Below, piece after piece: positions 1 through 33,415 of a DNA stretch of 33,415 nucleotides. This stretch comes from a virus (Duplodnaviria; Heunggongvirae; Uroviricota; Caudoviricetes). The position numbers and the translations under genes were made by a program. Positions within the stretch are counted from its first letter, which is position 1. The number at the start of each line of letters is the position of its first letter. Below the pieces are notes generated by a model that ran no database searches, was not told the DNA's origin, and was given only the letters and a program-made list of their open reading frames with translations. The stretch lies in the IMG/VR virus record IMGVR_UViG_2563366922_000004; one strand, given 5' to 3'.

Positions 1-3152
<3,152 letters not shown>

Positions 3153-3172
<20 letters not shown>

Positions 3173-4472
3173 TCTCCCGCATATTGCCAGTATGGCCTTT
3201 AATGAGCCGCTGATGCTTGAACCCGCCTATGCGCGGGTTTTCTTTTGTGCGCTTGCAGGCCAGCTTGGGATCAGCCGCCTGACGGATGCGGTATCCGGCG
3301 ACAGCCTGACTGCCGGAGAGGCACCCGCGGCGCTGGCGTTATCCGTTGATGATGACGGACCACGACAGGCCCGCAGTTATCAGGTCATGAACGGCATCGC
3401 CGTGCTGCCGGTGTCCGGCACGCTGGTCAGTCGGACGCGAGCGCTGCAGCCGTATTCGGGGATGACCGGTTACAACGGCATTATCGCCCGTCTGCAACAG
3501 GCTGCCAGCGACCCGATGGTGGACGGCATTCTGCTCGATATGGATACGCCAGGCGGGATGGTGGCAGGGGCATTTGACTGCGCTGACATCATCGCCCGTG
3601 TGCGTGACATAAAGCCGGTATGGGCGCTGGCCAACGACATGAACTGCAGTGCAGGTCAGTTGCTTGCCAGTGCCGCCTCCCGGCGTCTGGTCACGCAGAC
3701 CGCCCGGACAGGCTCCATCGGCGTCATGATGGCTCACAGTAATTACGGTGCTGCGCTGGAGAAACAGGGTGTGGAAATCACGCTGATTTACAGCGGCAGC
3801 CATAAGGTGGATGGCAACCCCTACAGCCATCTTCCGGATGACGTCCGGGAGACACTGCAGTCCCGGATGGACGCAACCCGCCGGATGTTTGCACAGAAGG
3901 TGTCGGCATATACCGGCCTGTCCGTGCAGGCTGTGCTGGATACCGAGGCTGCAGTGTACAGCGGTCAGGAGGCCATTGATGCCGGACTGGCTGATGAACT
4001 TGTTAACAGTACCGATGCGATCACCGTCATGCGTGATGCACTGGATGCACGTAAATCCCGTCTCTCAGGAGGGCGAATGACCAAAGAGACTCAATCAACA
4101 ACTGTTTCAGCCACTGCTTCGCAGGCTGACGTTACTGAGGTGGTGCAAGCGACGGAGGGCGAGAACGCCAGCGCGGCGCAGCCGGACGTGAACGCGCAGA
4201 TCACCGCAGCGGTTGCGGCAGAAAACAGCCGCATTATGGGGATCCTCAACTGTGAGGAGGCTCACGGACGCGAAGAACAGGCACGCGTGCTGGCAGAAAC
4301 CCCCGGTATGACCGTGAAAACGGCCCGCCGCATTCTGGCCGCAGCACCACAGAGTGCACAGGCGCGCAGTGACACTGCGCTGGATCGTCTGATGCAGGGG
4401 GCACCGGCACCGCTGGCTGCAGGTAACCCGGCATCTGATGCCGTTAACGATTTGCTGAACACACCAGTGTAA
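3153..4472 (+). CDS. C: Head maturation protease / minor capsid protein C (439 aa), GTG start
   Basis: ORF track opens at 3039, but lambda C begins MTAELRNLPHIASMAFNEPLMLEP, which corresponds to the in-frame GTG at 3153; length from 3153 is 439 aa as in lambda; overlaps end of B. Confidence 0.88.
3867..4472 (+). CDS. Nu3: Scaffolding protein Nu3, in-frame internal start within the 3' part of C (201 aa)
   Basis: In lambda, Nu3 is the last 606 nt of C in the same frame; there is an in-frame ATG exactly 606 nt before the C stop (MDATRRMFAQKV...). Confidence 0.6.
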   Translation: MDATRRMFAQKVSAYTGLSVQAVLDTEAAVYSGQEAIDAGLADELVNSTDAITVMRDALDARKSRLSGGRMTKETQSTTVSATASQADVTEVVQATEGENASAAQPDVNAQITAAVAAENSRIMGILNCEEAHGREEQARVLAETPGMTVKTARRILAAAPQSAQARSDTALDRLMQGAPAPLAAGNPASDAVNDLLNTPV

Positions 4473-4481
4473 GGGATGTTT

Positions 4482-4814
4482 ATGACGAGCAAAGAAACCT
4501 TTACCCATTACCAGCCGCAGGGCAACAGTGACCCGGCTCATACCGCAACCGCGCCCGGCGGATTGAGTGCGAAAGCGCCTGCAATGACCCCGCTGATGCT
4601 GGACACCTCCAGCCGTAAGCTGGTTGCGTGGGATGGCACCACCGACGGTGCTGCCGTTGGCATTCTTGCGGTTGCTGCTGACCAGACCAGCACCACGCTG
4701 ACGTTCTACAAGTCCGGCACGTTCCGTTATGAGGATGTGCTCTGGCCGGAGGCTGCCAGCGACGAGACGAAAAAACGGACCGCGTTTGCCGGAACGGCAA
4801 TCAGCATCGTTTAA
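4482..4814 (+). CDS. D: Head decoration protein D (110 aa)
   Basis: [27 protein letters not shown]...AISIV matches lambda gpD; ORF track start at 4476 includes 2 extra codons, ATG at 4482 matches lambda. Confidence 0.92.
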
Positions 4815-4834
4815 CTTTACCCTTCATCACTAAA

Positions 4835-4856
4835 GGCCGCCTGTGCGGCTTTTTTT
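4835..4856 (+). terminator. Short GC hairpin (GGCCGC-ctgt-GCGGC) followed by T7 run between D and E
   Basis: Sequence aaaGGCCGCctgtGCGGCttttttt read directly; lies in the D-E intergenic spacer. Confidence 0.4.
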
Positions 4857-4869
4857 ACGGGATTTTTTT

Positions 4870-5145
4870 ATGTCGATGTACACAACCGCCCAACTGCTGG
4901 CGGCAAATGAGCAGAAATTTAAGTTTGATCCGCTGTTTCTGCGTCTCTTTTTCCGTGAGAGCTATCCCTTCACCACGGAGAAAGTCTATCTCTCACAAAT
5001 TCCGGGACTGGTAAACATGGCGCTGTACGTTTCGCCGATTGTTTCCGGTGAGGTTATCCGTTCCCGTGGCGGCTCCACCTCTGAATTTACGCCGGGATAT
5101 GTCAAACCCAAGCACTTAGCATGGCTTTCTGAGGCTTTCGTGTAG
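4870..5145 (+). pseudogene. E: Major capsid protein E, 5' fragment: 82 native codons then 9 insert-derived codons (LAWLSEAFV) and stop
   Basis: MSMYTTAQLLAANEQKFKFDPLFLRLFFRESYPFTTEKVYLSQIPGLVNMALYVSPIVSGEVIRSRGGSTSEFTPGYVKPKH matches lambda E residues 1-82; similarity ends abruptly at 5115/5116. Confidence 0.9.
5107..5115 (+). repeat. Left att core copy CCCAAGCAC (attL side)
   Basis: Matches the right copy CCGAAGCAT at 16152-16160 in 7 of 9 positions; both lie exactly where lambda-E homology ends and resumes. Confidence 0.6.
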
Positions 5146-5227
5146 TTGCTGGTTTTTACACTTAATCTTTTGATAATAAAGAATAAGTTTATCTGGCGCT
5201 TTCACTGAATTTTCCTCGTTATCTGTG

Positions 5228-5263
5228 TGTTGCAATCATCTCTGTATTGCAGCTTGTATTGCT
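5228..5263 (+). promoter_or_regulatory. Cluster of TGT(A/T)TTGCA direct repeats upstream of int; candidate integrase arm-type sites
   Basis: tgttgcaa (5228-5235), tgtattgca (5243-5251), tgtattgct (5255-5263); the same TGTATTGCA motif recurs twice near the other end at 16043-16063. Confidence 0.4.
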
Positions 5264-5277
5264 TTTTGGGGCTAAAA

Positions 5278-6513
5278 ATGGCTGGCGAGAACAAACTGAG
5301 CGACAAAGCGCTTAAAGGATATCTGGGGAAACCCAGAGAAAAGCAGATCACCATTGCTGATGGAAAGGGGCTTTCTATTCGTGTGAGTACTAAAGGGGCT
5401 GTGAGCTTTGTTTTCTTCTACAGGTTAGCAGGTGGCCGGGCTGCTCCGGTCTGGCTAACGTTGGGTAAATATCCTGATATGTCACTCAAACAGGCAAGGG
5501 AAAAGCGCGACGAGTGCCGTGGTTGGTTGGCTGACAAACGTGATCCGCGTATCCAGATTAAGATTCAGGCTGAAGAACGCTTAAAGCCGGTCACAGTGGA
5601 GGATGCACTAAATTACTGGTATGAAAATTACTGTAAGGTGCGTCGTAAAACTCATGCTGTAACGCTTGGCAGATTTCGAAAGCATATCTTTCCCTATATC
5701 GGTCATTTGCCCGTAAATGACACTCACCTATATGAATGGCTGGACTGTTTTGACCGAATTAAACGTAATGCACCAGTTATGGCGGCGTATGTTTTTTCTG
5801 ACACTAAATTAGCTCTTCGTTTTTGTCGGGTACGCCAGTACGCGACGTGTGATGCTTTAAAGGATTTGCGCATGAGTGATGTGGGGCAGATTGCAGGTAA
5901 GCGGGATCGGGTTCTGGATGAAGCCGAACTCGGCCAGCTCTGGAAGGCAATTTTTGTCGAGCCTGATTTAAAACTAATGTCTGAATACACGCGAAAAATG
6001 TTTGTGCTTTGTACAGTATTTGGATGTCGAATGAGTGAAGCCCGATTATCAGAATGGAGCGAATGGGATCTCGAAAGTTGGGTTTGGACTGTACCAAAAG
6101 ATCACTCAAAAACTGGTGTTGAAATCGTCAGACCAGTACCTGAAATTCTACGACAGTGGGTAACGGATGTTCACGAAGAGACAAAACATACTGGTTATGT
6201 GCTGGGAAGTCTGCGAATTAGAGAAAGCGTAAGCAAGATTGGGGGGAAAATCGGTAAACGTTTGGGCCATGAAAAACAATGGTCACTACACGACCTTAGA
6301 AGAACGCTATCTACTCATCTAAGTGATCTCGGTGTTGAATTTTATGTAGTAGAACAACTGTTAGGCCATGCGCTACCTGGCGTGGCAGGTGTTTACAATC
6401 GGAGTAAGTTTATGGCTAAAAAACTGGATGCTCTGGAACTCTGGACTACATATCTCAATAGCATCGCAGGTGCTGATTCAAAAGTGACAATCCTCAAACA
6501 AAAGGCTGGTTAA
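5278..6513 (+). CDS. int: Tyrosine recombinase / integrase (P4-like), probable ATG start at 5278
   Basis: N-terminal arm-binding-like region (GKYPDMSLKQAREKRDE) and C-terminal catalytic motifs (HDLRRT, LLGH, GVYNRS); ORF track opens at GTG 5227 but the homologous N-terminus begins MAGENKLSDKAL. Confidence 0.88.
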   Translation: MAGENKLSDKALKGYLGKPREKQITIADGKGLSIRVSTKGAVSFVFFYRLAGGRAAPVWLTLGKYPDMSLKQAREKRDECRGWLADKRDPRIQIKIQAEERLKPVTVEDALNYWYENYCKVRRKTHAVTLGRFRKHIFPYIGHLPVNDTHLYEWLDCFDRIKRNAPVMAAYVFSDTKLALRFCRVRQYATCDALKDLRMSDVGQIAGKRDRVLDEAELGQLWKAIFVEPDLKLMSEYTRKMFVLCTVFGCRMSEARLSEWSEWDLESWVWTVPKDHSKTGVEIVRPVPEILRQWVTDVHEETKHTGYVLGSLRIRESVSKIGGKIGKRLGHEKQWSLHDLRRTLSTHLSDLGVEFYVVEQLLGHALPGVAGVYNRSKFMAKKLDALELWTTYLNSIAGADSKVTILKQKAG

Positions 6514-6514
6514 C

Positions 6515-6742
6515 ATGAAAAAAATGGCAATTGTTGATAAAAAGGGTCTGGAGTACATTCCTAACATTGATCGTATGATCCGTGAGAAAGAATGTCGGGA
6601 GCTAACCACTCTTGCGAACAGCACACGCTGGAAGCTGGAGAAGGAAGGAAAATTTCCTAAGCGGATCAAGATTGGCGCTACTGCGGTAGCTTACCGTCTC
6701 TCCGAAGTTCAGGCATGGATTAGGGGGGAATGGCGGACATAA
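6515..6742 (+). CDS. alpA: AlpA-family HTH transcriptional regulator / excisionase-like protein (75 aa)
   Basis: Small protein directly after int with an AlpA-like helix-turn-helix region (ATAVAYRLSEVQAWIRGE); typical int-alpA pair of P4-like elements and PICIs. Confidence 0.8.
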   Translation: MKKMAIVDKKGLEYIPNIDRMIREKECRELTTLANSTRWKLEKEGKFPKRIKIGATAVAYRLSEVQAWIRGEWRT

Positions 6743-6778
6743 ATGTTGTAGTAAATTGTTATATAAAAGGGTGTAAGC

Positions 6779-7654
6779 ATGGCTACTCGAAAAAAAAATA
6801 GCGTAGAAATGAAAACTGTTTGTGAACTAATCATATCAAGAGATGATATGAAAGATAAAATTCAAGACAGAATTCAAAAAGGATTATTACTCCTACAGAA
6901 AAGCATAAATAACAATAGTGACTTGGAGCTGTTTAATGCTGATTACAGGAAATGGAGTGATTTTAATGCTGAGCTACTGAAGCGTAGTTTCACAAATGAT
7001 GATTTCAAAGAAGAATATGAAGGTGGGGCATTTGGTGTTATTTCATTGTACGAGACTTCCTTGGGAGAAAAAATCAGTGAGGCTACGCGTAAACTCCAGA
7101 GTAAGATAAGAAAACTAGAGTCGATTATGGAGCGACTGGAGTTAATTCCTATATCTTCCAAAGTTGTTGAAGAAAATATTGAAGTACCTCAGAGTTCAGC
7201 GGTAAAAACCAAAAAGGTATTCATTGTTCATGGAAGAGATGAAATATCAAAAACCAACTTAGAAGTGTTTTTAAGAGAAATTGGCTTAGAACCTATTGTT
7301 CTCCATAGGCAAGCTGATGTAGGTCAGACAGTGATTGAGAAATTTGAAGCAAATAGTGATGTTGGTTTCGCATTCATTCTTCTCACACCTGATGAGATCG
7401 CTTATTTATTGCCGCAAGACTCTTTACCTGATAATGAAAGAGAAAAGGAGTTACGTGCACGACCAAATGTAATGTTTGAATTTGGTTATTTCGTAGGGAA
7501 ATTAGGTCGTTCTAAGGTTTGTTGTCTATACACAGGTGATGTAGTGATTCCAAGTGATTTGAATGGTCTTATTTATAAAAAATTCAATTCTTCTATTGAA
7601 GAAGTAGCATATAGCATTATTAAAGACTTGCGAGCTACTGGTTACGCAGTTTAG
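6779..7654 (+). CDS. Two-domain protein: N-terminal coiled-coil-like region plus C-terminal TIR-like domain; candidate defence effector
   Basis: C-terminal half has the motifs I recall for bacterial TIR-like (COG4271-type) proteins: VFIVHGRD...LLTPDE...RARPNVMFEFGYFVGKLGR; the gene and its flanks are strongly AT-rich compared with neighbours. Confidence 0.55.
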   Translation: MATRKKNSVEMKTVCELIISRDDMKDKIQDRIQKGLLLLQKSINNNSDLELFNADYRKWSDFNAELLKRSFTNDDFKEEYEGGAFGVISLYETSLGEKISEATRKLQSKIRKLESIMERLELIPISSKVVEENIEVPQSSAVKTKKVFIVHGRDEISKTNLEVFLREIGLEPIVLHRQADVGQTVIEKFEANSDVGFAFILLTPDEIAYLLPQDSLPDNEREKELRARPNVMFEFGYFVGKLGRSKVCCLYTGDVVIPSDLNGLIYKKFNSSIEEVAYSIIKDLRATGYAV

Positions 7655-7683
7655 TAAATTCTTTGAACTAAAAATCTGCATAG

Positions 7684-7716
7684 ATATAGAGCCATTCGAG
7701 ATAAATGGCTCTATAT
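7684..7716. terminator. Perfect 13 bp inverted repeat with 7 nt loop between convergent genes; likely bidirectional terminator
   Basis: ATATAGAGCCATT-cgagata-AATGGCTCTATAT read directly; sits between the stop of 6779-7654 (+) and the stop of 7730-7909 (-). Confidence 0.5.
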
Positions 7717-7729
7717 GAAATATTATCTG

Positions 7730-7909
7730 TTAAATTTTGACTTCATATCCGCGTTGCTGTAGTTCTTTGCGAATAATCCTTTTAATCCAGGCTGCTAAAG
7801 ATTCGTCTCCATCTACTTGCTGTGCTTGCTCCATCAACTCCCTCAACTCAGGATCTAACCGAAACTGGAACGGAGGATTACCACGTCTTTGATTTTTGTG
7901 TGTTGACAC
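7730..7909 (-). CDS. Small Arc/MetJ-type ribbon-helix-helix DNA-binding protein (59 aa, GTG start); not in the ORF track
   Basis: Manual minus-strand translation gives (V)STHKNQRRGNPPFQFRLDPELRELMEQAQQVDGDESLAAWIKRIIRKELQQRGYEVKI, with a beta-strand then two helices as in Arc; start codon overlaps palindromes. Confidence 0.5.
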   Translation of the reverse strand: MSTHKNQRRGNPPFQFRLDPELRELMEQAQQVDGDESLAAWIKRIIRKELQQRGYEVKI

Positions 7910-7957
7910 GTCAATTACACCCGATGTAATGTGTTAATGTGTGATGACACATTACAT
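7903..7957. promoter_or_regulatory. Divergent control region: palindrome TTGAC-AC-GTCAA (7903-7914) and 10 bp inverted repeat ATGTAATGTG / CACATTACAT (7924-7933 / 7948-7957); candidate operator and promoter
   Basis: Inverted repeats read directly; TTGACA at 7903-7908 is a plausible -35 for the rightward operon; located between the RHH gene (-) and the 8040 operon (+). Confidence 0.35.
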
Positions 7958-8039
7958 ACGTGTTTAGGAAAATGCAACGCCTCGACGTGCGGGAACACCA
8001 TCGAGGCGTCTAACCAACCCGTTAAATGAGGTAACGATT

Positions 8040-8405
8040 ATGGCTGGAACACAGCATACCCAAACTCACCCTAAATTTATATACACCTTTCTGGCACTAC
8101 ACCACGACCGCATGGCAGATGGAGCAACTACGGTACATGTAGCCGCTGACACGCTGGTTGATGCCCGCAAGATGGTTAAGGAGATGGGCTATACTGCGGC
8201 TTTCTGGAAAGGGCGTGAAGAAAACACGCTGTTTATTCAGAAATGCGAAAACAATTTCATCTGGCGTTTTATCGCCCTGAGCACCGCACAACCGCGCGTG
8301 ATTCACATCGTGGCCACCAGCGAACAGGAAGCACGCCAGCAATCCCCGGCTGGCTGCGTGATGGTATTCGCCGCCCGTATTCGTCAGGGGGTATGCCATG
8401 CCTGA
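8040..8405 (+). CDS. Hypothetical protein; C-terminal part resembles Icd-like (cell-division-inhibitor-like) small proteins of P4-like elements
   Basis: C-terminal segment FIWRFIALSTAQPRVIHIVATSEQEARQQ...VFAARIRQG resembles the Icd-like pattern from memory; GAGG Shine-Dalgarno about 9 nt upstream of ATG 8040; first gene of a + operon. Confidence 0.45.
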   Translation: MAGTQHTQTHPKFIYTFLALHHDRMADGATTVHVAADTLVDARKMVKEMGYTAAFWKGREENTLFIQKCENNFIWRFIALSTAQPRVIHIVATSEQEARQQSPAGCVMVFAARIRQGVCHA

Positions 8406-8718
8406 TATGTCAAATTACCAGTACCTGATTAATCCGCATTTTAACTGTGAGCATGATATTGCTAAAAAGGTTTATTCCGCTGCGGATGGGGCTACTGACA
8501 ATATATCAATGGCTGTTGCGTCAATTGGTAGCCTGATGTGGCATGCGTCAGAAAATGAGGACTATGACGAAAAGGCTATGCGCATTGATATGGGTAATAT
8601 CGGTTTGTTACTGGCAATGCTTGGGCAGTTTGATATTTCGTTACGGTGCACCATTGAAAATGCCACAGATGCATTAAATGCCATAAAGAAAGCGAATACT
8701 GATTCAAATCGGGGATAA
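8398..8718 (+). CDS. Hypothetical protein (106 aa)
   Basis: ORF with ATGCCTGA start/stop overlap with the upstream gene (translational coupling); no recognisable family. Confidence 0.45.
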   Translation: MPDMSNYQYLINPHFNCEHDIAKKVYSAADGATDNISMAVASIGSLMWHASENEDYDEKAMRIDMGNIGLLLAMLGQFDISLRCTIENATDALNAIKKANTDSNRG

Positions 8719-8724
8719 ATAATC

Positions 8725-9024
8725 ATGAGAACATATTTATCTGGCTTGACTGCCAGCGGTTATGCACACCCCAAAATTATCCCCGGCGCTATTTATCTGG
8801 ATAAGAACGGTAACAGAGTAACGGTAAAAGAACTGATGTTTGACCGTGTGTATTTTATTCGTGATGGCTATTCATTTCATAGTTCGCTGAACGTGGAGAT
8901 CTTTATTAGCAGATTCAGGCGGGAAATCCCGCTTTCCAGAAATAACCATGTGTCATGTATGGATGTTGATAAAAAACTACAGGAACTGAAAAACATGATT
9001 GCCGCGTGGAGAGAGCAGAAATGA
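8725..9024 (+). CDS. Hypothetical protein (99 aa)
   Basis: ORF in operon context immediately upstream of the primase gene; no recognisable family. Confidence 0.45.
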   Translation: MRTYLSGLTASGYAHPKIIPGAIYLDKNGNRVTVKELMFDRVYFIRDGYSFHSSLNVEIFISRFRREIPLSRNNHVSCMDVDKKLQELKNMIAAWREQK

Positions 9025-10838
9025 AAAAAGCGCCAAATTTAAAACACCAGCCGCGTGACAAAATGACGGAAGTCATCATTTTTGCGGGTAGTGATGCGTG
9101 GGCACATGCGAAACAGTGGCAGGAACAGGACGGGCGACTGGCTGGCGATAACGTGCCACCTGTCTGGCTTGGAGAGCAACAACTTGCCGAACTGGACAAC
9201 CTGCAAATCGTACCGGACGGACGCTATCGCGTGCGTCTCTATCAGGCGGGGTTATTGCGTCCGGGGCTTGTTAATACCATCGGGCAGAAACTGGCAGTGG
9301 CAGGTGTCAGGGATGCTGATTATTACCCTGAAGGAATGCACAGCCAGAAACGGGAGAACTGGCGCGAATATCTGGAACGTGAACGGGCAGAGCAGGCGGA
9401 AAAGAAAAAGGTAGTTGAACTGCCTGTAAAGAAAAAAGAGCGGGTAAAAGACGATAACGCTTCATCACTGGCGCTTAACCAGATGGGAGCAAGTCAACGC
9501 GGCGAAGTTCTCCTGGCACATTATGGCGGTGAACTGGCGATTCATGCTGACTCTGACACTGTTCACCATTACAACGGCGTTGTATGGGAGCCAGTACAGG
9601 ATAAAGAATTACAGCGAGCTATGGCACAGATTTTCATTGATGCGGAGATCAGCTATTCGCAGAACGCCATTAAATCGGCGGTCGATACCATGAAGTTAAG
9701 TTTGCCTGTAATGGGGAATACAGCCCGTAACCTGATTGGATTCAGTAACGGGGTATTTGATACCAGAACAGGTAATTTTCGGGAGCATAACAAAAACGAC
9801 TGGTTGTTAATTGCCAGTGAATTACCTTTCAGCCCACCAGCAGAGGGGGAAACGCTGGCAACACATGCGCCGAATTTCTGGAAGTGGTTACGCCGTTCGG
9901 TGGCTGAGAATGACCGCAAGGCGGATCGCGTACTGGCTGCATTATTCATGGTGCTGGCGAACCGGTACGACTGGCAGTTATTCATTGAGGTAACAGGTCC
10001 AGGGGGAAGTGGTAAAAGCGTGATGGCGGAGATTTGCACCATGCTGGCGGGTAAGGCCAACACAGTATCGGCAAGCATGAAGGCGCTGGAAGATGCAAGG
10101 GAACGCGCGTTAGTGGTTGGCTTTTCGCTGATTATCATGCCGGATATGACCCGCTACGCTGGTGATGGGGCAGGGATTAAGGCTATTACAGGCGGTGACA
10201 AGGTGGCAATTGACCCGAAACACAAAGCCCCCTACTCAACGCGTATTCCGGCAGTAGTGCTGGCGGTTAACAATAACGCCATGTCATTCAGTGACCGCAG
10301 CGGGGGGATCTCACGTCGTCGGGTGATATTCAATTTTTCGGAAGTTGTACCGGAGAACGAACGCGATCCAATGCTGGCGGAAAAAATAGAAGGTGAGTTG
10401 GCGGTAGTGATTCGCCATCTGCTTACACGGTTTGCTGACCAGGACGAAGCCAGACGCCTGTTATATGAGCAGCAGAAATCTGAAGAAGCACTGGCGATAA
10501 AGCGAGAGGGGGATTCGCTGGTGGACTTCTGCGGCTATCTCATGGCGTCGGTAATGTGTGATGGCCTGTTAGTGGGTAATGCTGAAATTGTGCCATTCAG
10601 CCCACGCAGGTATCTCTATCATGCCTATCTGGCTTATATGAGGGCACATGGGTTTGGTAAACCTGTAACACTGACGCGCTTCGGTAAAGATATGCCGGGG
10701 GCAATGGCGGAATATGGCAGGGAGTATATGAAACGGAAAACGAAGCACGGTTTGCGTTCAAACGTGACACTGACGGAGGAATCAGAAGACTGGATGCCAT
10801 CATGTGTATCGGTCACTAATGACGATAGCAAAAATTAA
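9006..10838 (+). CDS. Replication protein: primase / SF3-type helicase (P4-family), start 9006 or 9021
   Basis: Walker A motif VTGPGGSGKS and Walker B-like SLIIMPD; 610 aa; immediately followed by an iteron array. Confidence 0.82.
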   Translation: MERAEMKKAPNLKHQPRDKMTEVIIFAGSDAWAHAKQWQEQDGRLAGDNVPPVWLGEQQLAELDNLQIVPDGRYRVRLYQAGLLRPGLVNTIGQKLAVAGVRDADYYPEGMHSQKRENWREYLERERAEQAEKKKVVELPVKKKERVKDDNASSLALNQMGASQRGEVLLAHYGGELAIHADSDTVHHYNGVVWEPVQDKELQRAMAQIFIDAEISYSQNAIKSAVDTMKLSLPVMGNTARNLIGFSNGVFDTRTGNFREHNKNDWLLIASELPFSPPAEGETLATHAPNFWKWLRRSVAENDRKADRVLAALFMVLANRYDWQLFIEVTGPGGSGKSVMAEICTMLAGKANTVSASMKALEDARERALVVGFSLIIMPDMTRYAGDGAGIKAITGGDKVAIDPKHKAPYSTRIPAVVLAVNNNAMSFSDRSGGISRRRVIFNFSEVVPENERDPMLAEKIEGELAVVIRHLLTRFADQDEARRLLYEQQKSEEALAIKREGDSLVDFCGYLMASVMCDGLLVGNAEIVPFSPRRYLYHAYLAYMRAHGFGKPVTLTRFGKDMPGAMAEYGREYMKRKTKHGLRSNVTLTEESEDWMPSCVSVTNDDSKN

Positions 10839-10850
10839 ACTTATGGAATA

Positions 10851-11075
10851 ACTGTTCACCACTGTTCACCCTGTCATAAATATCTTTTATATCAGTATAT
10901 TATAGGGTGAACAGTTATTTATGAACTGTTCACCAAACTATTCACTGTTCACCTTTTTGATTGTTTATTGAGCTTCAAGGGTGAACAGTGGTGAACAGTT
11001 GGTGAATAGTTTTTGTGAAACTGTTCACCCCTTAACATTATGAATTAAAAGAGAAAATATCAAAAGGTGAACAGG
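10851..11075. repeat. Iteron-type replication origin: about 10 copies of CTGTTCACC / GGTGAACAG in both orientations with an AT-rich centre
   Basis: Copies read directly at about 10852, 10862, 10906, 10926, 10945, 10979, 10990, 11000 (variant GGTGAATAG), 11021 and 11066; directly downstream of the primase gene. Confidence 0.7.
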
Positions 11076-11125
11076 TGAAGGGTTAAAACGCAAAAATTTT
11101 AATTTACTGCTGTGAGATAAAGCCT

Positions 11126-11371
11126 ATGACAGCGAAGCACACAAAAAAATCACAATCGCACGCCCTTGATTTGACGGAACACTGGTTAAGGGTGTCGATA
11201 AAAATCATTGACCGCAACGCCGGGGAAGGATATGCGAAAGCACATCCCGAACTGATTAGCGCATTCATGACAACGGCAGCTGCAAACTTTGCCACGCTGA
11301 CAGAACGGGAGATTGCCGAAGCGGAACAGGTGACAACCATCAACGTTAAAACCGGAGAGCAGACAGCATGA
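11126..11371 (+). CDS. Hypothetical protein (81 aa)
   Basis: ORF whose stop overlaps the start of the downstream SSB-like gene (ATGA); no recognisable family. Confidence 0.35.
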   Translation: MTAKHTKKSQSHALDLTEHWLRVSIKIIDRNAGEGYAKAHPELISAFMTTAAANFATLTEREIAEAEQVTTINVKTGEQTA

Positions 11372-11790
11372 CAGCACAGATAGCGGCTTACGGACGGCTG
11401 GTGGCTGACCCGCAGTTAAAGACCACCAGCAAGGGTACACAAATGACGATGGCGAGTATGGCGGTCCCCCTTCCGTGCAGCCAGGCAGATGACGGAACGG
11501 CGCCGATGTGGTTATCCGTCCTGGCGTTTGGCAGACAGGCCGACGCACTGGCAAAACACCACAAAGGCGAACTGGTGAGCGTGGCGGGTAACATGCAGGT
11601 AAGCCAGTGGACAGGCCAGAACGGCGAAACGCGGCAGGGCTGGCAGGTTATCGCAGACAGTGTAATCAGTGCCAGAACGGCGCGACCGGGCGGCAAAAAA
11701 GGTCAACAGGGCCAGGCTACTGACGCACTGAACAGGGCAAAACAACAGTCGGGGAATGATGATCCGTACGGCGATAATATACCGTTTTAA
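11368..11790 (+). CDS. ssb: Single-stranded DNA-binding protein (SSB-like, 140 aa)
   Basis: OB-fold-like N-terminal region and acidic C-terminal tail ending DDPYGDNIPF, resembling the E. coli SSB tail DFDDDIPF. Confidence 0.65.
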   Translation: MTAQIAAYGRLVADPQLKTTSKGTQMTMASMAVPLPCSQADDGTAPMWLSVLAFGRQADALAKHHKGELVSVAGNMQVSQWTGQNGETRQGWQVIADSVISARTARPGGKKGQQGQATDALNRAKQQSGNDDPYGDNIPF

Positions 11791-11807
11791 ATTCTGCAAA
11801 TAAAAAA

Positions 11808-11836
11808 ATGCCGGAAGAAAATAGATTTTCCGGCAT
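11808..11836. other. 9 bp stem hairpin (ATGCCGGAA...TTCCGGCAT) preceded by an A7 run; possible terminator after ssb
   Basis: Inverted repeat read directly. Confidence 0.3.
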
Positions 11837-12001
11837 GCTACATAAATCCCGACCAAAGGAAGTAAATACATTAACACGAATTATCAGCACTGAAGTTGTC
11901 ACGGCATATTTTATACAACATTGCACTTGGTTGCATGTATTCGCATAGCAGACATCGGTAATAGAATATATTCACAATTATTTGTAATGAATGTAAAGAG
12001 G

Positions 12002-13048
12002 ATGAGTATGGTTGATTTATATTCGCCTACACAGCTTGTGCAGGTGGCTAATGCTGAAGATGTGCAAAAAAAATTAAATGCGTTGTTTACCAGTTTGTTT
12101 TTCACTCGCTCGGTAATGTTTGAATCGAGAGACATTATTCTTGATACGATCGACGATCCAAATATCCCGATCGCGGCGTTTTGCTCTCCTATGGTGGGCA
12201 GTAAAGTTTCACGAGATGAGGGATACGAATCAAAAACAATTCGCCCTGGCTATATGAAACCGAAAAGCAGCATTGATCCAAATAAGTTAGCTGTGCGCCC
12301 TGCTGGTGTGTCACCTGAGCAATACAATGCTTTTGGGGCGCGTAATATTAAAGTTAAACAGGCGATTGTAAATCAGGCTAAAGCTATTCGTACACGTATT
12401 GAATGGCTTGCTGTTCAGGCAATCACAACGGGGAAAAATATCATTGAGGGCGATGGTATTGAACGTTATGAGCTGGACTGGAATATAAAACCACAAAATA
12501 TCATCACTCAGTCTGGCGGTACTGAGTGGTCAGGTAAGGATAAAGAAACTTTTGATCCAAATGATGATATTGAGAGCTACGCAGAATTTAGTGAGGGCGT
12601 CACTAATATCATCATTATGGGCGGTAATGTATGGAAGAAATACCGTTCATTCAGAGCGATAAAAGAGGCTCTGGATACCCGTCGTGGTTCTAATTCCGAA
12701 CTGGAAACGGCCCTTAAAGACCTTGGTGATTCGGTGAGTTTTAAAGGGTATATGGGCGATGTTGCGATTGTTGTTTACAGCGGGCGTTATACCGACGAGG
12801 ACGGAACTGAAAAACATTTCCTTGATCCTGATTTGATGGTGCTTGGCAATACGGCTCTTCAGGGGATTGTCGCTTATGGCGGTATTCAGGATCCGGAGCT
12901 AATCCGGATGGGGCTGACTAAAGCCGAACTTGCACCGAAAAACTATATTGTGCCTGGTGATCCGGCTATTGAATATGTGCAGACACATTCAGCACCACAG
13001 CCAATACCGGCCCGTATCAATCGTTTTGTTACCGTTCGCATTGGCTAA
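12002..13048 (+). CDS. Insert-encoded major capsid protein, diverged homolog of lambda gpE (about 349 aa)
   Basis: MSMVDLYSPTQLVQVANAEDV... aligns along its length with lambda E (shared motifs ITQSGGTEWS, LDTRRGSNSELETA, GDVAIVVYSG) but is clearly diverged; start chosen by analogy with lambda E (MSM...), ORF track opens at 11921. Confidence 0.85.
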   Translation: MSMVDLYSPTQLVQVANAEDVQKKLNALFTSLFFTRSVMFESRDIILDTIDDPNIPIAAFCSPMVGSKVSRDEGYESKTIRPGYMKPKSSIDPNKLAVRPAGVSPEQYNAFGARNIKVKQAIVNQAKAIRTRIEWLAVQAITTGKNIIEGDGIERYELDWNIKPQNIITQSGGTEWSGKDKETFDPNDDIESYAEFSEGVTNIIIMGGNVWKKYRSFRAIKEALDTRRGSNSELETALKDLGDSVSFKGYMGDVAIVVYSGRYTDEDGTEKHFLDPDLMVLGNTALQGIVAYGGIQDPELIRMGLTKAELAPKNYIVPGDPAIEYVQTHSAPQPIPARINRFVTVRIG

Positions 13049-13058
13049 GGGGGGAGCA

Positions 13059-13400
13059 ATGGCTACTCATTACACTGAACTCATGGCTGGCACTGAAGCA
13101 CTGGTTACTACGCTGGGGATATTTTCAGCTAATAAAGGGGTAATTCCTGCATTTACGCCACTGATGCAGGAAGATACAACAGGTGCACTGGTGGTATGGG
13201 ATGGTACGAGTGCAGGTAAAGCTGTTTATGTTTCCGCTGTACAACTCGATACAGCGAAAAAAACACAGGCTCAGGTCTATAAGACAGGTGTCTTAAATGT
13301 TGATGCTCTTAACTGGCCTGAGTCAGTAAAAGAACTGTCAGTAAAGGTTGCAGCGTTTGTTGGCTCAGGTATTTCTGTTCAGCCGCTGGCTCGTGTGTAA
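13059..13400 (+). CDS. Insert-encoded head decoration protein, diverged homolog of lambda gpD (113 aa)
   Basis: MATHYTELMAGTEALVTT...ALVVWDGTSAGKAV...YKTGVLN parallels lambda D ([13 protein letters not shown]...YKSGTF); start ATG 13059 preceded by GGGGAG. Confidence 0.78.
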   Translation: MATHYTELMAGTEALVTTLGIFSANKGVIPAFTPLMQEDTTGALVVWDGTSAGKAVYVSAVQLDTAKKTQAQVYKTGVLNVDALNWPESVKELSVKVAAFVGSGISVQPLARV

Positions 13401-13411
13401 AGGGGGATACA

Positions 13412-13795
13412 ATGCAGAATCATTACAATGACCTTAAGCCAATTGCCGAAATGATGTATCCGGATCCAGCAGTAGAGGAATTAAAGGCTATTGCTGACAA
13501 AATGCGTTTAAGCGAGCGTCTTGTTGATATGAATCAGGTGATGGAACTTACAACCCTGAGTCGTCGTACACTGCTAAACCTTGAAGCACGTGGAGAGTTC
13601 CCCGAACGCGTGCAGGTTACGGAAGGGCGTAAGGCCTGGTATTTAAGCGAAGTGATCGACTGGATAAACAATATTCCGCGCGCTTCTGAATATTGCCGCG
13701 TACCTGTCCCAAAAAAGCCAGATGCGGCGCTATGCCTCAAGATTGATCGTGTACGCCGCAATGCACGGGATGGTCGCTATAAGCTGATTGGTTGA
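13412..13795 (+). CDS. HTH protein (AlpA/MerR-like winged helix region), immediately upstream of cos; possible packaging accessory or late regulator
   Basis: Central segment MELTTLSRRTLLNLEARGEFPERVQVTEGRKAWYLSEVIDWINN resembles AlpA-type HTH; function not assignable from sequence. Confidence 0.45.
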   Translation: MQNHYNDLKPIAEMMYPDPAVEELKAIADKMRLSERLVDMNQVMELTTLSRRTLLNLEARGEFPERVQVTEGRKAWYLSEVIDWINNIPRASEYCRVPVPKKPDAALCLKIDRVRRNARDGRYKLIG

Positions 13796-13839
13796 TGAAA
13801 TTAGGGCCCGTTCTGGCTGGCGGGTCCTTTCCGGCGATC

Positions 13840-13890
13840 CGGCAGGTTACGGGGCGTCAGGCGCGCGGGTTTTCGCTATTTATGAGCATT
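13840..13890. promoter_or_regulatory. cos site of the insert (cosN-like): GTTACG-GGGCGTCAGGCG-CGCGGGTTTTCGCTATTTATGA
   Basis: Flanking bases match my recollection of lambda cosN (GTTACG / CGCGGGTTTTCGCTATTTATGA) while the 12 nt between them (13852-13863) differs from lambda's GGGCGGCGACCT; lies just upstream of a Nu1-like gene, as in lambda. Confidence 0.6.
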
Positions 13891-14011
13891 TTAAGGGGAC
13901 TGGTGGTGGTTTTGTTGTTCGCTATATCTGTATGAATAATAAGAGAAAAATACAATCAATACACCAACCTGAAACAGTAATTAAGTTGTGGTATCAATGA
14001 AATTACACCTG

Positions 14012-14539
14012 ATGAACAAAAAAAACATGGCAAAAAGTTGCCGTGTAAGCGCCACTGCGTTCGATAAGTGGGGAGTGATTCCCGTCGAGCGTAAGGGCCG
14101 TGAGGCGTTCTATGATGTTGCCAGTGTAATAGATAATCGGGTTAACAATGCAATCAGCCAGATTACAAACGAAACGGGCGATATTGATGACGATGAACTT
14201 TTACGCGTCAGGATCAGATTACTGACAGCACAGGCAGAGGCGCAGGAGCTTAAAAACGAGCGCGAACGCGGCGACGTTATTGATACAGAGTTTTGTATGT
14301 ATGTTCTTTCCAAACTGGCGAGTCAGATTTCATCTATCATGGACAGCCTGCCGCTTACCATGCAAAGGCGCTTCCCACAGATGACTCCGGCTATGCTGGA
14401 TGGACTTAAAAAGGAAGTGGCTAAAGCCTGTAATGCCAGTGCCGGCGTTGCTGACAACCTCCCACAGATACTGGCTGATTATCTGATGGAAAGTACAGGA
14501 AACGTACCGGATAAGTTGCAGCTGAATAAGGATAAGTAA
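14012..14539 (+). CDS. Terminase small subunit, Nu1-like, with divergent N-terminal DNA-binding region (start 14012, or 13997/14027)
   Basis: C-terminal two-thirds parallels lambda Nu1 (RLLTAQAEAQELKN...TEFCMYVLSKLASQISSIMDSLPLTMQRRFP vs lambda RLTRAQADAQELKN...TAFCTFVLSRIAGEIASILDGLPLSVQRRFP); N-terminus differs. Confidence 0.78.
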   Translation: MNKKNMAKSCRVSATAFDKWGVIPVERKGREAFYDVASVIDNRVNNAISQITNETGDIDDDELLRVRIRLLTAQAEAQELKNERERGDVIDTEFCMYVLSKLASQISSIMDSLPLTMQRRFPQMTPAMLDGLKKEVAKACNASAGVADNLPQILADYLMESTGNVPDKLQLNKDK

Positions 14540-14550
14540 CGTAGTACGCT

Positions 14551-14826
14551 ATGACTGAATCCGAACTACTGAAAGTAATCTGCCATGCTGGTGGAGTCAG
14601 CCACCAGCATGACGAACAGACCACGCAGCCGGGCAGTGTCACCGCTGAAAATTACGCTCGTGTGGTTGCTGAGGTTATGTGGCGTGACGGTATAGAACTG
14701 AACGGACAGGATTGCTTAGTCATCCGCACCAAAGTGCTGGCTATACTGGCAGCTAGGCGGAGGCAGGGACAACGCCAGAACGTTGCATCGTACCAGTGGA
14801 AGAAGCCTGACAGACTGCGGCGATAA
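14551..14826 (+). CDS. Hypothetical protein (91 aa)
   Basis: ORF directly downstream of the small terminase gene; no recognisable family. Confidence 0.4.
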   Translation: MTESELLKVICHAGGVSHQHDEQTTQPGSVTAENYARVVAEVMWRDGIELNGQDCLVIRTKVLAILAARRRQGQRQNVASYQWKKPDRLRR

Positions 14827-15122
14827 CTCTTTGATTTTCTCGACGGCCCCAAAATGGGCCTTACCATAGCCAGCTAATAAATGAGCAAGCCTCAAAAGTG
14901 AGGTTTGTGGCCGTTTGGCCTATTCATATGCTAACTCGTTGATATTCCTGACGACGCAAATTTACGCCTTGTGGCTGGTAGTCGAATTGCAAATTTGCAA
15001 CTCAACTATGAAACTACAGGTAGTTTGGGTAGTAAAAGCAACACACTGATTTTGGGGCTTCTTCGCGATACCTAATATTATGGTATCGGTGGAAGAGATA
15101 TCGTTTCTCATAGGTTAGCACC

Positions 15123-15142
15123 GAGGGCGGAGTTCCGCCCTC
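15123..15142. other. Perfect inverted repeat GAGGGCGGA-gt-TCCGCCCTC in the ORF-free spacer downstream of the HEPN gene
   Basis: Read directly; no clear U-run on either strand, so terminator function is uncertain. Confidence 0.3.
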
Positions 15143-15228
15143 ATCGAAAAATTGCTTACGAGTCGTCAAAATAAATTAATCGACTGAGTATAATGATTAA
15201 CTAATTGCTCGTGTTACTTCATTATACG

Positions 15229-15990
15229 TTATTTCCCATCTTTAAGGTTTAACCAAGTGTTAATTAAAAAAAGAGCCATTGAGCCTGATAAATTTACTGC
15301 AAGTTCGGCATGCCTTGGGGATGGCTTAATTGATGAGCTGTTCGTTCCATGTGCATCACCGAGTTTATTACGAAGAGTACCTAACCCATTTACAACTGCA
15401 GAACAACCGCCGAGAATTTGTTTGAAGATATTTTCAGTATGTTGGTCGGCAGATAGGTTAAGTTCTTTTGAAAGAGTTTTATAAAGCTCTGACATTTCAA
15501 TATTTTTATTATTATACTGAATGCCCATATCATCAAGAATGTGTTTGCAAACTGTTTCAAGAAGTGTTCTTGCGGAGGTTATCGCACCATCCGGATCTGT
15601 ATGGCGCCGTTCAAGTGCTTTTATCCAAACGGCGTGGACTCCATCCTCGTTAAACTTTCTTAATACATCAGATATGTCTTCATCCGCTGGAGCTTTATTT
15701 TTCCCTTCTAGATAGTCCAGCATCGGCTGAAATGCCTTATAAATCAAATCTCTCCGGGGGGCATACTTTTCAGTCTTTTTTATAAATCCCCAAAATTCTT
15801 TTAGTGAGCGATTAGTTCTCACAAACTCTGGTAATAGCTGATGTAAAGGAGGATTTTGTAAGAAATATGTTCTTAGAAGCAAATAATCATTATTAGCTTC
15901 ATCCTGGGCTCCTGTAGCTCTTGCAATTAGTATGTTTTGAAGCGCTACTGCGCGCTCTAGGTCATTTTGAAGGGTATCTATAATATTCAT
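15229..15990 (-). CDS. HEPN-domain protein of the Abi_C (abortive infection C-terminal) type, 253 aa
   Basis: Contains R-x6-H motif in LRNKLGDAHG preceded by ...ITSARTLLETVCKHILDDMGIQY...LYKTLSKELNL...ENIFKQILGGCSAVVNGLGT, matching my recollection of Abi_C; only minus-strand gene in the insert besides the RHH; AT-rich. Confidence 0.65.
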   Translation of the reverse strand: MNIIDTLQNDLERAVALQNILIARATGAQDEANNDYLLLRTYFLQNPPLHQLLPEFVRTNRSLKEFWGFIKKTEKYAPRRDLIYKAFQPMLDYLEGKNKAPADEDISDVLRKFNEDGVHAVWIKALERRHTDPDGAITSARTLLETVCKHILDDMGIQYNNKNIEMSELYKTLSKELNLSADQHTENIFKQILGGCSAVVNGLGTLRNKLGDAHGTNSSSIKPSPRHAELAVNLSGSMALFLINTWLNLKDGK

Positions 15991-16042
15991 AACAAATCTT
16001 TATTCACTTCATTTGTGGGTTGATAATTGAATGGTTTGTACA

Positions 16043-16063
16043 TTGATTTCTGTGTATTGCAGT
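16043..16063 (+). promoter_or_regulatory. Two TGTATTGCA direct repeats near the right end; candidate integrase arm-type sites
   Basis: Same 9-mer as at 5243-5263 near the left end; 12 bp spacing. Confidence 0.4.
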
Positions 16064-16151
16064 GTGTATTGCAACATAGCCATTCAGGTAGAGATTATGC
16101 TCTATTTTTCCTCTTATATCATTCACATACTTACACCATTGACTCATGTAG

Positions 16152-16160
16152 CCGAAGCAT
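16152..16160 (+). repeat. Right att core copy CCGAAGCAT (attR side; E codons P-K-H)
   Basis: Direct repeat partner of 5107-5115; immediately followed by E codon 83 (gaa gtg aat = EVN). Confidence 0.6.
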
Positions 16161-16940
16161 GAAGTGAATCCGCAGATGACCCTGCGTCGCCTGCCGGATG
16201 AAGAACCGCAGAATCTGGCGGACCCGGCTTACCGCCGCCGTCGCATCATCATGCAGAACATGCGTGACGAAGAGCTGGCCATTGCTCAGGTCGAAGAGAT
16301 GCAGGCAGTTTCTGCCGTGCTTAAGGGCAAATACACCATGACCGGTGAAGCCTTCGATCCGGTTGAGGTGGATATGGGCCGCAGTGAGGAGAATAACATC
16401 ACGCAGTCCGGCGGCACGGAGTGGAGCAAGCGTGACAAGTCCACGTATGACCCGACCGACGATATCGAAGCCTACGCGCTGAACGCCAGCGGTGTGGTGA
16501 ATATCATCGTGTTCGATCCGAAAGGCTGGGCGCTGTTCCGTTCCTTCAAAGCCGTCAAGGAGAAGCTGGATACCCGTCGTGGCTCTAATTCCGAGCTGGA
16601 GACAGCGGTGAAAGACCTGGGCAAAGCGGTGTCCTATAAGGGGATGTATGGCGATGTGGCCATCGTCGTGTATTCCGGACAGTACGTGGAAAACGGCGTC
16701 AAAAAGAACTTCCTGCCGGACAACACGATGGTGCTGGGGAACACTCAGGCACGCGGTCTGCGCACCTATGGCTGCATTCAGGATGCGGACGCACAGCGCG
16801 AAGGCATTAACGCCTCTGCCCGTTACCCGAAAAACTGGGTGACCACCGGCGATCCGGCGCGTGAGTTCACCATGATTCAGTCAGCACCGCTGATGCTGCT
16901 GGCTGACCCTGATGAGTTCGTGTCCGTACAACTGGCGTAA
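16161..16940 (+). pseudogene. E: Major capsid protein E, 3' fragment (codons 83-341, beginning EVNPQMTLRRLPD...)
   Basis: Translation matches lambda E from residue 83 to the C-terminal ...FVSVQLA; 82 + 259 = 341 codons, the full length of lambda E. Confidence 0.9.
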
Positions 16941-16981
16941 TCATGGCCCTTCGGGGCCATTGTTTCTCTGTGGAGGAGTCC

Positions 16982-17380
16982 ATGACGAAAGATGAACTGA
17001 TTGCCCGTCTCCGCTCGCTGGGTGAACAACTGAACCGTGATGTCAGCCTGACGGGGACGAAAGAAGAACTGGCGCTCCGTGTGGCAGAGCTGAAAGAGGA
17101 GCTTGATGACACGGATGAAACTGCCGGTCAGGACACCCCTCTCAGCCGGGAAAATGTGCTGACCGGACATGAAAATGAGGTGGGATCAGCGCAGCCGGAT
17201 ACCGTGATTCTGGATACGTCTGAACTGGTCACGGTCGTGGCACTGGTGAAGCTGCATACTGATGCACTTCACGCCACGCGGGATGAACCTGTGGCATTTG
17301 TGCTGCCGGGAACGGCGTTTCGTGTCTCTGCCGGTGTGGCAGCCGAAATGACAGAGCGCGGCCTGGCCAGAATGCAATAA
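16982..17380 (+). CDS. FI: DNA packaging protein FI (132 aa)
   Basis: MTKDELIARLRSLGEQLNRDVSLTGTKEELALRVAELKEELDD... matches lambda FI; ATG at 16982 preceded by GGAGGAG. Confidence 0.9.
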   Translation: MTKDELIARLRSLGEQLNRDVSLTGTKEELALRVAELKEELDDTDETAGQDTPLSRENVLTGHENEVGSAQPDTVILDTSELVTVVALVKLHTDALHATRDEPVAFVLPGTAFRVSAGVAAEMTERGLARMQ

Positions 17381-17391
17381 CGGGAGGCGCT

Positions 17392-17745
17392 GTGGCTGAT
17401 TTCGATAACCTGTTCGATGCTGCCATTGCCCGCGCCGATGAAACGATACGCGGGTACATGGGAACGTCAGCCACCATTACATCCGGTGAGCAGTCAGGTG
17501 CGGTGATACGTGGTGTTTTTGATGACCCTGAAAATATCAGCTATGCCGGACAGGGCGTGCGCGTTGAAGGCTCCAGCCCGTCCCTGTTTGTCCGGACTGA
17601 TGAGGTGCGGCAGCTGCGGCGTGGAGACACGCTGACCATCGGTGAGGAAAATTTCTGGGTAGATCGGGTTTCGCCGGATGATGGCGGAAGTTGTCATCTC
17701 TGGCTTGGACGGGGCGTACCGCCTGCCGTTAACCGTCGCCGCTGA
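17392..17745 (+). CDS. FII: Head-tail connector protein FII (117 aa)
   Basis: MADFDNLFDAAIARADETIRGYMGTSATITSG... matches lambda FII. Confidence 0.9.
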   Translation: MADFDNLFDAAIARADETIRGYMGTSATITSGEQSGAVIRGVFDDPENISYAGQGVRVEGSSPSLFVRTDEVRQLRRGDTLTIGEENFWVDRVSPDDGGSCHLWLGRGVPPAVNRRR

Positions 17746-17756
17746 AAGGGGGATGT

Positions 17757-18335
17757 ATGGCCATAAAAGGTCTTGAGCAGGCCGTTGAAAACCTCAGCCG
17801 TATCAGCAAAACGGCGGTGCCTGGTGCCGCCGCAATGGCCATTAACCGCGTTGCTTCATCCGCGATATCGCAGTCGGCGTCACAGGTTGCCCGTGAGACA
17901 AAGGTACGCCGGAAACTGGTAAAGGAAAGGGCCAGGCTGAAAAGGGCCACGGTCAAAAATCCGCAGGCCAGAATCAAAGTTAACCGGGGGGATTTGCCCG
18001 TAATCAAGCTGGGTAATGCGCGGGTTGTCCTTTCGCGCCGCAGGCGTCGTAAAAAGGGGCAGCGTTCATCCCTGAAAGGTGGCGGCAGCGTGCTTGTGGT
18101 GGGTAACCGTCGTATTCCCGGCGCGTTTATTCAGCAACTGAAAAATGGCCGGTGGCATGTCATGCAGCGTGTGGCCGGGAAAAACCGTTACCCCATTGAT
18201 GTGGTGAAAATCCCGATGGCGGTGCCGCTGACCACGGCGTTTAAACAAAATATTGAGCGGATACGGCGTGAACGTCTTCCGAAAGAGCTGGGCTATGCGC
18301 TGCAGCATCAACTGAGGATGGTAATAAAGCGATGA
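17757..18335 (+). CDS. Z: Tail completion protein Z (192 aa)
   Basis: MAIKGLEQAVENLSRISKTAVPGAAAMAINRV... matches lambda Z. Confidence 0.9.
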   Translation: MAIKGLEQAVENLSRISKTAVPGAAAMAINRVASSAISQSASQVARETKVRRKLVKERARLKRATVKNPQARIKVNRGDLPVIKLGNARVVLSRRRRRKKGQRSSLKGGGSVLVVGNRRIPGAFIQQLKNGRWHVMQRVAGKNRYPIDVVKIPMAVPLTTAFKQNIERIRRERLPKELGYALQHQLRMVIKR

Positions 18336-18727
18336 AACATACTGAACTCCGTGCAGCCGTACTGGATGCACTGGAGAAGCATGACACCGGGGCGACGTTT
18401 TTTGATGGTCGCCCCGCTGTTTTTGATGAGGCGGATTTTCCGGCAGTTGCCGTTTATCTCACCGGCGCTGAATACACGGGCGAAGAGCTGGACAGCGATA
18501 CCTGGCAGGCGGAGCTGCATATCGAAGTTTTCCTGCCTGCTCAGGTGCCGGATTCAGAGCTGGATGCGTGGATGGAGTCCCGGATTTATCCGGTGATGAG
18601 CGATATCCCGGCACTGTCAGATTTGATCACCAGTATGGTGGCCAGCGGCTATGACTACCGGCGCGACGATGATGCGGGCTTGTGGAGTTCAGCCGATCTG
18701 ACTTATGTCATTACCTATGAAATGTGA
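18332..18727 (+). CDS. U: Tail terminator protein U (131 aa)
   Basis: [45 protein letters not shown]... matches lambda U. Confidence 0.9.
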
Positions 18728-18734
18728 GGACGCT

Positions 18735-19475
18735 ATGCCTGTACCAAATCCTACAATGCCGGTGAAAGGTGCCGGGACCACCCTGTGGGTTTATAAGGGG
18801 AGCGGTGACCCTTATGCGAATCCGCTTTCAGACGTTGACTGGTCGCGTCTGGCAAAAGTTAAAGACCTGACGCCCGGCGAACTGACCGCTGAGTCCTATG
18901 ACGACAGCTATCTCGATGATGAAGATGCAGACTGGACTGCGACCGGGCAGGGGCAGAAATCTGCCGGAGATACCAGCTTCACGCTGGCGTGGATGCCCGG
19001 AGAGCAGGGGCAGCAGGCGCTGCTGGCGTGGTTTAATGAAGGCGATACCCGTGCCTATAAAATCCGCTTCCCGAACGGCACGGTCGATGTGTTCCGTGGC
19101 TGGGTCAGCAGTATCGGTAAGGCGGTGACGGCGAAGGAAGTGATCACCCGCACGGTGAAAGTCACCAATGTGGGACGTCCGTCGATGGCAGAAGATCGCA
19201 GCACGGTAACAGCGGCAACCGGCATGACCGTGACGCCTGCCAGCACCTCGGTGGTGAAAGGGCAGAGCACCACGCTGACCGTGGCCTTCCAGCCGGAGGG
19301 CGTAACCGACAAGAGCTTTCGTGCGGTGTCTGCGGATAAAACAAAAGCCACCGTGTCGGTCAGTGGTATGACCATCACCGTGAACGGCGTTGCTGCAGGC
19401 AAGGTCAACATTCCGGTTGTATCCGGTAATGGTGAGTTTGCTGCGGTTGCAGAAATTACCGTCACCGCCAGTTAA
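18735..19475 (+). CDS. V: Major tail tube protein V (246 aa)
   Basis: [22 protein letters not shown]... matches lambda V; ORF track opens at 18705 but the lambda start corresponds to ATG 18735. Confidence 0.9.
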
Positions 19476-19490
19476 TCCGGAGAGTCAGCG

Positions 19491-19913
19491 ATGTTCCTGA
19501 AAACCGAATCATTTGAACATAACGGTGTGACCGTCACGCTTTCTGAACTGTCAGCCCTGCAGCGCATTGAGCATCTCGCCCTGATGAAACGGCAGGCAGA
19601 ACAGGCGGAGTCAGACAGCAACCGGAAGTTTACTGTGGAAGACGCCATCAGAACCGGCGCGTTTCTGGTGGCGATGTCCCTGTGGCATAACCATCCGCAG
19701 AAGACGCAGATGCCGTCCATGAATGAAGCCGTTAAACAGATTGAGCAGGAAGTGCTTACCACCTGGCCCACGGAGGCAATTTCTCATGCTGAAAACGTGG
19801 TGTACCGGCTGTCTGGTATGTATGAGTTTGTGGTGAATAATGCCCCTGAACAGACAGAGGACGCCGGGCCCGCAGAGCCTGTTTCTGCGGGAAAGTGTTC
19901 GACGGTGAGCTGA
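19491..19913 (+). CDS. G: Tail assembly chaperone G (140 aa)
   Basis: MFLKTESFEHNGVTVTLSELSALQRIEHLALMKRQAE... matches lambda G. Confidence 0.9.
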   Translation: MFLKTESFEHNGVTVTLSELSALQRIEHLALMKRQAEQAESDSNRKFTVEDAIRTGAFLVAMSLWHNHPQKTQMPSMNEAVKQIEQEVLTTWPTEAISHAENVVYRLSGMYEFVVNNAPEQTEDAGPAEPVSAGKCSTVS

Positions 19914-20329
19914 GTTTTGCCCTGAAACTGGCGCGTGAGATGGGGCGACCCGACTGGCGTGCCATGCTTGCCGGGATGTCATCCACGGAGTATGCCGACT
20001 GGCACCGCTTTTACAGTACCCATTATTTTCATGATGTTCTGCTGGATATGCACTTTTCCGGGCTGACGTACACCGTGCTCAGCCTGTTTTTCAGCGATCC
20101 GGATATGCATCCGCTGGATTTCAGTCTGCTGAACCGGCGCGAGGCTGACGAAGAGCCTGAAGATGATGTGCTGATGCAGAAAGCGGCAGGGCTTGCCGGA
20201 GGCGTCCGCTTTGGCCCGGACGGGAATGAAGTTATCCCCGCTTCCCCGGATGTGGCGGACATGACGGAGGATGACGTAATGCTGATGACAGTATCAGAAG
20301 GGATCGCAGGAGGAGTCCGGTATGGCTGA
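19491..20329 (+). CDS. T: G-T fusion tail assembly protein made by -1 programmed frameshift at slippery heptamer GGGAAAG (19889-19895)
   Basis: Slippery sequence G GGA AAG is present in the G frame near its 3' end; the -1 frame continues as VFDGELSFALKLAREMGRPDW... (lambda T) to a stop at 20329. Confidence 0.7.
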
Positions 20330-22883
20330 ACCGGTAGGCGATCTGGTCGTTGATTTGAGTCTGGATGCGGCCAGATTTGACGAGCAGATGGCCAGAGTCA
20401 GGCGTCATTTTTCCGGTACGGAAAGTGATGCGAAAAAAACAGCGGCAGTCGTTGAACAGTCGCTGAGCCGACAGGCGCTGGCTGCACAGAAAGCGGGGAT
20501 TTCCATCGGGCAGTATAAAGCCGCCATGCGTATGCTGCCTGCACAGTTCACCGACGTGGCCACGCAGCTTGCAGGCGGGCAAAGTCCGTGGCTGATCCTG
20601 CTGCAACAGGGGGGGCAGGTGAAGGACTCCTTCGGCGGGATGATCCCCATGTTCAGGGGGCTTGCCGGTGCGATCACCCTGCCGATGGTGGGGGCCACCT
20701 CGCTGGCGGTGGCGACCGGTGCGCTGGCGTATGCCTGGTATCAGGGCAACTCAACCCTGTCCGATTTCAACAAAACGCTGGTCCTTTCCGGCAATCAGGC
20801 GGGACTGACGGCAGATCGTATGCTGGTCCTGTCCAGAGCCGGGCAGGCGGCAGGGCTGACGTTTAACCAGACCAGCGAGTCACTCAGCGCACTGGTTAAG
20901 GCGGGGGTAAGCGGTGAGGCTCAGATTGCGTCCATCAGCCAGAGTGTGGCGCGTTTCTCCTCTGCATCCGGCGTGGAGGTGGACAAGGTCGCTGAAGCCT
21001 TCGGGAAGCTGACCACAGACCCGACGTCGGGGCTGACGGCGATGGCTCGCCAGTTCCATAACGTGACGGCGGAGCAGATTGCGTATGTTGCTCAGTTGCA
21101 GCGTTCCGGCGATGAAGCCGGGGCATTGCAGGCGGCGAACGAGGCCGCAACGAAAGGGTTTGATGACCAGACCCGCCGCCTGAAAGAGAACATGGGCACG
21201 CTGGAGACCTGGGCAGACAGGACTGCGCGGGCATTCAAATCCATGTGGGATGCGGTGCTGGATATTGGTCGTCCTGATACCGCGCAGGAGATGCTGATTA
21301 AGGCAGAGGCTGCGTATAAGAAAGCAGACGACATCTGGAATCTGCGCAAGGATGATTATTTTGTTAACGATGAAGCGCGGGCGCGTTACTGGGATGATCG
21401 TGAAAAGGCCCGTCTTGCGCTTGAAGCCGCCCGAAAGAAGGCTGAGCAGCAGACTCAACAGGACAAAAATGCGCAGCAGCAGAGCGATACCGAAGCGTCA
21501 CGGCTGAAATATACCGAAGAGGCGCAGAAGGCTTACGAACGGCTGCAGACGCCGCTGGAGAAATATACCGCCCGTCAGGAAGAACTGAACAAGGCACTGA
21601 AAGACGGGAAAATCCTGCAGGCGGATTACAACACGCTGATGGCGGCGGCGAAAAAGGATTATGAAGCGACGCTGAAAAAGCCGAAACAGTCCAGCGTGAA
21701 GGTGTCTGCGGGCGATCGTCAGGAAGACAGTGCTCATGCTGCCCTGCTGACGCTTCAGGCAGAACTCCGGACGCTGGAGAAGCATGCCGGAGCAAATGAG
21801 AAAATCAGCCAGCAGCGCCGGGATTTGTGGAAGGCGGAGAGTCAGTTCGCGGTACTGGAGGAGGCGGCGCAACGTCGCCAGCTGTCTGCACAGGAGAAAT
21901 CCCTGCTGGCGCATAAAGATGAGACGCTGGAGTACAAACGCCAGCTGGCTGCACTTGGCGACAAGGTTACGTATCAGGAGCGCCTGAACGCGCTGGCGCA
22001 GCAGGCGGATAAATTCGCACAGCAGCAACGGGCAAAACGGGCCGCCATTGATGCGAAAAGCCGGGGGCTGACTGACCGGCAGGCAGAACGGGAAGCCACG
22101 GAACAGCGCCTGAAGGAACAGTATGGCGATAATCCGCTGGCGCTGAATAACGTCATGTCAGAGCAGAAAAAGACCTGGGCGGCTGAAGACCAGCTTCGCG
22201 GGAACTGGATGGCAGGCCTGAAGTCCGGCTGGAGTGAGTGGGAAGAGAGCGCCACGGACAGTATGTCGCAGGTAAAAAGTGCAGCCACGCAGACCTTTGA
22301 TGGTATTGCACAGAATATGGCGGCGATGCTGACCGGCAGTGAGCAGAACTGGCGCAGCTTCACCCGTTCCGTGCTGTCCATGATGACAGAAATTCTGCTT
22401 AAGCAGGCAATGGTGGGGATTGTCGGGAGTATCGGCAGCGCCATTGGCGGGGCTGTTGGTGGCGGCGCATCCGCGTCAGGCGGTACAGCCATTCAGGCCG
22501 CTGCGGCGAAATTCCATTTTGCAACCGGAGGATTTACGGGAACCGGCGGCAAATATGAGCCAGCGGGGATTGTTCACCGTGGTGAGTTTGTCTTCACGAA
22601 GGAGGCAACCAGCCGGATTGGCGTGGGGAATCTTTACCGGCTGATGCGCGGCTATGCCACCGGCGGTTATGTCGGTACACCGGGCAGCATGGCAGACAGC
22701 CGGTCGCAGGCGTCCGGGACGTTTGAGCAGAATAACCATGTGGTGATTAACAACGACGGCACGAACGGGCAGATAGGTCCGGCTGCTCTGAAGGCGGTGT
22801 ATGACATGGCCCGCAAGGGTGCCCGTGATGAAATTCAGACACAGATGCGTGATGGTGGCCTGTTCTCCGGAGGTGGACGATGA
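20322..22883 (+). CDS. H: Tail tape measure protein H (853 aa)
   Basis: MAEPVGDLVVDLSLDAARFDEQMARVRRHFSG... matches lambda H; same length. Confidence 0.95.
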   Translation: MAEPVGDLVVDLSLDAARFDEQMARVRRHFSGTESDAKKTAAVVEQSLSRQALAAQKAGISIGQYKAAMRMLPAQFTDVATQLAGGQSPWLILLQQGGQVKDSFGGMIPMFRGLAGAITLPMVGATSLAVATGALAYAWYQGNSTLSDFNKTLVLSGNQAGLTADRMLVLSRAGQAAGLTFNQTSESLSALVKAGVSGEAQIASISQSVARFSSASGVEVDKVAEAFGKLTTDPTSGLTAMARQFHNVTAEQIAYVAQLQRSGDEAGALQAANEAATKGFDDQTRRLKENMGTLETWADRTARAFKSMWDAVLDIGRPDTAQEMLIKAEAAYKKADDIWNLRKDDYFVNDEARARYWDDREKARLALEAARKKAEQQTQQDKNAQQQSDTEASRLKYTEEAQKAYERLQTPLEKYTARQEELNKALKDGKILQADYNTLMAAAKKDYEATLKKPKQSSVKVSAGDRQEDSAHAALLTLQAELRTLEKHAGANEKISQQRRDLWKAESQFAVLEEAAQRRQLSAQEKSLLAHKDETLEYKRQLAALGDKVTYQERLNALAQQADKFAQQQRAKRAAIDAKSRGLTDRQAEREATEQRLKEQYGDNPLALNNVMSEQKKTWAAEDQLRGNWMAGLKSGWSEWEESATDSMSQVKSAATQTFDGIAQNMAAMLTGSEQNWRSFTRSVLSMMTEILLKQAMVGIVGSIGSAIGGAVGGGASASGGTAIQAAAAKFHFATGGFTGTGGKYEPAGIVHRGEFVFTKEATSRIGVGNLYRLMRGYATGGYVGTPGSMADSRSQASGTFEQNNHVVINNDGTNGQIGPAALKAVYDMARKGARDEIQTQMRDGGLFSGGGR

Positions 22884-23209
22884 AGACCTTCCGCTGGAAA
22901 GTGAAACCCGGTATGGATGTGGCTTCGGTCCCTTCTGTAAGAAAGGTGCGCTTTGGTGATGGCTATTCTCAGCGAGCGCCTGCCGGGCTGAATGCCAACC
23001 TGAAAACGTACAGCGTGACGCTTTCTGTCCCCCGTGAGGAGGCCACGGTACTGGAGTCGTTTCTGGAAGAGCACGGGGGCTGGAAATCCTTTCTGTGGAC
23101 GCCGCCTTATGAGTGGCGGCAGATAAAGGTGACCTGCGCAAAATGGTCGTCGCGGGTCAGTATGCTGCGTGTTGAGTTCAGCGCAGAGTTTGAACAGGTG
23201 GTGAACTGA
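22880..23209 (+). CDS. M: Tail tip protein M (109 aa)
   Basis: MKTFRWKVKPGMDVASVPSVRKVRFGDGYSQRAP... matches lambda M. Confidence 0.9.
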   Translation: MKTFRWKVKPGMDVASVPSVRKVRFGDGYSQRAPAGLNANLKTYSVTLSVPREEATVLESFLEEHGGWKSFLWTPPYEWRQIKVTCAKWSSRVSMLRVEFSAEFEQVVN

Positions 23210-23907
23210 TGCAGGATATCCGGCAGGAAACACTGAATGAATGCACCCGTGCGGAGCAGTCGGCCAGCGTGGTGCTCTGGGAAATCGACCTGACAGAGGT
23301 CGGTGGAGAACGTTATTTTTTCTGTAATGAGCAGAACGAAAAAGGTGAGCCGGTCACCTGGCAGGGGCGACAGTATCAGCCGTATCCCATTCAGGGGAGC
23401 GGTTTTGAACTGAATGGCAAAGGCACCAGTACGCGCCCCACGCTGACGGTTTCTAACCTGTACGGTATGGTCACCGGGATGGCGGAAGATATGCAGAGTC
23501 TGGTCGGCGGAACGGTGGTCCGGCGTAAGGTTTACGCCCGTTTTCTGGATGCGGTGAACTTCGTCAACGGAAACAGTTACGCCGATCCGGAGCAGGAGGT
23601 GATCAGCCGCTGGCGCATTGAGCAGTGCAGCGAACTGAGCGCGGTGAGTGCCTCCTTTGTACTGTCCACGCCGACGGAAACGGATGGCGCTGTTTTTCCG
23701 GGACGTATCATGCTGGCCAACACCTGCACCTGGACCTATCGCGGTGACGAGTGCGGTTATAGCGGTCCGGCTGTCGCGGATGAATATGACCAGCCAACGT
23801 CCGATATCACGAAGGATAAATGCAGCAAATGCCTGAGCGGTTGTAAGTTCCGCAATAACGTCGGCAACTTTGGCGGCTTCCTTTCCATTAACAAACTTTC
23901 GCAGTAA
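23209..23907 (+). CDS. L: Tail tip protein L (232 aa)
   Basis: MQDIRQETLNECTRAEQSASVVLWEIDLTEVGGERYFF... matches lambda L. Confidence 0.9.
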   Translation: MQDIRQETLNECTRAEQSASVVLWEIDLTEVGGERYFFCNEQNEKGEPVTWQGRQYQPYPIQGSGFELNGKGTSTRPTLTVSNLYGMVTGMAEDMQSLVGGTVVRRKVYARFLDAVNFVNGNSYADPEQEVISRWRIEQCSELSAVSASFVLSTPTETDGAVFPGRIMLANTCTWTYRGDECGYSGPAVADEYDQPTSDITKDKCSKCLSGCKFRNNVGNFGGFLSINKLSQ

Positions 23908-23912
23908 ATCCC

Positions 23913-24656
23913 ATGACACAGACAGAATCAGCGATTCTGGCGCACGCCCGGCGATGTGCGCCAGCGGAGTCGTGCGGCTTCGTGGTAAGCACGCCGGAGG
24001 GGGAAAGATATTTCCCCTGCGTGAATATCTCCGGTGAGCCGGAGGCGTATTTCCGTATGTCGCCGGAAGACTGGCTGCAGGCAGAAATGCAGGGTGAGAT
24101 TGTGGCGCTGGTCCACAGCCACCCCGGTGGTCTGCCCTGGCTGAGTGAGGCCGACCGGCGGCTGCAGGTGCAGAGTGATTTGCCGTGGTGGCTGGTCTGC
24201 CGGGGGACGATTCATAAGTTCCGCTGTGTGCCGCATCTCACCGGGCGGCGCTTTGAGCACGGTGTGACGGACTGTTACACACTGTTCCGGGATGCTTATC
24301 ATCTGGCGGGGATTGAGATGCCGGACTTTCATCGTGAGGATGACTGGTGGCGTAACGGCCAGAATCTCTATCTGGATAATCTGGAGGCGACGGGGCTGTA
24401 TCAGGTGCCGTTGTCAGCGGCACAGCCGGGCGATGTGCTGCTGTGCTGTTTTGGTTCATCAGTGCCGAATCACGCCGCAATTTACTGCGGCGACGGCGAG
24501 CTGCTGCACCATATTCCTGAACAACTGAGCAAACGAGAGAGGTACACCGACAAATGGCAGCGACGCACACACTCCCTCTGGCGTCACCGGGCATGGCGCG
24601 CATCTGCCTTTACGGGGATTTACAACGATTTGGTCGCCGCATCGACCTTCGTGTGA
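23913..24656 (+). CDS. K: Tail tip assembly protein K (ORF as read is 247 aa; 3' end overlaps I by about 100 nt)
   Basis: MTQTESAILAHARRCAPAESCGFVVSTPEGERYF... matches lambda K; lambda K as I recall is annotated shorter (about 199 aa), so the true stop may differ from this ORF end. Confidence 0.8.
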   Translation: MTQTESAILAHARRCAPAESCGFVVSTPEGERYFPCVNISGEPEAYFRMSPEDWLQAEMQGEIVALVHSHPGGLPWLSEADRRLQVQSDLPWWLVCRGTIHKFRCVPHLTGRRFEHGVTDCYTLFRDAYHLAGIEMPDFHREDDWWRNGQNLYLDNLEATGLYQVPLSAAQPGDVLLCCFGSSVPNHAAIYCGDGELLHHIPEQLSKRERYTDKWQRRTHSLWRHRAWRASAFTGIYNDLVAASTFV

Positions 24657-25225
24657 AAACGGGGGCTGAAGCCATCCGGGCACTGGCCACACAGCTCCCG
24701 GCGTTTCGTCAGAAACTGAGCGACGGCTGGTATCAGGTACGGATTGCCGGGCGGGACGTCAGCACGTCCGGGTTAACGGCGCAGTTACATGAGACTCTGC
24801 CTGATGGCGCTGTAATTCATATTGTTCCCAGAGTCGCCGGGGCCAAGTCAGGTGGCGTATTCCAGATTGTCCTGGGGGCTGCCGCCATTGCCGGATCATT
24901 CTTTACCGCCGGAGCCACCCTTGCAGCATGGGGGGCAGCCATTGGGGCCGGTGGTATGACCGGCATCCTGTTTTCTCTCGGTGCCAGTATGGTGCTCGGT
25001 GGTGTGGCGCAGATGCTGGCACCGAAAGCCAGAACTCCCCGTATACAGACAACGGATAACGGTAAGCAGAACACCTATTTCTCCTCACTGGATAACATGG
25101 TTGCCCAGGGCAATGTTCTGCCTGTTCTGTACGGGGAAATGCGCGTGGGGTCACGCGTGGTTTCTCAGGAGATCAGCACGGCAGACGAAGGGGACGGTGG
25201 TCAGGTTGTGGTGATTGGTCGCTGA
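24554..25225 (+). CDS. I: Tail tip assembly protein I (223 aa)
   Basis: MAATHTLPLASPGMARICLYGDLQRFGRRIDLRVKTGAEAIRALATQLP... matches lambda I. Confidence 0.85.
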   Translation: MAATHTLPLASPGMARICLYGDLQRFGRRIDLRVKTGAEAIRALATQLPAFRQKLSDGWYQVRIAGRDVSTSGLTAQLHETLPDGAVIHIVPRVAGAKSGGVFQIVLGAAAIAGSFFTAGATLAAWGAAIGAGGMTGILFSLGASMVLGGVAQMLAPKARTPRIQTTDNGKQNTYFSSLDNMVAQGNVLPVLYGEMRVGSRVVSQEISTADEGDGGQVVVIGR

Positions 25226-25285
25226 TGCAAAATGTTTTATGTGAAACCGCCTGCGGGCGGTTTTGTCATTTATGGAGCGTGAGGA

Positions 25286-28200
25286 ATGGGTAAAGGAAGC
25301 AGTAAGGGGCATACCCCGCGCGAAGCGAAGGACAACCTGAAGTCCACGCAGTTGCTGAGTGTGATCGATGCCATCAGCGAAGGGCCGGTTGAAGGTCCGG
25401 TGGATGGATTAAAAAGCGTGCTGCTGAACAGTACGCCGGTGCTGGACACTGAGGGGAATACCAACATCTCCGGTGTCACGGTGGTGTTCCGTGCCGGTGA
25501 GCAGGAGCAGACACCGCCGGAGGGGTTTGAATCCTCCGGCTCCGAGACGGTGCTGGGTACGGAAGTGAAATATGACACGCCGATCACCCGCACCATTACG
25601 TCTGCAAACATCGACCGTCTGCGCTTTACCTTCGGTGTACAGGCACTGGTGGAAACCACCTCAAAGGGTGACAGGAATCCGTCGGAAGTCCGTCTGCTGG
25701 TTCAGATACAACGTAACGATGGCTGGGTGACGGAAAAAGACATCACCATTAAGGGCAAAACCACCTCGCAGTATCTGGCCTCGGTGGTGGTGGGTAGCCT
25801 GCCGCCGCGCCCGTTTAATATCCGGATGCGCAGGATGACGCCGGACAGCACCACAGACCAGCTGCAGAACAAAACGCTCTGGTCGTCATACACCGAAATC
25901 ATCGATGTGAAACAGTGCTACCCGAACACGGCACTGGTCGGCGTGCAGGTGGACTCGGAACAGTTCGGCAGCCAGCAGGTGAGCCGTAATTATCATCTTC
26001 GCGGGCGCATTCTGCAGGTGCCGTCGAACTATAACCCGCAGACGCGGCAATACAGCGGTATCTGGGACGGAACGTTTAAGCCGGCATACAGCAACAACCC
26101 GGCCTGGTGTCTGTGGGATATGCTGACCCACCCGCGCTACGGCATGGGGAAACGTCTTGGTGCGGCGGATGTGGATAAATGGGCGCTGTATGTCATCGGC
26201 CAGTACTGCGACCAGTCAGTGCCGGACGGTTTTGGCGGCACGGAGCCGCGCATCACCTGTAATGCCTACCTGACCACGCAGCGTAAGGCGTGGGATGTGC
26301 TCAGTGATTTCTGCTCGGCGATGCGCTGTATGCCGGTATGGAACGGGCAGACGCTGACGTTCGTGCAGGACCGACCATCAGATAAGGTGTGGACCTATAA
26401 CCGCAGTAATGTGGTGATGCCGGATGATGGCGCGCCGTTCCGCTACAGCTTCAGCGCCCTGAAGGACCGCCATAATGCCGTTGAGGTGAACTGGATTGAC
26501 CCGAACAACGGCTGGGAGACGGCGACAGAGCTTGTTGAAGATACGCAGGCCATTGCCCGTTACGGTCGTAATGTCACGAAGATGGATGCCTTTGGCTGTA
26601 CCAGCCGGGGGCAGGCACACCGCGCCGGGCTGTGGCTGATTAAAACGGAACTGCTGGAGACGCAGACCGTGGATTTCAGCGTGGGTGCTGAAGGGCTTCG
26701 CCATGTACCGGGCGATGTCATTGAAATCTGCGATGATGACTATGCCGGTATCAGCACCGGTGGTCGCGTGCTGGCGGTGAACAGCCAGACCCGGACGCTG
26801 ACGCTCGACCGTGAAATCACGCTGCCATCCTCCGGTACCACGCTGATAAGCCTGGTTGACGGAAGTGGTAATCCGGTCAGCGTGGAGGTTCAGTCCGTCA
26901 CCGACGGACTTAAGGTGAAAGTGAACCGGGTTCCTGACGGCGTTGCAGAATACAGTGTGTGGGGGCTGAAGTTGCCGACGTTGCGTCAGCGCCTGTTCCG
27001 CTGTGTGAGTATCCGTGAGAACGATGACGGCACGTATGCCATCACTGCCGTGCAGCATGTACCGGAAAAAGAAGCCATCGTGGATAACGGGGCGCACTTT
27101 GACGGCGACCAGAGCGGCACGGTGAATGGTGTCACGCCGCCAGCGGTGCAGCACCTGACCGCCGAAGTCACCGCAGACAGCGGGGAATATCAGGTGCTGG
27201 CGCGCTGGGACACGCCGAAGGTGGTGAAGGGCGTGAGTTTCCTGCTTCGCCTGACCGTGGCAGCGGATGACGGCAGTGAGCTGCTGGTCAGCACGGCCCG
27301 GACGGCGGAAACCACATACCGCTTCAGGCAACTGGCGCTGGGGAACTACAGGCTGACAGTCCGGGCGGTAAATGCGTGGGGGCAGCAGGGCGATCCGGCG
27401 TCGGTATCGTTCCGGATTGCCGCACCGGCAGCACCGTCGAGGATTGAGCTGACGCCGGGCTATTTTCAGATAACCGCCACGCCGCATCTTGCCGTTTATG
27501 ACCCGACGGTACAGTTTGAGTTCTGGTTCTCGGAAAAGCGGATTACCGATATCAGGCAGGTTGAAACCACAGCCCGCTATCTTGGTACGGCGCTGTACTG
27601 GATAGCCGCCAGTATCAATATCAAACCGGGCCATGATTATTACTTTTATATCCGCAGTGTGAACACCGTTGGCAAATCGGCATTCGTGGAGGCCGTCGGT
27701 CGGGCGAGCGATGATGCGGAAGGTTACCTGGATTTTTTCAAAGGCAAGATAACCGAATCCCATCTCGGTAAAGAGCTGCTGGAAAAAGTTGATCTGACGG
27801 AGGATAACGCCAGCAGACTGGATGAGTTTTCGAAAGAGTGGAAGGACGCTAACGATAAATGGAATGCCATGTGGGGCGTCAAAATTGAGCAGACCAAAGA
27901 CGGCAAACATTATGTCGCGGGTATTGGCCTCAGCATGGAGGACACGGAGGAAGGCAAGCTGAGCCAGTTTCTGGTTGCCGCTAACCGTATCGCGTTTATT
28001 GACCCGGCAAACGGGAATGAAACGCCGATGTTTGTGGCGCAGGGCAACCAGATATTCATGAACGACGTGTTCCTGAAGCGCCTGACAGCCCCCACCATTA
28101 CCAGCGGTGGCAGTCCTCCGGTATTTTCCCTGACATCAGACGGAAAGCTGACCGCTAAAAATGCGGATATCAGTGGTAGTGTGAATGCGAACTCAGGAAC

Positions 28201-28699
28201 GCTCAACAATGTCACGATTAACCAGAACTGTACGATTAAGGGCATGCTGGAGGCGACTCAGGTCAGAGGTGACTTCGTTAAAGCTGTATCCAAATCATTT
28301 CCGAAACAGGCTGGTACGTGGGGTAACACGGAAACACCAAACGGGACGGTTACAGTCACCATCAGCGATGATCATAACTTTGACCGTCAAATCATTATTC
28401 CGCCCATTATCTTTAACGGAATAGCGTATAGCGATCCGGGAAGTGGTAATAACCCGGGAGGTACAAGATACACGGGTTATGGTTTTGAAGTTCGCAAAAA
28501 CGGTGTATTAATCGCATCCAGAGAAACTAAAGGGGCCATTCCCGGTAGCTACAGTGCGGTTATTGATATGCCGAGTGGCAGGGGAAGCGTCACTCTGGAG
28601 TTTAAGGTTTTCCATAAAGGCAATCAGTGGGCAGGTAATATCACCGACTGTACGGTGATTGTGACCAAAAAAGCCGCTTCCGGCATCAGTATTCGTTGA
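25286..28699 (+). CDS. J: Central tail fibre / host specificity protein J (1137 aa) with C-terminal region diverged from lambda
   Basis: N-terminal 900+ aa resemble lambda J; the last ~150 aa ([42 protein letters not shown]...) differ from the lambda J receptor-binding end as I recall it. Confidence 0.92.
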
Positions 28700-28718
28700 A
28701 ATTGTTATAACCCATATA

Positions 28719-28745
28719 AGGGCACCAGAAATGGTGCCTTTTTTA
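28719..28745 (+). terminator. Intrinsic terminator after J: GGCACCA-gaaa-TGGTGCC followed by T6
   Basis: Hairpin plus T-run read directly, 20 bp after the J stop. Confidence 0.55.
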
Positions 28746-28768
28746 TTGCAGAAAAGCGAGAGGTAATT

Positions 28769-29368
28769 ATGCGTAAACTTTATGCCGCCATTTTGTCCGC
28801 AGCCATTTGTCTGGCCGTATCCGGTGCGCCTGCATGGGCGTCTGAACATCAGTCCACGCTGAGCGCGGGGTATCTTCATGCCTCGACGAACGTTCCCGGC
28901 AGCGATGATCTGAACGGGATTAACGTGAAATACCGTTATGAGTTTACGGACACACTGGGGCTGGTGACGTCATTCAGCTATGCAGGAGACAAGAATCGCC
29001 AGCTTACCCGTTACAGCGATACCCGCTGGCATGAAGATTCCGTGCGTAACCGCTGGTTCAGCGTGATGGCGGGGCCCTCTGTGCGCGTGAATGAATGGTT
29101 CAGTGCGTATGCGATGGCGGGCGTGGCTTACAGCCGTGTGTCGACTTTTTCCGGGGATTATCTCCGCGTAACTGACAACAAGGGGAAAACGCATGATGTG
29201 CTGACCGGAAGTGATGACGGTCGCCACAGCAACACGTCTCTGGCGTGGGGGGCTGGCGTGCAGTTTAACCCGACCGAATCCGTGGCCATTGATATTGCTT
29301 ATGAAGGTTCCGGCAGTGGTGACTGGCGCACTGACGGTTTCATCGTGGGTGTCGGTTATAAGTTCTGA
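28769..29368 (+). CDS. lom: Outer membrane protein Lom (Ail/Lom family beta-barrel), 199 aa
   Basis: Signal-peptide-like N-terminus [24 protein letters not shown] and C-terminal ...GVGYKF typical of Ail/Lom barrels; position after J as in lambda. Confidence 0.88.
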
Positions 29369-29392
29369 TTAGCCAGGTAACACAGTGTTATG

Positions 29393-29419
29393 ACAGCCCG
29401 CCGTTTCAGGCGGGATTTT
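29393..29419 (+). terminator. Intrinsic terminator after lom: CCCGCC-gtttca-GGCGGG followed by a T-run
   Basis: Hairpin plus ATTTTTTG read directly. Confidence 0.55.
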
Positions 29420-29426
29420 TTGTGGG

Positions 29427-32400
29427 GTGAATATGGCAGTAAAGATTTCAGGTGTACTGAAAGACGGCACAGGAAAACCGGTACAGAACTGCACAATCCA
29501 GCTGAAAGCAAAACGTAACAGCACCACGGTGGTGGTGAACACGCTGGCCTCAGAAAATCCGGATGAAGCCGGGCGTTACAGCATGGACGTTGAGCACGGT
29601 CAGTACAGCGTTATTCTGTTGGTGGAGGGATTCCCGCCATCACATGCCGGGACCATTACCGTGTATGAAGATTCCCGACCCGGTACGCTGAATGATTTTC
29701 TCGGTGCCATGACGGAGGATGATGCCCGTCCGGAGGCACTGCGCCGTTTTGAGCTGATGGTGGAAGAGGTGGCGCGTAACGCGTCCGCGGTGGCACAGAA
29801 CACGGCAGCCGCGAAGAAGTCAGCCAGCGATGCCAGCACATCAGCCCGTGAGGCGGCAACCCATGCGACTGATGCTGCAGGCTCAGCACGCGCAGCCAGC
29901 ACGTCAGCCGGACAGGCCGCGTCGTCGGCTCAGTCAGCGTCTTCCAGCGCAGGATCGGCATCAACAAAGGCTACTGAAGCATCAAAAAGTGCTGCCGCTG
30001 CAGAGTCCTCAAAAAGCGCGGCGGCCACCAGTGCCGGTGCAGCAAAAACGTCAGAAACGAATGCGGCAGCGTCACAACAATCAGCCGCCACTTCTGCATC
30101 CACCGCGACTACGAAAGCGTCAGAAGCAGCCTCCTCAGCCCGGGATGCGGCGGTTTCAAAAGAGGCGGCAAAATCATCAGAAACGAACGCATCCTCGAGC
30201 GCCAGTAGCGCAGCTTCCTCGGCAACGGCGGCAGCAAATTCCGCGAAGGCGGCAAAAACGTCCGAGACGAACGCTAAGTCTTCTGAGACGGCAGCGGAAC
30301 AGAGTGCCTCCGCAGCAGCAGACTCAAAAACAGCGGCTGCATCATCTGCCAGCGCCGCGTCAACAAGTGCCGGGCAGGCCTCAGCCAGTGCCACCGCTGC
30401 CGGAAAGTCGGCAGAAAGTGCTGCATCGTCTGCTTCAACAGCCACAACGAATGCTGGCGAAGCCGCTGTACAGGCCAGCGCAGCCGCGAGGTCAGCTTCC
30501 GCAGCGAAGACATCCGAGACGAACGCGAAAGCGTCGGAAACCAGCGCAGAATCCTCAAAAACGGCTGCCGCATCATCCGCCAGTTCGGCGGCGTCATCGG
30601 CATCATCTGCGTCTGCTTCAAAAGATGAGGCGACCAGACAGGCGTCAGCAGCGAAGGGCAGCGCCACGACAGCATCCACGAAGGCGACAGAGGCAGCTGG
30701 CAGTGCGACGGCGGCAGCACAGAGCAAAAGTACGGCGGAATCCGCGGCAACGCGCGCCGAGACAGCGGCAAAACGGGCAGAGGATATTGCATCCGCCGTG
30801 GCGCTTGAGGATGCGAGCACGACGAAAAAGGGGGTAGTACAGCTCAGCAGTGCGACCAACAGTACGTCTGAAACGCTGGCGGCAACGCCAAAGGCAGTAA
30901 AATCAGCCTATGACAATGCAGAGAAACGTCTGCAGAAAGACCAGAACGGCGCTGATATACCCGATAAGGGACGCTTCCTGAACAACATTAACGCGGTCAG
31001 TAAAACAGACTTTGCTGATAAGCGCGGTATGCGTTATGTGCGGGTTAACGCTCCTGCAGGTGCAACATCTGGAAAATATTACCCTGTTGTTGTTATGCGT
31101 TCTGCTGGCTCAGTAAGCGAACTGGCATCAAGGGTCATTATCACCACGGCAACGCGAACCGCAGGCGATCCGATGAATAACTGCGAGTTTAACGGATTTG
31201 TTATGCCTGGTGGCCGGACTGACAGGGGGCGTTATGCTTATGGAATGTTCTGGCAATATCAAAACAATGAACGAGCCATCCACTCAATAATGATGAGTAA
31301 TAAGGGCGATGATTTGCGCTCTGTGTTCTATGTTGATGGCGCTGCTTTCCCTGTTTTTGCGTTTATCGAAGATGGCCTGTCAATATCCGCACCTGGTGCT
31401 GATCTGGTTGTTAATGATACGACCTATAAGTTTGGGGCAACAAATCCGGCGACTGAATGTATCGCGGCGGACGTTATCCTTGATTTTAAGAGTGGGCGTG
31501 GTTTTTATGAGTCTCATTCGTTAATCGTTAACGATAACTTGTCGTGCAAAAAACTTTTTGCCACAGACGAAATTGTAGCGCGTGGTGGTAATCAGATTCG
31601 AATGATAGGTGGGGAGTATGGTGCATTATGGCGTAATGATGGCACTAAAACTTACCTGCTGCTTACCAATCAAGGTGATGTTTATGGTGGCTGGAATACA
31701 TTAAGACCGTTTGCTATTAATAACGCAACCGGCGAACTGATTATTGGAACCAAACTGTCCGCAAGTCTGAACGGTAATGCATTAACAGCAACAAAGCTGC
31801 AAACGCCAAGACTGGTTTCTGGTGTTGAGTTTGATGGTTCCAAAGATATTACTTTAACCGCCGCGCATGTGGCTGCTTTTGCCAGAAGGGCAACGGATAC
31901 ATATGCCGATGCGGATGGTGGCGTTCCCTGGAATGCCGAATCAGGCGCTTACAATGTCACCCGCTCTGGCGACAGCTATATTCTGGTTAACTTCTATACC
32001 GGAGTCGGAAGTTGCCGGACCCTGCAGATGAAGGCGCATTACAGAAATGGAGGTCTGTTCTACCGTTCCTCAAGAGATGGCTATGGTTTTGAGGAAGACT
32101 GGGCAGAAGTTTATACCTCGAAAAATCTTCCACCAGAAAGCTACCCAGTCGGCGCACCAATCCCGTGGCCATCAGATACCGTTCCGTCTGGCTATGCCCT
32201 GATGCAGGGGCAGACTTTTGACAAATCTGCATACCCGAAACTTGCAGTGGCTTATCCGTCAGGCGTTATTCCTGATATGCGTGGCTGGACGATTAAGGGC
32301 AAGCCCGCCAGTGGTCGTGCCGTATTGTCTCAGGAACAGGACGGCATTAAATCGCACACCCACAGCGCCAGCGCATCCAGTACGGATTTGGGTACGAAAA

Positions 32401-32831
32401 CCACATCGTCGTTTGATTACGGCACTAAATCCACGAATAACACCGGGGCTCATACGCATAGTCTGAGCGGCTCTACAAGCTCGGCTGGAGCACACTCGCA
32501 CGTTGATGGGCGCAGGTTTAATACAAGCACTTTTAAAGACACCTATCAGTATGGTTCTACAGCTGTCGGAAGTAACTCATACCAGGTACAAGGGGCGGTT
32601 GGTCTGGGCGTTGGTACGATGGCGAATACGAACTCTGCTGGCGCGCACACCCACTCACTGTCCGGCACTGCTGCAAGCGCAGGCGCACACGCACATACTG
32701 TCGGTATTGGTGCACACACGCACTCCGTTGCGATTGGTTCACATGGACACACCATCACCGTTAACGCTGCTGGTAACGCGGAAAACACCGTCAAAAACAT
32801 TGCATTTAACTATATTGTGAGGCTTGCATAA
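29427..32831 (+). CDS. stf: Side tail fibre protein Stf (1134 aa) with a long Ala/Ser/Thr-rich repeat region and C-terminal GxHxH fibre repeats
   Basis: N-terminus [37 protein letters not shown]... as in lambda Stf; repeated AKTSETNA-type units; multiple GAHTHS / GAHSH / GSHGH motifs near the C-terminus. Confidence 0.88.
29760..30830 (+). repeat. Degenerate tandem coding repeats (Ala/Ser/Thr-rich, [17 protein letters not shown] units) inside stf
   Basis: Recurring DNA units such as gcaaaaacgtcagaaacgaatgc / gcggcaaaaacgtccgagacgaacgc / gcgaagacatccgagacgaacgc. Confidence 0.6.
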
Positions 32832-33415
32832 TGGCATTCAGAATGAGTGAACAACCACGGACCATAAAAATTTATAATCTGCTGGCCGGAACTAATGAAT
32901 TTATTGGTGAAGGTGACGCATATATTCCGCCTCATACAGGTCTGCCAGCAAACAGCACCTATATTGCACCGCCAGATATTCCTGCTGGCTTTGTGGCTGT
33001 TTTCAACAGTGATGAGGCATCGTGGCATCTCGTTGAAGACCATCGGGGTAAAACGGTTTATGACGTAGCGTCAGGGGGCGAGTTATTTATTTCTGAACTC
33101 GGTCCGTTACCGGAAAATGTTACCTGGTTATCGCCGGAAGGGGAGTTTCAGAAGTGGAACGGCACAGCCTGGGTGAAAGATGCAGAAGCAGAAAAACTGT
33201 TCCGGATCCGAGAGGCGGAAGAAATAAAAAACAGCCTGATGCAGGTAGCCAGTGAGCATATTGCGCCACTTCAGGATGCTGTAGATCTGGAAATCGCAAC
33301 GGAGGAAGAAACCTCATTGCTGGAAGCCTGGAAAAAGTATCGGGTGTTGCTGAACCGTGTTGATACATCAACTGCACCTGATATTGAGTGGCCTACGAAC
33401 CCTGTCAGGGAGTAA
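32831..33415 (+). CDS. tfa: Tail fibre assembly protein Tfa (194 aa); stop codon is the last 3 bases of the window
   Basis: [44 protein letters not shown]... matches lambda Tfa; ATG overlaps the stf stop (ATAATGG). Confidence 0.85.

Follow-up and report, generated by a model that had tools for sequence, protein, structure and literature searches.

The window, a stretch of 33,415 nucleotides from a Caudoviricetes virus record (IMGVR_UViG_2563366922_000004), carries the late genes of a lambdoid helper prophage, from A, whose 5′ end lies outside the window, to tfa, which runs off its end; in an identical genome, the full helper prophage extends from intD/argU to the tail fibres and occupies the argU/DLP12 location. 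The lambda-type major capsid gene E of this prophage is interrupted after codon 82 by an insert of 11,045 bp (positions 5116–16160), which is of low GC content (0.37–0.51 against 0.55–0.60 in the flanks). In silico removal of the insert joined the two pieces into an ORF of 1026 nt and 341 aa with the frame kept, and this ORF matched lambda E in one colinear block (J02459, 6135–7160) at 1022 of 1026 bases (99.6%), three of the four mismatches falling in or beside the att core. The split at codon 82/83 (5115/16161) and the total of 341 codons, as reported in the initial annotation, are thus borne out. In the interrupted state, the 5′ fragment is closed by a TAG stop at 5143–5145, nine codons past the junction, and carries the annotation ‘partial major capsid protein’ in identical genomes. 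Alignment found no E homology in the P arm left of attR, so that attP brings no substitute for the missing part of E. The satellite int, alpA and primase genes all lie on the plus strand, co-oriented with the interrupted late gene, as are helper genes A to J.

Alignment of the E fragments with lambda E, together with the comparison of five other occupied sites, defined attB with a 10-bp core, A(A/G)CC(C/G)AAGCA, in codons 80–82 of E. A direct repeat is indeed present at the junctions, but whereas it had been described as an imperfect 9-bp repeat, the shared block measures 10 bp and the last base of the 9-mer (C versus T) belongs to the arm. The blocks of the window are among the identity blocks agccgaagca, aacccaagca and agcccaagca listed in the supplement of the study by Tommasini, Mageeney and Williams (2023; PMC10111431), who described ‘helper-embedded PICIs’ (HE-PICIs; PICI, phage-inducible chromosomal island). 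The attL and attR core alleles differ in the window and occur in the reverse combination in another locus (L024), whereas in an otherwise near-identical composite (L002) they match; unequal cores would fit both a crossover lying right of the polymorphic positions and the resolution of a heteroduplex spanning the core. The 20-nt doubled motif TGTATTGCNNNNTGTATTGC has only two co-oriented copies in the window (5243–5262 and 16053–16072; 0.01 expected), and its distances from the core centre, 81.5 and 131.5 bp, fall within the ranges published for the HE-PICI doubled motif tgTGTATTGCantgTGTATTGCa, namely, 81 ± 2 bp on the upstream and 132 ± 2 bp on the downstream side of the attP centre (PMC10111431). 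The integrase gene starts 163 bp past the core, in agreement with the approximately 160 bp given previously. Core, integrase and arm motifs are the same as those of the published HE-PICI, which upholds the earlier view of site-specific integration, rather than deletion or decay; at the level of sequence, the arrangement shows that the tyrosine integrase recombined a non-coding attP with the 10-bp core at codons 80–82 of E.

Table 1. Features of the split gene E and of the satellite embedded in it (window coordinates).
Feature	Coordinates	Strand	Basis and remarks
Helper E 5′ fragment and foreign tail	4870–5145	+	Codons 1–82 end at 5115; then nine foreign codons, LAWLSEAFV
attL core AACCCAAGCA	5105–5114	+	Aligned attL/attR/lambda attB; block common to six occupied loci
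Doubled TGTATTGC motif, P′ arm	5241–5264	+	131.5 bp downstream of core centre
Tyrosine integrase, 411 aa	5278–6513	+	Pfam Arm-DNA-bind_3 and Phage_integrase; 99.8% to Eco567.11capE integrase
AlpA (excisionase/activator family)	6515–6742	+	Pfam Phage_AlpA, E = 6e-15
Cargo TIR-domain protein	6779–7654	+	CAP12/Pycsar-effector TIR; PADLOC candidate PDC-S35
Small Arc-like/ribbon-helix-helix ORF	7730–7909	-	PHROG 228 Arc-like repressor, E = 1.6e-5, weak match
Icd-like/repressor-family gene	8040–8405	+	Domain/PHROG search, annotation
Hypothetical gene	8398–8718	+	Second of three small genes in 8040–9024
DUF4222 gene	8725–9024	+	Third of three small genes in 8040–9024
Primase-helicase	9021–10838	+	D5_N, DUF5906, Pox_D5
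Hypothetical gene	11126–11371	+	Upstream of SSB
SSB	11368–11790	+	Pfam/PHROG
Satellite major capsid protein (MCP), lambda-E family, 346 aa	12008–13048	+	Pfam Phage_cap_E, E = 5.6e-41
Satellite head decoration protein, gpD family	13059–13400	+	Pfam HDPD; 40% to helper D
Second AlpA-family regulator	13412–13795	+	Pfam Phage_AlpA; PHROG 2790
cos, lambda-like cosQ/cosN segment	13821–13893	+	65/73 bases identical to helper cos in NZ_AP022222.1; multi-locus comparison
Nu1-family small terminase subunit (terS), 180 aa	13997–14539	+	Pfam Phage_Nu1, E = 1e-24
Conserved hypothetical gene	14551–14826	+	PHROG 1561
Cargo AbiJ-like/Abi_C abortive-infection family protein	15229–15990	-	Domain and defence-gene search
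Doubled TGTATTGC motif, P arm	16051–16074	+	81.5 bp upstream of core centre
attR core AGCCGAAGCA	16150–16159	+	Same as lambda attB; alignment and occupied loci
Helper E 3′ fragment	16161–16940	+	Codons 83–341 plus stop; translation, alignment to lambda E

The genes of the satellite follow the order int–alpA, variable slot, primase–SSB and MCP–D–terS (Table 1); Gram-negative PICIs in general have four consecutive zones, one for integration (int, alpA), a dynamic ‘Bro’ zone, one for replication (primase, SSB) and a late zone. The slot of the TIR gene is occupied by other genes in sister elements, and the Arc-like ORF is divergent from the operon starting at 8040. Neither a Bro-N domain protein nor a C4/isrK RNA was detected in the second zone with Pfam, PHROG and Rfam, and no P4-type CI/seqA (C4, isrK) or other RNA was found by Rfam (E ≤ 0.1) in 4800–17000; likewise, the ORF list and Pfam revealed no portal, protease or TerL ORFs within 5105–16159. 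The satellite MCP is 42% identical to helper E, and among 50,697 phage records there was no closer phage relative. Megablast against these records returned only one primase segment, 78% identical, which sets the element apart from known phage genomes.

Within the cos segment, we infer a 12-nt cohesive end, GGGCGTCAGGCG, at 13852–13863, which differs from that of the helper at 5 of 12 positions, and on sequence grounds packaging of the satellite by this helper, with ends unlike to this extent, would be plausible. The possibility that GGGCGTCAGGCG is a satellite-specific end was rejected, given that lambdoid prophages with a Nu1 99.4% identical to that of lambda also bear this allele. The allele was also found in 52 IMG/VR contigs, mostly integrated HE-PICIs in prophage predictions along with a few lambdoid prophages, and none of these contigs yielded virion evidence. 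Downstream of cosQ/cosN, the satellite cosB bears no relation to the helper cosB, and the Nu1-like TerS is 36% identical to helper Nu1, its best phage match being N15 gp1 (47%). The type element of the site, Eco567.11capE, was stated to be without terS, its packaging being presumed to proceed via the helper cos machinery (PMC10111431). The terS and cosB of its own are thus a detail of the window variant beyond the published type element, which has neither.

We consider it very probable that positions 5105–16159 represent a HE-PICI of the site group E:Phage_cap_E:80, closely akin to Eco567.11capE, with the life cycle proposed below. The integrase shares 410 of 411 residues with that of Eco567.11capE (NC_017634.1, 1199503–1200738), and the MCP (98.6%), decoration protein (95.6%), AlpA (96%) and primase-helicase (87.8%) are similarly related to their 11capE counterparts; furthermore, the right arm of the window occurs 13 times in the attR alignment of PMC10111431. 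That study comprised a survey of 491 elements, with 201 instances of the site, as well as induction experiments in which, upon mitomycin C treatment, precise excision of Eco567.11capE generated restored attB and attP, as measured by qPCR and deep sequencing, with excision in 42–98% of the replicated composites (PMC10111431). Hence, the use of a helper capsid gene as an attachment site, which the initial annotation held to be possibly undescribed, was published in 2023, and the window is a further instance of a known phenomenon, not a discovery; its accompanying proposal, that the helper capsid is blocked until precise excision restores E, coincides with the published HE-PICI model (PMC10111431).

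A search for the same element recovered the attL junction in 173 of 5426 complete Escherichia coli genomes and the right arm of the window variant in 45 of the 5426; essentially identical copies were present in 32 genomes. Misassembly or chance can be dismissed, given the recurrence of the junctions in 173 complete genomes and the colinearity of the joined E with lambda E. Sister elements reside in E of prophages with differing protein alleles, and the helpers occupy two chromosomal sites, argU and icd, the latter in the case of the NRG857c helper. Empty E genes are known for each core allele, in lambda and in E. coli strain 181.1; together with the shuffled core alleles, they contradict a single ancestral insertion devoid of empty relatives. 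In a gut-metagenome contig (L062; 99.9% identity), position 16159 runs straight into 5105 by way of AACCCAAGCA, constituting an attP junction, which could stem from a tandem array instead of a free circle. A search of IMG/VR for the attP junction, which would have pointed to satellites in packaged or free form, gave no match. New in the present case are the attP junction contig, the unequal core alleles, the terS and cosB of the satellite itself and the argU helper.

The composite could instead be a fixed relic, that is, a prophage inactivated once and now carrying a domesticated, vertically inherited defence island (TIR, AbiJ). The two defence-type genes and the 32 essentially identical copies would be in line with such an origin, as would the helper excisionase-like ORF, annotated as partial in an identical genome, on account of which the helper may be less than fully competent; besides, many HE-PICI helpers appear truncated, virions were not recovered and transfer was shown for no HE-PICI (PMC10111431). 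We nevertheless regard a relic as highly improbable, because every core gene of the satellite and every late gene of the helper within the window is an intact ORF, the metagenome holds the attP junction of the exact variant, the attL and attR core alleles are reshuffled among near-identical composites and induction excises the type element, whose integrase is 99.8% identical (PMC10111431).

Even less credible, in our judgement, is a capsid-module replacement cassette, whereby the E-like and D-like proteins of the satellite would replace the broken E and the composite would make virions unexcised. The MCP and decoration genes do form a full pair co-oriented with the late operon, and since the helper measures ~42 kb according to the annotation of an identical genome, the composite amounts to only ~53 kb; that size, however, equals or exceeds what lambda can package, and with two cos sites the terminase would cut within the composite. 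Moreover, the satellite MCP is just 42% identical to helper E, which makes its fit with the helper portal, scaffold and decoration proteins doubtful. Although a possible role as a ‘backup copy’ was raised by the authors of the HE-PICI study, the extensive excision of replicated type-element composites that they measured argues against it (PMC10111431).

In the type element, with its near-identical integrase, SOS induction leads to excision and replication of the helper–satellite composite, followed by precise exit of the satellite and restoration of E (PMC10111431); the HE-PICI that we favour would behave likewise. Q-antiterminated late transcripts might enter int and alpA and thereby trigger satellite excision, a step that would delay helper capsid synthesis; a promoter/terminator consensus scan of 4400–17400 gave fewer matches than shuffled sequence and is uninformative on late-operon read-through. 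The free 11-kb circle would be copied by its own primase-helicase and SSB, and packaging would start at the cos of the satellite, where, in the window variant, the Nu1-like TerS is predicted to bind the private cosB and recruit the helper large terminase gpA. The diverged E-like and D-like proteins may form the shell or alter it, the portal, protease/scaffold and tail would be supplied by the helper, and the TIR and AbiJ-like genes are putative defence cargo in variable slots. More tentatively, and with the odds rather against it, the terS-bearing sublineage could stand midway between classical PICIs and capsid-forming PICIs (cf-PICIs), as a satellite with partial capsid autonomy. This idea builds on the private cosB, the divergence of TerS from that of the helper (36% identity) and the MCP and decoration proteins with no phage relative above 42%. 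The E-like and D-like proteins would then form a separate, probably smaller shell, the seat inside E would delay the competing helper shell and the helper would contribute only TerL, portal, scaffold/protease and tail.

A parasite of a virus thus sits in the capsid gene of that virus and breaks it reversibly, a position that would provide control in cis over when the helper assembles and guarantee the presence of the helper. With its occurrence in many E. coli genomes, its own terS and a natural sighting of attP, the window variant is a reasonable choice for packaging and transfer experiments.

Among known systems, Eco567.11capE resembles the window element in the integrase (99.8%), the 10-bp core in codons 80–82, the P′ arm, the doubled-motif spacing and the orientation, as well as in gene order (int–alpA, variable slot, Icd-like/DUF4222/primase/SSB, MCP, decoration, AlpA2, cos). 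The two differ in cargo (PDC-S35 TIR and AbiJ-like proteins in the window; a hypothetical gene, YlcI, HEPN and DUF262 in Eco567.11capE), in packaging (full Nu1-like terS and private cosB versus a helper-like cosB and a 14-codon Nu1 remnant), in helper site (argU/DLP12 versus icd) and in the att cores, which are unequal in the window and both AACCCAAGCA in Eco567.11capE. EcCICFT073 (Fillol-Salom et al., 2018; PMC6092414) and the fis/hpt PICIs share with the window element the size of ~11 kb, int and alpA at one end, primase-type replication, cos packaging with the aid of lambdoid helpers and a late zone that includes capsid-family genes, but are seated in chromosomal genes and contact the helper in trans only; the attP sites of chromosomal Gram-negative PICIs are without the doubled TGTATTGC motif (PMC10111431). 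P4, the integrase of which belongs to a related super-clade (PMC10111431), likewise has an AlpA-family regulator, a D5-type primase-helicase and cos packaging via the helper terminase. Unlike P4, the window satellite has no CI/seqA-type RNA by Rfam, depends on a lambdoid rather than P2-like helper and is embedded in it; no homologues of sid, psu, delta or epsilon were detected in it with Pfam and PHROG. The cf-PICIs also possess a major capsid protein and a small terminase of their own, but their complement of head and packaging genes is full (portal, protease, TerL and connectors), whereas within 5105–16159 there are MCP, decoration protein and TerS only, short of the complete set. Finally, the reversible disruption without a replacement sequence is reminiscent of active lysogeny, or regulated gene integrity, as in phi10403S in comK and skin in sigK, where excision restores the ORF (PMC10111431, discussion); in the window, by contrast, the broken gene belongs to the helper phage and the switch would serve the satellite rather than the cell.

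The helper in the window is a lambda-like prophage whose late genes, all on the + strand, comprise terminase A, truncated at its 5′ end where the window begins, then W, portal B, protease C, decoration D, and FI to tail J, lom, stf and tfa, which extends beyond the window. Its capsid gene E is split by an 11,045-bp insert with a GC content of 0.37–0.51, compared with 0.55–0.60 in the flanks. When rejoined, the E fragments form an ORF of 1026 nt and 341 codons, which aligns with lambda E (J02459, 6135–7160) as a single block with four mismatches, three of them in or adjoining the att core; the coordinates and codon arithmetic given for the split gene in the initial annotation are correct. We show that, in sequence terms, the insertion is site-specific, breaks E and is reversible. 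Genes for portal, protease, large terminase, tail and lysis functions are all missing from the insert, the anatomy of which is that of a satellite rather than a phage.

Features of the split gene E and of the satellite embedded in it (window coordinates)
Feature	Coordinates	Strand	Remarks
E 5′ fragment, codons 1–82	4870–5115	+	followed by nine foreign codons, stop at 5143–5145
attL core	5105–5114		AACCCAAGCA
Tyrosine integrase	5278–6513	+	
AlpA	6515–6742	+	
CAP12/Pycsar-type TIR protein	6779–7654	+	matches PADLOC candidate PDC-S35, E = 7e-67
Small Arc-like ORF	7730–7909	-	
Icd-like, hypothetical and DUF4222 genes	8040–9024	+	
D5-type primase-helicase	9021–10838	+	
Hypothetical gene and SSB	11126–11790	+	
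Lambda-E-family capsid protein	12008–13048	+	
gpD-family decoration protein	13059–13400	+	
Second AlpA-family protein	13412–13795	+	
cos segment	about 13821–13893	+	
Nu1-family small terminase	13997–14539	+	
Conserved hypothetical gene	14551–14826	+	
AbiJ-like / Abi_C protein	15229–15990	-	
attR core	16150–16159		AGCCGAAGCA
E 3′ fragment, codons 83–341 and stop	16161–16940	+	

Two cargo genes of the satellite, those encoding the PDC-S35 TIR protein and the AbiJ-like/Abi_C protein, are of the defence type. In the window and sister elements, the slot after alpA is variously occupied by TIR, an Abi protein, DUF2971 plus SWIM or a hypothetical gene, and the right-end slot, which holds the AbiJ-like gene here, contains HEPN plus DUF262 in Eco567.11capE, the type element of the helper-embedded PICIs (HE-PICIs). 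Among 50,697 phage records, the closest relatives of the satellite capsid and decoration proteins are lambda E (42%) and D (40%), respectively; the lack of any nearer phage relative points to an old, satellite-specific lineage of both proteins and not to their recent acquisition from the helper.

The att core was defined by aligning attL, attR and the lambda attB and by comparison with five other occupied sites in complete E. coli genomes. The block common to the att sites is 10 bp long, A(A/G)CC(C/G)AAGCA, and its two variable positions are third bases of E codons, where the alternatives are synonymous; the 9-bp repeat proposed in the initial annotation corresponds to the same block shifted by one base, but its last base belongs to the arm sequence. 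The core alleles of attL and attR differ in the window (AACCC/AGCCG), and the combination is reversed in one comparison locus, L024 (AGCCG/AACCC). In another, L002, the composite of helper prophage and embedded satellite differs from the window by only four bases in 22 kb, yet carries AACCC at both ends. L063 was also among the loci compared with these two for core alleles. Altogether, the fetched loci cover all four attL/attR pairings (AACCC/AACCC, AGCCG/AGCCG, AACCC/AGCCG and AGCCG/AACCC), and empty E genes are known with either core allele, in lambda and E. coli strain 181.1. The core patterns fit those expected from attP × attB recombination between non-identical cores, which would imply more than one round of integration, or of excision followed by re-integration, instead of one inherited insertion, and suggest that core sequence has been swapped between attP and E alleles across repeated recombination cycles.

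Lambda-type E sequence is present in about 3200 of the 5426 complete E. coli genomes, whereas the attL junction, queried with 150 bp of E joined to 150 bp of the P′ arm, was found in 173 and the right arm of the window in 45; at least 80% of the element is present in 41 genomes. Essentially identical copies of the element occur in 32 genomes, among them that of strain WP8-S17-ESBL-12. Sister elements occupy the same position of E in prophages with differing portal, protease, decoration and tail alleles. A composite approximately 99.99% identical to the window resides in NZ_AP022222.1 (loci L008 and L009; about 3516890–3569917), where the helper locus is argU/DLP12, compared with icd for the helper of the type strain. 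By annotation, the NZ_AP022222.1 helper is only ~42 kb and the composite ~53 kb, close to the maximum that lambda can package. The excisionase-like ORF beside intD in this helper is annotated as partial. Comparison of the predicted attP sequence with metagenome contigs yielded a single match, the 8651-bp human-gut contig ENA ORSG01002381, in which window positions 9541–16159 are joined directly to 5105–7147 via AACCCAAGCA (99.97% and 99.90% identity, respectively), with the junction from 16159 to 5105 at contig positions 6601–6634. This contig carries the attP junction of the exact variant found in the window and places the element outside E, in the form of a circle, concatemer or tandem array. 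The attP junction pattern is absent from IMG/VR.

The packaging module occurs in two forms. Eco567.11capE lacks terS and has a 258-bp cos region in common with its helper at 90% identity (PMC10111431); its lambda-like cosB is followed by only 14 Nu1-like codons. In the window, the cosQ/cosN segment shares 65 of 73 bases with that of the helper, beyond which the sequence diverges and continues into a full Nu1-family protein, which is 36% identical to the helper Nu1 and has its best match among phage records in N15 gp1 (47%). This arrangement, a private cosB with a full Nu1-like terS (window 13893–14539), is found in the window and 10 other loci, and the helper-like cosB with the 14-codon Nu1 remnant (11130–11473 in comparison locus L007) in the type element and five other loci; the published text on E-site HE-PICIs gives the terS-less state only (PMC10111431). 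The putative 12-nt cohesive end of the satellite, GGGCGTCAGGCG (13852–13863), differs from that of the current helper, GGGCGGCGACCT, at 5 of 12 positions. A satellite-specific cohesive end is ruled out by three lambdoid prophages (L011, L045 and L061) with the same allele and a Nu1 99.4% identical to that of lambda. Judging from these prophages, GGGCGTCAGGCG is a natural cosN variant of lambdoid prophages, and the mismatch probably does not block cutting.

We propose that late transcription of the helper reads through the co-oriented int and alpA, leading to satellite excision, which would delay helper capsid synthesis. The satellite would then replicate by means of its own primase-helicase and SSB module, and its TerS, by binding the private cosB and recruiting the helper gpA, would steer packaging towards the satellite, whereas its E-like and D-like proteins may build or modify the shell. 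Defence of the lysogen, or of the helper–satellite pair, from other phages could be the role of the TIR and AbiJ-like genes.

Integration of a satellite into E, as interpreted in the initial annotation, agrees with the published model of HE-PICIs, 491 of which have been mapped at 14 late-gene sites (Tommasini, Mageeney and Williams, NAR Genomics and Bioinformatics 2023; PMC10111431). A full-text literature search on 'HE-PICI' or 'helper-embedded' elements yielded this paper and its preprint, and otherwise only four papers with a single mention each. Eco567.11capE, an 11-kb island of E. coli NRG857c, sits in and disrupts the lambda-E-type capsid gene of the icd prophage and has its own capsid gene; upon induction, the composite is replicated first and the element excises precisely, yielding attB and attP as predicted, and no plaque-forming particles have been recovered for it (PMC10111431). 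The identity blocks of the E:Phage_cap_E:80 site group are agccgaagca, aacccaagca and agcccaagca, and the doubled motif tgTGTATTGCantgTGTATTGCa flanks the attP centre, at 81 ± 2 bp on the upstream side and 132 ± 2 bp on the downstream side (PMC10111431). The window contains exactly two co-oriented copies of this motif (0.01 expected by chance), one lying 81.5 bp upstream of the core centre and the other 131.5 bp downstream. Its P′ arm is the one shown in the supplement of that study, its right arm occurs 13 times in the attR alignment, and it agrees with the site group in orientation, absence of replacement sequence and lambdoid helper. Thus, all sequence-testable defining features of the site group are present. 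The second zone of the satellite yielded neither a Bro-N protein nor a CI-type RNA; these are features of the wider Gram-negative PICI family rather than of the site group, and are reported for some elements only (PMC10111431). A satellite in E is not novel, the family having been described in 2023, with the window satellite at its most common site and identical arms in the published data; the terS-bearing variant and the natural attP sighting are of moderate residual value. The window satellite is a member of the HE-PICI family: compared with the type element (NC_017634.1), its DNA is colinear and 94%–99% identical outside the cargo slots and right end, and the encoded proteins are closely similar, with 410 of 411 integrase residues identical and identities of 96% for AlpA, 98.6% for capsid, 95.6% for decoration and 87.8% for primase.

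Follow-up and report, generated by a model that had tools for sequence, protein, structure and literature searches.

The window analyzed here, a 33,415-nt stretch of DNA, is the late region of a lambda-like prophage whose major capsid gene, E, is interrupted. Alignment to lambda E (NC_001416 6135-7160) matched E nt 1-236 to window positions 4870-5105 with 0 mismatches and E nt 236-1026 to positions 16150-16940 with a single mismatch, at E291, which causes the substitution D97E (E followed by a number denotes a nucleotide of lambda E throughout). Between these parts lies an 11,045-bp insert, absent from lambda, which splits the helper gene after nt 235/236, in codon K79. The 5' fragment (E nt 1-235; 4870-5104, + strand) is 100% identical to lambda E and matches Pfam Phage_cap_E at 3.3e-15, with protein residues 5-82 aligning to profile positions 1-78. 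Translation shows that it runs on into the insert as a 91-aa fusion ORF, which ends ...KPKHLAWLSEAFV* at 5145. The 3' fragment (E nt 243-1026; 16157-16940, + strand) carries the one mismatch to lambda and begins with the B' core-type half-site, GCATGAA. When 4870-5104, either copy of the 7-bp segment discussed below and 16157-16940 were joined in silico, the result was a 1026-nt ORF encoding gpE with the D97E change. The insertion into helper E, first noticed in a sequence-only reading of the window, is therefore real and confirmed.

Both junctions carry an imperfect 11-bp direct repeat: AACCCAAGCAC on the left (attL, 5105-5115, + strand), which is the feature originally flagged, and AGCCGAAGCAT on the right (attR, 16150-16160). 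The copies match at 8/11 positions, and the attR copy is identical to lambda. They differ at E237 (A in attL, G in attR), E240 (C/G) and E246 (C/T); all three differences fall at third codon positions and are synonymous (AAA/AAG for K79, CCC/CCG for P80 and CAC/CAT for H82), so that both copies still encode K-P-K-H. The sequence-only reading had recorded the C/G and C/T differences and had missed the A/G difference at E237. It had also placed the core in the codons for P-K-H, which is nearly right for the repeat as a whole (K79 bases 2-3, P80, K81 and H82 bases 1-2), but the probable strand-exchange segment lies in K-P-K, with H82 in the flanking arm. Because an 8/11 match arises in a random 200-bp stretch of the window with a probability of 0.15, the repeat is not significant by itself, and its significance rests on the base-exact split of E.

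The inserted element belongs to the 11capE family of helper-embedded PICIs (HE-PICIs) and occupies the site E:Phage_cap_E:80. The founder of this family, the 11-kb element Eco567.11capE, was described in E. coli NRG857c, where prophage 50icd carries it within a lambda-like capsid gene, along with 201 elements at E:Phage_cap_E:80 and 290 more at 13 other late-gene sites (Tommasini, Mageeney and Williams 2023, NAR Genom Bioinform; PMC10111431). In that study, mitomycin C caused the composite to excise and replicate, after which the satellite excised precisely, as confirmed by attB and attP reads; experimental proof of excision is thus limited to the founder, from which particles were not recovered (PMC10111431). 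The window has E split at K79, an integrase of the right clade, the doubled motif tgTGTATTGCantgTGTATTGCa at the right spacing and the zone order of this group. Its integrase is identical to that of the founder at 410/411 aa, a near-identity that we took as enough to place it in the HE-PICI clade. Compared with the founder, the element shows 99% nucleotide identity in its first 1.6 kb and 94% in the replication/capsid block, and it has different cargo modules. The two elements share the E target codon, the orientation, the doubled TGTATTGC motifs and their spacings, and a backbone of int-alpA-(cargo)-icd-DUF4222-primase-SSB-capsid-decoration-HTH at 94-99% nucleotide identity.

The whole composite (at least 80% of the query) was found in 40 complete E. 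coli genomes; the best 20 were 100.0% identical to the window over 11.7 kb, and the remaining E. coli composite matches listed were near-identical to it. Any match at all was obtained in 3,745 E. coli genomes, a figure made up mostly of E and D gene fragments and integrase relatives that does not measure prevalence. No isolated phage genome with the composite was found among the phage records, which match only the E and D flanks. The arrangement was already known, since it was published in 2023 together with its exact site, its arm motifs and the diverged paralogue of the capsid gene, and recognizing it here is a correct rediscovery. The interest that remains lies in the heterologous overlap of the window's instance and in a possible synonymous scar in helper capsid genes.

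The satellite opens with the gene for its tyrosine integrase (5278-6513, + strand), which has Pfam Arm-DNA-bind_3, SAM-like and catalytic domains, and continues with an AlpA-family regulator that is a putative excisionase (6515-6742, + strand; Pfam Phage_AlpA, 6e-15). A cargo gene for a TIR-domain protein (6779-7654, + strand; Pfam 1.2e-33) scores as the candidate defense system PDC-S35 in PADLOC (6.9e-67) and is of the CAP12/Pycsar type. Pfam and RefSeq annotation then place genes for an Icd-like protein and a DUF4222 protein, in that order, between the TIR gene and a satellite primase/helicase (9021-10838, + strand; Pfam D5_N, DUF5906 and Pox_D5), with an SSB gene (11368-11790) 3' of the primase. 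Next come the satellite's own E-family major capsid gene (12008-13048, + strand; Pfam Phage_cap_E, 5.6e-41), whose product is 42% identical to gpE, and its own gpD-family head decoration gene (13059-13400, + strand; Pfam HDPD, 1.9e-15). A second AlpA-like HTH protein is encoded between the decoration gene and a homologue of the small terminase gene nu1, and an AbiJ-like abortive-infection gene (15229-15990, - strand; Pfam Abi_C, 1.3e-23; PADLOC AbiJ, 2.2e-21) is the second cargo gene. The backbone genes all lie on the + strand, as does the helper late operon, and the PICI zones follow in order by Pfam and RefSeq annotation: integration (int and alpA), a variable zone, replication (primase and SSB) and late genes. 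An Rfam scan at the gathering threshold found no P4-like C4/isrK immunity RNAs in 4800-16400.

Two defense-type cargo genes thus sit one near either end of the satellite, the TIR gene (PDC-S35) and, on the opposite strand, the AbiJ-like gene. The end zone of the founder holds DUF262/HEPN genes instead, which suggests that the TIR and AbiJ positions are slots for swappable cargo. Upstream of the satellite, the D-E intergenic region just 5' of the E start (4836-4870) contains a G+C-rich stem followed by T-runs, and a terminator is annotated at this stem in some lambda-like phage records; the stem bears on late transcription that reaches E' and enters the satellite integrase gene. The helper prophage (locus L001) also has, among its genes for lysis and late functions, an ompC-like porin gene (9013-10095) and iss, a bor-like serum survival gene (11886-12179); both are morons of a kind typical of lambdoid phages and have no bearing on the capsid-gene insertion.

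The late zone differs from that of the founder, which was described without terS. A cos-like segment (13820-13892, + strand) is 89% identical over 73 bp to the helper cos region (blastn match to L001 12906-12978, just 5' of helper nu1), and it is followed by a Nu1-family small terminase homologue (13997-14539, + strand; Pfam Phage_Nu1, 1e-24) that is 36% identical over 179 aa to helper Nu1. In 13820-14539, then, the cos-like segment stands directly 5' of a full-length Nu1-family homologue. Given that the founder was described without terS, a satellite with its own TerS/cos pair of this kind may redirect packaging. We also considered whether the element is a capsid-forming PICI (cf-PICI), a class defined by a complete terminase-portal-protease-capsid-connector module, and rejected this assignment: no portal, protease or large terminase gene is present in 5105-16156, where the head module consists of only the capsid, decoration and Nu1-like genes. 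The satellite shares with EcCICFT073 and other Gram-negative PICIs (Fillol-Salom et al., cited in PMC10111431) a length of about 11 kb, the int-alpA-primase-late zones, lambdoid helpers and capsid-related late genes. Those PICIs, however, occupy sites in chromosomal genes and interact with their helpers only in trans, whereas the satellite in the window lies inside the helper late operon and splits a structural gene.

Doubled TGTATTGC arm motifs flank the core of the window at the published spacings. The P' arm (5112-5277, + strand) starts with the core-type half-site GCACTTA (5112-5118) and contains the arm-type motifs TGTGTTGCA (5226-5234), TGTATTGCA (5243-5251) and TGTATTGCT (5255-5263). 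The first of these is a third, degenerate copy; the doubled motif itself (5241-5263) starts about 133 bp downstream of the overlap center at 5108. In the P arm (15991-16149, + strand), which ends with the core-type half-site CTCATGT (16143-16149), a repeat search placed the doubled motif TGTGTATTGCAgTGTGTATTGCA, of the arm type, at 16051-16073, so that 80 bp separate its end from the overlap center, which lies downstream at 16153. The published distances of the doubled motif from the attP center are 132 +/- 2 bp downstream and 81 +/- 2 bp upstream (PMC10111431). At attR, an inverted repeat, TCATGT-N7-GCATGA, surrounds the overlap. A further 11-nt perfect inverted repeat, ATTCACTTCAT at 16002-16012 and ATGAAGTGAAT at 16159-16169, was considered as an extra integrase site mirroring the B' arm. 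The ATGAAGTGAAT copy corresponds to E nt 245-255, immediately to the right of the core, and the ATTCACTTCAT copy lies in the P arm, in the leader of the cargo abi gene. Since this repeat recurs in only 5/44 distinct attR-upstream regions, it is probably due to chance or specific to the cargo, and we rejected it as an integrase site.

The attachment site lies inside a conserved capsid motif, as the sequence-only reading had proposed. Among 40 non-redundant E-family proteins (less than 95% identical, drawn from a search of 5.8 billion proteins and including the satellite capsid), P75, G76, K79, P80 and K81 are invariant; the K-P-K site agrees with the published one (PMC10111431) and is the same in 63/63 readable attL junctions of related elements. 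That reading had further suggested that the site would be present in every related helper. This holds for the protein, but at the DNA level there are at least seven overlap variants at two wobble positions. With so many variants and with identity between attL and attR preferred (see below), a given satellite copy would be best suited to only some helpers.

The satellite's own capsid gene likewise keeps the PGYMKPK motif followed by a different downstream sequence, which bears out another part of the early description: the PGYMKPK codons lie at 12245-12265 and are followed by SSIDPNK, compared with HEVNPQM in gpE, and IRPGYMKPKSSIDPNK occupies the position of gpE FTPGYVKPKHEVNPQM. The corresponding site reads TATATGA-AACCGAA-AAGCAGC in the satellite and TATGTCA-AGCCGAA-GCATGAA in lambda. 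Its overlap equivalent, AACCGAA (12258-12264), fits the consensus ARCCNAA, and while the left arm matches lambda at 5/7 positions, the right, B' arm matches at 0/7. The att-equivalent region of the capsid homologue has been described as too different for self-integration (PMC10111431). Because the satellite's 7-mer would be an acceptable overlap and its right half-site has no match, integration into its own capsid gene is probably blocked by the B' arm and not by the core.

To locate the point of strand exchange, we compared 67 loci with close integrase relatives in IMG/VR, taken with 10-kb flanks, which yielded 63 readable attL junctions and 41 distinct attL/attR pairs. All 63 attL junctions lie in E, directly after PGYVKPK. 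They share the sequence AAGCAC-TTAGCAT and are invariant from E243 rightwards (GCAC-TTAGCAT), while E237 and E240 vary, in seven combinations. On the left, E235 differs in all 41 distinct pairs, with A on the helper (B) side and T on the satellite (P) side. On the right, all 41 distinct attL have G at E243, whereas five distinct elements with an AAA codon for helper K81 have A at this position in attR. These two boundaries confine the exchanged segment to E236-242, and we infer that the strand-exchange overlap is the 7-bp sequence ARCCNAA. It would span K79 base 2 to K81 base 2, with 5/7 bases fixed by K-P-K and two at wobble positions. The published table includes the identity blocks 'agccgaa' (3), 'agccaaa' (1) and 'aagccgaa' (1) (PMC10111431), the first two of which are exactly this 7-mer. 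attL and attR are identical over E236-242 in 34/41 distinct pairs, compared with 35% expected (p=3e-10), and the identical pairs include rare variants. Identity in this segment therefore matters, as expected of an overlap.

Placed on the window, the predicted overlap is AACCCAA in attL (5105-5111, + strand; bounded by E235 and E243) and AGCCGAA, the lambda E236-242 sequence, in attR (16150-16156, + strand). The three differences in the 11-bp repeat then fall into two kinds. E246 C/T lies outside the overlap, where it distinguishes the P' arm from the B' arm in nearly every instance. E237 A/G and E240 C/G, in contrast, would be heterology within the overlap, with 2 of its positions differing between attL and attR. 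Taken as a whole, the explanation that the repeats are the attL and attR cores of an 11capE HE-PICI, with a 7-bp overlap and with the E237/E240 heterology inside it, has in our estimate a probability of roughly 85%.

Such heterology is not confined to the window, whose pair is one of 7/41 (~17%) heterologous attL/attR pairs that occur in both orientations. In the founder, the two sides share a perfect 10-bp identity block, AACCCAAGCA, whereas the window has AACCC on one side and AGCCG on the other; its pair belongs to the class of the truncated published block 'aagca', reported for 18/201 elements (PMC10111431). Overlap heterology is not discussed in that paper. Two IMG/VR contigs, 2537561603_000004 (L171) and 2541047817_000002 (L172), carry the same satellite, with 1 SNP in 10.7 kb, and have identical E flanks but reciprocal overlap arrangements. 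Their helper regions upstream, from terminase to protease, differ by 118 SNPs, which indicates that recombination has replaced helper segments beside the embedded satellite. The sequence-only reading had derived the left copy from attP. This stands for E246 C and everything to its right, in keeping with the invariant AAGCAC-TTAGCAT, but E237 and E240 are not assignable: AACCC and AGCCG are both natural alleles of uninterrupted E on lambda-identical backgrounds, and both are also found in satellites. Linking the two variants to P-arm types gave no assignment of their source either, as all types occurred with both variants.

Recombination across heterologous overlaps is normally very inefficient with tyrosine integrases of the lambda type, so a mismatch in 17% of pairs calls for either unusual tolerance or another source. 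The longest identical run in the window's repeat is 5 bp (AAGCA), short of the 6-8 bp shared under strict lambda-type overlap identity. Like lambda Int, the enzyme is a tyrosine integrase that acts on arm-type and core-type sites with an overlap of about 7 bp, and identical overlaps are clearly favored (34/41). It differs in that ~17% of natural pairs are unlike at two overlap positions, a higher share than the lambda precedent leads one to expect, and in this it would resemble Tn916 Int and the CTnDOT integrase IntDOT, two heterology-tolerant enzymes that contrast with the overlap-homology rule of lambda Int. In the established mechanism of tyrosine recombinases, with top strands exchanged at the left edge of the overlap and bottom strands at the right, recombination between unlike overlaps leaves a heteroduplex attL and a heteroduplex attR, and these, once replicated, give just the two reciprocal configurations seen in L171 and L172. 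We tentatively propose, at somewhat less than even odds, that the integrase recombines overlaps that are unlike at the K79 and P80 wobble positions, that the resulting heteroduplexes segregate and that successive cycles swap a 7-bp synonymous patch between satellite and helper.

If overlaps are swapped in this way, uninterrupted E genes might retain a trace of it. Uninterrupted lambda-like E genes were gathered from two sources: IMG/VR, where we used a protein search and an unbiased scan for the pattern, and an independent metagenome sample. In these genes the site reads AAGCCGAAGCAT or AAACCCAAGCAT, and E246 is always T in the first 80. That first linkage set, the 80 E genes most similar to lambda, is biased; the IMG/VR sample taken in order of scan and the metagenome sample gave the same result. 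Among 165 distinct alleles from the two collections, treated with no phylogenetic control for shared ancestry, E228 and E249, which are 21 bp apart and span the site, are in complete linkage disequilibrium (LD; 21:0, Fisher p=4.6e-6), with only 21 carriers of the E228 minor allele. The E237/E240 pair, by contrast, is unlinked to the E228 and E249 SNPs 9 bp away (p=0.23 and p=0.14; D' 0.09-0.18). Of 299 SNP triples within 30 bp, the E228-E237/E240-E249 triple comes first; it contributes four of the five smallest D' values among 68 SNP pairs at most 12 bp apart, and the metagenome sample alone shows the same pattern. Ordinary recombination does not readily move a patch of at most ~20 bp independently of the sequences on both sides, so the pattern is suggestive, and it would fit overlap swapping by the satellite that leaves a silent scar in E. 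A further pair of common SNPs, E993 and E1001, 8 bp apart (L070-L149, L217-L457), has a D' of about 0.15 and may be another exchange point or noise; a D' this low in an unrelated pair calls for caution in the linkage argument.

An alternative is that integration always uses identical overlaps and that the mixed pairs arose later, when homologous recombination within the 11-kb satellite joined AACCC/AACCC and AGCCG/AGCCG composites. We regard this as a minor but genuine prospect. Lambdoid E genes and prophages recombine heavily, with all four gametes present in nearly all SNP pairs; satellites that share a P arm occur in both homozygous configurations (L159 and L192, as against L171 and L172); the 118 SNPs that separate the L171 and L172 helpers upstream attest to recombination nearby; and both reciprocal products would be expected. 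Against it, E237/E240 is unlinked in uninterrupted E while the flanks stay in complete LD, whereas recombination inside the satellite would instead uncouple the two halves of E. The uninterrupted alleles would, moreover, still need an excision across a heterologous overlap.

An exchange of another kind would place the crossover within AAGCA, at E241-245. AACCC would then be the prophage's own E allele and AGCCG part of the satellite P arm, with no heterologous exchange at all, and at E237 and E240 the left copy would owe nothing to attP. This would account for the 'aagca' identity block that TIGER assigned to 18 such elements (PMC10111431), and it is compatible with the occurrence of AAACCCAAGCAT in uninterrupted E on lambda-identical backgrounds (17/80, plus further examples) and with the existence of satellites that have AGCCG beside the same P arm. 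Five distinct elements, however, have AAACA in attR and AAGCA in attL. In these the identity block is exactly E236-242, and a crossover at E241-245 would itself span the E243 mismatch. The agreement of attL and attR at E237/E240 in 34/41 pairs, against the 35% expected (p=3e-10), also speaks against it. A 5-bp exchange would, in addition, be shorter than any tyrosine-recombinase overlap known to us. We therefore consider a crossover at E241-245 unlikely. The last alternative, that the 8/11 repeat is a chance match and that the insert entered E by transposition or illegitimate recombination, can appeal to the 15% chance of such a match in a random 200-bp stretch of the window, but it is refuted by the recurrence of the same junction (63/63 readable attL among integrase relatives and 201 published cases), by the adjacent tyrosine integrase with its positioned arm motifs and by the precise excision of the founder confirmed by sequencing (PMC10111431).

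The favored mechanism can be set out as a whole. A tyrosine integrase of the P4-like kind, with AlpA probably serving as excisionase, would bind the doubled TGTATTGC sites ~80 bp upstream and ~133 bp downstream of the core and exchange strands over the 7-bp ARCCNAA at E nt 236-242. Integration splits E, so that helper capsid protein cannot be produced before the satellite has excised, late after induction, and excision restores E exactly. The satellite meanwhile has diverged capsid and decoration genes of its own, and with an entirely different B' half-site its capsid gene presents no target. Where satellite and E allele had different synonymous overlaps, the recombinant sites would be heteroduplexes that segregate at replication, and the same process at excision would write the satellite overlap into helper E as a silent scar. 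We infer both the heteroduplex origin of the attL/attR mismatch and the scar from the comparisons described above.

Elements that place a gene's integrity under regulated control are known from other systems, such as the skin element in sigK of B. subtilis and the Listeria phage in comK. The HE-PICI resembles them in that a coding gene is split with no replacement end and in that a precise, timed excision restores the gene; it differs in that the gene it splits is part of another mobile element, the helper phage, and in that the satellite benefits from the regulation. The concept of regulated gene integrity has been discussed for these elements (PMC10111431). A satellite within the helper capsid gene holds back helper capsid production until it excises.

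If overlaps are indeed swapped, each satellite would take on the overlap of the helper it last occupied, and silent scars of past occupancy would remain in helper capsid genes. The AACCC/AGCCG dimorphism, unlinked to SNPs only 9 bp away, would then be the population trace of overlap exchange, and it could reflect an arms race at the synonymous sites of an invariant K-P-K. Tolerance of heterology by the integrase would explain how one satellite lineage can follow helpers whose targets differ at wobble positions, and synonymous variation in a phage structural gene could then serve as a record of satellite traffic.

What the first reader, a model, noticed from the sequence alone, without database searches (positions are those of the whole stretch)
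6743..7730. AT-rich cargo islet 1: single-gene TIR-like domain protein
The 291-aa protein at 6779-7654 has a coiled-coil-like N-terminal half and a C-terminal half with motifs I associate with bacterial TIR-like (COG4271-type) domains: VFIVHGRD, LLTPDE and RARPNVMFEFGYF. The gene is strongly AT-rich compared with its neighbours and sits between the int-alpA module and the regulatory region, closed off by a perfect 13 bp hairpin. TIR and TIR-like domains are recurrent NAD-depleting or signalling effectors in anti-phage systems, and satellites are known to carry defence cargo. The N-terminal partner domain is unassigned, so this could be an uncharacterised single-protein defence system.
Basis: partly seen in the sequence, partly recalled or inferred. 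Interest (0 to 1): 0.75.

Follow-up and report, generated by a model that had tools for sequence, protein, structure and literature searches.

The report
Satellite-borne single-gene TIR defence candidate
A phage satellite lodged inside a prophage's capsid gene carries one AT-rich gene for a TIR-type, probably NAD-destroying, enzyme fused to a small helical domain; it looks like an anti-phage suicide switch, belongs to a family already listed as an untested defence candidate, and is a solid but unsurprising find.

Summary
The ORF at 6779-7654 (+) encodes 291 aa, carries the three quoted motifs, and has the lowest GC of any gene in the element (0.35). It is followed by a perfect 13-bp hairpin at 7684-7716.

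The C-terminal half is a clear CAP12/Pycsar-type TIR domain (Pfam PF10137, E=1.2e-33). The four active-site residues defined in the TIR-STING cryo-EM structure align to R228, N230, E234 and D260, and all four are invariant in 61 diverse relatives. The N-terminal half is a confidently predicted four-helix bundle (pLDDT 93), not a coiled coil, and has no informative relative.

The whole protein matches PADLOC family PDC-S35 (E=7e-67), one of 145 published but untested "phage defence candidates", and PHROG 16442 (function unknown). No neighbour gene is conserved, so it acts as a single gene.

The carrier is a known type of helper-embedded PICI ("11capE") inserted in a lambdoid major-capsid gene. 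The slot after alpA holds other cargo in sister elements.

Best reading: a stand-alone sensor-effector NADase that aborts infection. The domain assignment is shown. The NADase activity, the trigger and the defence phenotype are inferred. It is a new member of a known kind, of moderate interest.

The parts
6779..7654 (+). CDS for the 291-aa TIR-domain protein (WP_000235578.1), a member of PADLOC PDC-S35 and PHROG 16442
   Evidence: ORF; RefSeq annotation; PADLOC E=6.9e-67 covering residues 39-291; PHROG 16442 E=3.8e-133 over the full length
6779..7183 (+). N-terminal domain (residues 1-135): predicted four-helix bundle and putative sensor or oligomerisation module. It diverges faster than the TIR domain.
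7184..7213 (+). Low-confidence, poorly conserved linker (about residues 126-145)
   Evidence: pLDDT <50 at residues 130-142; mean identity 19% among close homologues
7214..7654 (+). CAP12/Pycsar-type TIR domain (residues 146-291), with R228, N230, E234 (putative catalytic Glu in FEFG) and D260 (putative residue that completes the neighbouring subunit's active site)
   Evidence: PF10137 E=1.2e-33 on residues 146-270; alignment to SfSTING chain 7un8, mapped onto residues named in PMC9402430; 100% conservation in 61 diverse members; Foldseek top hits are TIR-STING, probability 1.0
7684..7716 (.). Perfect 13-bp inverted repeat (7-nt loop) between the convergent TIR and Arc-like genes; probable non-canonical bidirectional terminator
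   Evidence: Stem-loops of different sequence lie at the equivalent position in L015, L016 and L009. Not called by the consensus terminator scan.
6734..7975 (.). Exchangeable cargo and regulator segment of the satellite. Homology with E. coli sister elements stops at 6733 and resumes at about 7974-7987. In Citrobacter the break lies at 7644, which separates the TIR gene from the regulator.
   Evidence: blastn breakpoints; alternative contents
5278..6742 (+). int-alpA integration module immediately upstream. The TIR gene starts 36 bp after alpA on the same strand. No sigma-70-like promoter was found in the 380 bp upstream of the start codon, so it is probably co-transcribed.
7730..7909 (-). 59-aa Arc-like / YlcI-YnfO-type small repressor, convergent with the TIR gene; the start of the satellite's regulatory region
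   Evidence: PHROG 228 Arc-like repressor, E=1.6e-5; annotation
5114..16160 (+). Carrier element: an ~11-kb helper-embedded PICI (11capE type) inserted in the lambda-E-like major capsid gene (fragments 4870-5115 and 16152-16940)
   Evidence: element type described in PMC10111431
15229..15990 (-). Second AT-rich cargo gene at the opposite end of the satellite: an AbiJ-like / Abi_C protein (a separate system, listed for context)
   Evidence: PADLOC AbiJ E=2.2e-21; Pfam Abi_C E=1.3e-23; GC 0.382

Best explanation
The gene encodes a stand-alone, single-polypeptide anti-phage sensor-effector carried as exchangeable cargo by a helper-embedded PICI satellite.

The C-terminal CAP12/Pycsar-type TIR domain is an NAD+ glycohydrolase that is inactive as an isolated subunit. 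By analogy with TIR-STING, an active site forms only when TIR domains pack against each other, so that D260 of one subunit completes the pocket of its neighbour (R228, N230, catalytic E234).

The N-terminal four-helix bundle replaces the STING, SAVED or cNMP-binding sensor of the CBASS and Pycsar effectors. It is proposed to recognise a phage-derived cue directly, most likely a phage protein, and to drive oligomerisation. NAD+ then collapses and the infected cell stops supporting phage growth (abortive infection). That protects the clonal population, and with it the satellite and its helper prophage, from competing phages.

Shown here: gene, domain identity, conserved active-site residues, family membership, single-gene organisation, mobile and cargo status.
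Inferred: NADase activity, oligomerisation-dependent activation, direct sensing by the N-domain, defence phenotype.
For: TIR identity:
- PF10137 E=1.2e-33.
- Nearest solved relatives are Cap12/TIR-STING and PycTIR.

Catalytic competence:
- The gap-free alignment to SfSTING, read with the residues named in PMC9402430, gives R78=R228, N80=N230, E84=E234 and D110=D260.
- All four are 100% conserved in 61 members that average only 43% identity in the TIR domain.
- Conservation of the D110 equivalent, which in SfSTING acts from the opposite dimer mate, argues for assembly-dependent activation.

Defence role:
- Full-length hit to PADLOC PDC-S35, a family nominated because members sit embedded in BREX, DISARM or type I R-M loci.
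- Neighbours of 25 diverse homologues include type IIG and type I R-M, PbeA, PtuA, HEC-02 and other PDC proteins.
- The gene is AT-rich relative to its host in Escherichia, Klebsiella, Citrobacter, Pseudomonas and Aeromonas.

Cargo status:
- It sits in a slot that holds other genes in sister satellites.
- The satellite also carries an AbiJ-like gene.

Single gene:
- No neighbour recurs in 28 loci, apart from a Pseudomonas-only NTPase.

Sensor-like N-domain:
- It is a confidently folded bundle.
- It evolves faster than the TIR domain: 51% against 78% mean identity in close homologues.
- In 37 of 150 cluster representatives it is replaced by unrelated N-termini of similar length.

Precedent for the logic:
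- In single-gene DUF4062/TIR-like systems (Evangelion, Swarozyc), a small auxiliary region is reported to determine the trigger.
Against: - No experiment on this family was found. PDC families are explicitly described as untested or unvalidated.
- The full-length AF2 model is only moderate (pLDDT 76, pTM 0.46), so the relative placement of the domains and any autoinhibition are unknown.
- The N-domain gives no functional clue.
- The defence-neighbourhood result has no background control.
- Some homologues sit among housekeeping genes, for example Aeromonas between a CxxCxxCC-domain gene and the succinyl-CoA synthetase genes.
- No promoter was detected directly upstream, so the conditions of expression are unknown.
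- The gene is co-oriented with the helper's late operon, so read-through expression could serve the satellite or helper life cycle rather than defence.
Confidence: 0.6

Rival explanations
1. The TIR protein is a toxin or addiction module, or a life-cycle factor, serving the satellite itself. It might stabilise the HE-PICI, or modulate host metabolism or helper timing during induction, with the adjacent 59-aa Arc-like protein or helper late transcription controlling it. Under this reading it is not a defence against foreign phages.
For: - The gene lies 36 bp downstream of int-alpA on the same strand as the helper late operon, with no promoter detected upstream. PMC10111431 proposes that helper late transcription reads into the embedded PICI.
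- The TIR gene and the 59-aa gene are retained together in the E. coli and Klebsiella copies.
- The TIR gene has persisted at this slot in HE-PICIs of three genera while diverging to 76-89% identity.
Against: - Most family members are not in satellites at all and occur across many phyla.
- The slot is occupied by unrelated cargo in most sister satellites. About 37 of 293 E. coli genomes with the flanking backbone carry the TIR gene, so it is dispensable for the satellite cycle.
- In Citrobacter the TIR gene is kept while the downstream regulator is replaced, which argues against an obligate toxin-antitoxin pair.
Confidence: 0.12
2. The TIR domain is a signal generator like Thoeris ThsB. It would make a cADPR-type or other NAD-derived messenger that activates an effector encoded elsewhere, rather than depleting NAD+ itself.
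For: - TIR domains in Thoeris produce signalling molecules, and many new TIR-signalling configurations were recently reported.
- A Pseudomonas subclade has a conserved ~555-aa STAND-like NTPase directly downstream, which shows that the family can work with a partner.
Against: - The domain falls in PF10137, the family named for the CBASS Cap12 and Pycsar TIR effector domains, not in ThsB-type PF08937.
- No effector-like partner is conserved next to it in 24 of 28 loci, and none is present in this satellite.
- PADLOC classes the family as single-gene.
Confidence: 0.08
3. [quoted passage not shown]
For: - Bacterial TIR proteins with helical N-terminal regions are known virulence factors. TirS is cited as such.
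- Many carrier strains are from humans, poultry and livestock.
Against: - The family is spread over environmental Pseudomonadota, Bacteroidota, Campylobacterota, Firmicutes, cyanobacteria and even archaeal MAGs.
- The Pfam hit is PF10137 only.
- The genomic company is phage, satellite and defence genes.
Confidence: 0.03

Closest known systems
PADLOC PDC-S35 (single-gene 'phage defence candidate'; Payne et al. preprint 10.1101/2024.01.29.577857)
   Same: Full-length profile match: PDLC05005 E=6.9e-67, residues 39-291 on profile positions 10-257 of 264. A second sub-model (PDLC05004) also covers the N-domain. Single-gene organisation.
   Different: Nothing structural; this is a member. The family itself is only a prediction and is listed as untested. 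Its presence as cargo of helper-embedded PICIs was not found described.
CBASS Cap12 / TIR-STING (SfSTING; PDB 7un8, 9lmq)
   Same: Same TIR subfamily (PF10137). It is the best sequence and fold match among solved structures. Equivalents of R78, N80, catalytic E84 and trans-acting D110 are conserved. The likely shared logic is that NADase switches on only when TIR domains are packed by oligomerisation of the attached sensor domain.
   Different: - Domain order is reversed: here the sensor is N-terminal and the TIR domain C-terminal.
- There is no STING domain.
- No CD-NTase is present in the element.
- The NCBIfam Cap12 equivalog scores 42 bits against a cut-off of 450.
- The sensor here is a 4-helix bundle with no nucleotide-binding signature.
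Pycsar PycTIR effector (PDB 8jsj)
   Same: Same Pfam TIR family and a C-terminal TIR position. Weak but aligned match around the R-x-N-x-x-x-E motif.
   Different: There is no pyrimidine cyclase partner. The match is weak and restricted to the TIR region (PADLOC PycTIR 29.7 bits, PDB E=0.05).
Single-gene DUF4062/TIR-like systems (Evangelion, Swarozyc; bioRxiv 10.64898/2026.06.25.731849)
   Same: Same design principle: one polypeptide in which a conserved TIR-like NAD-processing core is fused to a short, rapidly diversifying auxiliary region that determines the trigger. These systems are carried on mobile elements.
   Different: Different TIR-like family: no DUF4062 hit here, only PF10137. The domain order is opposite and the auxiliary fold is unrelated.
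Helper-embedded PICI '11capE' (site E:Phage_cap_E:80; NAR Genom Bioinform 2023, PMC10111431)
   Same: The carrier element matches in several ways:
- about 11 kb
- integrated in, and co-oriented with, the lambda-E-like capsid gene
- gene order int, alpA, regulatory zone, primase/SSB, then its own capsid, decoration and small-terminase genes
   Different: That paper does not discuss TIR, cargo or defence genes (0 hits for 'TIR' and 'cargo'). The TIR-bearing variant is a minority, about 37 of 293 E. coli genomes that share the flanking backbone.

Membership tests
Pfam PF10137 CAP12/Pycsar-type TIR domain | Profile score above the curated gathering threshold over essentially the whole domain | tested here: met
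   116.1 bits against a cut-off of 24.7, E=1.2e-33, profile positions 1-118 of 119, residues 146-270
Pfam PF10137 CAP12/Pycsar-type TIR domain | Catalytic glutamate on helix alphaC plus the NAD-contacting Arg and Asn (SfSTING R78, N80, E84) | tested here: met
   The gap-free alignment to 7un8, with residue names from PMC9402430, gives R228, N230 and E234. All are 100% conserved in 61 diverse members.
Pfam PF10137 CAP12/Pycsar-type TIR domain | TIR (flavodoxin-like) fold | tested here: met
   The AF2 model shows alternating strand-helix elements at residues 146-287. The top seven Foldseek PDB hits are all TIR-STING, probability 1.00, about 150 aligned columns. Model confidence in this domain is only moderate.
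Pfam PF10137 CAP12/Pycsar-type TIR domain | NAD+ glycohydrolase activity | not testable with these tools
   Needs an enzyme assay or NAD+ measurement in infected cells
PADLOC PDC-S35 (candidate single-gene defence) | Match to the family HMMs over most of the protein | tested here: met
   Five PDC-S35 models hit. The best is E=6.9e-67, covering residues 39-291.
PADLOC PDC-S35 (candidate single-gene defence) | Functions without a conserved partner gene | tested here: met
   Neighbour ORFs from 28 loci were clustered. The only recurring family is a ~555-aa NTPase in 4 Pseudomonas genomes. In the window the flanking genes are satellite core genes.
PADLOC PDC-S35 (candidate single-gene defence) | Demonstrated protection against phage | not testable with these tools
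   The family is listed among 145 untested candidates. No later test was found.
CBASS Cap12 (TIR-STING / CD-NTase-associated effector) | Cyclic-oligonucleotide sensor domain (STING or SAVED) fused to the TIR domain | tested here: not met
   The only non-TIR region is a 4-helix bundle with no STING or SAVED hit. The NCBIfam Cap12 equivalogs score 42 and 35 bits against a cut-off of 450.
CBASS Cap12 (TIR-STING / CD-NTase-associated effector) | Operon with a CD-NTase cyclase | tested here: not met
   No cyclase is annotated among the satellite or flanking prophage genes
Pycsar PycTIR | Adjacent pyrimidine cyclase (PycC) | tested here: not met
   No cyclase gene in the element. The PADLOC PycTIR hit is only 29.7 bits and confined to the TIR region.
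Thoeris ThsB | ThsB-type TIR (PF08937) next to a ThsA-type effector | tested here: not met
   No PF08937 hit; no effector-like neighbour
Helper-embedded PICI, E:Phage_cap_E:80 type (carrier element) | [quoted passage not shown] | tested here: met
   The capsid gene is split at 5115 and 16152. The gene order is seen and matches the description in PMC10111431.

The most novel reading that the evidence does not exclude
The four-helix-bundle N-domain is a previously unrecognised direct receptor for a phage protein. Because the gene sits inside a helper-embedded satellite and is co-oriented with the helper's late operon, it may be tuned to spare, or be timed by, its own lambdoid helper while killing cells infected by competitors. 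That would be a helper-discriminating TIR immune sensor whose expression is wired in cis to the helper's late transcription.
Probability: 0.15. Interest if true: 0.65.

Novelty: new member of a known kind. Interest (0 to 1): 0.45.

Why it matters
If confirmed, this would turn an untested in-silico candidate (PDC-S35) into a validated single-protein TIR immune system.

The family is very large and taxonomically broad:
- 4,658 hits among clusters at 90% identity.
- 903 representatives of clusters at 50% identity with E<=1e-30.
- Members from Proteobacteria to Firmicutes, cyanobacteria and archaeal MAGs.

The protein is also about the smallest imaginable sensor-plus-TIR design, a ~120-aa helical bundle followed by the TIR domain. 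That makes it a tractable model for how TIR NADases are switched on without a nucleotide second messenger.

It would also add helper-embedded PICIs to the satellites known to ferry defence cargo, alongside P4-like satellites and classical PICIs. The alpA-proximal slot would then be a place to look for further systems; the alternative occupants seen here are a 178-aa membrane-like protein and a DUF2971 protein followed by a SWIM-domain protein.

It does not overturn any current view. TIR effectors, abortive infection by NAD+ depletion and satellite-borne defence are all established.

Tried and rejected
- The Foldseek search against AFDB50 was unavailable. The search against viral structures (BFVD) gave no hit at E<=1e-3.
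- Cap12, PycTIR or ThsB membership: rejected. There is no sensor domain or cyclase, and scores are sub-threshold.
- An obligate two-gene system with the downstream 59-aa gene: rejected. Citrobacter keeps the TIR gene but swaps that gene.
- A conserved partner elsewhere: only a Pseudomonas-specific STAND-like NTPase was found.
- Own promoter: the consensus scan found none in the 380 bp upstream of the start codon. Manual inspection of the 36-bp gap found only poor -10-like AT-rich strings that would remove the ribosome-binding site.
- Canonical intrinsic terminator: not called, although the hairpin is stable.
- Literature: searches for PDC-S35, WP_000235578, COG4271 and 'SfSTING E84A' returned nothing useful. 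The supplements held for the PDC preprint do not mention S35.
- Phage genomes: only distant TIR-only matches of 31-37% identity over part of the protein.
- Rfam: no RNA family in or near the gene.
Full report
**1. The observation**

The window is a lambdoid prophage head-tail region of E. coli. It is 100% identical over the queried stretch to strain 550 and about 30 other complete genomes.

The lambda-E-like major capsid gene is split into an N-terminal piece (4870-5115) and a C-terminal piece (16152-16940) by an ~11-kb insert.

RefSeq annotates it as 'TIR domain-containing protein' WP_000235578.1.

Its GC content (0.349; GC3 0.267) is the lowest of 20 genes measured. Compare int 0.452, the whole insert 0.447 and the flanking prophage 0.563.

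The 13-bp perfect inverted repeat lies at 7684-7696 / 7704-7716. It folds at -17.1 kcal/mol (z = -3.7). It sits between the TIR gene and a convergent 59-aa Arc-like repressor gene (7730-7909, minus strand).

- It lacks a canonical U-tract and the consensus terminator scan did not call it.
- A stem-loop of different sequence occupies the same position in the Klebsiella, Citrobacter and divergent E. coli copies, so the structure rather than the sequence is kept.

**2. What the protein is**

The C-terminal half (residues 146-270) matches Pfam PF10137, 'CAP12/Pycsar effector protein, TIR domain', at E=1.2e-33 and 116 bits against a cut-off of 24.7.

Among solved structures, the nearest by sequence are Cap12/TIR-STING (9lmq, 7un8; E about 2e-5) and PycTIR (8jsj). 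By fold, the top seven Foldseek hits are all TIR-STING, with SARM1, plant TIR and SEFIR domains further down.

The alignment to SfSTING chain 7un8 is gap-free over 63 residues. The chain numbering is offset by 8 from the numbering in the SfSTING paper. The R-x-N-x-x-x-E spacing and the D110/D112/G113 positions confirm this offset. The residues that Morehouse et al. (PMC9402430) identify map as follows:

| SfSTING residue | Role in SfSTING | Residue here |
|---|---|---|
| R78, N80 | contact the substrate | R228, N230 |
| E84 | catalytic | E234 (in FEFG) |
| D110 | contributed by the opposite TIR dimer mate to complete the active site | D260 (in PSD) |

In an alignment of this protein with 60 diverse full-length relatives (mean 43% identity in the TIR domain), these four positions are 100% conserved. 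The domain therefore looks catalytically competent. Retention of the trans-acting Asp suggests that, as in TIR-STING, activity depends on TIR-TIR packing.

**3. The N-terminal half**

A model of residues 1-135, built from 46 diverse sequences, is very confident (pLDDT 93.3, pTM 0.83). It is a compact bundle of helices 21-39, 46-70, 75-81 and 95-122, so this is not an extended coiled coil.

- A profile search against PDB sequences found nothing below E=0.28.

The domain remains unassigned.

It evolves faster than the TIR domain. Among close homologues, mean identity is 51% for the N-domain, 19% for the linker and 78% for the TIR domain. Between two E. coli satellite alleles the N-domain and TIR figures are 69% and 95%.

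In 37 of the 150 best cluster representatives, the same TIR domain is preceded by an N-terminus of similar length that is not detectably related. A conserved effector joined to a fast-changing partner is the usual signature of an immune sensor-effector.

**4. Family and prior knowledge**

The whole protein matches PADLOC PDC-S35 (best model E=6.9e-67, residues 39-291). [quoted passage not shown] The authors call them untested, and a later study excluded them as unvalidated.

The protein also matches PHROG 16442, function unknown, at E=3.8e-133.

The family is large:
- 4,658 hits in the database clustered at 90% identity.
- 11,053 representatives of clusters at 50% identity at E<=1e-3, and 903 at E<=1e-30.

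It is also spread widely: Gamma-, Beta- and Deltaproteobacteria, Campylobacterota, Bacteroidota, Firmicutes, cyanobacteria, Deinococcota and archaeal MAGs.

I found no paper that tests it.

**5. Single gene or system?**

Neighbour ORFs from 28 loci of full-length homologues were clustered. The only recurrent neighbour is a ~555-aa STAND-like NTPase lying 3-42 bp downstream in four Pseudomonas species. Everywhere else the neighbours are unrelated.

In the window the flanking genes are satellite core genes.

The 59-aa repressor downstream is retained with the TIR gene in E. coli and Klebsiella. In Citrobacter it is replaced while the TIR gene stays; homology breaks at 7644. It is therefore not an obligate partner. 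The single-gene classification holds.

**6. Genomic setting**

The carrier is a helper-embedded PICI of the '11capE' type (site E:Phage_cap_E:80), described by the Williams group (PMC10111431).

- Gene order: int, alpA, a variable regulatory zone, primase/SSB, then its own capsid, decoration and small-terminase genes.
- It is inserted in, and co-oriented with, the helper's capsid gene.
- That paper does not mention TIR or cargo.

About 293 of 5,426 complete E. coli genomes share the flanking backbone, but only 37 carry the TIR gene, all at >=99.7% identity.

In sister elements, homology stops at 6733, inside the alpA 3' end, and resumes near 7975. The interval holds other genes:
- a 178-aa membrane-like protein plus a 100-aa YlcI/YnfO protein, or
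- a DUF2971 protein plus a SWIM protein.

TIR alleles at 89%, 79% and 76% identity occupy the same slot in HE-PICIs of Klebsiella oxytoca, another E. coli and Citrobacter amalonaticus.

A second AT-rich cargo gene, AbiJ-like with an Abi_C domain, lies at the other end of the element (15229-15990, minus strand).

Homologues outside satellites are also AT-rich relative to their hosts in Pseudomonas and Aeromonas. Several sit beside known or candidate defence genes: type IIG and type I R-M, PbeA, PtuA, HEC-02, PDC-S05, PDC-M11 and PDC-S59. No background control was run for this comparison.

**7. Mechanism proposed**

Shown:
- a catalytically equipped CAP12/Pycsar-type TIR domain
- a folded, rapidly diverging N-terminal bundle
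- no partner gene
- mobile cargo status

Inferred:
- The protein idles as an inactive species.
- A phage-derived cue engages the N-domain and promotes higher-order assembly.
- TIR domains pack so that D260 completes the neighbouring active site.
- NAD+ is hydrolysed and the infected cell fails to yield phage.

Two sets of published work support this logic. One is the TIR-STING filament study. The other is the recent work on single-gene DUF4062/TIR-like systems, in which a short auxiliary region sets the trigger.

The unknowns are the trigger, the resting oligomeric state and the expression signals. No sigma-70-like promoter was found in the 380 bp upstream of the start codon. Co-transcription with int-alpA, and read-through from the helper's late operon as PMC10111431 proposes for these elements, are therefore both possible.

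**8. Rivals**

- A role in satellite maintenance or the satellite life cycle (confidence 0.12). It is disfavoured by the mostly non-satellite distribution and by the dispensability of the slot.
- A Thoeris-like signal generator (0.08). It is disfavoured by the Pfam clade and the lack of an effector gene.
- A eukaryote-directed virulence TIR (0.03). It is disfavoured by the environmental and archaeal distribution.

**9. Verdict**

The gene is not an unrecognised kind of system. It belongs to an already catalogued but experimentally untested candidate family, and its effector domain and carrier element are both of known types. I class it as a new member of a known kind.

What remains of value:
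- a very common, minimal sensor-plus-TIR protein awaiting its first experimental test
- a conserved residue map that gives immediate mutants (E234A, D260A, R228A, N230A)
- the recognition that helper-embedded PICIs have an exchangeable cargo slot next to alpA

Interest: 0.45.

Noticed in passing
window 5114-16160 (capsid gene fragments 4870-5115 and 16152-16940): The whole ~11-kb element is a phage satellite integrated inside, and co-oriented with, the lambda-E-like major capsid gene of a lambdoid prophage. It matches the published helper-embedded PICI type '11capE' (E:Phage_cap_E:80; PMC10111431). It carries its own gpE-like capsid (12008-13048), gpD-like decoration (13059-13400) and Nu1-like small terminase (13997-14539) genes.
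   Followed up: yes
window 15229-15990 (-): A second AT-rich cargo gene (GC 0.38) lies at the far end of the satellite. It encodes an AbiJ-like protein with an Abi_C domain (PADLOC AbiJ E=2e-21, Pfam PF14355 E=1e-23, PHROG 23253 function unknown), so the satellite probably carries two independent defence candidates.
   Followed up: partly
window 6734-7975; sister loci L011 3008-4430, L012 3008-4751, L013 5508-6902: The interval after alpA is an exchange hotspot among E. coli HE-PICIs. Alternatives to the TIR gene are a 178-aa membrane-like hypothetical protein plus a 100-aa YlcI/YnfO protein, or a DUF2971 protein (weak PADLOC PDC-S31 hit) plus a SWIM zinc-finger protein (weak PDC-S62 hit). None has a known function.
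   Followed up: partly
L027 5919-7583, L028 5924-7582, L030 5885-7570, L038/L002 8923-10581: In four Pseudomonas species the TIR homologue is followed, 3-42 bp downstream on the same strand, by a conserved ~555-aa STAND-like NTPase (sub-threshold nSTAND1, AAA_16 and nSTAND3 hits). This may be a two-gene variant of the family.
   Followed up: partly
window 5243-5252 and 16053-16062: The 10-mer TGTATTGCAG occurs just inside both ends of the satellite, each time within a doubled 'TGTATTGCA...TGTATTG' arrangement. It probably corresponds to the doubled DNA motif that PMC10111431 reports as unique to HE-PICIs, and may be integrase arm-type sites.
   Followed up: no
window 7730-7909 (-): The 59-aa Arc-like (YlcI/YnfO-type) repressor convergent with the TIR gene is itself variable between sister satellites. 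Identity to the corresponding small genes is 52-95%, and other E. coli elements have an unrelated 100-aa version. This suggests different immunity or regulatory types.
   Followed up: partly
window 33174-33372 (+): A full-length Rfam IS009 match (RF02111, 227.8 bits against a gathering score of 117) lies near the 3' end of the window. It is unrelated to the finding.
   Followed up: no
phage records ON470582, ON470588, ON470579 (H103-H105) and OR850936 (H107): A few E. coli and Salmonella phage records encode TIR-like proteins that are 35-37% identical to the TIR half only. Related TIR domains with other N-termini therefore also occur in phage genomes.
   Followed up: no

What the first reader, a model, noticed from the sequence alone, without database searches (positions are those of the whole stretch)
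7730..8040. Unannotated small RHH gene overlapping nested palindromes: candidate master switch of the insert
A 59-aa Arc-like ribbon-helix-helix protein, absent from the ORF track because it is under 60 aa and starts at GTG, is encoded divergently from the icd-like/primase operon. Its start codon lies inside the palindrome TTGACACGTCAA, and a 10 bp inverted repeat with 14 bp spacer (ATGTAATGTG / CACATTACAT) lies just beyond. This looks like an autoregulated repressor-operator pair controlling the replication operon, analogous to the Stl/SIS region of PICIs where helper-encoded inducers act.
Basis: partly seen in the sequence, partly recalled or inferred. Interest (0 to 1): 0.55.

Follow-up and report, generated by a model that had tools for sequence, protein, structure and literature searches.

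The report
Satellite repressor gene plus antisense RNA
The small gene is real and probably encodes a DNA-binding repressor that, with a previously unremarked small antisense RNA next to it, keeps the replication genes of a phage-parasitic island switched off; this pair is conserved in many enterobacterial islands, including the laboratory model, where no repressor has yet been identified.

Summary
A 59-aa GTG-start ORF lies at 7730-7909 (-), divergent from the icd-like/primase operon, with the quoted repeats beside it. RefSeq already annotates it, as hypothetical or YlcI/YnfO.

The window is a lambdoid prophage whose capsid gene is split by a helper-embedded PICI satellite.

The ORF is under purifying selection, is widespread in Enterobacterales, Orbaceae and Pasteurellaceae, and models as a ribbon-helix-helix fold.

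Comparison of about 87 loci redraws the control region:
- TTGACACGTCAA is only a 5-2-5 repeat and is not conserved. Its TTGACA half is the -35 of the predicted replication-operon promoter and overlaps RHH codons 1-2.
- The 10-bp repeat is the outer pair of four TGTAAT half-sites that overlap both predicted promoters.
- RHH subclasses with different beta-strands carry different repeats at the same positions.

It has a conserved -10, an anti-Shine-Dalgarno loop and an intrinsic terminator, with strong covariation. It is antisense to the icd-like start and always sits directly upstream of the RHH gene, also in EcCICFT073.

Best reading: dual RHH plus antisense-RNA repression, like P22 immI or plasmid copy control. 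Nothing has been tested experimentally. The Stl analogy and a helper-encoded inducer are unsupported.

The parts
7730..7909 (-). 59-aa ribbon-helix-helix protein gene, GTG start at 7909-7907 and TAA stop at 7732-7730. Predicted beta-strand residues about 13-19 (PFQFRLD), helices 20-33 and 38-53.
7918..7922 (-). Shine-Dalgarno-like GGGTG, 8 nt upstream of the GTG start.
   Evidence: Read from the sequence. Homologues carry GGGTG, GAGTG or GAGGTG at the same place.
7903..7908 (+). Predicted -35 (TTGACA, 6/6) of the replication-operon promoter P_rep. It is the complement of RHH codons 1-2 (GTG TCA A).
   Evidence: TTGACA at this position in 77 of 87 non-redundant loci of all RHH classes. Synonymous divergence of RHH codons 2-5 is 0.15, against 0.72-0.87 elsewhere.
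7925..7932 (+). Predicted -10 of P_rep: TGTAAT (7925-7930, 16-nt spacer) or TAATGT (7927-7932, 18-nt spacer). Inferred start about 7937.
   Evidence: A TAnnnT hexamer lies 16-18 nt after the -35 in 80 of 87 loci. The tool's own scan missed it because it requires A at position 2 or a spacer of 18 or less with 9/12 matches.
7914..7930 (.). Proximal operator candidate: ATTACA (7914-7919), N5, TGTAAT (7925-7930). It lies over the P_rep spacer and -10 and over the RHH Shine-Dalgarno.
   Evidence: TGTAAT copies at 7914, 7925 and 7951. The 6-N5-6 repeat is perfect in 19 and has one mismatch in 11 of 46 class A regions. The class consensus shows it.
7940..7956 (.). Distal operator candidate: TGTGATG (7940-7946), N3, CATTACA (7950-7956). 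It lies over the P_RHH -10 and both inferred transcription starts.
   Evidence: Class A consensus is TGTAATG-tgt-CATTACA, with 0-2 mismatches in 35 of 46 regions. Other RHH classes carry a different palindrome at the same position.
7924..7957 (.). It is the outer pair of the four half-sites.
7949..7977 (-). Predicted RHH promoter P_RHH: -35 TTGCAT (7977 to 7972), 17-nt spacer, -10 TAATGT (7954 to 7949). Inferred start about 7942.
   Evidence: The best-scoring promoter sits at the same offset (-68/-45 from the start codon) in most loci of all classes, as TTGnnn-17-TAnnnT.
7970..8045 (-). Candidate cis-antisense small RNA, about 76 nt. 5' helix AGCCA/UUGGU. Stem-loop 1 (8036 to 8020) has anti-Shine-Dalgarno CCUC (8031 to 8028) in its loop. 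Terminator hairpin (8009 to 7977) is followed by UGCAUUUU. It is fully complementary to the ribosome-binding site (GAGG 8028-8031) and ATG (8040) of the icd-like gene.
   Evidence: Alignment A2. RNAalifold. 94.4% of cells paired against 35-48% for slid controls, 13 pairs with double changes, 0 of 500 shuffles. 164 G.U against 15 A.C cells, so the - strand is the folding strand. MFE -32.1 kcal/mol, z = -4.75. Covariance model hit at window 7967-8045 (-), 88.7 bits.
8053..8058 (-). Predicted -10 (TATGCT) of the antisense-RNA promoter, inside codons 5-7 of the icd-like gene. Weak -35 TATAAA at 8081 to 8076.
   Evidence: A TAnnnT hexamer lies exactly 7 nt upstream of the AGCCAT anchor in 58 of 59 non-redundant loci. 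There are 11 different hexamers, across unrelated N-terminal peptides.
8040..8405 (+). First gene of the controlled operon (icd-like, 121 aa). It is followed by a hypothetical gene (8398-8718), DUF4222 (8725-9024) and the primase (9006-10838).
7684..7716 (.). Perfect 13-nt hairpin between the convergent TIR cargo gene (6779-7654, +) and the RHH gene. It is a possible weak bidirectional terminator.
   Evidence: There is no adjacent T-run, and the terminator scan did not report it.

Best explanation
The region is the negative-control module at the head of the replication operon of a phage-inducible chromosomal island (PICI). The island is embedded in the capsid gene of its lambdoid helper prophage. 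The module has two parts on the - strand, always adjacent and in the same order: a ~76-nt antisense RNA and a 59-aa ribbon-helix-helix (RHH) protein.

Inferred mechanism:
(a) RHH dimers bind the TGTAAT-type repeats at 7914-7930 and 7940-7956.
(b) The proximal site covers the spacer and -10 of the rightward promoter P_rep (-35 at 7903-7908), so binding blocks transcription of icd-like through primase.
(c) The distal site covers the -10 and start of the RHH promoter, giving autoregulation.
(d) The two promoters face each other with starts a few bases apart, so they are also mutually exclusive for RNA polymerase.
(e) The antisense RNA starts at about 8045 from a promoter inside the icd-like coding start and ends at the terminator at 8009-7977, whose U-tail contains the -35 of P_RHH. 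It pairs with the leader of any escaping P_rep transcript. Its loop presents CCUC to the Shine-Dalgarno sequence, which would block translation of the first gene and probably trigger cleavage of the duplex.
(f) Induction would override this from outside. Candidates are AlpA-dependent transcription or, in this helper-embedded copy, antiterminated helper late transcription entering from int-alpA. Such transcription runs antisense through the RHH gene and sense through the operon.

What is shown: gene reality and purifying selection, an RHH-type fold, the position and conservation of the three promoter-like elements, class-specific repeats, RNA covariation and strandedness, and strict linkage of the RNA and the RHH gene.

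What is inferred: expression of the protein and the RNA, DNA binding, repression, and the induction route.
For: Context:
- RefSeq annotation of an identical copy shows the island layout: int, alpA, TIR cargo, RHH (-), icd-like, DUF4222, primase, SSB, capsid, decoration, terS and Abi, sitting between two halves of a prophage major capsid gene. This matches published helper-embedded PICIs (PMC10111431).
- The layout int > alpA > (cargo) < RHH | > icd-like ... primase recurs in most of 80 loci from other species and in EcCICFT073.

Protein:
- 113 homologues of about 59 aa with an invariant core.
- pN/pS about 0.13.
- The AF2 model has an extended segment plus two helices.
- PHROG 228 'Arc-like repressor', E=1.6e-5.
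- It aligns in register with Arc and Mnt.

Promoters and operators.
- Class B RHHs have (G/T)GTAATTAC(C/A) twice, at -42 and -10.
- Class C RHHs have TGTCA/GTGTC repeats.
- EcCICFT073 has AGGTGTGGCCCAC twice.

RNA.
- The covariance model finds exactly one copy, on the RHH strand and directly upstream of every intact RHH gene.
- This includes loci not used to build the model. There were no other hits in 774 kb.
Against: - There are no expression or binding data of any kind.
- P_RHH and the antisense promoter have weak -35 elements (3/6 in the window). The window's terminator U-tract is interrupted (UGCAUUUU).
- In class A the half-sites coincide with -10-like hexamers. The inverted repeat could therefore reflect two similar opposing promoters rather than operators.
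- The class-versus-repeat association rests on few independent lineages.
- Published work on EcCICFT073, which carries the same module type, found that AlpA overexpression alone induces replication. That work did not need to invoke a repressor (PMC6092414).
Confidence: 0.55

Rival explanations
1. The repeats are only promoter elements and RNA structure, not RHH operators. The RHH protein regulates something else, such as helper phage genes, alpA or the cargo genes, or it acts as an activator as Mnt does at its own promoter.
For: TTGACACGTCAA is explained by the -35 plus coding sequence. Two of the four TGTAAT half-sites coincide with predicted -10 hexamers of opposing promoters. The helper prophage encodes a distant homologue (28% identity), so cross-talk with phage sites is conceivable.
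Against: In class B loci the palindromes (GGTAATTACC) are separate from the -10 and -35 hexamers. They still sit at the same two positions, one in the P_rep spacer and one just after the P_RHH -10. The repeats differ between RHH beta-strand classes, while the promoter hexamers stay of the same type.
Confidence: 0.17
2. The structured element at 7970-8045 is not a separate antisense RNA. It is a transcribed leader or attenuator of the RHH mRNA, which would then start at about 8045, or a structure in the 5' UTR of the replication-operon mRNA.
For: P_RHH is weak by consensus (6/12 in the window). The element and the RHH gene are always adjacent and co-oriented. The + strand leader also folds, with z = -2.0.
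Against: A GC-rich 12-bp hairpin with a U-tract is a terminator signature on the - strand only. The G.U against A.C asymmetry (164 against 15) favours the - strand. A TTGnnn-17-TAnnnT promoter is conserved downstream of the terminator. Read-through would in any case still produce the short RNA as the main product.
Confidence: 0.15
3. The RHH protein is an antitoxin of a toxin-antitoxin pair, or an orphan antitoxin. One candidate partner is the neighbouring TIR-domain cargo protein.
Against: The RHH gene has no co-directional partner gene in the window. The TIR gene is convergent and is absent from almost all other loci that carry the RHH gene. The conserved neighbours are the antisense RNA and the replication operon.
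Confidence: 0.04
4. The module is an Stl-like sensor. The RHH protein is a master repressor that is directly inactivated by a helper-phage protein.
For: The position is equivalent: a small divergent regulator at the head of the replication module. PICI biology in Gram-positive cocci works this way (PMC6092414).
Against: 59 residues leave no room for a ligand- or protein-sensing domain beyond the RHH fold. The gene's orientation relative to int is opposite to that of stl. In Gram-negative PICIs, helper phages raise alpA transcription and AlpA alone suffices for induction (PMC6092414). Nothing in the sequence bears on an anti-repressor.
Confidence: 0.07

Closest known systems
Phage P22 immunity I region (mnt, Pmnt/Pant, arc, sar antisense RNA, ant)
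   Same: Small ribbon-helix-helix repressors combine with a small cis-antisense RNA to silence one operon (PMC2629481). From background knowledge, the repressor gene mnt is divergent from the controlled operon, the promoters overlap, and the antisense RNA covers the ribosome-binding site of the controlled gene.
   Different: There is no detectable sequence homology beyond the motif: pairwise hhalign E = 0.013 and 0.0017 with low probability, and no Pfam Arc hit. Rfam gave no sar hit at E up to 10. There is one repressor here, not two. The controlled genes are icd-like plus a replication module, not an antirepressor. The antisense RNA targets the first gene of the operon, and its terminator is fused to the repressor's promoter.
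Plasmid copy-number control by an RHH repressor plus a countertranscript (pMV158 CopG + RNAII; R1 CopB + CopA). From background knowledge.
   Same: A replication-initiation operon is held down at two levels: a small RHH transcriptional repressor, and a short structured antisense RNA with an intrinsic terminator that targets the translation start region.
   Different: CopG is co-transcribed with rep, whereas here the RHH gene is divergent. The replicon is an integrated satellite whose replication must be off, not set to a copy number. No sequence similarity was found. A plasmid antisense RNA family (R1162-like, RF00043) matched only at E = 8.7.
SaPI/PICI master repressor Stl (Rpr) of Gram-positive cocci
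   Same: A regulator gene lies at the divergent junction in front of the island's replication module. Its proposed role is keeping the island quiescent (PMC6092414).
   Different: Stl is transcribed in the same direction as int and is inactivated by binding a specific helper protein (PMC6092414). From background knowledge it is a large helix-turn-helix protein. This protein is a 59-aa RHH, convergent with int-alpA and paired with an antisense RNA. No inducer is known.
P4 CI / P1 C4 / IsrK immunity RNAs reported in some Gram-negative PICI 'Bro zones' (PMC10111431)
   Same: A small RNA is used as an immunity or repression element in satellites and in front of icd-type genes.
   Different: From background knowledge, those RNAs are processed from the sense transcript and act on nearby sites. 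Rfam C4 and isrK models gave no hit here at E up to 10. The RNA proposed here is a true cis-antisense transcript with its own promoter and terminator.
SymR/SymE-type cis-antisense control (Rfam RF01809)
   Same: An RNA of about 77 nt is transcribed from a promoter inside the 5' end of the target gene and covers its ribosome-binding site. This was the best Rfam match.
   Different: The match is not significant: 24.1 bits against a gathering score of 61, E = 0.55. It reflects similar architecture, not homology.

Membership tests
Ribbon-helix-helix (Arc/MetJ/CopG-type) DNA-binding proteins | Beta-strand, helix, helix fold of about 45 residues | tested here: met
Ribbon-helix-helix (Arc/MetJ/CopG-type) DNA-binding proteins | Conserved glycine-containing turn between the two helices, and alternating polar residues on the N-terminal strand | tested here: met
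   G34 and D35 are invariant, as are P13, F14, Q15, F16, R17 and L18, in 29 diverse homologues. The protein aligns in register with the Arc and Mnt strand and turn.
Ribbon-helix-helix (Arc/MetJ/CopG-type) DNA-binding proteins | Match to a curated RHH sequence family | tested here: not met
   No Pfam RHH, Arc or CopG hit at E up to 1. No PDB sequence hit. The only hit is PHROG 228 'Arc-like repressor', E = 1.6e-5.
Ribbon-helix-helix (Arc/MetJ/CopG-type) DNA-binding proteins | Dimerises through an antiparallel beta-sheet and binds repeated operator half-sites | not testable with these tools
   Only indirect evidence: class-specific repeats at two fixed positions.
YlcI/YnfO family (NCBIfam NF041551) | Score at or above the curated cut-off of the family model | tested here: not met
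   18.8 bits against a cut-off of 30. Some RefSeq records nevertheless carry that name for the identical protein. It is 28% identical to the helper prophage's YlcI/YnfO protein.
P22 immI-type control region | Small RHH repressor gene divergent from the controlled operon, with overlapping promoters | tested here: inconclusive
   The divergent arrangement is shown. The promoters are consensus predictions conserved across loci and have not been mapped.
P22 immI-type control region | Short cis-antisense RNA over the ribosome-binding site of the controlled gene | tested here: inconclusive
   Structure, strand, -10 element and terminator are supported by covariation and conservation. Transcription has not been shown.
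P22 immI-type control region | Controlled gene is an antirepressor (ant); homology to arc, mnt or sar | tested here: not met
   The operon encodes icd-like, DUF4222 and primase proteins. There is no sar hit in Rfam. Similarity to Arc and Mnt is only weak.
Stl/Rpr master repressors of Gram-positive PICIs | Transcribed in the same direction as int, and inactivated by binding a specific helper phage protein (PMC6092414); a large helix-turn-helix protein with room for a helper-binding domain (background knowledge) | tested here: not met
   The protein is a 59-aa RHH with no further domain. It is on the opposite strand to int-alpA.
Stl/Rpr master repressors of Gram-positive PICIs | De-repression by direct binding of a helper phage protein | not testable with these tools
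   No data. For Gram-negative PICIs the literature implicates AlpA (PMC6092414).
Type II toxin-antitoxin RHH antitoxins (VapB, MazE, HicB-C) | Cognate toxin gene in the same operon | tested here: not met
   There is no co-directional neighbour in the window. The neighbours in other loci are not conserved. The VapB model scores 19 bits against a cut-off of 60.
C4 / IsrK / P4 CI immunity RNAs | Match to the Rfam covariance models | tested here: not met
   No hit at E up to 10 in 5000-16500.
Gram-negative PICI / helper-embedded PICI (context of the finding) | int and alpA, a replication zone with primase, a late zone, and insertion in a lambdoid late gene co-oriented with it | tested here: met
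   compared with PMC10111431.

The most novel reading that the evidence does not exclude
The antisense-RNA plus RHH cassette is the missing maintenance (immunity) switch of Gram-negative PICIs. On this reading it keeps the island's replication module silent. Its interchangeable RHH and operator classes define immunity groups among co-resident islands. It is flipped by transcription entering from the int-alpA side, either AlpA-driven or, in helper-embedded islands, antiterminated helper late transcription. That transcription would shut off the RHH gene and the antisense promoter by interference while expressing the operon. The RNA would be a new, widespread RNA family absent from Rfam.
Probability: 0.33. 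Interest if true: 0.72.

Novelty: new member of a known kind. Interest (0 to 1): 0.55.

Why it matters
[quoted passage not shown] How the primase operon stays silent in the resident state is therefore open.

This analysis points to a concrete two-component candidate that is present in the experimental model EcCICFT073 (NC_004431 about 1,380,473-1,380,851). The question can be tested at once with existing strains and reporters.

The analysis also identifies a structured small RNA with strong covariation. A sequence similar to it occurs in about 8% of complete E. coli genomes and in many other genera, and it is not annotated as RNA in any record examined.

If the RHH classes define immunity groups, that would explain the mosaic swapping seen at this position and the tandem modules in some islands.

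If the module proves inert, the finding reduces to an ordinary small autoregulator of unknown target.

Tried and rejected
- TTGACACGTCAA as an operator: rejected. It is a 5-2-5 repeat, kept in 17 of 46 relatives, and is explained by the -35 plus codons 1-2.
- C4, IsrK or CI-type immunity RNA upstream of the icd-like gene, as in P1 or P4: no Rfam hit.
- The symR and R1162 antisense Rfam hits are below any sensible threshold and were used only as a lead.
- Curated family membership: Pfam found nothing for the RHH protein. PDB sequence search found nothing.
- Toxin-antitoxin reading: no partner gene.
- The tool's promoter and terminator scan found only one weak + strand promoter (ATGACA-18-GAAAAT, 7944-7973) and no terminator. 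The comparative analysis supersedes it. The - strand terminator has a 15-nt apparent loop and an interrupted T-run in this copy, which explains why the scan missed it.
- Literature searches for an RHH protein or an antisense RNA in PICIs returned nothing relevant. 'YlcI/YnfO' appears only as an annotation label in a gene table.
- The first attempt to locate EcCICFT073 fetched a neighbouring lambdoid prophage. The island was found in the next stretch.
- A search for att direct repeats flanking the island gave only a 10-mer and was not pursued.
- RHH loci without PICI genes were examined, with L028 (Klebsiella spallanzanii) as the example. They are stranded fragments of about 1 kb between chromosomal genes, and some have a broken start or an early stop. 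They say nothing against the model.
Full report
CONTEXT

The window is a lambdoid prophage. It carries portal, protease and decoration genes at 94-4814 and tail genes from about 16.9 kb onward. Its major capsid gene is cut in two: the N-terminal part lies at about 4870-5115 and the C-terminal part at 16164-16940.

An ~11-kb satellite sits between the two halves. Its genes, in order, are:
- integrase, 5227-6513
- AlpA, 6515-6742
- a CAP12/Pycsar-type TIR cargo gene, 6779-7654
- the small ORF under study, 7730-7909 on the - strand
- an icd-like gene, 8040-8405
- a hypothetical gene, DUF4222 and a D5/P4 primase, running to 10838
- then SSB, its own capsid and decoration genes, an HTH gene, terS and an Abi gene
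.

This is the 'helper-embedded PICI' configuration at the cap_E site described by Tommasini, Mageeney and Williams (PMC10111431).

THE OBSERVATION

Three corrections apply.
- The ORF is annotated in RefSeq as WP_024190704.1, either 'hypothetical' or 'YlcI/YnfO family'.
- The inverted repeat has 11-nt arms (7924-7934 and 7947-7957) with a 12-nt spacer. It is one of only 14 such repeats in 33 kb.
- TTGACACGTCAA is not a perfect palindrome. It is TTGAC-AC-GTCAA, a 5-2-5 repeat of a kind expected many times by chance.

THE PROTEIN

A database search found 113 clusters. Almost all are 55-71 aa and 61-100% identical. They come from Escherichia, Klebsiella, Enterobacter, Pantoea, Serratia, Yersinia, Proteus, Xenorhabdus, Edwardsiella and Mannheimia, and none has a Pfam domain.

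The core RRGNPPFQFRLDPELR..ME.AQ..DGDESLAAWIKRIIRKEL is nearly invariant. Among 43 distinct coding sequences, pN is about 0.11 and pS about 0.80, so the gene is translated and constrained.

The AlphaFold model has mean pLDDT 79. It shows an extended segment at residues 13-19 followed by helices at 20-33 and 38-53.

Sequence-level family evidence is weak:
- PHROG 228 'Arc-like repressor', E = 1.6e-5.
- NCBIfam YlcI_YnfO_N is below its cut-off.
- Pfam finds nothing, and PDB sequence search finds nothing.
- The protein aligns in register with Arc (PQFNLRWP) and Mnt (PHFNFRMP).

I accept 'RHH fold' and treat 'Arc family member' as unproven.

CONSERVED NEIGHBOURHOOD

I examined six diverged E. coli copies and 80 loci from other species. 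In most of them the arrangement is int > alpA > (variable cargo) < RHH | > icd-like or other small genes ... DUF4222 > primase/helicase.

The model island EcCICFT073 has the same layout. At the same place it carries a different 59-aa RHH-like protein annotated YlcI/YnfO.

The RHH gene is almost absent from phage records: 1 of 50,697, and that record is a 15-kb Pasteurella element. A Citrobacter/Klebsiella subgroup carries only a stranded remnant of about 1 kb between chromosomal genes, some copies with a damaged start.

THE CONTROL REGION, READ COMPARATIVELY

(1) Rightward promoter P_rep. The complement of RHH codons 1-2, (A/G)TG TCA A, is TTGACA in 77 of 87 non-redundant loci of all RHH classes. 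A TAnnnT hexamer follows 16-18 nt later in 80 of 87.
- In the window these are 7903-7908, and TGTAAT at 7925-7930 or TAATGT at 7927-7932.
- This explains two things. The disordered N-terminus M/V-S-T is conserved, and synonymous divergence of codons 2-5 is 0.15 against 0.72-0.87 elsewhere.
The other half varies (TTGAC, TTAAC, TTTAG, TTAAG ...), and the 5+5 arms survive in only 17 of 46 class A regions.

(2) Leftward promoter P_RHH. The best promoter-like site in most loci is TTGnnn-17-TAnnnT, at -68/-45 from the start codon. In the window the -35 is 7977 to 7972 and the -10 is 7954 to 7949.

The inferred starts, about 7937 (+) and about 7942 (-), make the two promoters face each other and overlap.

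(3) Repeats. Class A proteins (beta-strand ..PPFQFRL) have four TGTAAT-type half-sites.
- In the window these are ATTACA 7914-7919, TGTAAT 7925-7930, TGTGAT(G) 7940-7946 and (C)ATTACA 7950-7956.
- They form a proximal 6-N5-6 repeat and a distal 7-N3-7 repeat.
- TGTAAT occurs 2.35 times per 68-nt control region, against 0.03 in the flanks.

Other classes carry different repeats at the same positions.
- Class B (..[YF]Q[MI]RL) has (G/T)GTAATTAC(C/A) twice. One copy lies in the P_rep spacer abutting the ATG, and one lies just after the P_RHH -10.
- Class C (..IA[LF]RV) has TGTCA/GTGTC-type repeats.
- EcCICFT073 has AGGTGTGGCCCAC twice.

Different repeats at the same positions, matched to different beta-strands, is what is expected of cognate operators. 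It is not proof. In class A the half-sites overlap -10-like hexamers, so part of the symmetry may come from two similar opposing promoters.

Upstream of P_RHH, on the RHH strand, every class shares the following elements in order:
- a TAnnnT hexamer, then exactly 7 nt, then AGCCAT, which is the complement of the ATG of the first operon gene
- a 5-6-bp stem whose 7-nt loop contains CCUC, the complement of the Shine-Dalgarno sequence
- GGUUAGA
- a GC-rich hairpin of about 12 bp
- a U-run whose first bases are the -35 of P_RHH
.

The hexamer is present at the fixed distance in 58 of 59 non-redundant loci, in 11 sequence variants. It lies inside coding sequence for unrelated N-terminal peptides. 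That pattern argues for a -10 element rather than a coding constraint.

Structure was tested on a 51-sequence alignment.
- RNAalifold recovers the terminator, with 10 covarying pairs.
- For the full named structure, 94.4% of cells pair, against 35-48% when partners are slid by 1-3 columns.
- Thirteen of 23 pairs show changes on both sides, and none of 500 shuffles reaches any of the five measures.
- There are 164 G.U cells but only 15 A.C cells. The structure therefore holds on the - strand (94.4%) far better than on the + strand (81.4%).

The window's copy (8045 to 7966) folds into exactly this structure, at -32.1 kcal/mol with z = -4.75.

A covariance model built from the alignment finds one copy directly upstream of, and co-oriented with, every intact RHH gene.
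- This includes loci not used to build the model, EcCICFT073 (L089 18772-18852, -) and two phage-borne remnants.
- There were no other hits in 774 kb.

Related sequence is found by blastn in 415 of 5426 complete E. coli genomes and is never annotated as RNA. Rfam has no family for it. The best hit, symR, scores 24 bits against a gathering score of 61. There is no C4, isrK or sar hit.

MECHANISM PROPOSED

The model is two-level repression of the replication operon.
- RHH binds the two repeat sets. Binding at the proximal set occludes P_rep, and binding at the distal set gives autoregulation of P_RHH.
- The antisense RNA pairs with the leader of any P_rep transcript across the Shine-Dalgarno sequence and the ATG.
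- Induction would come from outside the module.

Published work shows that helper phages raise alpA transcription and that AlpA alone triggers EcCICFT073 excision and replication (PMC6092414). In this helper-embedded copy, helper late transcription enters from the int side (PMC10111431). Such transcription runs antisense through the RHH gene and sense through the antisense promoter, so it could flip the switch by interference. This last step is speculation.

COMPARISON WITH KNOWN SYSTEMS

Functionally the closest is P22 immI: the Mnt and Arc RHH repressors plus sar antisense RNA controlling ant (PMC2629481). Plasmid copy control of the CopG + RNAII and CopB + CopA type is the other close parallel, from background knowledge. 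Membership in any of these families is not supported by sequence. The Stl analogy fails on protein type, orientation and the absence of any sensor domain.

NOVELTY AND SCORE

An RHH autoregulator and a cis-antisense RNA are both familiar kinds of element. What is new is their identification as a fixed pair at the head of the Gram-negative PICI replication module. I found no description of either in the literature searched. The founding paper says that whether a repressor exists is unclear.

I rate the finding as a new member of a known kind, with interest 0.55. The main value is that a standing question becomes directly testable in EcCICFT073.

Noticed in passing
window 7970-8045 (- strand), with promoter -10 at 8053-8058: A conserved, covarying ~76-nt antisense RNA lies against the start of the icd-like gene. 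It is absent from Rfam and from RefSeq annotation. It became part of the main explanation.
   Followed up: yes
window 10861-11035: A cluster of direct and inverted copies of GGTGAACAGT/ACTGTTCACC lies just downstream of the primase gene (which ends at 10838). It looks like the island's iteron-type origin of replication.
   Followed up: no
window 4870-5115 and 16164-16940: The helper prophage's lambda-E-type major capsid gene is split by the satellite at about codon 80-90. The satellite carries its own capsid (about 12008-13048) and decoration genes. This matches the published cap_E helper-embedded PICI group. No clear att direct repeat was found; the longest shared word is 10 nt.
   Followed up: partly
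window 6779-7654 (+) and 15229-15990 (-): There are two likely anti-phage cargo genes in the satellite. One is a CAP12/Pycsar-type TIR-domain protein (Pfam PF10137, E = 1.2e-33) between alpA and the RHH gene. The other is an 'abortive infection family protein' at the far end.
   Followed up: no
L003 (NZ_CP027584) 3995-5057: One island carries two antisense-RNA plus RHH modules in tandem. The first is a class A RHH at 3995-4174 with an RNA hit at 4232-4311. The second is a YlcI/YnfO-type RHH at 4680-4859 with an RNA hit at 4980-5057. L033, L039, L050 and L053 have two RHH paralogues in tandem.
   Followed up: partly
L002 (plasmid NZ_CP117003) 3982-4297: A copy of the RHH gene plus antisense RNA sits on a 95-kb plasmid. 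It lies next to an IS3 fragment and directly upstream of a WYL-domain gene and a BREX system. This suggests the cassette can be captured as a regulatory module for other cargo.
   Followed up: no
L090 (phage mEp460_ev081) 3340-3580; L091 (Morganella phage IME1369_01) 2963-3041: Two true phages carry the antisense-RNA element followed by a truncated remnant of the RHH C-terminus (..WIKELVRTELKTKGITPKG). The remnant is fused upstream of a 449-aa moron gene, a recombination scar that shows exchange between satellites and phages.
   Followed up: partly
L001 2689-2883 (helper prophage, outside the window): The helper prophage encodes its own YlcI/YnfO protein, between the lysis genes and the terminase. 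It is 28% identical to the satellite RHH and also begins MST-KN. Cross-talk is possible and untested.
   Followed up: partly
window 8040-8085 and homologous loci: The N-terminal peptide of the first operon gene (MA.TQHTQTRPKF) is conserved at the nucleotide level across distant genera, even where the rest of the protein differs. Overlap with the antisense promoter probably explains this.
   Followed up: partly

Follow-up and report, generated by a model that had tools for sequence, protein, structure and literature searches.

The closest described systems are the E. coli PICIs EcCICFT073 and 11capE together with relatives of single genes of their early operons. For EcCICFT073, AlpA-driven induction and toxic uncontrolled replication were demonstrated, and the configuration in which a PICI is embedded in a prophage (helper) was published as 11capE (Mageeney et al. 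2023, PMC10111431). The Icd protein of phage P1 was recorded as a reversible cell-division inhibitor that is required for ant expression, and its expression results in filamentous cells. Moreover, Kil of P4 kills cells, and translation of Eta prevents termination. RgdR (ECs1581, encoded on O-island 51/Sp7) and C1493 of EcCICFT073 are 99-aa proteins of the DUF4222 family, both of which activate LEE1 and repress motility. RgdR, which was reported to be encoded by all analyzed E. coli PICIs, binds DNA non-specifically and alters LEE and motility expression. It is named after its RGD motif (residues 20–22), residue 20 of which was found to be functionally important (Flockhart et al.). Furthermore, a ‘prophage-encoded’ programmed-cell-death locus was described for ECOR61 (Silas et al. 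2023, preprint, 10.1101/2023.04.06.535777). It comprises six linked genes including a primase, all of which are needed. A suppressor screen hit a 366-nt Icd-like gene on contig QOYT01000045.1 (9309–9675), which encodes a 121-aa protein and overlaps the next ORF by 8 nt. The authors consider this protein the likely effector of the growth arrest that is triggered by phage. Since transposon hits were also obtained downstream of this gene and all six genes are required, the Icd-like protein alone is insufficient to explain ECOR61 toxicity.

The three small ORFs addressed in this study are located in an 11-kb EcCICFT073-like PICI residing within the major capsid gene of a lambda-like prophage. The window (the whole stretch of DNA analyzed, 33,415 nt) is 100% identical to E. 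coli chromosomes, and the prophage capsid gene is split by the island with junctions at approximately 5112 and 16155. The island genes are arranged in the order int, alpA, TIR, RHH, Icd-like, hypothetical, DUF4222, primase, SSB, capsid, decoration, TerS and Abi, with Pfam matches for AlpA and the primase. The features by which helper-embedded Gram-negative PICIs of the EcCICFT073 type are recognized were all observed, namely int, alpA and primase oriented in one direction, a size between 10 and 20 kb, a capsid gene as cargo and insertion into a late gene of a prophage. The same module order was found in EcCICFT073 and Sakai Sp7. Furthermore, the island has the four-zone organization and the capsid/decoration gene pair in common with EcCICFT073 and 11capE and is likewise integrated at codon ~80 of a lambda E-like capsid gene, whereas its cargo, a TIR/PDC-S35 gene and an AbiJ-like gene, differs from theirs. 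The element is not a P4-type satellite. None of the genes sid, delta, psu and epsilon is annotated in the island, no C4/CI RNA was detected, and the primase reached 95.1 bits on TIGR01613, which is below the cutoff of 108.7 applied for the P4 alpha type.

The early operon starts with ORF1 (positions 8040–8405, plus strand; 121 aa, pI 9.0), a member of the Icd/Kil family with an apparent tandem duplication. It is followed by ORF2 (8398–8718, plus strand; 106 aa, pI 4.6), a predicted helical hairpin in a variable slot, and by ORF3 (8725–9024, plus strand; 99 aa, basic, pI 9.7), which belongs to the DUF4222/RgdR family. The primase-helicase gene (9021–10838, plus strand; D5_N, DUF5906, Pox_D5; Pfam and PHROG matches) is the final coupled gene of this chain. 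As read from the sequence, ORF2 begins within ORF1, with 8 nt (ATGCCTGA) in common, ORF2 and ORF3 are separated by a 6-nt spacer with GGGGA upstream of ORF3, and the stop codon of ORF3 overlaps the primase ATG at position 9021 in an ATGA motif (4 nt), at which PGAP also sets the primase start. These findings agree with the initial description of three small proteins (121, 106 and 99 aa) ahead of the primase, in an operon that opens with an Icd-like gene and continues through coupled small ORFs, and the geometry of the junctions is that expected for the translational coupling it proposed. ORF1, ORF2 and ORF3 are genuine genes and not chance ORFs. All three are annotated by PGAP in identical E. 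coli genomes and are under purifying selection, with overall dN/dS values of 0.14–0.44 (0.23 and 0.14 for the N- and C-terminal halves of ORF1, 0.39 for ORF2 and 0.44 for ORF3). An antisense ORF at 8097–8399 was rejected as it has neither annotation nor family and the sense frame is under purifying selection.

Absence of conservation across related elements had been set beforehand as a point that would count against the initial interpretation, but the three ORFs are clearly conserved. Gene order and spacing, that is the 106-aa ORF2, a 6-nt spacer, the 99-aa ORF and the ATGA transition into the replicase, are invariant in at least 70 of 76 independent IMG/VR loci. An Icd-like ORF is located upstream of ORF2 in all 76 of these loci, and an Icd-like gene precedes ORF2 in each of the 83 contexts examined. 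Full-length ORF2 was detected in 474 and parts of the 1.45-kb stretch in 1288 of 5426 complete E. coli genomes, and the chain consisting of Icd-like gene, small ORF, DUF4222 gene and replicase is present in about one tenth to one quarter of complete E. coli genomes. A search of species-representative genomes for related loci returned no relative. When 50,697 phage genomes were screened by tblastn, the only match was that of ORF1 to one 16.5-kb ‘induced prophage’ record, with none for ORF2 or ORF3. Because of this near-absence, the three ORFs are regarded as satellite-borne and not phage-borne.

Residues 73–116 of ORF1 matched the NCBIfam model NF033153 (‘Icd-like’) with 77.8 bits (cutoff 25), compared with 52.6 bits for P1 Icd and 73.9 bits for the P4 Eta/Kil ORF, and the pairwise alignment of ORF1 with P1 Icd covers 42 aa at 40% identity (E 2e-6). 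The resemblance of the ORF1 C-terminus to Icd-like proteins suspected in the first-pass annotation is thus borne out, and since P4 Eta/Kil contains the same domain, its reference to Icd-like proteins of P4-type elements is fair as a description of the protein. The N-terminal half (aa 2 to ~62) scored 28.7 bits on an HMM of short Icd-like proteins and matched positions 140–184 of phrog_6928. From these matches we infer that ORF1 represents a tandem duplication, composed of a degenerate N-terminal Icd-like copy and the canonical C-terminal copy. Homologues of 121 aa occur in E. coli and Salmonella and form a defined family with 65–96% identity to ORF1.

P1 Icd and ORF1 have the Icd-like domain in common and are each encoded at the head of an early or immunity operon, in the case of P1 the immI operon (c4-icd-ant). 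Overlapping junctions with the following gene were also found in related loci and for P1 icd-ant1, where the overlap is an ATGA in contrast to the 8 nt observed between ORF1 and ORF2. P1 Icd comprises only 73 aa and is preceded by a C4-type antisense RNA that has no detectable equivalent upstream of ORF1. Furthermore, the gene downstream of P1 icd encodes an antirepressor, whereas ORF1 is followed by genes for a cassette protein, a DUF4222 protein and a primase. P4 Kil/Eta (the old ‘cI ORF’, Ash + Icd-like) also carries its Icd-like domain at the C-terminus, but its N-terminal extension is an Ash domain (PF10554) in place of the additional Icd-like copy of ORF1. The left operon of P4 begins with this gene and ends in the alpha primase, with epsilon, orf151 and orf106 in between, similar to the small ORFs described here; none of these three showed similarity to ORF2 or ORF3. 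P4 is controlled by CI RNA and termination, whereas no C4/CI RNA was detectable at the PICI locus. By length, annotation and gene geometry, the Icd-like protein of ECOR61 is a putative counterpart of ORF1. In ECOR61, the Icd-like gene is followed by Sakai-type cassettes of 61 and 63 aa instead of ORF2, and four 121-aa Icd homologues (P0020, P0022, P0024 and P0025) carry cassette sets other than the ECOR61-type arrangement. EcCICFT073 encodes a short form of the Icd-like protein, in contrast to the long form found here.

For ORF3, the first-pass annotation had recognized no family. However, the protein matched Pfam PF13973 (DUF4222) over aa 16–67 with 61.1 bits (threshold 27; RgdR itself scores 82 bits), and it is 31% identical to RgdR ECs_1581 over the full length (E 1e-12), both proteins being 99 aa long. 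Taking RgdR and C1493 together, identities to ORF3 amount to 31–37%, and each of the three genes directly precedes the primase gene of its island and overlaps it by 4 nt, the ATGA overlap being present here as well as in Sakai and CFT073. The RGD motif is replaced in ORF3, where residues 20–22 are P20-G21-A22, of which G21 alone is invariant in the family alignment. In the loci examined, the DUF4222 gene is always located immediately upstream of the replicase gene. One identical DUF4222 allele precedes replicases of the D5_N, DUF927 and AAA_25 types, and these share one N-terminal domain of roughly 80–150 aa, which the primase of this island has in common with replicases carrying other catalytic modules. 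The linkage between ORF3 and this domain could be simple adjacency. In satellites lacking DUF4222, another basic protein of ~112–122 aa is encoded directly before the replicase.

ORF2 is the only uncharacterized gene of the three. The initial statement that it has no recognizable family is only partly right. ORF2 has no Pfam or NCBIfam match, but it matched PHROG 15327 (phrog_15327) with 238 bits and is part of a small family that includes remote members. This family is narrow (21 matches among 1.84 billion representatives) and occurs in early operons of satellites and of some prophages; remote homologues occupy the equivalent slot in other satellites. Since the remote prophage relatives lack the upstream Icd-like ORF, an obligate partnership of ORF1 and ORF2 is weakened. 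The acidic ORF2 protein contrasts with its basic neighbors ORF1 and ORF3. An AlphaFold2 model built from 15 diverse sequences (pLDDT 80.8) predicted an acidic helical hairpin with helices at residues 19–51 and 58–104, whereas a model from five close sequences (pLDDT 50) was unusable. Foldseek comparison of the former with PDB and BFVD retrieved nothing at E<0.001, the matches being generic helical hairpins such as EsxB and UvsY, and sequence searches against solved structures yielded only noise for all three ORFs. Across islands, the slot flanked by the Icd-like and DUF4222 genes accommodates from one to at least four unrelated, mostly acidic small proteins, four in EcCICFT073 in contrast to the single ORF2 cassette found here, and neighboring cassettes meet at a conserved ATGnnTRA start/stop junction. 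ORF2 is one of many interchangeable small proteins of this slot. The assumption that it is a paralogue of the Sakai and CFT073 cassette proteins was dropped, as BLASTP revealed no similarity to them, and the same applies to P4 epsilon, orf151 and orf106.

Upstream of the operon and divergent from it, a 59-aa ribbon-helix-helix-type regulator of the YlcI/YnfO family is encoded (7730–7909, minus strand). It showed a weak match to NF041551 (YlcI/YnfO) and a PHROG match to Arc-like repressors and is named YlcI/YnfO family protein by PGAP in identical genomes. The divergent regulator gene is also present in related PICIs, and the regulator is the protein side of the switch. A promoter/operator region (7897–7959, plus strand) was inferred from sequence and repeats. 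It contains a candidate -35 element (TTGACA, 7903–7908) and a candidate -10 element (TGTAAT, 7925–7930), a promoter assignment which the promoter scan did not list, together with repeated TGTGTGnTGACAC boxes and an 11-nt inverted repeat (7924–7934/7947–7957) as putative operators. TTGACA is kept in at least 40 related leaders, and the flanking inverted repeats vary between elements.

In passing, a conserved structured 5' leader was spotted between the promoter region and ORF1 (7977–8036, plus strand), which is uncatalogued. It consists of hairpin 1 (7977–8009), a near-invariant single-stranded CTAACCA (8010–8016) and hairpin 2 (8020–8036), the loop of which contains the Shine-Dalgarno sequence GAGG (8028–8031). 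In the RNAalifold consensus of 33 distinct aligned leaders, 99.8% of the cells were paired, two-sided changes affected seven base pairs and one-sided changes none, and none of 500 shuffles attained the observed values. Folding of the single sequence reproduced both hairpins. Rfam contains no family for the leader, no C4/CI-type antisense RNA (C4, isrK) was detected at the gathering threshold or at E<=10, and within the whole window the invariant leader motif was found neither a second time nor as its complement.

On balance, we lean towards the interpretation that the locus constitutes the front end of the PICI early (replication) operon, a coupled chain in which ORF1 would arrest growth or division, ORF2 would act as a modulator and ORF3 as a DNA-binding co-factor. 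All mechanistic steps of this interpretation are proposed by analogy. Transcription would start at the promoter overlapping the repeated operators beside the divergent regulator gene, and the transcript would pass the two-hairpin leader before reaching ORF1, ORF2, ORF3 and the primase gene with their 8-nt overlap, 6-nt gap and 4-nt overlap. Translation of ORF1 would open the coupled chain, and ORF1 may therefore gate ORF2, ORF3 and the primase in fixed proportion. Since no C4/CI/isrK-type RNA is detectable, this gating analogy rests on the coupling geometry and the uncharacterized leader. Upon induction of the island, or once the switch is triggered by a protein of a foreign phage, ORF1 would arrest host division or growth, and the arrested cell may be held as a factory or sacrificed. 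The least certain step concerns ORF2, which would probably bind or modulate either ORF1 or a target of host or phage origin. ORF3 may represent a low-specificity DNA-binding co-factor for replication or transcription of the island, and some of its alleles may affect host genes as a side effect.

A narrower role, in which ORF2 and ORF3 only assist the primase-helicase in origin recognition, loading or regulation, ORF1 simply delays division and no function in defense or host regulation exists, appears unlikely, although several observations are in line with it. The presumed tight translational coupling leads into the primase, DUF4222 always abuts the common N-terminal domain of the replicase, whichever catalytic module follows, the position before the replicase is taken by the basic ~112–122-aa protein where DUF4222 is absent, and RgdR binds DNA. 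However, ORF2-type cassettes are unlikely to be essential replication factors, because they are interchangeable and missing from many islands with the same primase. Moreover, RgdR measurably affects host genes, and the data from ECOR61 connect the operon with growth arrest upon a phage trigger.

To a similarly low degree, we consider that the small proteins, above all ORF2, are helper-interference or anti-defense cargo, i.e., fast-swapping inhibitors of defense systems of the host or of functions of helper or competitor phages, in an accessory hotspot flanked by the Icd-like and DUF4222 genes. The unrelated, mostly acidic proteins found in the slot of different islands fit such a hotspot, the conserved junctions could favor cassette exchange, dN/dS values are moderately high for short genes (0.39–0.64), and distant ORF2 relatives are found among small early genes beside CI-type repressors in prophages. 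Yet ORF2 is very uniform (91–100% amino-acid identity across the 76 loci) and not hypervariable, none of the three ORFs matched a PADLOC model (E<=0.01), the fold search was uninformative and nothing ties ORF2 to any target. By analogy, the published evidence on the relatives, namely arrest by Icd/Kil proteins, arrest in ECOR61 and the effect of RgdR on host transcription, points elsewhere.

A more speculative proposal, to which we assign still less weight, is that the Icd-like protein pairs with the acidic cassette protein, which is translated from the overlapping frame, as toxin and modulator or as effector and sensor. On this view, the early operon would additionally serve for abortive infection, set off by foreign-phage proteins. 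Shuffling at the ATGnnTRA slot would diversify what is sensed or neutralized, and the covarying leader would be an undescribed RNA element setting the threshold of the switch. This abortive-infection reading is hinted at by the ECOR61 data. Finally, that ORF3 mainly reprograms host transcription (type III secretion, motility) to the benefit of the lysogen, as could be suspected for a full-length homologue of a protein that, like C1493, activates LEE1 and represses motility, is very improbable given only 31% identity to RgdR, PGA in place of the RGD motif with its functionally important residue 20, a gene located in an operon expected to be silent before induction and the occurrence of the family in many non-LEE strains.

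The finding is mostly ordinary, as ORF1 and ORF3 belong to known families. Its main gain is a correct filing of the locus, with two families recognized and the element type corrected, and no current view is overturned. Minor leads come from the duplication in the Icd-like protein, the narrowness of the ORF2 family, the junction conserved between cassettes and the uncatalogued structured leader. The small proteins of this chain have hardly been studied despite their wide presence in E. coli. Classing the locus with the ECOR61 growth-arrest locus and with RgdR bears on the question of how PICIs stop host growth and how they couple growth arrest to their own replication, and also on whether swappable acidic cassettes act as modulators or as anti-phage/anti-defense factors.

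The three small genes between the divergent RHH (YlcI/YnfO) gene (7730-7909, minus strand) and the primase gene were borne out by the sequence, in agreement with the first-pass annotation. ORF1 (8040-8405, 121 aa), ORF2 (8398-8718, 106 aa) and ORF3 (8725-9024, 99 aa) are all located on the plus strand. An 8-nt overlap (ATGCCTGA) joins ORF1 to ORF2, and ORF2 is separated by 6 nt from ORF3, which is preceded by a GGGGA Shine-Dalgarno sequence. The primase ATG at 9021 overlaps the ORF3 stop codon (ATGA), and the same start is used by PGAP in identical genomes. The three genes are real, but their earlier description was partly wrong regarding the family of ORF3 and the type of element.

The genes reside on an island of ~11 kb (about 5112-16155, according to the annotation of an identical copy). 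Its gene order starts with an integrase, AlpA, a TIR-domain protein, the divergent RHH gene, ORF1-3 and the primase, followed by a small ORF, SSB, a lambda-E-like capsid protein, a decoration protein, an HTH protein, TerS and Abi genes. Its insertion interrupts the major capsid gene (lambda E homologue) of a lambda-like prophage after ...GYVKPKH (capsid parts at about 4870-5115 and 16150-16940), with an imperfect junction repeat (CCCAAGCAC vs CCGAAGCAT). The island also encodes an E-like capsid protein and a decoration protein of its own. This configuration is the same as that of the helper-embedded PICI '11capE' (site E:Phage_cap_E:80; Mageeney et al. 2023, PMC10111431), so that the element type is already published. 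Moreover, the gene order is shared with the model PICI EcCICFT073 and with Sakai Sp7/OI-51. The element is not a P4-type satellite: sid, delta, psu and epsilon are all missing, and the primase scores under the P4-family cutoff. Positions 7650-9100 are 100% identical to many E. coli chromosomes. Likely defence cargo comprises the TIR-domain protein (6779-7654, plus strand; PADLOC candidate PDC-S35, 224 bits; Pfam CAP12/PycTIR) and an AbiJ-like protein (15229-15990, minus strand; 75 bits). Far outside the island, a match to Rfam IS009 (RF02111; 227.8 bits) was observed at 33174-33372 (plus strand).

Between the TIR gene (plus) and the RHH gene (minus), a perfect 13-bp inverted repeat with a 7-nt loop (7684-7716) probably represents a bidirectional terminator insulating the Icd-like operon from the int-alpA(-TIR) unit. 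With the int-alpA-TIR unit set apart from the divergent RHH gene by this hairpin, the Icd-like gene opens its own operon. Upstream of the leader, the -35 element TTGACA is kept among islands (aligned leaders L030-L105; window 7897-7959), while the inverted repeats flanking it vary by island (e.g., GTGTTCAACAC, TACGTACGTA, GGTAATTAC, GTGCGCACA), which suggests many operator/repressor specificities paired with the divergent RHH gene. The 5' leader preceding the Icd-like gene (7977-8036) forms two plus-strand hairpins in the RNA fold and the alignment of 33 distinct PICI leaders, namely hairpin 1 (7977-8009) and hairpin 2 (8020-8036) with the Shine-Dalgarno sequence in its loop, separated by a near-invariant CTAACCA. 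Covariation was strong, with 99.8% of cells paired, seven pairs compensated on both sides and none altered on one side only. None of 500 shuffles matched the observed values, slid controls fell to 26-47% paired, and the single-sequence fold yielded the same hairpins. No Rfam family matched the leader.

The Icd-like C-terminus predicted for ORF1 was verified: residues 73-116 match NF033153 (Icd-like) with 77.8 bits (cutoff 25), as does the founding member P1 Icd (52.6 bits), to which ORF1 is 40% identical over 42 residues. The association of this domain with P4 likewise holds, as the old P4 'cI ORF' (Eta, within which the 65-aa Kil is nested) consists of Ash (PF10554) and the same Icd-like domain (73.9 bits), which also accounts for the PHROG label 'transcriptional repressor' of the family. 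A random extension as explanation for the N-terminal half of ORF1 was rejected, because this half matches an HMM built from short Icd-like proteins (28.7 bits, spanning their N-terminal HTxHPQ leader) and the Icd-like end of phrog_6928. Weak alignments of this half with the C-terminal half and with P1 Icd were obtained as well. Furthermore, dN/dS values of 0.23 (N-half) and 0.14 (C-half; 7 alleles) indicate purifying selection on both halves. Based on these matches and this selection, ORF1 is, as judged from its sequence, an Icd-like unit duplicated in tandem. Homologues of the 121-aa form were identified in E. coli and Salmonella (65-96% identity), and this form is present in ~164 complete genomes of E. 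coli. Where the downstream genes are the same, most islands (75 of 76 IMG/VR loci) instead encode a 65-67-aa Icd-like form, as do further related loci inspected. In-frame Icd-like-ORF2 fusions (...ARIRQGCAMPDMS...) were noted in three proteins from metagenome and run assemblies (P0001, P0002, P0136), and could be sequencing frameshifts or genuine fusions at the 8-nt overlap.

For ORF2, the absence of a recognisable family was correct for Pfam and NCBIfam, but phrog_15327 matches the protein along its full length. No match was obtained in Pfam, NCBIfam or PADLOC models, among solved structures (sequence search) or in 50,697 phage genomes (tblastn). Of 5426 complete E. coli genomes, 474 carry the gene at >=90% nucleotide identity (nearly all >=95%), with up to six copies per genome. 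Protein identity among the 76 IMG/VR loci is 91-100%, and dN/dS is 0.39. When 1.84 billion representatives were searched exhaustively with a profile, only 21 proteins were retrieved, among them nine with a length of 96-105 aa and 23-30% identity and one with 40% identity, with a gap-free core alignment and conserved G44, M47, A50, Y56, D64 and G69. ORF2 is a member of a small uncharacterised family. AlphaFold, applied to the remote-homologue alignment, predicted a confident helical hairpin (pLDDT 80.8; helices 19-51 and 58-104), for which Foldseek returned no informative neighbour in PDB and BFVD. Remote homologues occupy the same slot in other satellites with different replicases (AAA_25, DUF927). 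Among these homologues, one directly follows an Icd-like ORF with the same 8-nt overlap, and the others are encoded 1-3 small ORFs further downstream. Two further homologues were found in prophage early regions beside S24-type repressors, without an upstream Icd-like ORF. A role of ORF2 in helper interference or anti-defence, as originally envisaged for these small proteins, is possible but speculative.

Islands differ in the slot located between the Icd-like gene and the DUF4222 gene, where they encode from one up to four or more small proteins that are unrelated and belong to different PHROG families. Most of these are acidic (pI 4.4-5.6), in contrast to the basic Icd-like and DUF4222 proteins on either side. 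A recurring junction between slot genes consists of a Shine-Dalgarno sequence followed by ATGnnTRA, an 8-nt start/stop overlap (window 8390-8405; related loci L002, 3691-3698, and L011, 4001-4008; also L014, L022, L028 and L107), as a result of which many cassette proteins end in '-HA'. This junction may act as a coupling device as well as a recombination joint for cassette exchange.

ORF3 had been regarded as lacking a recognisable family, which does not apply, as it matches Pfam DUF4222 with 61.1 bits (threshold 27). The characterised DUF4222 member RgdR (ECs1581) has the same length and 31% full-length identity (E 1e-12), with R20-G21-D22 replaced by P-G-A in ORF3. RgdR is an activator of LEE1/T3SS and a repressor of motility, and its DNA binding is non-specific (Flockhart et al. 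2011, PMC3378721). All E. coli PICIs analysed are reported to encode it (PMC6092414). In all loci examined, the DUF4222 gene lies directly 5' of the replicase gene with a 4-nt overlap, and a single identical DUF4222 allele is found ahead of replicases whose catalytic module is D5_N, DUF927 or AAA_25. The replicases with these three unrelated modules, including the D5_N primase, share one phrog_2850-like N-terminal domain (window 9021-9470; L022-L027, about 5209-5450), always located after the DUF4222 gene and without a match in Pfam. Hence, the conserved unit is DUF4222 plus the replicase N-terminal domain, a pairing that could reflect function or merely tight linkage.

ORF1 and ORF3 thus belong to known, partly characterised families. 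P1 Icd causes a reversible division block and is required for expression of the next gene; in P4, Kil is lethal to the cell, and translation of Eta prevents termination. Strain ECOR61 features a phage-triggered growth-arrest locus whose gene geometry corresponds exactly to a 121-aa Icd-like gene followed by Sakai-type cassettes; rebuilding the effect needed six linked genes including a primase, and the effect was lost once the Icd-like gene was removed (Silas et al. 2023, 10.1101/2023.04.06.535777). A P4 satellite in ECOR15 behaved similarly; there, the genes hit were the Icd-like one (Eta), orf106 and the primase (same preprint). In EcCICFT073, AlpA-induced uncontrolled replication is toxic in itself. 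Based on these analogies, ORF1-3 are best read as the coupled first genes of the early operon of the island, in which ORF1 would be an arrest protein of the Icd/Kil type that is translated at the head of the coupled chain, ORF2 one interchangeable acidic cassette protein within it, and ORF3 a DNA-binding protein of the RgdR type linked to the replicase.

Follow-up and report, generated by a model that had tools for sequence, protein, structure and literature searches.

In the 33,415-nucleotide stretch of viral DNA analysed here (the window), a gene for a replication initiator, rep, is followed directly by an array of iterons. [quoted passage not shown] The sequence argues that the array is a genuine iteron origin and that it is served by a self-loading SF3 helicase. 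The rep-ori layout of an embedded PICI has already been published; what goes beyond it here is the use of phage P4 binding sites by an initiator with no recognisable primase domain.

The host island and its relatives

The island, of about 11 kb, lies inside the major capsid gene of the helper prophage, fragments of which are found on both flanks. The attL core AACCCAAGCA (5105-5114), within the helper capsid gene, marks its left end, and the attR core AGCCGAAGCA (16150-16159), beyond which the capsid gene resumes, its right end. A search for att sites as direct repeats found nothing because two mismatches separate the 10-bp cores; the sites were placed by reading the junctions and by matching them to published alignments, and the attL flank is identical to an HE-PICI attL of the 'E_Phage_cap_E_80' group in a supplementary file of PMC10111431. 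As in HE-PICIs, insertion is within a helper late gene, at the capsid-E att site. As in Gram-negative PICIs, the island opens on its left with int (5227-6513, plus strand; Arm-DNA-bind_3 and Phage_integrase domains) and then alpA (6515-6742, plus strand; Phage_AlpA), which point the same way as its other genes, and pri-rep is followed directly by an ori in which sets of iterons flank AT-rich DNA. Downstream of the array are a small conserved ORF (11126-11371, plus strand), found at the same position in EcCICFT073 and 11capE, and the SSB gene of the island replication zone (11368-11790, plus strand; Pfam SSB, E=1.6e-15). Annotation and partial Pfam scans revealed none of the P4-like satellite hijacking genes psu, sid, delta and epsilon among the RefSeq products of the island.

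The founder HE-PICI, Eco567.11capE of E. coli NRG857c (CP001855.1:1199333-1210409), represents a published type (Tommasini, Mageeney & Williams 2023; PMC10111431). Both islands measure about 11 kb, occupy the same site in a lambda-like capsid gene E and share one gene order (int, alpA, ..., DUF4222, rep, ori, small ORF, ssb, capsid, decoration). The origin arrays are identical at 288 of 290 positions, and the Rep proteins are nearly identical from about residue 150 to the C-terminus, where BLASTP shows one substitution. The N-terminal module of 11capE Rep is a different allele, its first ~150 residues accounting for most of the 77 mismatches, and the accessory cargo also differs, with TIR and Abi genes in the window and HEPN and DUF262 genes in 11capE.

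Fillol-Salom et al. 2018 (PMC6092414) reported the rep-then-ori layout for Gram-negative PICIs and showed that the rep-ori region of EcCICFT073, with no other island DNA aboard, sustains a temperature-sensitive plasmid in DH5alpha and that deletion of rep or ori impairs it. EcCICFT073 is integrated in the chromosome, whereas the window island lies inside its helper; the gene order around rep is the same, as are the N-terminal module and the D5_N, DUF5906 and Pox_D5 domains of the initiator. Between the two proteins identity is 48% overall, falling to 34% in the binding domain. The EcCICFT073 origin has the layout of that of the window: two iterons are followed by an AT spacer, a single opposed iteron and three more iterons, and beyond these lie further opposed iterons, a second set that partly mirrors the first. 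Its iteron is CTGTCTACC, that of the window CTGTTCACC, and this difference matches the diverged binding domain, an instance of co-variation.

Among more distant elements, the 16.5-kb record of Escherichia phage vB_KppS-Ant (LR881103), whose source is given as 'induced prophage', encodes a Rep 75% identical to that of the window, directly followed by a two-module array of TGTTCACC, the octamer core of the window iteron; unlike the island it does not interrupt a capsid gene and has its own terminase, portal and capsid in a larger, different late-gene module. In Serratia phage Scapp an alpha-like gene precedes an array of a third iteron, TTGCACTTTTC, and the gene of Pasteurella phage Pmp7, whose Rep is 34% identical, was not seen to be followed by a clear array. 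The SaPIs show only distant sequence similarity, with iterons of 5-6 nt and Gram-positive hosts. Like the window Rep, their Rep or PriRep is a helicase-initiator of the SF3 type that carries its DNA-binding domain at the C-terminus, and their iterons, immediately 3' of rep, are opposed around an AT-rich centre. SaPI Reps bind these iterons via a C-terminal winged-helix domain, load themselves and unwind DNA 3'->5' (Qiao et al. 2022, PMC9371898).

The Rep protein and its N-terminal module

The rep gene ('pri-rep', 605 aa; 9021-10838, plus strand) has its RefSeq start at ATG 9021, which is also the likely start, overlapping as ATGA the stop codon of the upstream DUF4222 gene (8725-9024). A preliminary description of this DNA had begun the gene at 9006; the gene is real, but the GTG at that position is only the start of the longest ORF (610 aa), from whose numbering the D5_N coordinates given here were converted. 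An N-terminal alpha/beta module of ~130 aa (9021-9419, plus strand) and a K/E-rich linker, extending to about 9452, are followed on the same strand by a D5_N domain (9504-9893; PF08706, E=1.6e-13), an SF3 helicase ATPase core (DUF5906; 9993-10319; PF19263, E=1.4e-10) and a C-terminal origin-binding domain of the Pox_D5 type (10509-10799). The P-loop reported earlier is the Walker A motif GPGGSGKS at residues 326-333 (nt 9996-10019). The ATPase region aligns with SaPI5 PriRep5 (PDB 7OLA, E=2.6e-10), and the C-terminal domain was recognised by phmmer from the corresponding domain of P4 alpha (PDB 1KA8, E=1.8e-24), to which it is 49% identical. P4 alpha shares the D5_N, SF3 helicase and origin-binding domains with Rep at 51% identity (50.7% between Rep aa 145-595 and alpha aa ~320-771).

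The N-terminal module sits where P4 alpha has its Zn-ribbon and Toprim primase domains, which the window Rep lacks: Pfam finds Zn_Ribbon_Prim and Toprim_3 in alpha and neither in Rep, including no zinc ribbon of the kind expected of a DnaG/Toprim-type primase. Pfam and NCBIfam searches of the module detected nothing primase-like, nor did an hhalign comparison with the N-terminus of P4 alpha (probability 0.2% against aa 1-320). The canonical Toprim acidic motifs are absent from it, with Ala22-Gly23 after strand 1 in place of the conserved catalytic Glu and no DxD, and E17 is the sole acidic residue conserved across the family. The module is rare, occurring in 143 clusters among 1.84 billion representative proteins, and is swapped among three helicase bodies (D5/SF3, DUF927 and AAA_25) as well as between alleles of the same Rep. 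The label 'primase' applied in the preliminary description is unsupported by these sequence comparisons, in which only the D5_N, SF3 ATPase and Pox_D5-type domains were recognised, and Rep should better be named a helicase-initiator. SaPIs do have a primase, either as a protein of its own or as part of a fusion. The N-terminal module might be a novel type of priming domain or might recruit the host primase or replisome.

An iteron array of two inverted P4-type modules

Between 10852 and 11074 there are nine exact copies of CTGTTCACC or its complement, five on the plus strand (10852, 10862, 10926, 10945 and 11021) and four on the minus strand (10906, 10980, 10990 and 11066), all located by sequence search. 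With a one-mismatch copy, CTATTCACC, on the minus strand at 11001 and two further degenerate copies found by eye, ACTATTCAC (10936-10944) and GGTGAAGG (11074-11081), the array totals twelve sites in 10852-11081, in good agreement with the ten or so copies in both orientations first noticed. In the window there are 14 copies of the octamer TGTTCACC where shuffles predict 1.1 (maximum in any shuffle, 3), and nine of the 14 fall inside the 230-bp array stretch. At one mismatch or fewer, the array holds 10 iteron matches and any other 300-bp stretch of the window at most 3; a second iteron cluster was not found elsewhere in the 33 kb. A search of literature full text for the octamer returned primer lists only.

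The array begins 13 bp past the rep stop codon (10836-10838), and 45 bp separate its end from the next ORF (11126). Its placement directly after the initiator/helicase gene, also described earlier, is the documented layout of PICIs and SaPIs (PMC6092414, PMC9371898). A promoter and terminator scan of 10600-11400 found no such site between rep and the downstream genes, and the idea of a P4-like terminator between rep and the array was dropped for that reason. An Rfam scan of the island (5000-16300) gave no match, and hence neither an RNA family over the array nor a C4/isrK-type immunity RNA. Across six relatives, 76 of 96 columns are invariant in the iterons and 59 of 140 elsewhere (Fisher p=1.3e-8). 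The array was detected at a length coverage of at least 80% in 668 of 5426 complete E. coli genomes, and an intact rep together with the array, at a query coverage of at least 80%, in 655 complete genomes.

Instead of the single AT-rich core first described, the array has two, each within one of two inverted modules of ~100 bp that run in the order three iterons, one opposed iteron, a 35-36 bp spacer (80% A+T) and two iterons. Both align end to end with P4 ori and crr. Module A (10852-10953, minus strand) has, in minus-strand order, iterons at 10945, 10936 (degenerate) and 10926, the opposed iteron at 10906, the spacer at 10871-10905 (80% A+T) and iterons at 10862 and 10852. After an inter-module spacer of 26 bp (10954-10979, 73% A+T), module B (10980-11081, plus strand) has iterons at 10980, 10990 and 11001 (degenerate), the opposed iteron at 11021, the spacer at 11030-11065 (81% A+T) and iterons at 11066 and 11074 (degenerate). 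Seven modules can be aligned end to end (two of the window, one of P4 ori, two of P4 crr and two of vB_KppS-Ant), and the core made up of TGTTCACC, the AT spacer and GGTGAACAG-GTGAAC is invariant in this alignment.

The P4 record (NC_001609) labels TGTTCACC 'ori type 1 repeat' both in ori (9310-9413) and in crr (4291-4590). The octamer is identical in P4 and in the window array, and the module layout and spacings of the window are nearly identical to those of P4 ori; the start-to-start distances in module B are 10, 11, 21 and 44 bp, and those in P4 ori 10, 11, 22 and 43 bp. P4 alpha reportedly binds these type I iterons, as the GenBank annotation also indicates. The AT spacer of module B resembles that of P4 crr, and this module is oriented with respect to rep just as the crr repeats are with respect to alpha. 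In P4, crr lies directly downstream of alpha (4636-6969) and ori 4.7 kb away; crr consists of two direct 120-bp repeats, whereas the window has a single compound locus of two inverted modules. The P4 division into ori and crr does not recur in the window, which holds one cluster with both modules in the crr position. The rest of the window element is PICI-like and unlike P4.

Proposed mechanism, alternatives and significance

The five steps of replication that we infer for the window element would begin with Rep, a putative self-loading SF3 helicase-initiator of the phage P4 alpha lineage, whose C-terminal domain is predicted to recognise the octamer TGTTCACC at the twelve sites 3' of rep, where opposed iterons flank each 35-36 bp, 80% A+T spacer. 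Iteron-bound Rep would melt the AT spacers and load hexamers there, and the inverted pair of modules would set up two oppositely oriented helicases and thus bidirectional replication. The island-encoded SSB would coat the unwound DNA. Rep has no recognisable primase domain, and primers would therefore probably come from host DnaG; non-canonical priming by the N-terminal module would be a less likely alternative.

The array might instead be a crr-like auxiliary or copy-control (handcuffing) site, with initiation at another site, in the island or the helper. P4 crr is said to be a site at which replication does not initiate, a role that its GenBank annotation also gives. Since the array directly downstream of alpha in P4 is crr, position after the gene is insufficient proof of initiation, and the likeness of the module B spacer to that of crr points the same way; we nonetheless regard this reading as quite improbable, given the single iteron cluster of the window, the presence in both window modules of the three-iteron arm of P4 ori and the reduced plasmid replication on deletion of the equivalent region of EcCICFT073 (PMC6092414). 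An operator or packaging signal, for instance for downstream late genes or for the island TerS, seems extremely improbable: the SSB, capsid and TerS genes do lie downstream of the array, and no separate promoter-like site was found in 10600-11400, but TerS is 3 kb away, the array is homologous to P4 ori and crr and adjoins a gene for a protein with a P4-type origin-binding domain, and the iteron co-varies with that domain in EcCICFT073.

It is unlikely, too, that the module is largely vestigial and the island copied passively with its helper prophage, rep-ori playing a minor part. What speaks for passive copying is the induction of 11capE, in which replication of the composite precedes a late excision of the satellite, with attP:attB near 1 in two of three replicates; yet the third gave a ratio of 1.6-1.9 (PMC10111431), the Rep ORF is intact and found so with its array in the many genomes counted above, the iterons are more conserved than the spacers across relatives, and the same module is present in the vB_KppS-Ant record, listed as an induced prophage. 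These ratios indicate that replication of 11capE after excision is moderate at best, so autonomous replication at that stage may be weak, or copying mostly passive within the helper. The preliminary description had taken the gene and array to confirm a replicon; the layout does fit PICI replicons, but 'confirms' overstated a sequence inference for an element type whose attP:attB ratio is mostly near 1. The rep-ori module of an HE-PICI is the reading that we retain.

The embedded island carries a complete, conserved replication module, in keeping with the published picture of HE-PICIs, and current understanding of satellite replication is unchanged. For annotation, the gain is an origin recognised as a compound of two inverted P4-type modules. 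With a P4-type binding domain and octamer in the island, co-resident P4-like satellites and the island might affect each other's origins, by mutual firing, titration or blocking. The combined proposal of a P4-alpha-derived initiator whose group-specific N-terminal module has replaced the primase, linked with such cross-interference between the origins of P4 satellites and islands, is a tentative one that we hold to be possible, if doubtful. Because the specificity determinant TGTTCACC is common to this island and phage P4, possible cross-talk is predicted between two very common families of E. coli satellites.

Anatomy of the iteron array downstream of rep

In the DNA 3' of rep, CTGTTCACC or its complement is present nine times without mismatch within 10852-11081; the copy at 11001 carries one mismatch, and inspection by eye adds two degenerate copies, at 10936 and 11074. 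Shuffling predicts 1.1 occurrences of the core octamer TGTTCACC in the 33-kb window, which contains 14, nine of them inside the array. Near-matches to the iteron number at most three in any other 300-bp stretch of the window, and a search for a second iteron cluster across the window found none outside 10852-11081. The array starts 13 bp 3' of the rep stop codon, and the next ORF follows 45 bp after its end. The preliminary description, which reported about ten 9-mers in both orientations immediately after a P-loop gene, is thus borne out by nine exact and three degenerate copies. It had also proposed an AT-rich core; AT-rich DNA is present but forms two cores rather than one, at 10871-10905 and 11030-11065, with 80-81% A+T.

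The array is made of two mutually inverted modules with 26 bp between them. In module B (10980-11081), three iterons are followed after 13 bp by a single opposed iteron, and a 36-bp AT-rich spacer then leads to two further iterons, the last of which is degenerate; module A (10852-10953) repeats this order on the opposite strand. From one iteron to its neighbour the distance is 10-11 bp, roughly a turn of the helix. Neither a promoter-like nor a terminator-like site was detected between rep and the downstream genes, and rep transcription probably reads on through the array. An inverted octamer pair (GGTGAACT and TGTTCACC, 24 bp apart) was also observed within the rep coding sequence at 9528-9567; it may be due to chance, since four other exact octamers lie outside the array in the window.

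Rep and its N-terminal module

The rep ORF extends over 9006-10838 on the plus strand if the first GTG (9006) is taken as its start, while RefSeq starts the gene on identical DNA at ATG 9021, overlapping the stop of the upstream gene as ATGA. Rep carries the Walker A motif GPGGSGKS and the Pfam domains D5_N, SF3-type ATPase (DUF5906) and C-terminal Pox_D5. Its residues 145-595 are 50.7% identical to residues ~320-771 of phage P4 alpha, its ATPase region aligns also to SaPI5 PriRep5 (PDB 7OLA), and its last ~100 residues match the solved C-terminal domain of P4 alpha (PDB 1KA8, E=1.8e-24). The primase zinc ribbon and Toprim, both N-terminal in P4 alpha, were undetected in Rep and in Pri-Rep of EcCICFT073, the model Gram-negative PICI. 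NCBI calls the protein 'DNA primase family protein', a name that seems to derive from TIGR01613 'primase_Cterm'; this model spans the helicase part, and Rep scores below its cut-off. The term helicase-initiator is supported and the term primase is not.

The first ~130 residues of Rep (window 9021-9419) are predicted with confidence to fold as an alpha/beta domain (AF2 pLDDT 86.6) and belong to a small family, which accounts for just 143 clusters out of 1.84 billion representatives. A4, P5, E17, G23, A26, P47, L55, G77, A92 and R122 are conserved across the wider family, as is a short 'APN'-like peptide at the N-terminus. E17 is the sole conserved acidic residue, and both a Glu after strand 1 and a DxD were sought in this module and found absent. 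The module occurs interchangeably on D5/SF3, DUF927 or AAA_25 helicase bodies. Compared with Rep of the founder island Eco567.11capE (11capE), the window Rep shows 77 mismatches, most of them in the N module (window 9021-9470 versus 4230-4680 of the 11capE DNA, L012), and only one residue differs from ~aa 150 on; this concentration implies recombination at the K/E-rich linker. The N module may have a non-canonical priming or primase-recruiting role.

Relation to the P4 origin and proposed initiator-site pairing

The P4 record (NC_001609) labels TGTTCACC 'ori type 1 repeat' in both ori (9310-9413) and crr (4291-4590), the cis-required region directly downstream of alpha. The order of elements in P4 ori is that of module B, with spacings of 10, 11, 22 and 43 bp in P4 versus 10, 11, 21 and 44 bp in the window. 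Seven modules align over their full length: two each from the window, P4 crr and the phage record vB_KppS-Ant, and one from P4 ori. Judged by this alignment and these spacings, the window array combines two P4-type modules, inverted relative to each other, at the position of the crr.

Comparisons among relatives, including co-variation of initiator and site, support the repeats as the sites of the initiator. P4 alpha, which binds type I iterons according to its GenBank annotation, has a binding domain 49% identical to that of the window Rep, and the octamer is common to both. EcCICFT073 Pri-Rep is 48% identical to Rep overall but 34% in the binding domain; its array has the same layout whereas its iteron differs (CTGTCTACC). 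The complete siphovirus Serratia phage Scapp (L011, 2822-3137) carries a third iteron: some ten TTGCACTTTTC/GAAAAGTGCAA repeats, in either orientation, directly follow a P4-alpha-like primase gene (38% identity), and the gene-then-array layout therefore reaches beyond satellites. When six arrays, all with TGTTCACC iterons, were aligned, invariant columns made up 76 of 96 within the iterons versus 59 of 140 elsewhere (p=1.3e-8). Of 5426 complete E. coli genomes, 668 contain at least 80% of the array. An STEC relative (L007, NZ_CP074895.1) has at ~2640-2660 an extra 10-bp iteron unit, aligned to window ~10975; iteron copy number is therefore polymorphic.

The host island and its proposed replication

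The island (5115-16159; 11,045 bp) lies within a lambda-like prophage and splits its major capsid gene, fragments of which lie on either side (4843-5114 and 16160-16940), with attL and attR cores at 5105-5114 and 16150-16159. Its genes are ordered int, alpA, TIR-domain gene, Icd-like gene, DUF4222, rep and ori, followed by a small ORF, ssb, capsid, decoration, HTH gene, terS and Abi gene; capsid (11921-13048), decoration and TerS proteins are encoded by the island itself. It is a helper-embedded PICI of Tommasini et al. 2023 (PMC10111431): its attL flank is identical to that of a published 'E_Phage_cap_E_80' group member, and its array matches that of 11capE at 288 of 290 positions. The TIR-domain gene (6779-7654, plus strand; CAP12/Pycsar-type, Pfam E=1.2e-33) and a gene annotated as abortive-infection family (15229-15990, minus strand) look like anti-phage defence cargo; in 11capE the corresponding ends hold genes for HEPN and DUF262 instead. 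CTGTGTATTGCA-like motifs recur immediately inside each end of the island, at 5225-5262 upstream of int and at 16051-16075 before attR, and are probably integrase arm-type binding sites. An Rfam scan of 5000-16300 returned no family at E<=0.1, and thus no C4/isrK-type immunity RNA. Such RNAs have been reported for some other PICIs.

The feature is real and its reading as an initiator gene with an iteron origin is essentially right; both the arrangement and the element family are already published. In Gram-negative PICIs the ori 3' of pri-rep consists of iteron sets around an AT-rich region, and a temperature-sensitive plasmid with the EcCICFT073 rep-ori is maintained in a strain that lacks the helper (Fillol-Salom et al. 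2018, PMC6092414). The mechanistic model comes from SaPIs, where iterons 3' of rep are bound by the C-terminal domain of a self-loading SF3 helicase (PMC9371898). The statement that this arrangement confirms the insert as a replicon was too strong, because the only in vivo findings for elements of this kind are equivocal: upon 11capE induction, two of three replicates gave an attP:attB ratio of ~1 and the remaining one gave 1.6-1.9 (PMC10111431).

After induction, Rep would bind the iterons of modules A and B through its C-terminal domain, melt both AT-rich spacers and self-assemble as oppositely oriented hexamers, with the island SSB stabilising the single strands. Primers would probably come from host DnaG, the N module being a less likely source. 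The anatomy, homology, co-variation and conservation are established, whereas binding, melting, helicase loading and priming are inferred. The additions made here to this family are modest: P4-type origin specificity and module structure, an initiator without a recognisable primase domain, and a mobile N-terminal module.

Follow-up and report, generated by a model that had tools for sequence, protein, structure and literature searches.

The window, a 33,415-nt stretch of viral DNA (IMGVR_UViG_2563366922_000004), holds a satellite inserted in the capsid gene E of a lambda-like prophage, and this satellite carries a capsid gene (MCP) and a decoration gene (Dec) of its own. Judged by sequence, the MCP-Dec pair is a satellite-specific lineage of E and D homologues, and the element is a variant of the published 11capE with a complete small terminase (TerS) and other defence cargo. 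A satellite that interrupts the helper capsid gene yet carries its own has thus been described before, and we present no new kind of system. What deserves attention is that the pair is kept under strong constraint in hundreds of PICIs despite the absence of a laboratory phenotype; resolving its role would bear on whether satellites form a gradation from capsid-stealing to capsid-making kinds, and on how much of the lambda head is swappable between lineages. The module probably neither evolved to compensate for the disruption of E nor is a demonstrated size-redirection factor. The explanation that we favour, and to which we give an even chance, is that it supplies functional shell and cement proteins and thereby partial capsid autonomy or insurance for the satellite.

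The window comes from the late part of an E. coli prophage that is lambda-like and leads from the 3′ portion of A by way of W, B, C, D, E and FI to J and stf; between approximately 5.1 and 16.2 kb its GC content falls to about 38-50%, from about 57-60%. The edges of the insert could be resolved to a single base. It interrupts the helper E at codon 82, inside the conserved PGYVKPKH motif, and the att core is imperfect, reading CAAGCA in attL versus GAAGCA in attR. Joining 4870-5114 to 16160-16940 yields an intact lambda-type E of 341 aa, and at least six complete E. coli genomes contain an uninterrupted capsid gene that matches a 210-nt query spanning the rejoined junction with 100% identity; this confirms the proposal in the preliminary description that the insert disrupts the E gene of the helper. 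Over positions 4400-17000 the match to E. coli WP8-S17-ESBL-12 is 100%, and at least 80% of this region is present in 40 complete E. coli genomes. The RefSeq annotation of WP8-S17-ESBL-12 lists "major capsid protein" three times, once each for the N-terminal and C-terminal fragments and once for the intact gene that lies between them.

Table 1. Features of the helper late region and of the satellite, with positions counted in the window.
Feature	Position	Strand	Source or remark
Helper portal gene, lambda B-like, 533 aa, intact	1571..3172	+	ORF list, RefSeq annotation
Helper S49 protease/scaffold gene, lambda C/Nu3-like, intact	3153..4472	+	RefSeq annotation
Helper decoration gene D, 110 aa	4482..4814	+	
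Helper E N-terminal fragment, codons 1-82	4870..5114	+	attL core CAAGCA at 5109-5114
Helper-embedded PICI insert, 11capE type, 11,045 bp	5115..16159	+	
Tyrosine integrase	5278..6513	+	410/411 identical to NRG857c 11capE integrase
AlpA-family regulator adjoining int	6515..6742	+	
D5/P4-type primase-helicase	9021..10838	+	
GGTGAACAG-type repeats, probable replication origin	about 10841-11030		downstream of primase-helicase
Single-strand DNA-binding protein	11368..11790	+	
Satellite MCP, gpE family, 346 aa	12008..13048	+	Pfam, PHROG, RefSeq annotation
Satellite decoration protein Dec, gpD/SHP family, 113 aa	13059..13400	+	Pfam, PHROG, RefSeq annotation
Second AlpA-family protein, 127 aa	13412..13795	+	
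Satellite cos	13822..13900	+	lambda-like cosQ and flanks, altered 12-nt cosN core GGGCGTCAGGCG
Nu1-like small terminase, 180 aa	13997..14539	+	36% identical to helper Nu1
Conserved PICI protein, 91 aa	14551..14826	+	56% identical to EcCICFT073 homologue
Helper E C-terminal fragment, codons 83-341	16160..16940	+	attR core GAAGCA at 16154-16159

The insert contains 16 genes according to RefSeq annotation and Pfam/PHROG scans. They run in the order integrase, AlpA, a TIR protein, a small hypothetical protein, an Icd-like protein, a hypothetical protein, DUF4222, the D5-type primase, a further hypothetical protein, SSB, MCP, Dec, the second AlpA-like protein, the Nu1-like small terminase, the 91-aa protein and, on the minus strand, an AbiJ-like protein. 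This is the zone order of PICIs: integration (int, AlpA), accessory genes, replication (primase, SSB, ori) and a late zone. The TIR gene (PDC-S35) and the AbiJ-like gene are candidates for defence functions. Neither a portal gene nor a protease/scaffold or large terminase gene is found among the 16, and the non-coding gaps, all below 410 bp, are too small for such head genes. The preliminary description had stated both this absence and the consequent reliance on the portal, protease/scaffold and large terminase of the helper, and it was correct on both counts. The insert shares with cf-PICIs such as EcCIEDL933 the PICI backbone, an own MCP and TerS, and an MCP lineage apart from the phage homologues; however, cf-PICIs encode portal, protease, head-tail connectors and HNH/TerL, and as the insert has none of these defining genes we do not classify it as a cf-PICI. 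A P4-like class was set aside in an informal comparison, on the grounds of the lambdoid helper, the PICI organisation and the lack of annotated Sid, Psu or delta. The 127-aa AlpA-like protein was compared with the 137-aa protein that EcCICFT073 has in this place and shows no similarity to it. An Rfam scan of the insert returned zero matches, and a scan for promoter and terminator consensus sequences gave matches at or below shuffle expectation.

These features place the insert beside a known element, "11capE" of E. coli NRG857c, which excises from an induced composite prophage; 201 similar elements have been reported at the site E:Phage_cap_E:80, with precise excision demonstrated experimentally for NRG857c only (Tommasini, Mageeney & Williams, NAR Genom Bioinform 2023, PMC10111431; bioRxiv 10.1101/2022.07.18.500453). 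The window element agrees with HE-PICI Eco567.11capE in its integrase, in its MCP (341/346), in the site in E, the orientation and the altered cosN core, in a size of about 11 kb and in the gene order int-AlpA-primase-SSB-MCP-Dec-AlpA. Because it shows every defining trait of the group that can be assessed bioinformatically, we assign it to the HE-PICI E:Phage_cap_E:80 group. There are two differences: in the window element the Nu1-like TerS is complete and the cosB its own, whereas in 11capE Nu1 is a 64-aa stub and cosB is lambda-like, and the cargo of the window element consists of TIR PDC-S35 and the AbiJ-like gene, whereas that of NRG857c 11capE consists of HEPN and DUF262 genes. The view that combining disruption with replacement of a capsid gene is unusual therefore has to be given up, as the configuration is published for the 201 elements and the attL junction of the window element recurs in 173 of the 5426 complete E. 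coli genomes that we searched.

The MCP matches the Pfam family Phage_cap_E (PF03864) with E=5.6e-41 and 141.1 bits (cut-off 22.9) over 324 of the 329 profile positions, and the PHROG major head protein with 2.5e-88; Dec matches HDPD (PF02924) with E=1.9e-15 and 57.5 bits (cut-off 29.1), and the PHROG head decoration with 2.5e-26; such scores are well outside what chance would produce. The MCP is 42-43% identical to lambda-type E proteins (about 42% to the helper E) and Dec is 39% identical to the helper D. Both genes are intact and co-oriented, the MCP gene being preceded by a strong Shine-Dalgarno sequence (AGAGGA), and their order, MCP then Dec, is the reverse of the D then E order in the helper. 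The preliminary description had noted that the insert encodes a diverged but full-length E homologue together with a D homologue, reversed relative to lambda, and this holds. The pair is flanked by SSB and AlpA and does not lie in a portal-protease-D-E head operon of the phage kind. Structure prediction and comparison, which had been proposed as a check, gave an AF2 model of the MCP with pLDDT 80.7 and pTM 0.81 that aligns over its full length with the crystal structure PDB 3BQW (TM 0.91) and with lambda gpE (TM 0.85-0.88) and shows neither a deletion nor an added domain relative to gpE. As modelled, then, the MCP is a complete gpE-type subunit. The pair thus falls in the same Pfam families as lambda gpE and gpD (PDB 7VI9, 7VII, 1C5E) and SHP of phage 21 (1TD0), with a full-length fold, but differs from gpE/gpD in the low identity, in the gene order and in 18 clade-specific substitutions. 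The latter emerged from an alignment of satellite and phage MCPs, in which 85 columns are conserved in both clades and the 18 fixed differences concentrate in the spine helix (residues 123-144) and the C-terminal strand (324-332). Dec matches both SHP and gpD, yet its N-terminus is unlike that of gpD and it bears a C-terminal extension. In lambda, the N-terminal segment of gpD is the strand that staples gpD to the E-loop of gpE (PMC5701804).

To place the pair among its relatives, we compared it with phage and protein collections. Across 50,697 phage genomes, the MCP finds no record above 42% identity, whereas c1499 of EcCICFT073 reaches 55%. In a search of 5.8 billion proteins, full-length MCP homologues fall into two groups, at 50% identity or more and at 44% or less, and the few entries of intermediate identity are over-long or truncated. 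A distance (NJ) tree of 85 sequences, drawn without bootstrap support, likewise sets the satellite clade apart from the phage-E clade, with a chimera as its single exception. All 11 clade members inspected in context lie in int-AlpA-primase (or DUF927/RepA) elements and have MCP followed by Dec: the window element, NRG857c, CFT073, Nissle 1917 (tRNA-Pro), O157:H7 (beside phoQ), strain 190693 (cspD/clpS), Serratia and Lelliottia (both fis), and the prophage-embedded members of Salmonella, Edwardsiella and SCEC020022. Going by these gene neighbourhoods, PICIs of Enterobacterales carry MCP-Dec alongside AlpA, cos and TerS (or Rpp) irrespective of where they have integrated, and a capsid gene has been reported in 21 of 29 reference Gram-negative PICIs (PMC10111431).

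This distribution bears on an explanation put forward by Tommasini et al., in which the capsid gene was captured from the helper as a dedicated backup that provides shell protein while E is split. E is not expressible before excision, excision was seen only at 2 h post induction (PMC10111431), and the satellite genes point in the direction of late transcription, all of which would fit a backup. However, with only 42% identity to phage E, and with a GC content of 44% (GC3 39%) in the satellite MCP versus 56% (GC3 68%) in the helper E, the gene was not recently captured from this helper. Moreover, the relative in SCEC020022 has a different integrase and is inserted in the portal gene, leaving the helper D and E intact; it nevertheless carries the MCP (99.4% identical), Dec, AlpA and TerS, and it has no portal gene as backup. 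The Edwardsiella element follows the same pattern (portal-inserted, no own portal, helper D and E kept). Since the same module also occurs in chromosomal PICIs, disruption of E and replacement of the capsid gene are uncoupled and their meeting in the window is coincidental. The numbers agree with this: the MCP type (at least 84% nucleotide identity, at least 80% coverage) is present in 395 genomes, so that at most about 44% of them show the E junction (173 vs 395). We therefore regard a dedicated backup as distinctly unlikely; on the evidence of gene context, the capsid module belongs to PICIs generally and is older than, or independent of, the targeting of E.

Both genes show the signature of a retained function. 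Between the window and SCEC020022 alleles, the MCP has 21 synonymous and 2 nonsynonymous changes (dN/dS 0.026), and further informative comparisons range from 0.08 to 0.13 (MCP) and from 0.11 to 0.13 (Dec); as the helper E gives 0.15 at similar divergence, the satellite pair is at least equally constrained. Among proteins of at least 84% identity, full-length clusters hold about 2,300 members and truncated ones about 40, so that roughly 98% are full length, and the suspicion that the E-like gene might be a pseudogene in most relatives can be dismissed. These comparisons indicate that both genes are under strong purifying selection, i.e., that some function is kept, of a kind that selection data leave unspecified. 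The identities of the two proteins also move together (55% for MCP and about 54-55% for Dec between satellite subtypes, 42% and 39-43% to phage), and such divergence in step is expected of a cognate binding pair. That the genes are a decaying, now functionless remnant of a phage head module would accord with the absence of a phenotype in the single system tested (EcCICFT073), but it is contradicted by the dN/dS values of 0.03-0.13, by reading frames intact in about 98% of close relatives and in many genera, and by the conserved order and neighbourhood; we find it scarcely credible.

EcCICFT073 is the relative for which experiments exist. It encodes a capsid protein (c1499, the protein of crystal structure 3BQW) and a head decoration protein (c1500), deletion of either of which left transfer and interference with lambda unchanged, with no phenotype for c1499, and its packaged DNA was all phage-sized (Fillol-Salom et al., ISME J 2018, PMC6092414). 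When its post-ori genes were expressed singly, c1503 (RppA) alone inhibited lambda (PMC6739421). The window element resembles it in MCP clade, in the MCP-Dec order and its position after the replication module, in the identity of MCP (55%) and Dec (about 54-55%) and in a conserved downstream gene of 91-93 aa; it differs in that EcCICFT073 is chromosomal, beside phoQ, has RppA in place of TerS, and has capsid genes that are dispensable by experiment, with heads of phage size. We place the capsid module of the window element in this EcCICFT073-type PICI lineage.

These data weigh on the suggestion, made by analogy, that the MCP acts like Ccm of SaPIbov5, i.e., that alone or with helper gpE it would redirect assembly to small heads that hold one or two satellite genomes (11 kb) and exclude the 48-kb helper genome. 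Precedents are Ccm itself and PmCI172, where an MCP homologue is accompanied by small heads (PMC6092414). Like the window element, SaPIbov5 is a cos-packaged satellite with an HK97-fold homologue of the helper MCP; however, Ccm was shown to give small capsids and helper interference, has no decoration partner and belongs to a Gram-positive system, and the likeness in function is one of analogy alone. The clustering of the 18 fixed substitutions in the spine helix and C-terminal strand counts in favour of the suggestion, and an MCP with neither deletion nor extra domain relative to gpE counts against it. Scaled by volume from lambda, a T=3 head would be filled to about 81% by 11.0 kb, and a T=4 head to about 105% by two copies, but four copies (44.2 kb, 91% of the lambda genome length) suit a normal T=7 head equally well, so that genome-size arithmetic does not separate the three; the T=7 fit agrees with the phage-sized DNA of EcCICFT073. 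With that DNA, the unaffected capsid and decoration deletions and c1503 as the sole lambda inhibitor all standing against it, size redirection is improbable, to the same degree as a dedicated backup.

In the satellite, a cos lies directly upstream of the Nu1-like gene, with lambda-like cosQ and flanks; its cosN core reads GGGCGTCAGGCG, versus the lambda-type GGGCGGCGACCT of the helper in the same genome, and the altered core is common to the window element and NRG857c 11capE. It was recognised by reading the sequence and aligning it to the helper cos, an exact or near-exact search for the lambda cosN GGGCGGCGACCT with up to two mismatches having given no match. Downstream of cosN, the cosB region of the window element is diverged. 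The lambda-like cosB and 64-aa Nu1 stub of NRG857c explain the published statement that 11capE lacks terS. In lambda, the C-terminal half of Nu1 binds gpA, and it is in the C-terminal half that the identity between TerS and the helper Nu1 (36% overall) is concentrated. We had also considered the Nu1-like gene as an Rpp homologue, but it has no similarity to c1503 of EcCICFT073 and is a true Nu1/TerS homologue. Taken together, these features suggest that the satellite directs the helper large terminase to satellite DNA. An own TerS and an altered cosN also hint at exclusive packaging, a point in favour of size redirection.

From the intact frames, the fold and the selection on both genes we infer that MCP and Dec are functional structural proteins. 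The favoured explanation, of shell and cement proteins that give partial autonomy or insurance, would then work as follows. The tyrosine integrase has placed the element at codon 82 of the E gene of a lambda-like prophage. After induction, helper late transcription and/or AlpA would express the co-oriented satellite genes, and the MCP would assemble with the helper portal and protease/scaffold into lambda-type heads (compatibility being assumed), either alone or mixed with helper gpE once excision restores E. The cognate Dec would cement the expanded shell, and the satellite TerS would recruit the helper large terminase (gpA) to the satellite cos so that the heads are filled. In this way the satellite would have a private supply of shell protein, including while the helper E is still split. 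We count the lack of a phenotype in EcCICFT073 against a structural role, noting that this relative is 55% identical and has RppA instead of TerS.

Two other readings take the same constraint in different directions. In the first, the pair is an old, satellite-owned shell system: satellite-specific heads, possibly of smaller T number, would be built on the helper portal, scaffold and protease and filled exclusively by means of the own TerS, cosB and a non-complementary cosN, which would place such elements, as "half capsid-forming" ones, midway from classical PICIs to cf-PICIs, and the missing phenotype in EcCICFT073 would reflect laboratory redundancy. We think this unlikely. In the second, the proteins would be non-structural or antagonistic, i.e., poison subunits, decoys or triggers, linked for instance to the TIR (PDC-S35) and AbiJ-like defence genes. 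The presence of two defence candidates in the element is in keeping with such a role, capsid proteins are known triggers of some defence systems, and the absent transfer phenotype of EcCICFT073 would be compatible with it. However, of the EcCICFT073 genes expressed, c1503 was alone in inhibiting lambda (PMC6739421), the defence cargo varies among elements that are otherwise identical (HEPN/DUF262 in NRG857c) whereas MCP-Dec is constant, and the co-inheritance of a cement protein with a shell protein is hard to account for without assembly. An antagonistic role therefore seems very unlikely.

Some relatives show further arrangements of the module. The chimera that forms the exception in the tree is an in-frame fusion of E and satellite MCP on one metagenomic scaffold (P0042/L013); as its junction occurs in none of the 5426 complete genomes, it remains a single, unverified metagenome scaffold. 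In the Salmonella PICI, the MCP-Dec module lies within a P2-like tail gene cluster, and in the Lelliottia PICI a gpC-like protease has been added after Dec.

The satellite's cosQ and the flanks of its cos are lambda-like when compared with the corresponding sequences of the helper and of the founding 11capE of NRG857c. The 12-nt cosN core reads GGGCGTCAGGCG in the satellite and GGGCGGCGACCT in the helper; 6 of the 12 bases differ, and the cohesive ends of the two would be non-complementary. The altered core is common to the satellite and the NRG857c element. At cosB and the small terminase the two elements differ: the founding 11capE has a lambda-like cosB together with only a 64-aa stub of Nu1, whereas the satellite has neither, its diverged cosB region being accompanied by a complete Nu1-like small terminase. 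Elements having a common site and integrase thus have two different solutions for packaging recognition. Immediately after the small terminase lies a gene for a 91-aa protein, which is 56% identical to the product of an EcCICFT073 gene in the equivalent place after RppA (the protein that this chromosomal PICI uses instead of TerS). The other E. coli PICIs inspected have a gene of comparable length (about 93-94 aa) after TerS, and we regard the 91-aa protein as a candidate packaging accessory.

Satellite features in the window and the loci or matches used for comparison
Feature	Window position	Strand	Comparison or match
TIR protein	6779-7654	+	PADLOC candidate PDC-S35, 6.9e-67
Clustered GGTGAACAG/CTGTTCACC repeats, direct and inverted	10841-11030		
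Satellite cos	13822-13900		L012:1462-1720(-) (helper cos region); L011 (NRG857c locus)
Nu1-like small terminase, complete	13997-14539		L011:23279-23473
91-aa protein, basic C-terminus	14551-14826		
AbiJ-like Abi_C protein	15229-15990	-	

The capsid gene pair, MCP and Dec, was also found in other settings. HE-PICIs of E. coli SCEC020022 and Edwardsiella tarda both carry the pair and are inserted in the portal gene; neither encodes a portal homologue, and their helpers have D and E both intact. In Salmonella enterica, a PICI-like element (L008:4292-13978; int, DUF4222, AAA_25 helicase, gpE-like MCP, Dec and AlpA) sits among the clustered tail genes of a P2-like myovirus prophage; P2-like phages are known to build their capsids from a protein of a different family. 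A Lelliottia sp. PICI at fis, apparently intermediate between the classical and the capsid-forming kinds, has a 447-aa S49 peptidase (gpC-like protease/scaffold; L010:11409-12752) after MCP-Dec, and a Phage_HCP gene.

A metagenome scaffold encodes an in-frame chimera of lambda-type E and the satellite MCP (P0042, L013:2801-3829), flanked by helper D upstream and satellite Dec downstream. Its N-terminal 230 or so residues are lambda-type E, its C-terminal 110 or so match the satellite MCP at 100% identity, and the switch falls in a 14-nt stretch common to the two, CTGGATACCCGTCG. Since this junction was not found among 5426 complete E. coli genomes, the chimera could reflect either an uncommon recombination event or a misassembly.

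The TIR and AbiJ-like Abi_C proteins of the satellite are cargo of defence type; in NRG857c 11capE, the corresponding right-hand position is instead occupied by HEPN and DUF262 genes. The clustered repeats lie directly downstream of the primase gene, the same position as mapped PICI replication origins.

Follow-up and report, generated by a model that had tools for sequence, protein, structure and literature searches.

What does a protein of the AlpA family do when its gene lies between the capsid genes and the cos site of a phage satellite? The question is raised by the window analyzed here, a stretch of 33,415 nucleotides that represents the head-to-tail region of a lambda-like prophage (GC 0.55-0.60) and in which an 11 kb insert of lower GC content than the helper (0.38-0.51) occupies the helper's major capsid gene E. 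Helper E is interrupted after ...GYVKPKH at ~5113 and resumes at ~16157, an arrangement that is annotated in complete E. coli genomes as well, for example NZ_AP022222.1. Just before its own cos the insert carries an open reading frame for a 127-aa protein, referred to in what follows as AlpA127, for which the initial annotation had offered two roles, that of a late-gene activator or that of a packaging-specificity partner of the small terminase, comparable to the Rpp proteins of E. coli PICIs. The insert, its ends and the regulator gene at its integrase end are located as follows.

5113-16157, + strand: whole insert, a helper-embedded PICI in helper gene E, ends approximate
~5100-5120 and ~16145-16165: attL and attR of the insert
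6515-6742, + strand: canonical 75-aa AlpA adjoining the integrase (PF05930, E=6e-15)

The core genes of the insert all share the + strand; they are, in order, integrase, 75-aa AlpA, TIR, Icd-like, DUF4222, primase and SSB, followed by gpE-like capsid, gpD-like decoration, AlpA127, cos, Nu1-like TerS and a 91-aa ORF, after which comes an AbiJ-like gene on the - strand. An integrase, AlpA, primase and late genes that are co-oriented inside a prophage late gene are what defines helper-embedded PICIs, and since an element of this type at site E:Phage_cap_E:80 has been published by Tommasini, Mageeney and Williams in 2023 (PMC10111431) the element as a whole is already known. Two of its genes, the TIR-domain gene at 6779-7654 (+), matching the PADLOC candidate system PDC-S35 with E=7e-67, and the Abi_C/AbiJ-like gene at 15229-15990 (-; E=2e-21, and E=1e-181 to PHROG 23253), look from these matches like anti-phage defence cargo.

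The open reading frame of AlpA127 is a genuine gene. It begins 11 nt downstream of the decoration gene, ends 56 nt upstream of the satellite cosN nick and comprises the following features.

13402-13406, + strand: Shine-Dalgarno sequence GGGGG, 5 nt before the ATG of AlpA127 (direct sequence reading)
13412-13795, + strand: AlpA127, a second AlpA-family paralog of 127 aa (ORF, Pfam, PHROG, PDB 8c3t, AF2, purifying selection)
13514-13681, + strand: encodes the winged HTH (aa 35-90), which hardly varies between genera (alignments)

The Pfam family PF05930 (Phage_AlpA) matches residues 36-85 over profile positions 2-51 of 51 with 34.9 bits (gathering cut-off 21; E=1.4e-8), PHROG 2790 matches with E=1.8e-48, and the closest solved structure is 8c3t, the AlpA-family excisionase of GIsul2 (phmmer E=1.6e-10), whose type of winged-HTH fold AlpA127 shares. 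The reading frame, the PF05930 match and the match of the cos flanks that is described below confirm what had been claimed for the gene itself, namely that a 127-aa protein with an AlpA-like HTH is encoded between capsid/decoration genes and cos. In order to obtain a model of the whole protein we used AF2, for which the pLDDT was 49.6 with 19 close homologues and 82.5 overall with a deep alignment, reaching 91-97 across residues 41-90. The model predicts an N-terminal helical hairpin (aa 5-33, helices 5-15 and 19-33), a winged HTH (aa 35-90) made up of helices 40-47 and 51-60, a hairpin at 67-77 and a helix at 78-86, and then a proline-rich linker that leads to an amphipathic/basic helix at 105-120. 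The N- and C-terminal extensions are without structural match. Within the HTH, which contains the presumed recognition helix TTLSRRTLLNLE and the wing RVQVTEGRKAWYL, non-synonymous differences amount to 0.02-0.07 per site and synonymous ones to 0.5-0.8, near saturation; judged by these rates the segment is under strong purifying selection.

The 127-aa form is kept in at least 12 enterobacterial genera (Escherichia, Enterobacter, Citrobacter, Klebsiella, Salmonella, Pluralibacter, Trabulsiella, Scandinavium, Buttiauxella, Kosakonia, Kluyvera, Superficieibacter and Cedecea), and the region is present in 481 of 5426 complete E. coli genomes (∼9%). The full-length family is narrow: at E<=1e-30 a library of 1.8 billion contained 3 cluster representatives, and outside close relatives matches are confined to the HTH domain. 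There was no match in a tblastn search of 50,697 phage genomes, none in NCBIfam or PADLOC, and none to the Nu1 HMM PF07471 at E<=0.1.

Because a separate, canonical AlpA adjoins the integrase, AlpA127 must be regarded as a second paralog, 39% identical to the first over the HTH; the description of the HTH thus holds, while the implication that this is the insert's lone AlpA does not. Members of the AlpA family are typically single-domain proteins of ∼60-75 aa encoded beside the integrase. The PICI AlpA (EcCICFT073 AlpA, PF05930; ∼70 aa), which is the master activator of Gram-negative PICIs, has the Pfam family and the winged-HTH fold in common with AlpA127, but it lacks the N-terminal helical hairpin and C-terminal helix that extend AlpA127 at its two ends, and AlpA127 is encoded at the end of a capsid operon, 7 kb from int. 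AlpA127 is therefore an AlpA by domain and fold and is atypical in size, extensions, position and context. PICI AlpA activates its own promoter (PMC6092414), the kind of autoregulation that we propose for AlpA127 below, and our literature search found no paper on a second, late-zone AlpA. The Pseudomonas 'AlpA' antiterminator was rejected as a model; it is a 21Q-like eight-helix protein (PMC9371919), unrelated to PF05930, and shares the name by coincidence.

In order to establish which parts of the element AlpA127 travels with, loci from isolate genomes, metagenomes and IMG/VR were condensed into a non-redundant set of 57 with AlpA127. Directly before AlpA127 come the capsid and decoration genes in 54 of the 54 loci that are readable there, and the most distant members (47-54% identity) keep both this synteny and the repeat array described below, with a different primase and a different downstream gene. 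The accompanying integrases have a mutual identity of 24-30% and integrate at gene E, at a tRNA gene or at the fis locus, and the regulators near them differ (AlpA75 and HTH_17 are 23% identical), with the array and the AlpA127 HTH unchanged there. On the packaging side, 30 loci have a satellite TerS, mostly together with a cosB bearing CTGGTGGTGGTG...CAATACACCCAC, and in at least 10 TerS is absent and cosB is lambda-like, with GTTTCC elements resembling R3/R2/R1, the type reported as lacking terS by Tommasini et al. (PMC10111431). This variability of TerS/cosB, integrases and proximal regulators argues against both an obligate partnership with TerS and a role as excisionase. Since AlpA127 travels with the capsid module, and not with the packaging genes, it is most likely the module's regulator rather than a partner of the terminase.

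The capsid module itself is organized as follows.

11808-11836, + strand: hairpin ATGCCGGAA..TTCCGGCAT between the SSB gene and the array
11911-11947, + strand: phased direct-repeat array, the proposed AlpA127 operator (alignment of capsid-gene upstream regions)
11962-11967, + strand: candidate -10 TAGAAT of the capsid-operon promoter (consensus match only)
12008-13048, + strand: satellite major capsid protein, lambda gpE family, operon gene 1 (PF03864, E=7.5e-41; tblastn)
13059-13400, + strand: satellite head-decoration protein, gpD family, operon gene 2 (PF02924, E=5.1e-15)

AlpA127 is the last cistron of this operon, whose capsid protein is 46% identical to the helper's E, and the short intergenic gaps and individual ribosome-binding sites indicate that it is co-transcribed with the capsid and decoration genes. 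At the place of the hairpin related loci have clear GC-stem/T-run terminators. The array in the window consists of TTATAC at 11911, TTGCAC at 11921, TTGCAT at 11931 and a degenerate TTCGCA at 11941, that is, of units with an exact 10-bp period, and across loci there are 3-5 TTRYAY units with this same exact period. It is present in all 52 of the 52 loci with sufficient upstream sequence; a triple-unit array occurs once per locus, with 0 expected in 300 shuffles. The bare motif is not diagnostic, since unrelated phage contigs often contain TTGCAY arrays with a 10-bp period: a scan of IMG/VR for three consecutive TTGCAY units gave at least 120 loci, mostly unrelated iteron-like repeats, with 5 of the AlpA127 family among the matches listed. 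In the most diverged members the units read TTATAC (Buttiauxella) and TTAGAC/TTGTGC (the fis-site element). The latter element has SRQT for SRRT in the presumed recognition helix and TTAGAC/TTGTGC for TTGCAC in the array, a hint, from one or two lineages only, that recognition helix and array units may covary.

The TAGAAT of the window is homologous to a conserved GTGaTAgCAT of related loci. The promoter of the capsid operon has a conserved (extended) -10 without a good -35. The last strong unit of the array starts ∼29-31 nt before the -10 in the representative loci (window/L151, L003, L006, L015 and L137); the exceptions in register are L139, where there is one more unit, a turn closer, and the divergent L002, which does not fit. 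Given this fixed spacing the units would be centred near -40, -50, -60 and -70 and would all lie on the same side of the helix. The position of the array is thus activator-like, the sign of regulation being a guess from geometry.

The late-gene activator that had been suggested at the outset is compatible with these results, because AlpA127 ends the capsid operon whose promoter bears the conserved, phased and activator-like array; we infer both the binding of the array and the sign of the regulation, from co-occurrence and by analogy. Winged-HTH proteins of the Xis/Cox/BldC fold bind direct repeats head-to-tail, and it is for this reason that we suggest that AlpA127 binds the array and so regulates its own operon. 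Excisionase-type regulators of this kind (lambda Xis, P2 Cox, P4 Vis, the GIsul2 Xis of 8c3t, RdfS and BldC) coat phased direct repeats; unlike them AlpA127 has no tie to one integrase or att site, and its array is in a promoter rather than in an att arm. That AlpA127 serves the capsid module as a dedicated transcription factor and binds the phased repeats is, then, a tentative reading, one to which we would give somewhat less than even weight. AlpA127, the capsid genes and the array never separate, and for that reason their co-occurrence cannot tell array binding from mere linkage.

The capsid module reads as a self-contained transcription unit, opening with a hairpin/terminator after the replication genes, continuing with a promoter with its upstream array and the capsid, decoration and AlpA127 genes, and closing with a hairpin that may abut cosQ. 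On the array-binding reading the winged HTH of AlpA127 would occupy the phased repeats head-to-tail, as do Xis, Cox and BldC-type proteins, and the N-terminal hairpin and the basic C-terminal helix could serve in oligomerisation or in contacting RNA polymerase. AlpA127 would thus determine how strongly its own operon is expressed, positive autoregulation being the most likely mode. An activator encoded in its own target operon needs a separate trigger, and the first transcripts might be supplied by transcription running on from the AlpA-driven early operon or, while the element is embedded, by late transcription of the helper.

Two other candidates for binding the array were considered and set aside. 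The canonical AlpA was rejected, since loci in which an HTH_17 of 23% identity takes its place near the integrase have the same array; that the array and the AlpA127 HTH stay constant despite differing proximal regulators argues against the canonical regulator as binder. The lambda CII box has the form TTGC-N6-TTGC, and CII was therefore also weighed. It is unlikely to be the binder, the embedding helper having no annotated CII and the conserved unit extending beyond TTGC, although other helpers might supply it.

Among the rival explanations an unlikely one, though the one that fares best, is that AlpA127 acts on the helper, binding helper or host DNA, or a protein, so as to reprogram it. Models would be repression of helper capsid expression as by CapR of PLE, or inhibition of a regulator in the manner of TorI on TorR, and the linkage to the capsid module would then reflect a need to swap the helper's capsid proteins for those of the satellite. 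A triple-unit array occurs nowhere else in the window, and no array-like site is present in the window's helper head and tail genes or in the cos, lysis, Q and early regions of the helper; the late genes of lambda-type phages have no internal promoter that could be repressed; and evidence of a protein partner of AlpA127 is lacking.

A somewhat more doubtful rival is that AlpA127 acts in packaging, at cos or on the terminase, favouring the packaging of the satellite or blocking that of the helper; its wHTH might, for instance, pair with the DNA-binding domain of helper Nu1 in the manner of Rpp, or the protein might bind near cosQ. The position of the gene invites this reading, and the features that bear on it lie directly downstream.

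13822-13885, no strand assigned: satellite cosQ/cosN region (flanks nearly identical to the helper's lambda cos)
13900-13968, no strand assigned: satellite-specific cosB with CTGGTGGTGGT..GTTGTT and CAATACACCAAC (conserved only in loci having satellite TerS)
13997-14539, + strand: satellite Nu1-like small terminase (PF07471, E=1.1e-24; BLASTP vs helper Nu1)

The blocks 13822-13851 and 13864-13885 are near-identical to the cosQ/cosN flanks of the helper, whose cos was read from the same genome and is lambda cos. Between them the predicted 12-nt cohesive end (13852-13863) reads GGGCGTCAGGCG in the satellite as compared with GGGCGGCGACCT in the helper (L011 1143-1154), a difference at 6 positions, and from their sequences the satellite and helper ends would not anneal with each other. 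Further variants of the cohesive end in relatives are GGGCGGAAGGCG and GGGCGGCAGCGT. After ∼13886, in cosB, the satellite sequence is unrelated to that of the helper. Satellite cosB contains GGTGGTGGT and, ∼55 bp downstream, ACACC(A/C)AC, roughly its inverted complement; both are kept only where a satellite TerS occurs and are likely, on this pattern, to be the recognition (R-type) sites of TerS. The satellite TerS itself is 36% identical to helper Nu1 over the whole length, the C-terminal region included.

For a comparison with Rpp we retrieved EcCICFT073 (L010) from the CFT073 genome. Capsid c1499 and decoration c1500 are followed there by a 137-aa protein, a gap and a 144-aa protein, and the last of these is RppA, as it matches RppC 6hlk at E=5e-31. 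RppA lies at 7660-8094 of L010, downstream of cos, in the slot that in the window is filled by the full Nu1-like TerS. AlpA127 is similar to neither RppA nor RppC: BLASTP gave no alignment with RppA at E<=100, and a PDB search with AlpA127 at E<=10 did not retrieve RppC 6hlk/6hn7. The layouts differ also. In RppA, RppB and RppC the wHTH is N-terminal (1-64) and leads into an alpha4-alpha6 dimerisation domain that includes a long coiled-coil helix, whereas in AlpA127 the wHTH is central and the dimerisation domain is absent, and Rpp genes are found just downstream of the satellite cos whereas that of AlpA127 is upstream of it. Rpp proteins act by binding the helper TerS and switching cosB specificity. 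What occupies the AlpA127 slot in EcCICFT073, after the capsid and decoration genes and before cos, is the c1501-type 137-aa protein (WP_000224596), which gives no BLASTP alignment with AlpA127 and no Pfam or NCBIfam match and which also travels with its own type of capsid gene (L010, L141).

There are thus two slots around cos. The post-decoration slot holds AlpA127 or a c1501-like protein and goes with the type of capsid gene; the post-cos slot holds a Nu1-like TerS or RppA, or is empty and accompanied by a lambda-like cosB. We saw four combinations (L010 7084-8094; L141 10017-11178; L007, L013, L064 and L130 downstream of AlpA127). In L141 a c1501-like 137-aa protein is combined with a Nu1-like TerS, and cosN is, in E. 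coli, the junction between a TerS/cosB segment of 100% identity and an AlpA127 variant of 82% identity; from these swapped pairings we conclude that the two slots assort independently. Unlike the Rpp proteins of E. coli cos-PICIs, AlpA127 is found beside either a complete satellite TerS or a helper-type cosB, being retained with two unrelated types of cosB, whether or not the satellite has a TerS of its own. In the cos gap, scans for repeats and terminators gave nothing outstanding and nothing resembling the array units. Taken with the independent assortment of the slots these results speak against the Rpp-like partner of the small terminase that the initial annotation had proposed as its second option. 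Between two E. coli elements (window 13850-14900 and L006 10400-11450) the sequence to the right of cosN is 100% identical and that to the left is a mosaic of 35-94%, so that cos marks a recombination boundary between the capsid module and the packaging module.

EcCICFT073 and L141, which have no AlpA127, provide a second type of capsid-operon promoter, with TTGCAA/TTGCAT/ATGCAA hexamers before a perfect TATAAT. Since similar hexamers occur here without AlpA127, the TTGCA-like elements in these elements may be -35-like or may be bound by a shared host or helper factor. The upstream region of this operon (L141 8165-8338; L010 ∼5230-5400) contains two tandem terminators followed by TTGCAT-N16-TATAAT; TTGCAA and ATGCAA hexamers lie nearby, and the start of the capsid gene has a small ORF of 68 aa fused to it. 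Judged by its sequence the promoter looks constitutive and strong, unlike that of the AlpA127 type.

It is improbable that AlpA127 serves both purposes, driving the capsid/decoration operon from the TTRYAY operator and at the same time engaging a component of the helper. Such a contact, with Nu1, a head-assembly protein or a late-regulatory protein, could be made through the conserved C-terminal helix or through a Nu1-like surface of the wHTH. If so, production of satellite capsid and interference with the helper would be coupled by one protein, a regulatory logic that has not been described for any PICI and that would provide a function for the unexplained PICI capsid genes. Most Gram-negative PICIs encode a capsid homologue that has no explained role, and deletion of the one in EcCICFT073 altered neither transfer nor interference (PMC6092414).

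Apart from that dual role, the comparisons describe a widespread PICI lineage in which capsid, decoration and AlpA-type protein form a fixed three-gene unit with a repeat-bearing promoter, and they thereby offer a handle for experiments that ask at what point, and for what reason, satellites express capsid genes of their own. They also describe the surroundings of cos as two independently exchangeable modules, which corrects the assumption that every HTH gene beside cos is a packaging-specificity factor.

Finally, a late-expressed excisionase, a recombination directionality factor that would time the exit of the satellite from the helper capsid gene, is very unlikely, because AlpA127, 7 kb from int, is not partnered with any one integrase and its att-arm sites, its invariant HTH occurring beside integrases of 24-30% identity that use gene E, a tRNA gene or fis, because the tRNA-site relatives have different arm repeats (GGTATCCTA) yet retain the TTGCAY array, and because every element that could be read back to its integrase has an AlpA/HTH_17-type gene or a small ORF beside it. 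TGT(A/G)TTGCA repeats with 12-bp spacing are found in both att arms of the insert, at 5224-5264 and 16050-16074, and are the 'doubled motif' of Tommasini et al. (PMC10111431). Their core, ATTGCA, resembles the array unit, and the tRNA-site relatives lack them.

The helper prophage is itself a mosaic, combining lambda-identical cos, Nu1 and head genes with a DLP12/CPS-53-like early region (L136, NZ_AP022222.1 3556000-3570000) that contains intD at tRNA-Arg, yfdN-T, ymfL and quuD and in which CII is not annotated. A scan with Rfam gave no match inside the insert and a full-length match to IS009 at 33174-33372 (+), near the end of the helper's tail-fibre region, with 227.8 bits against a gathering score of 117.
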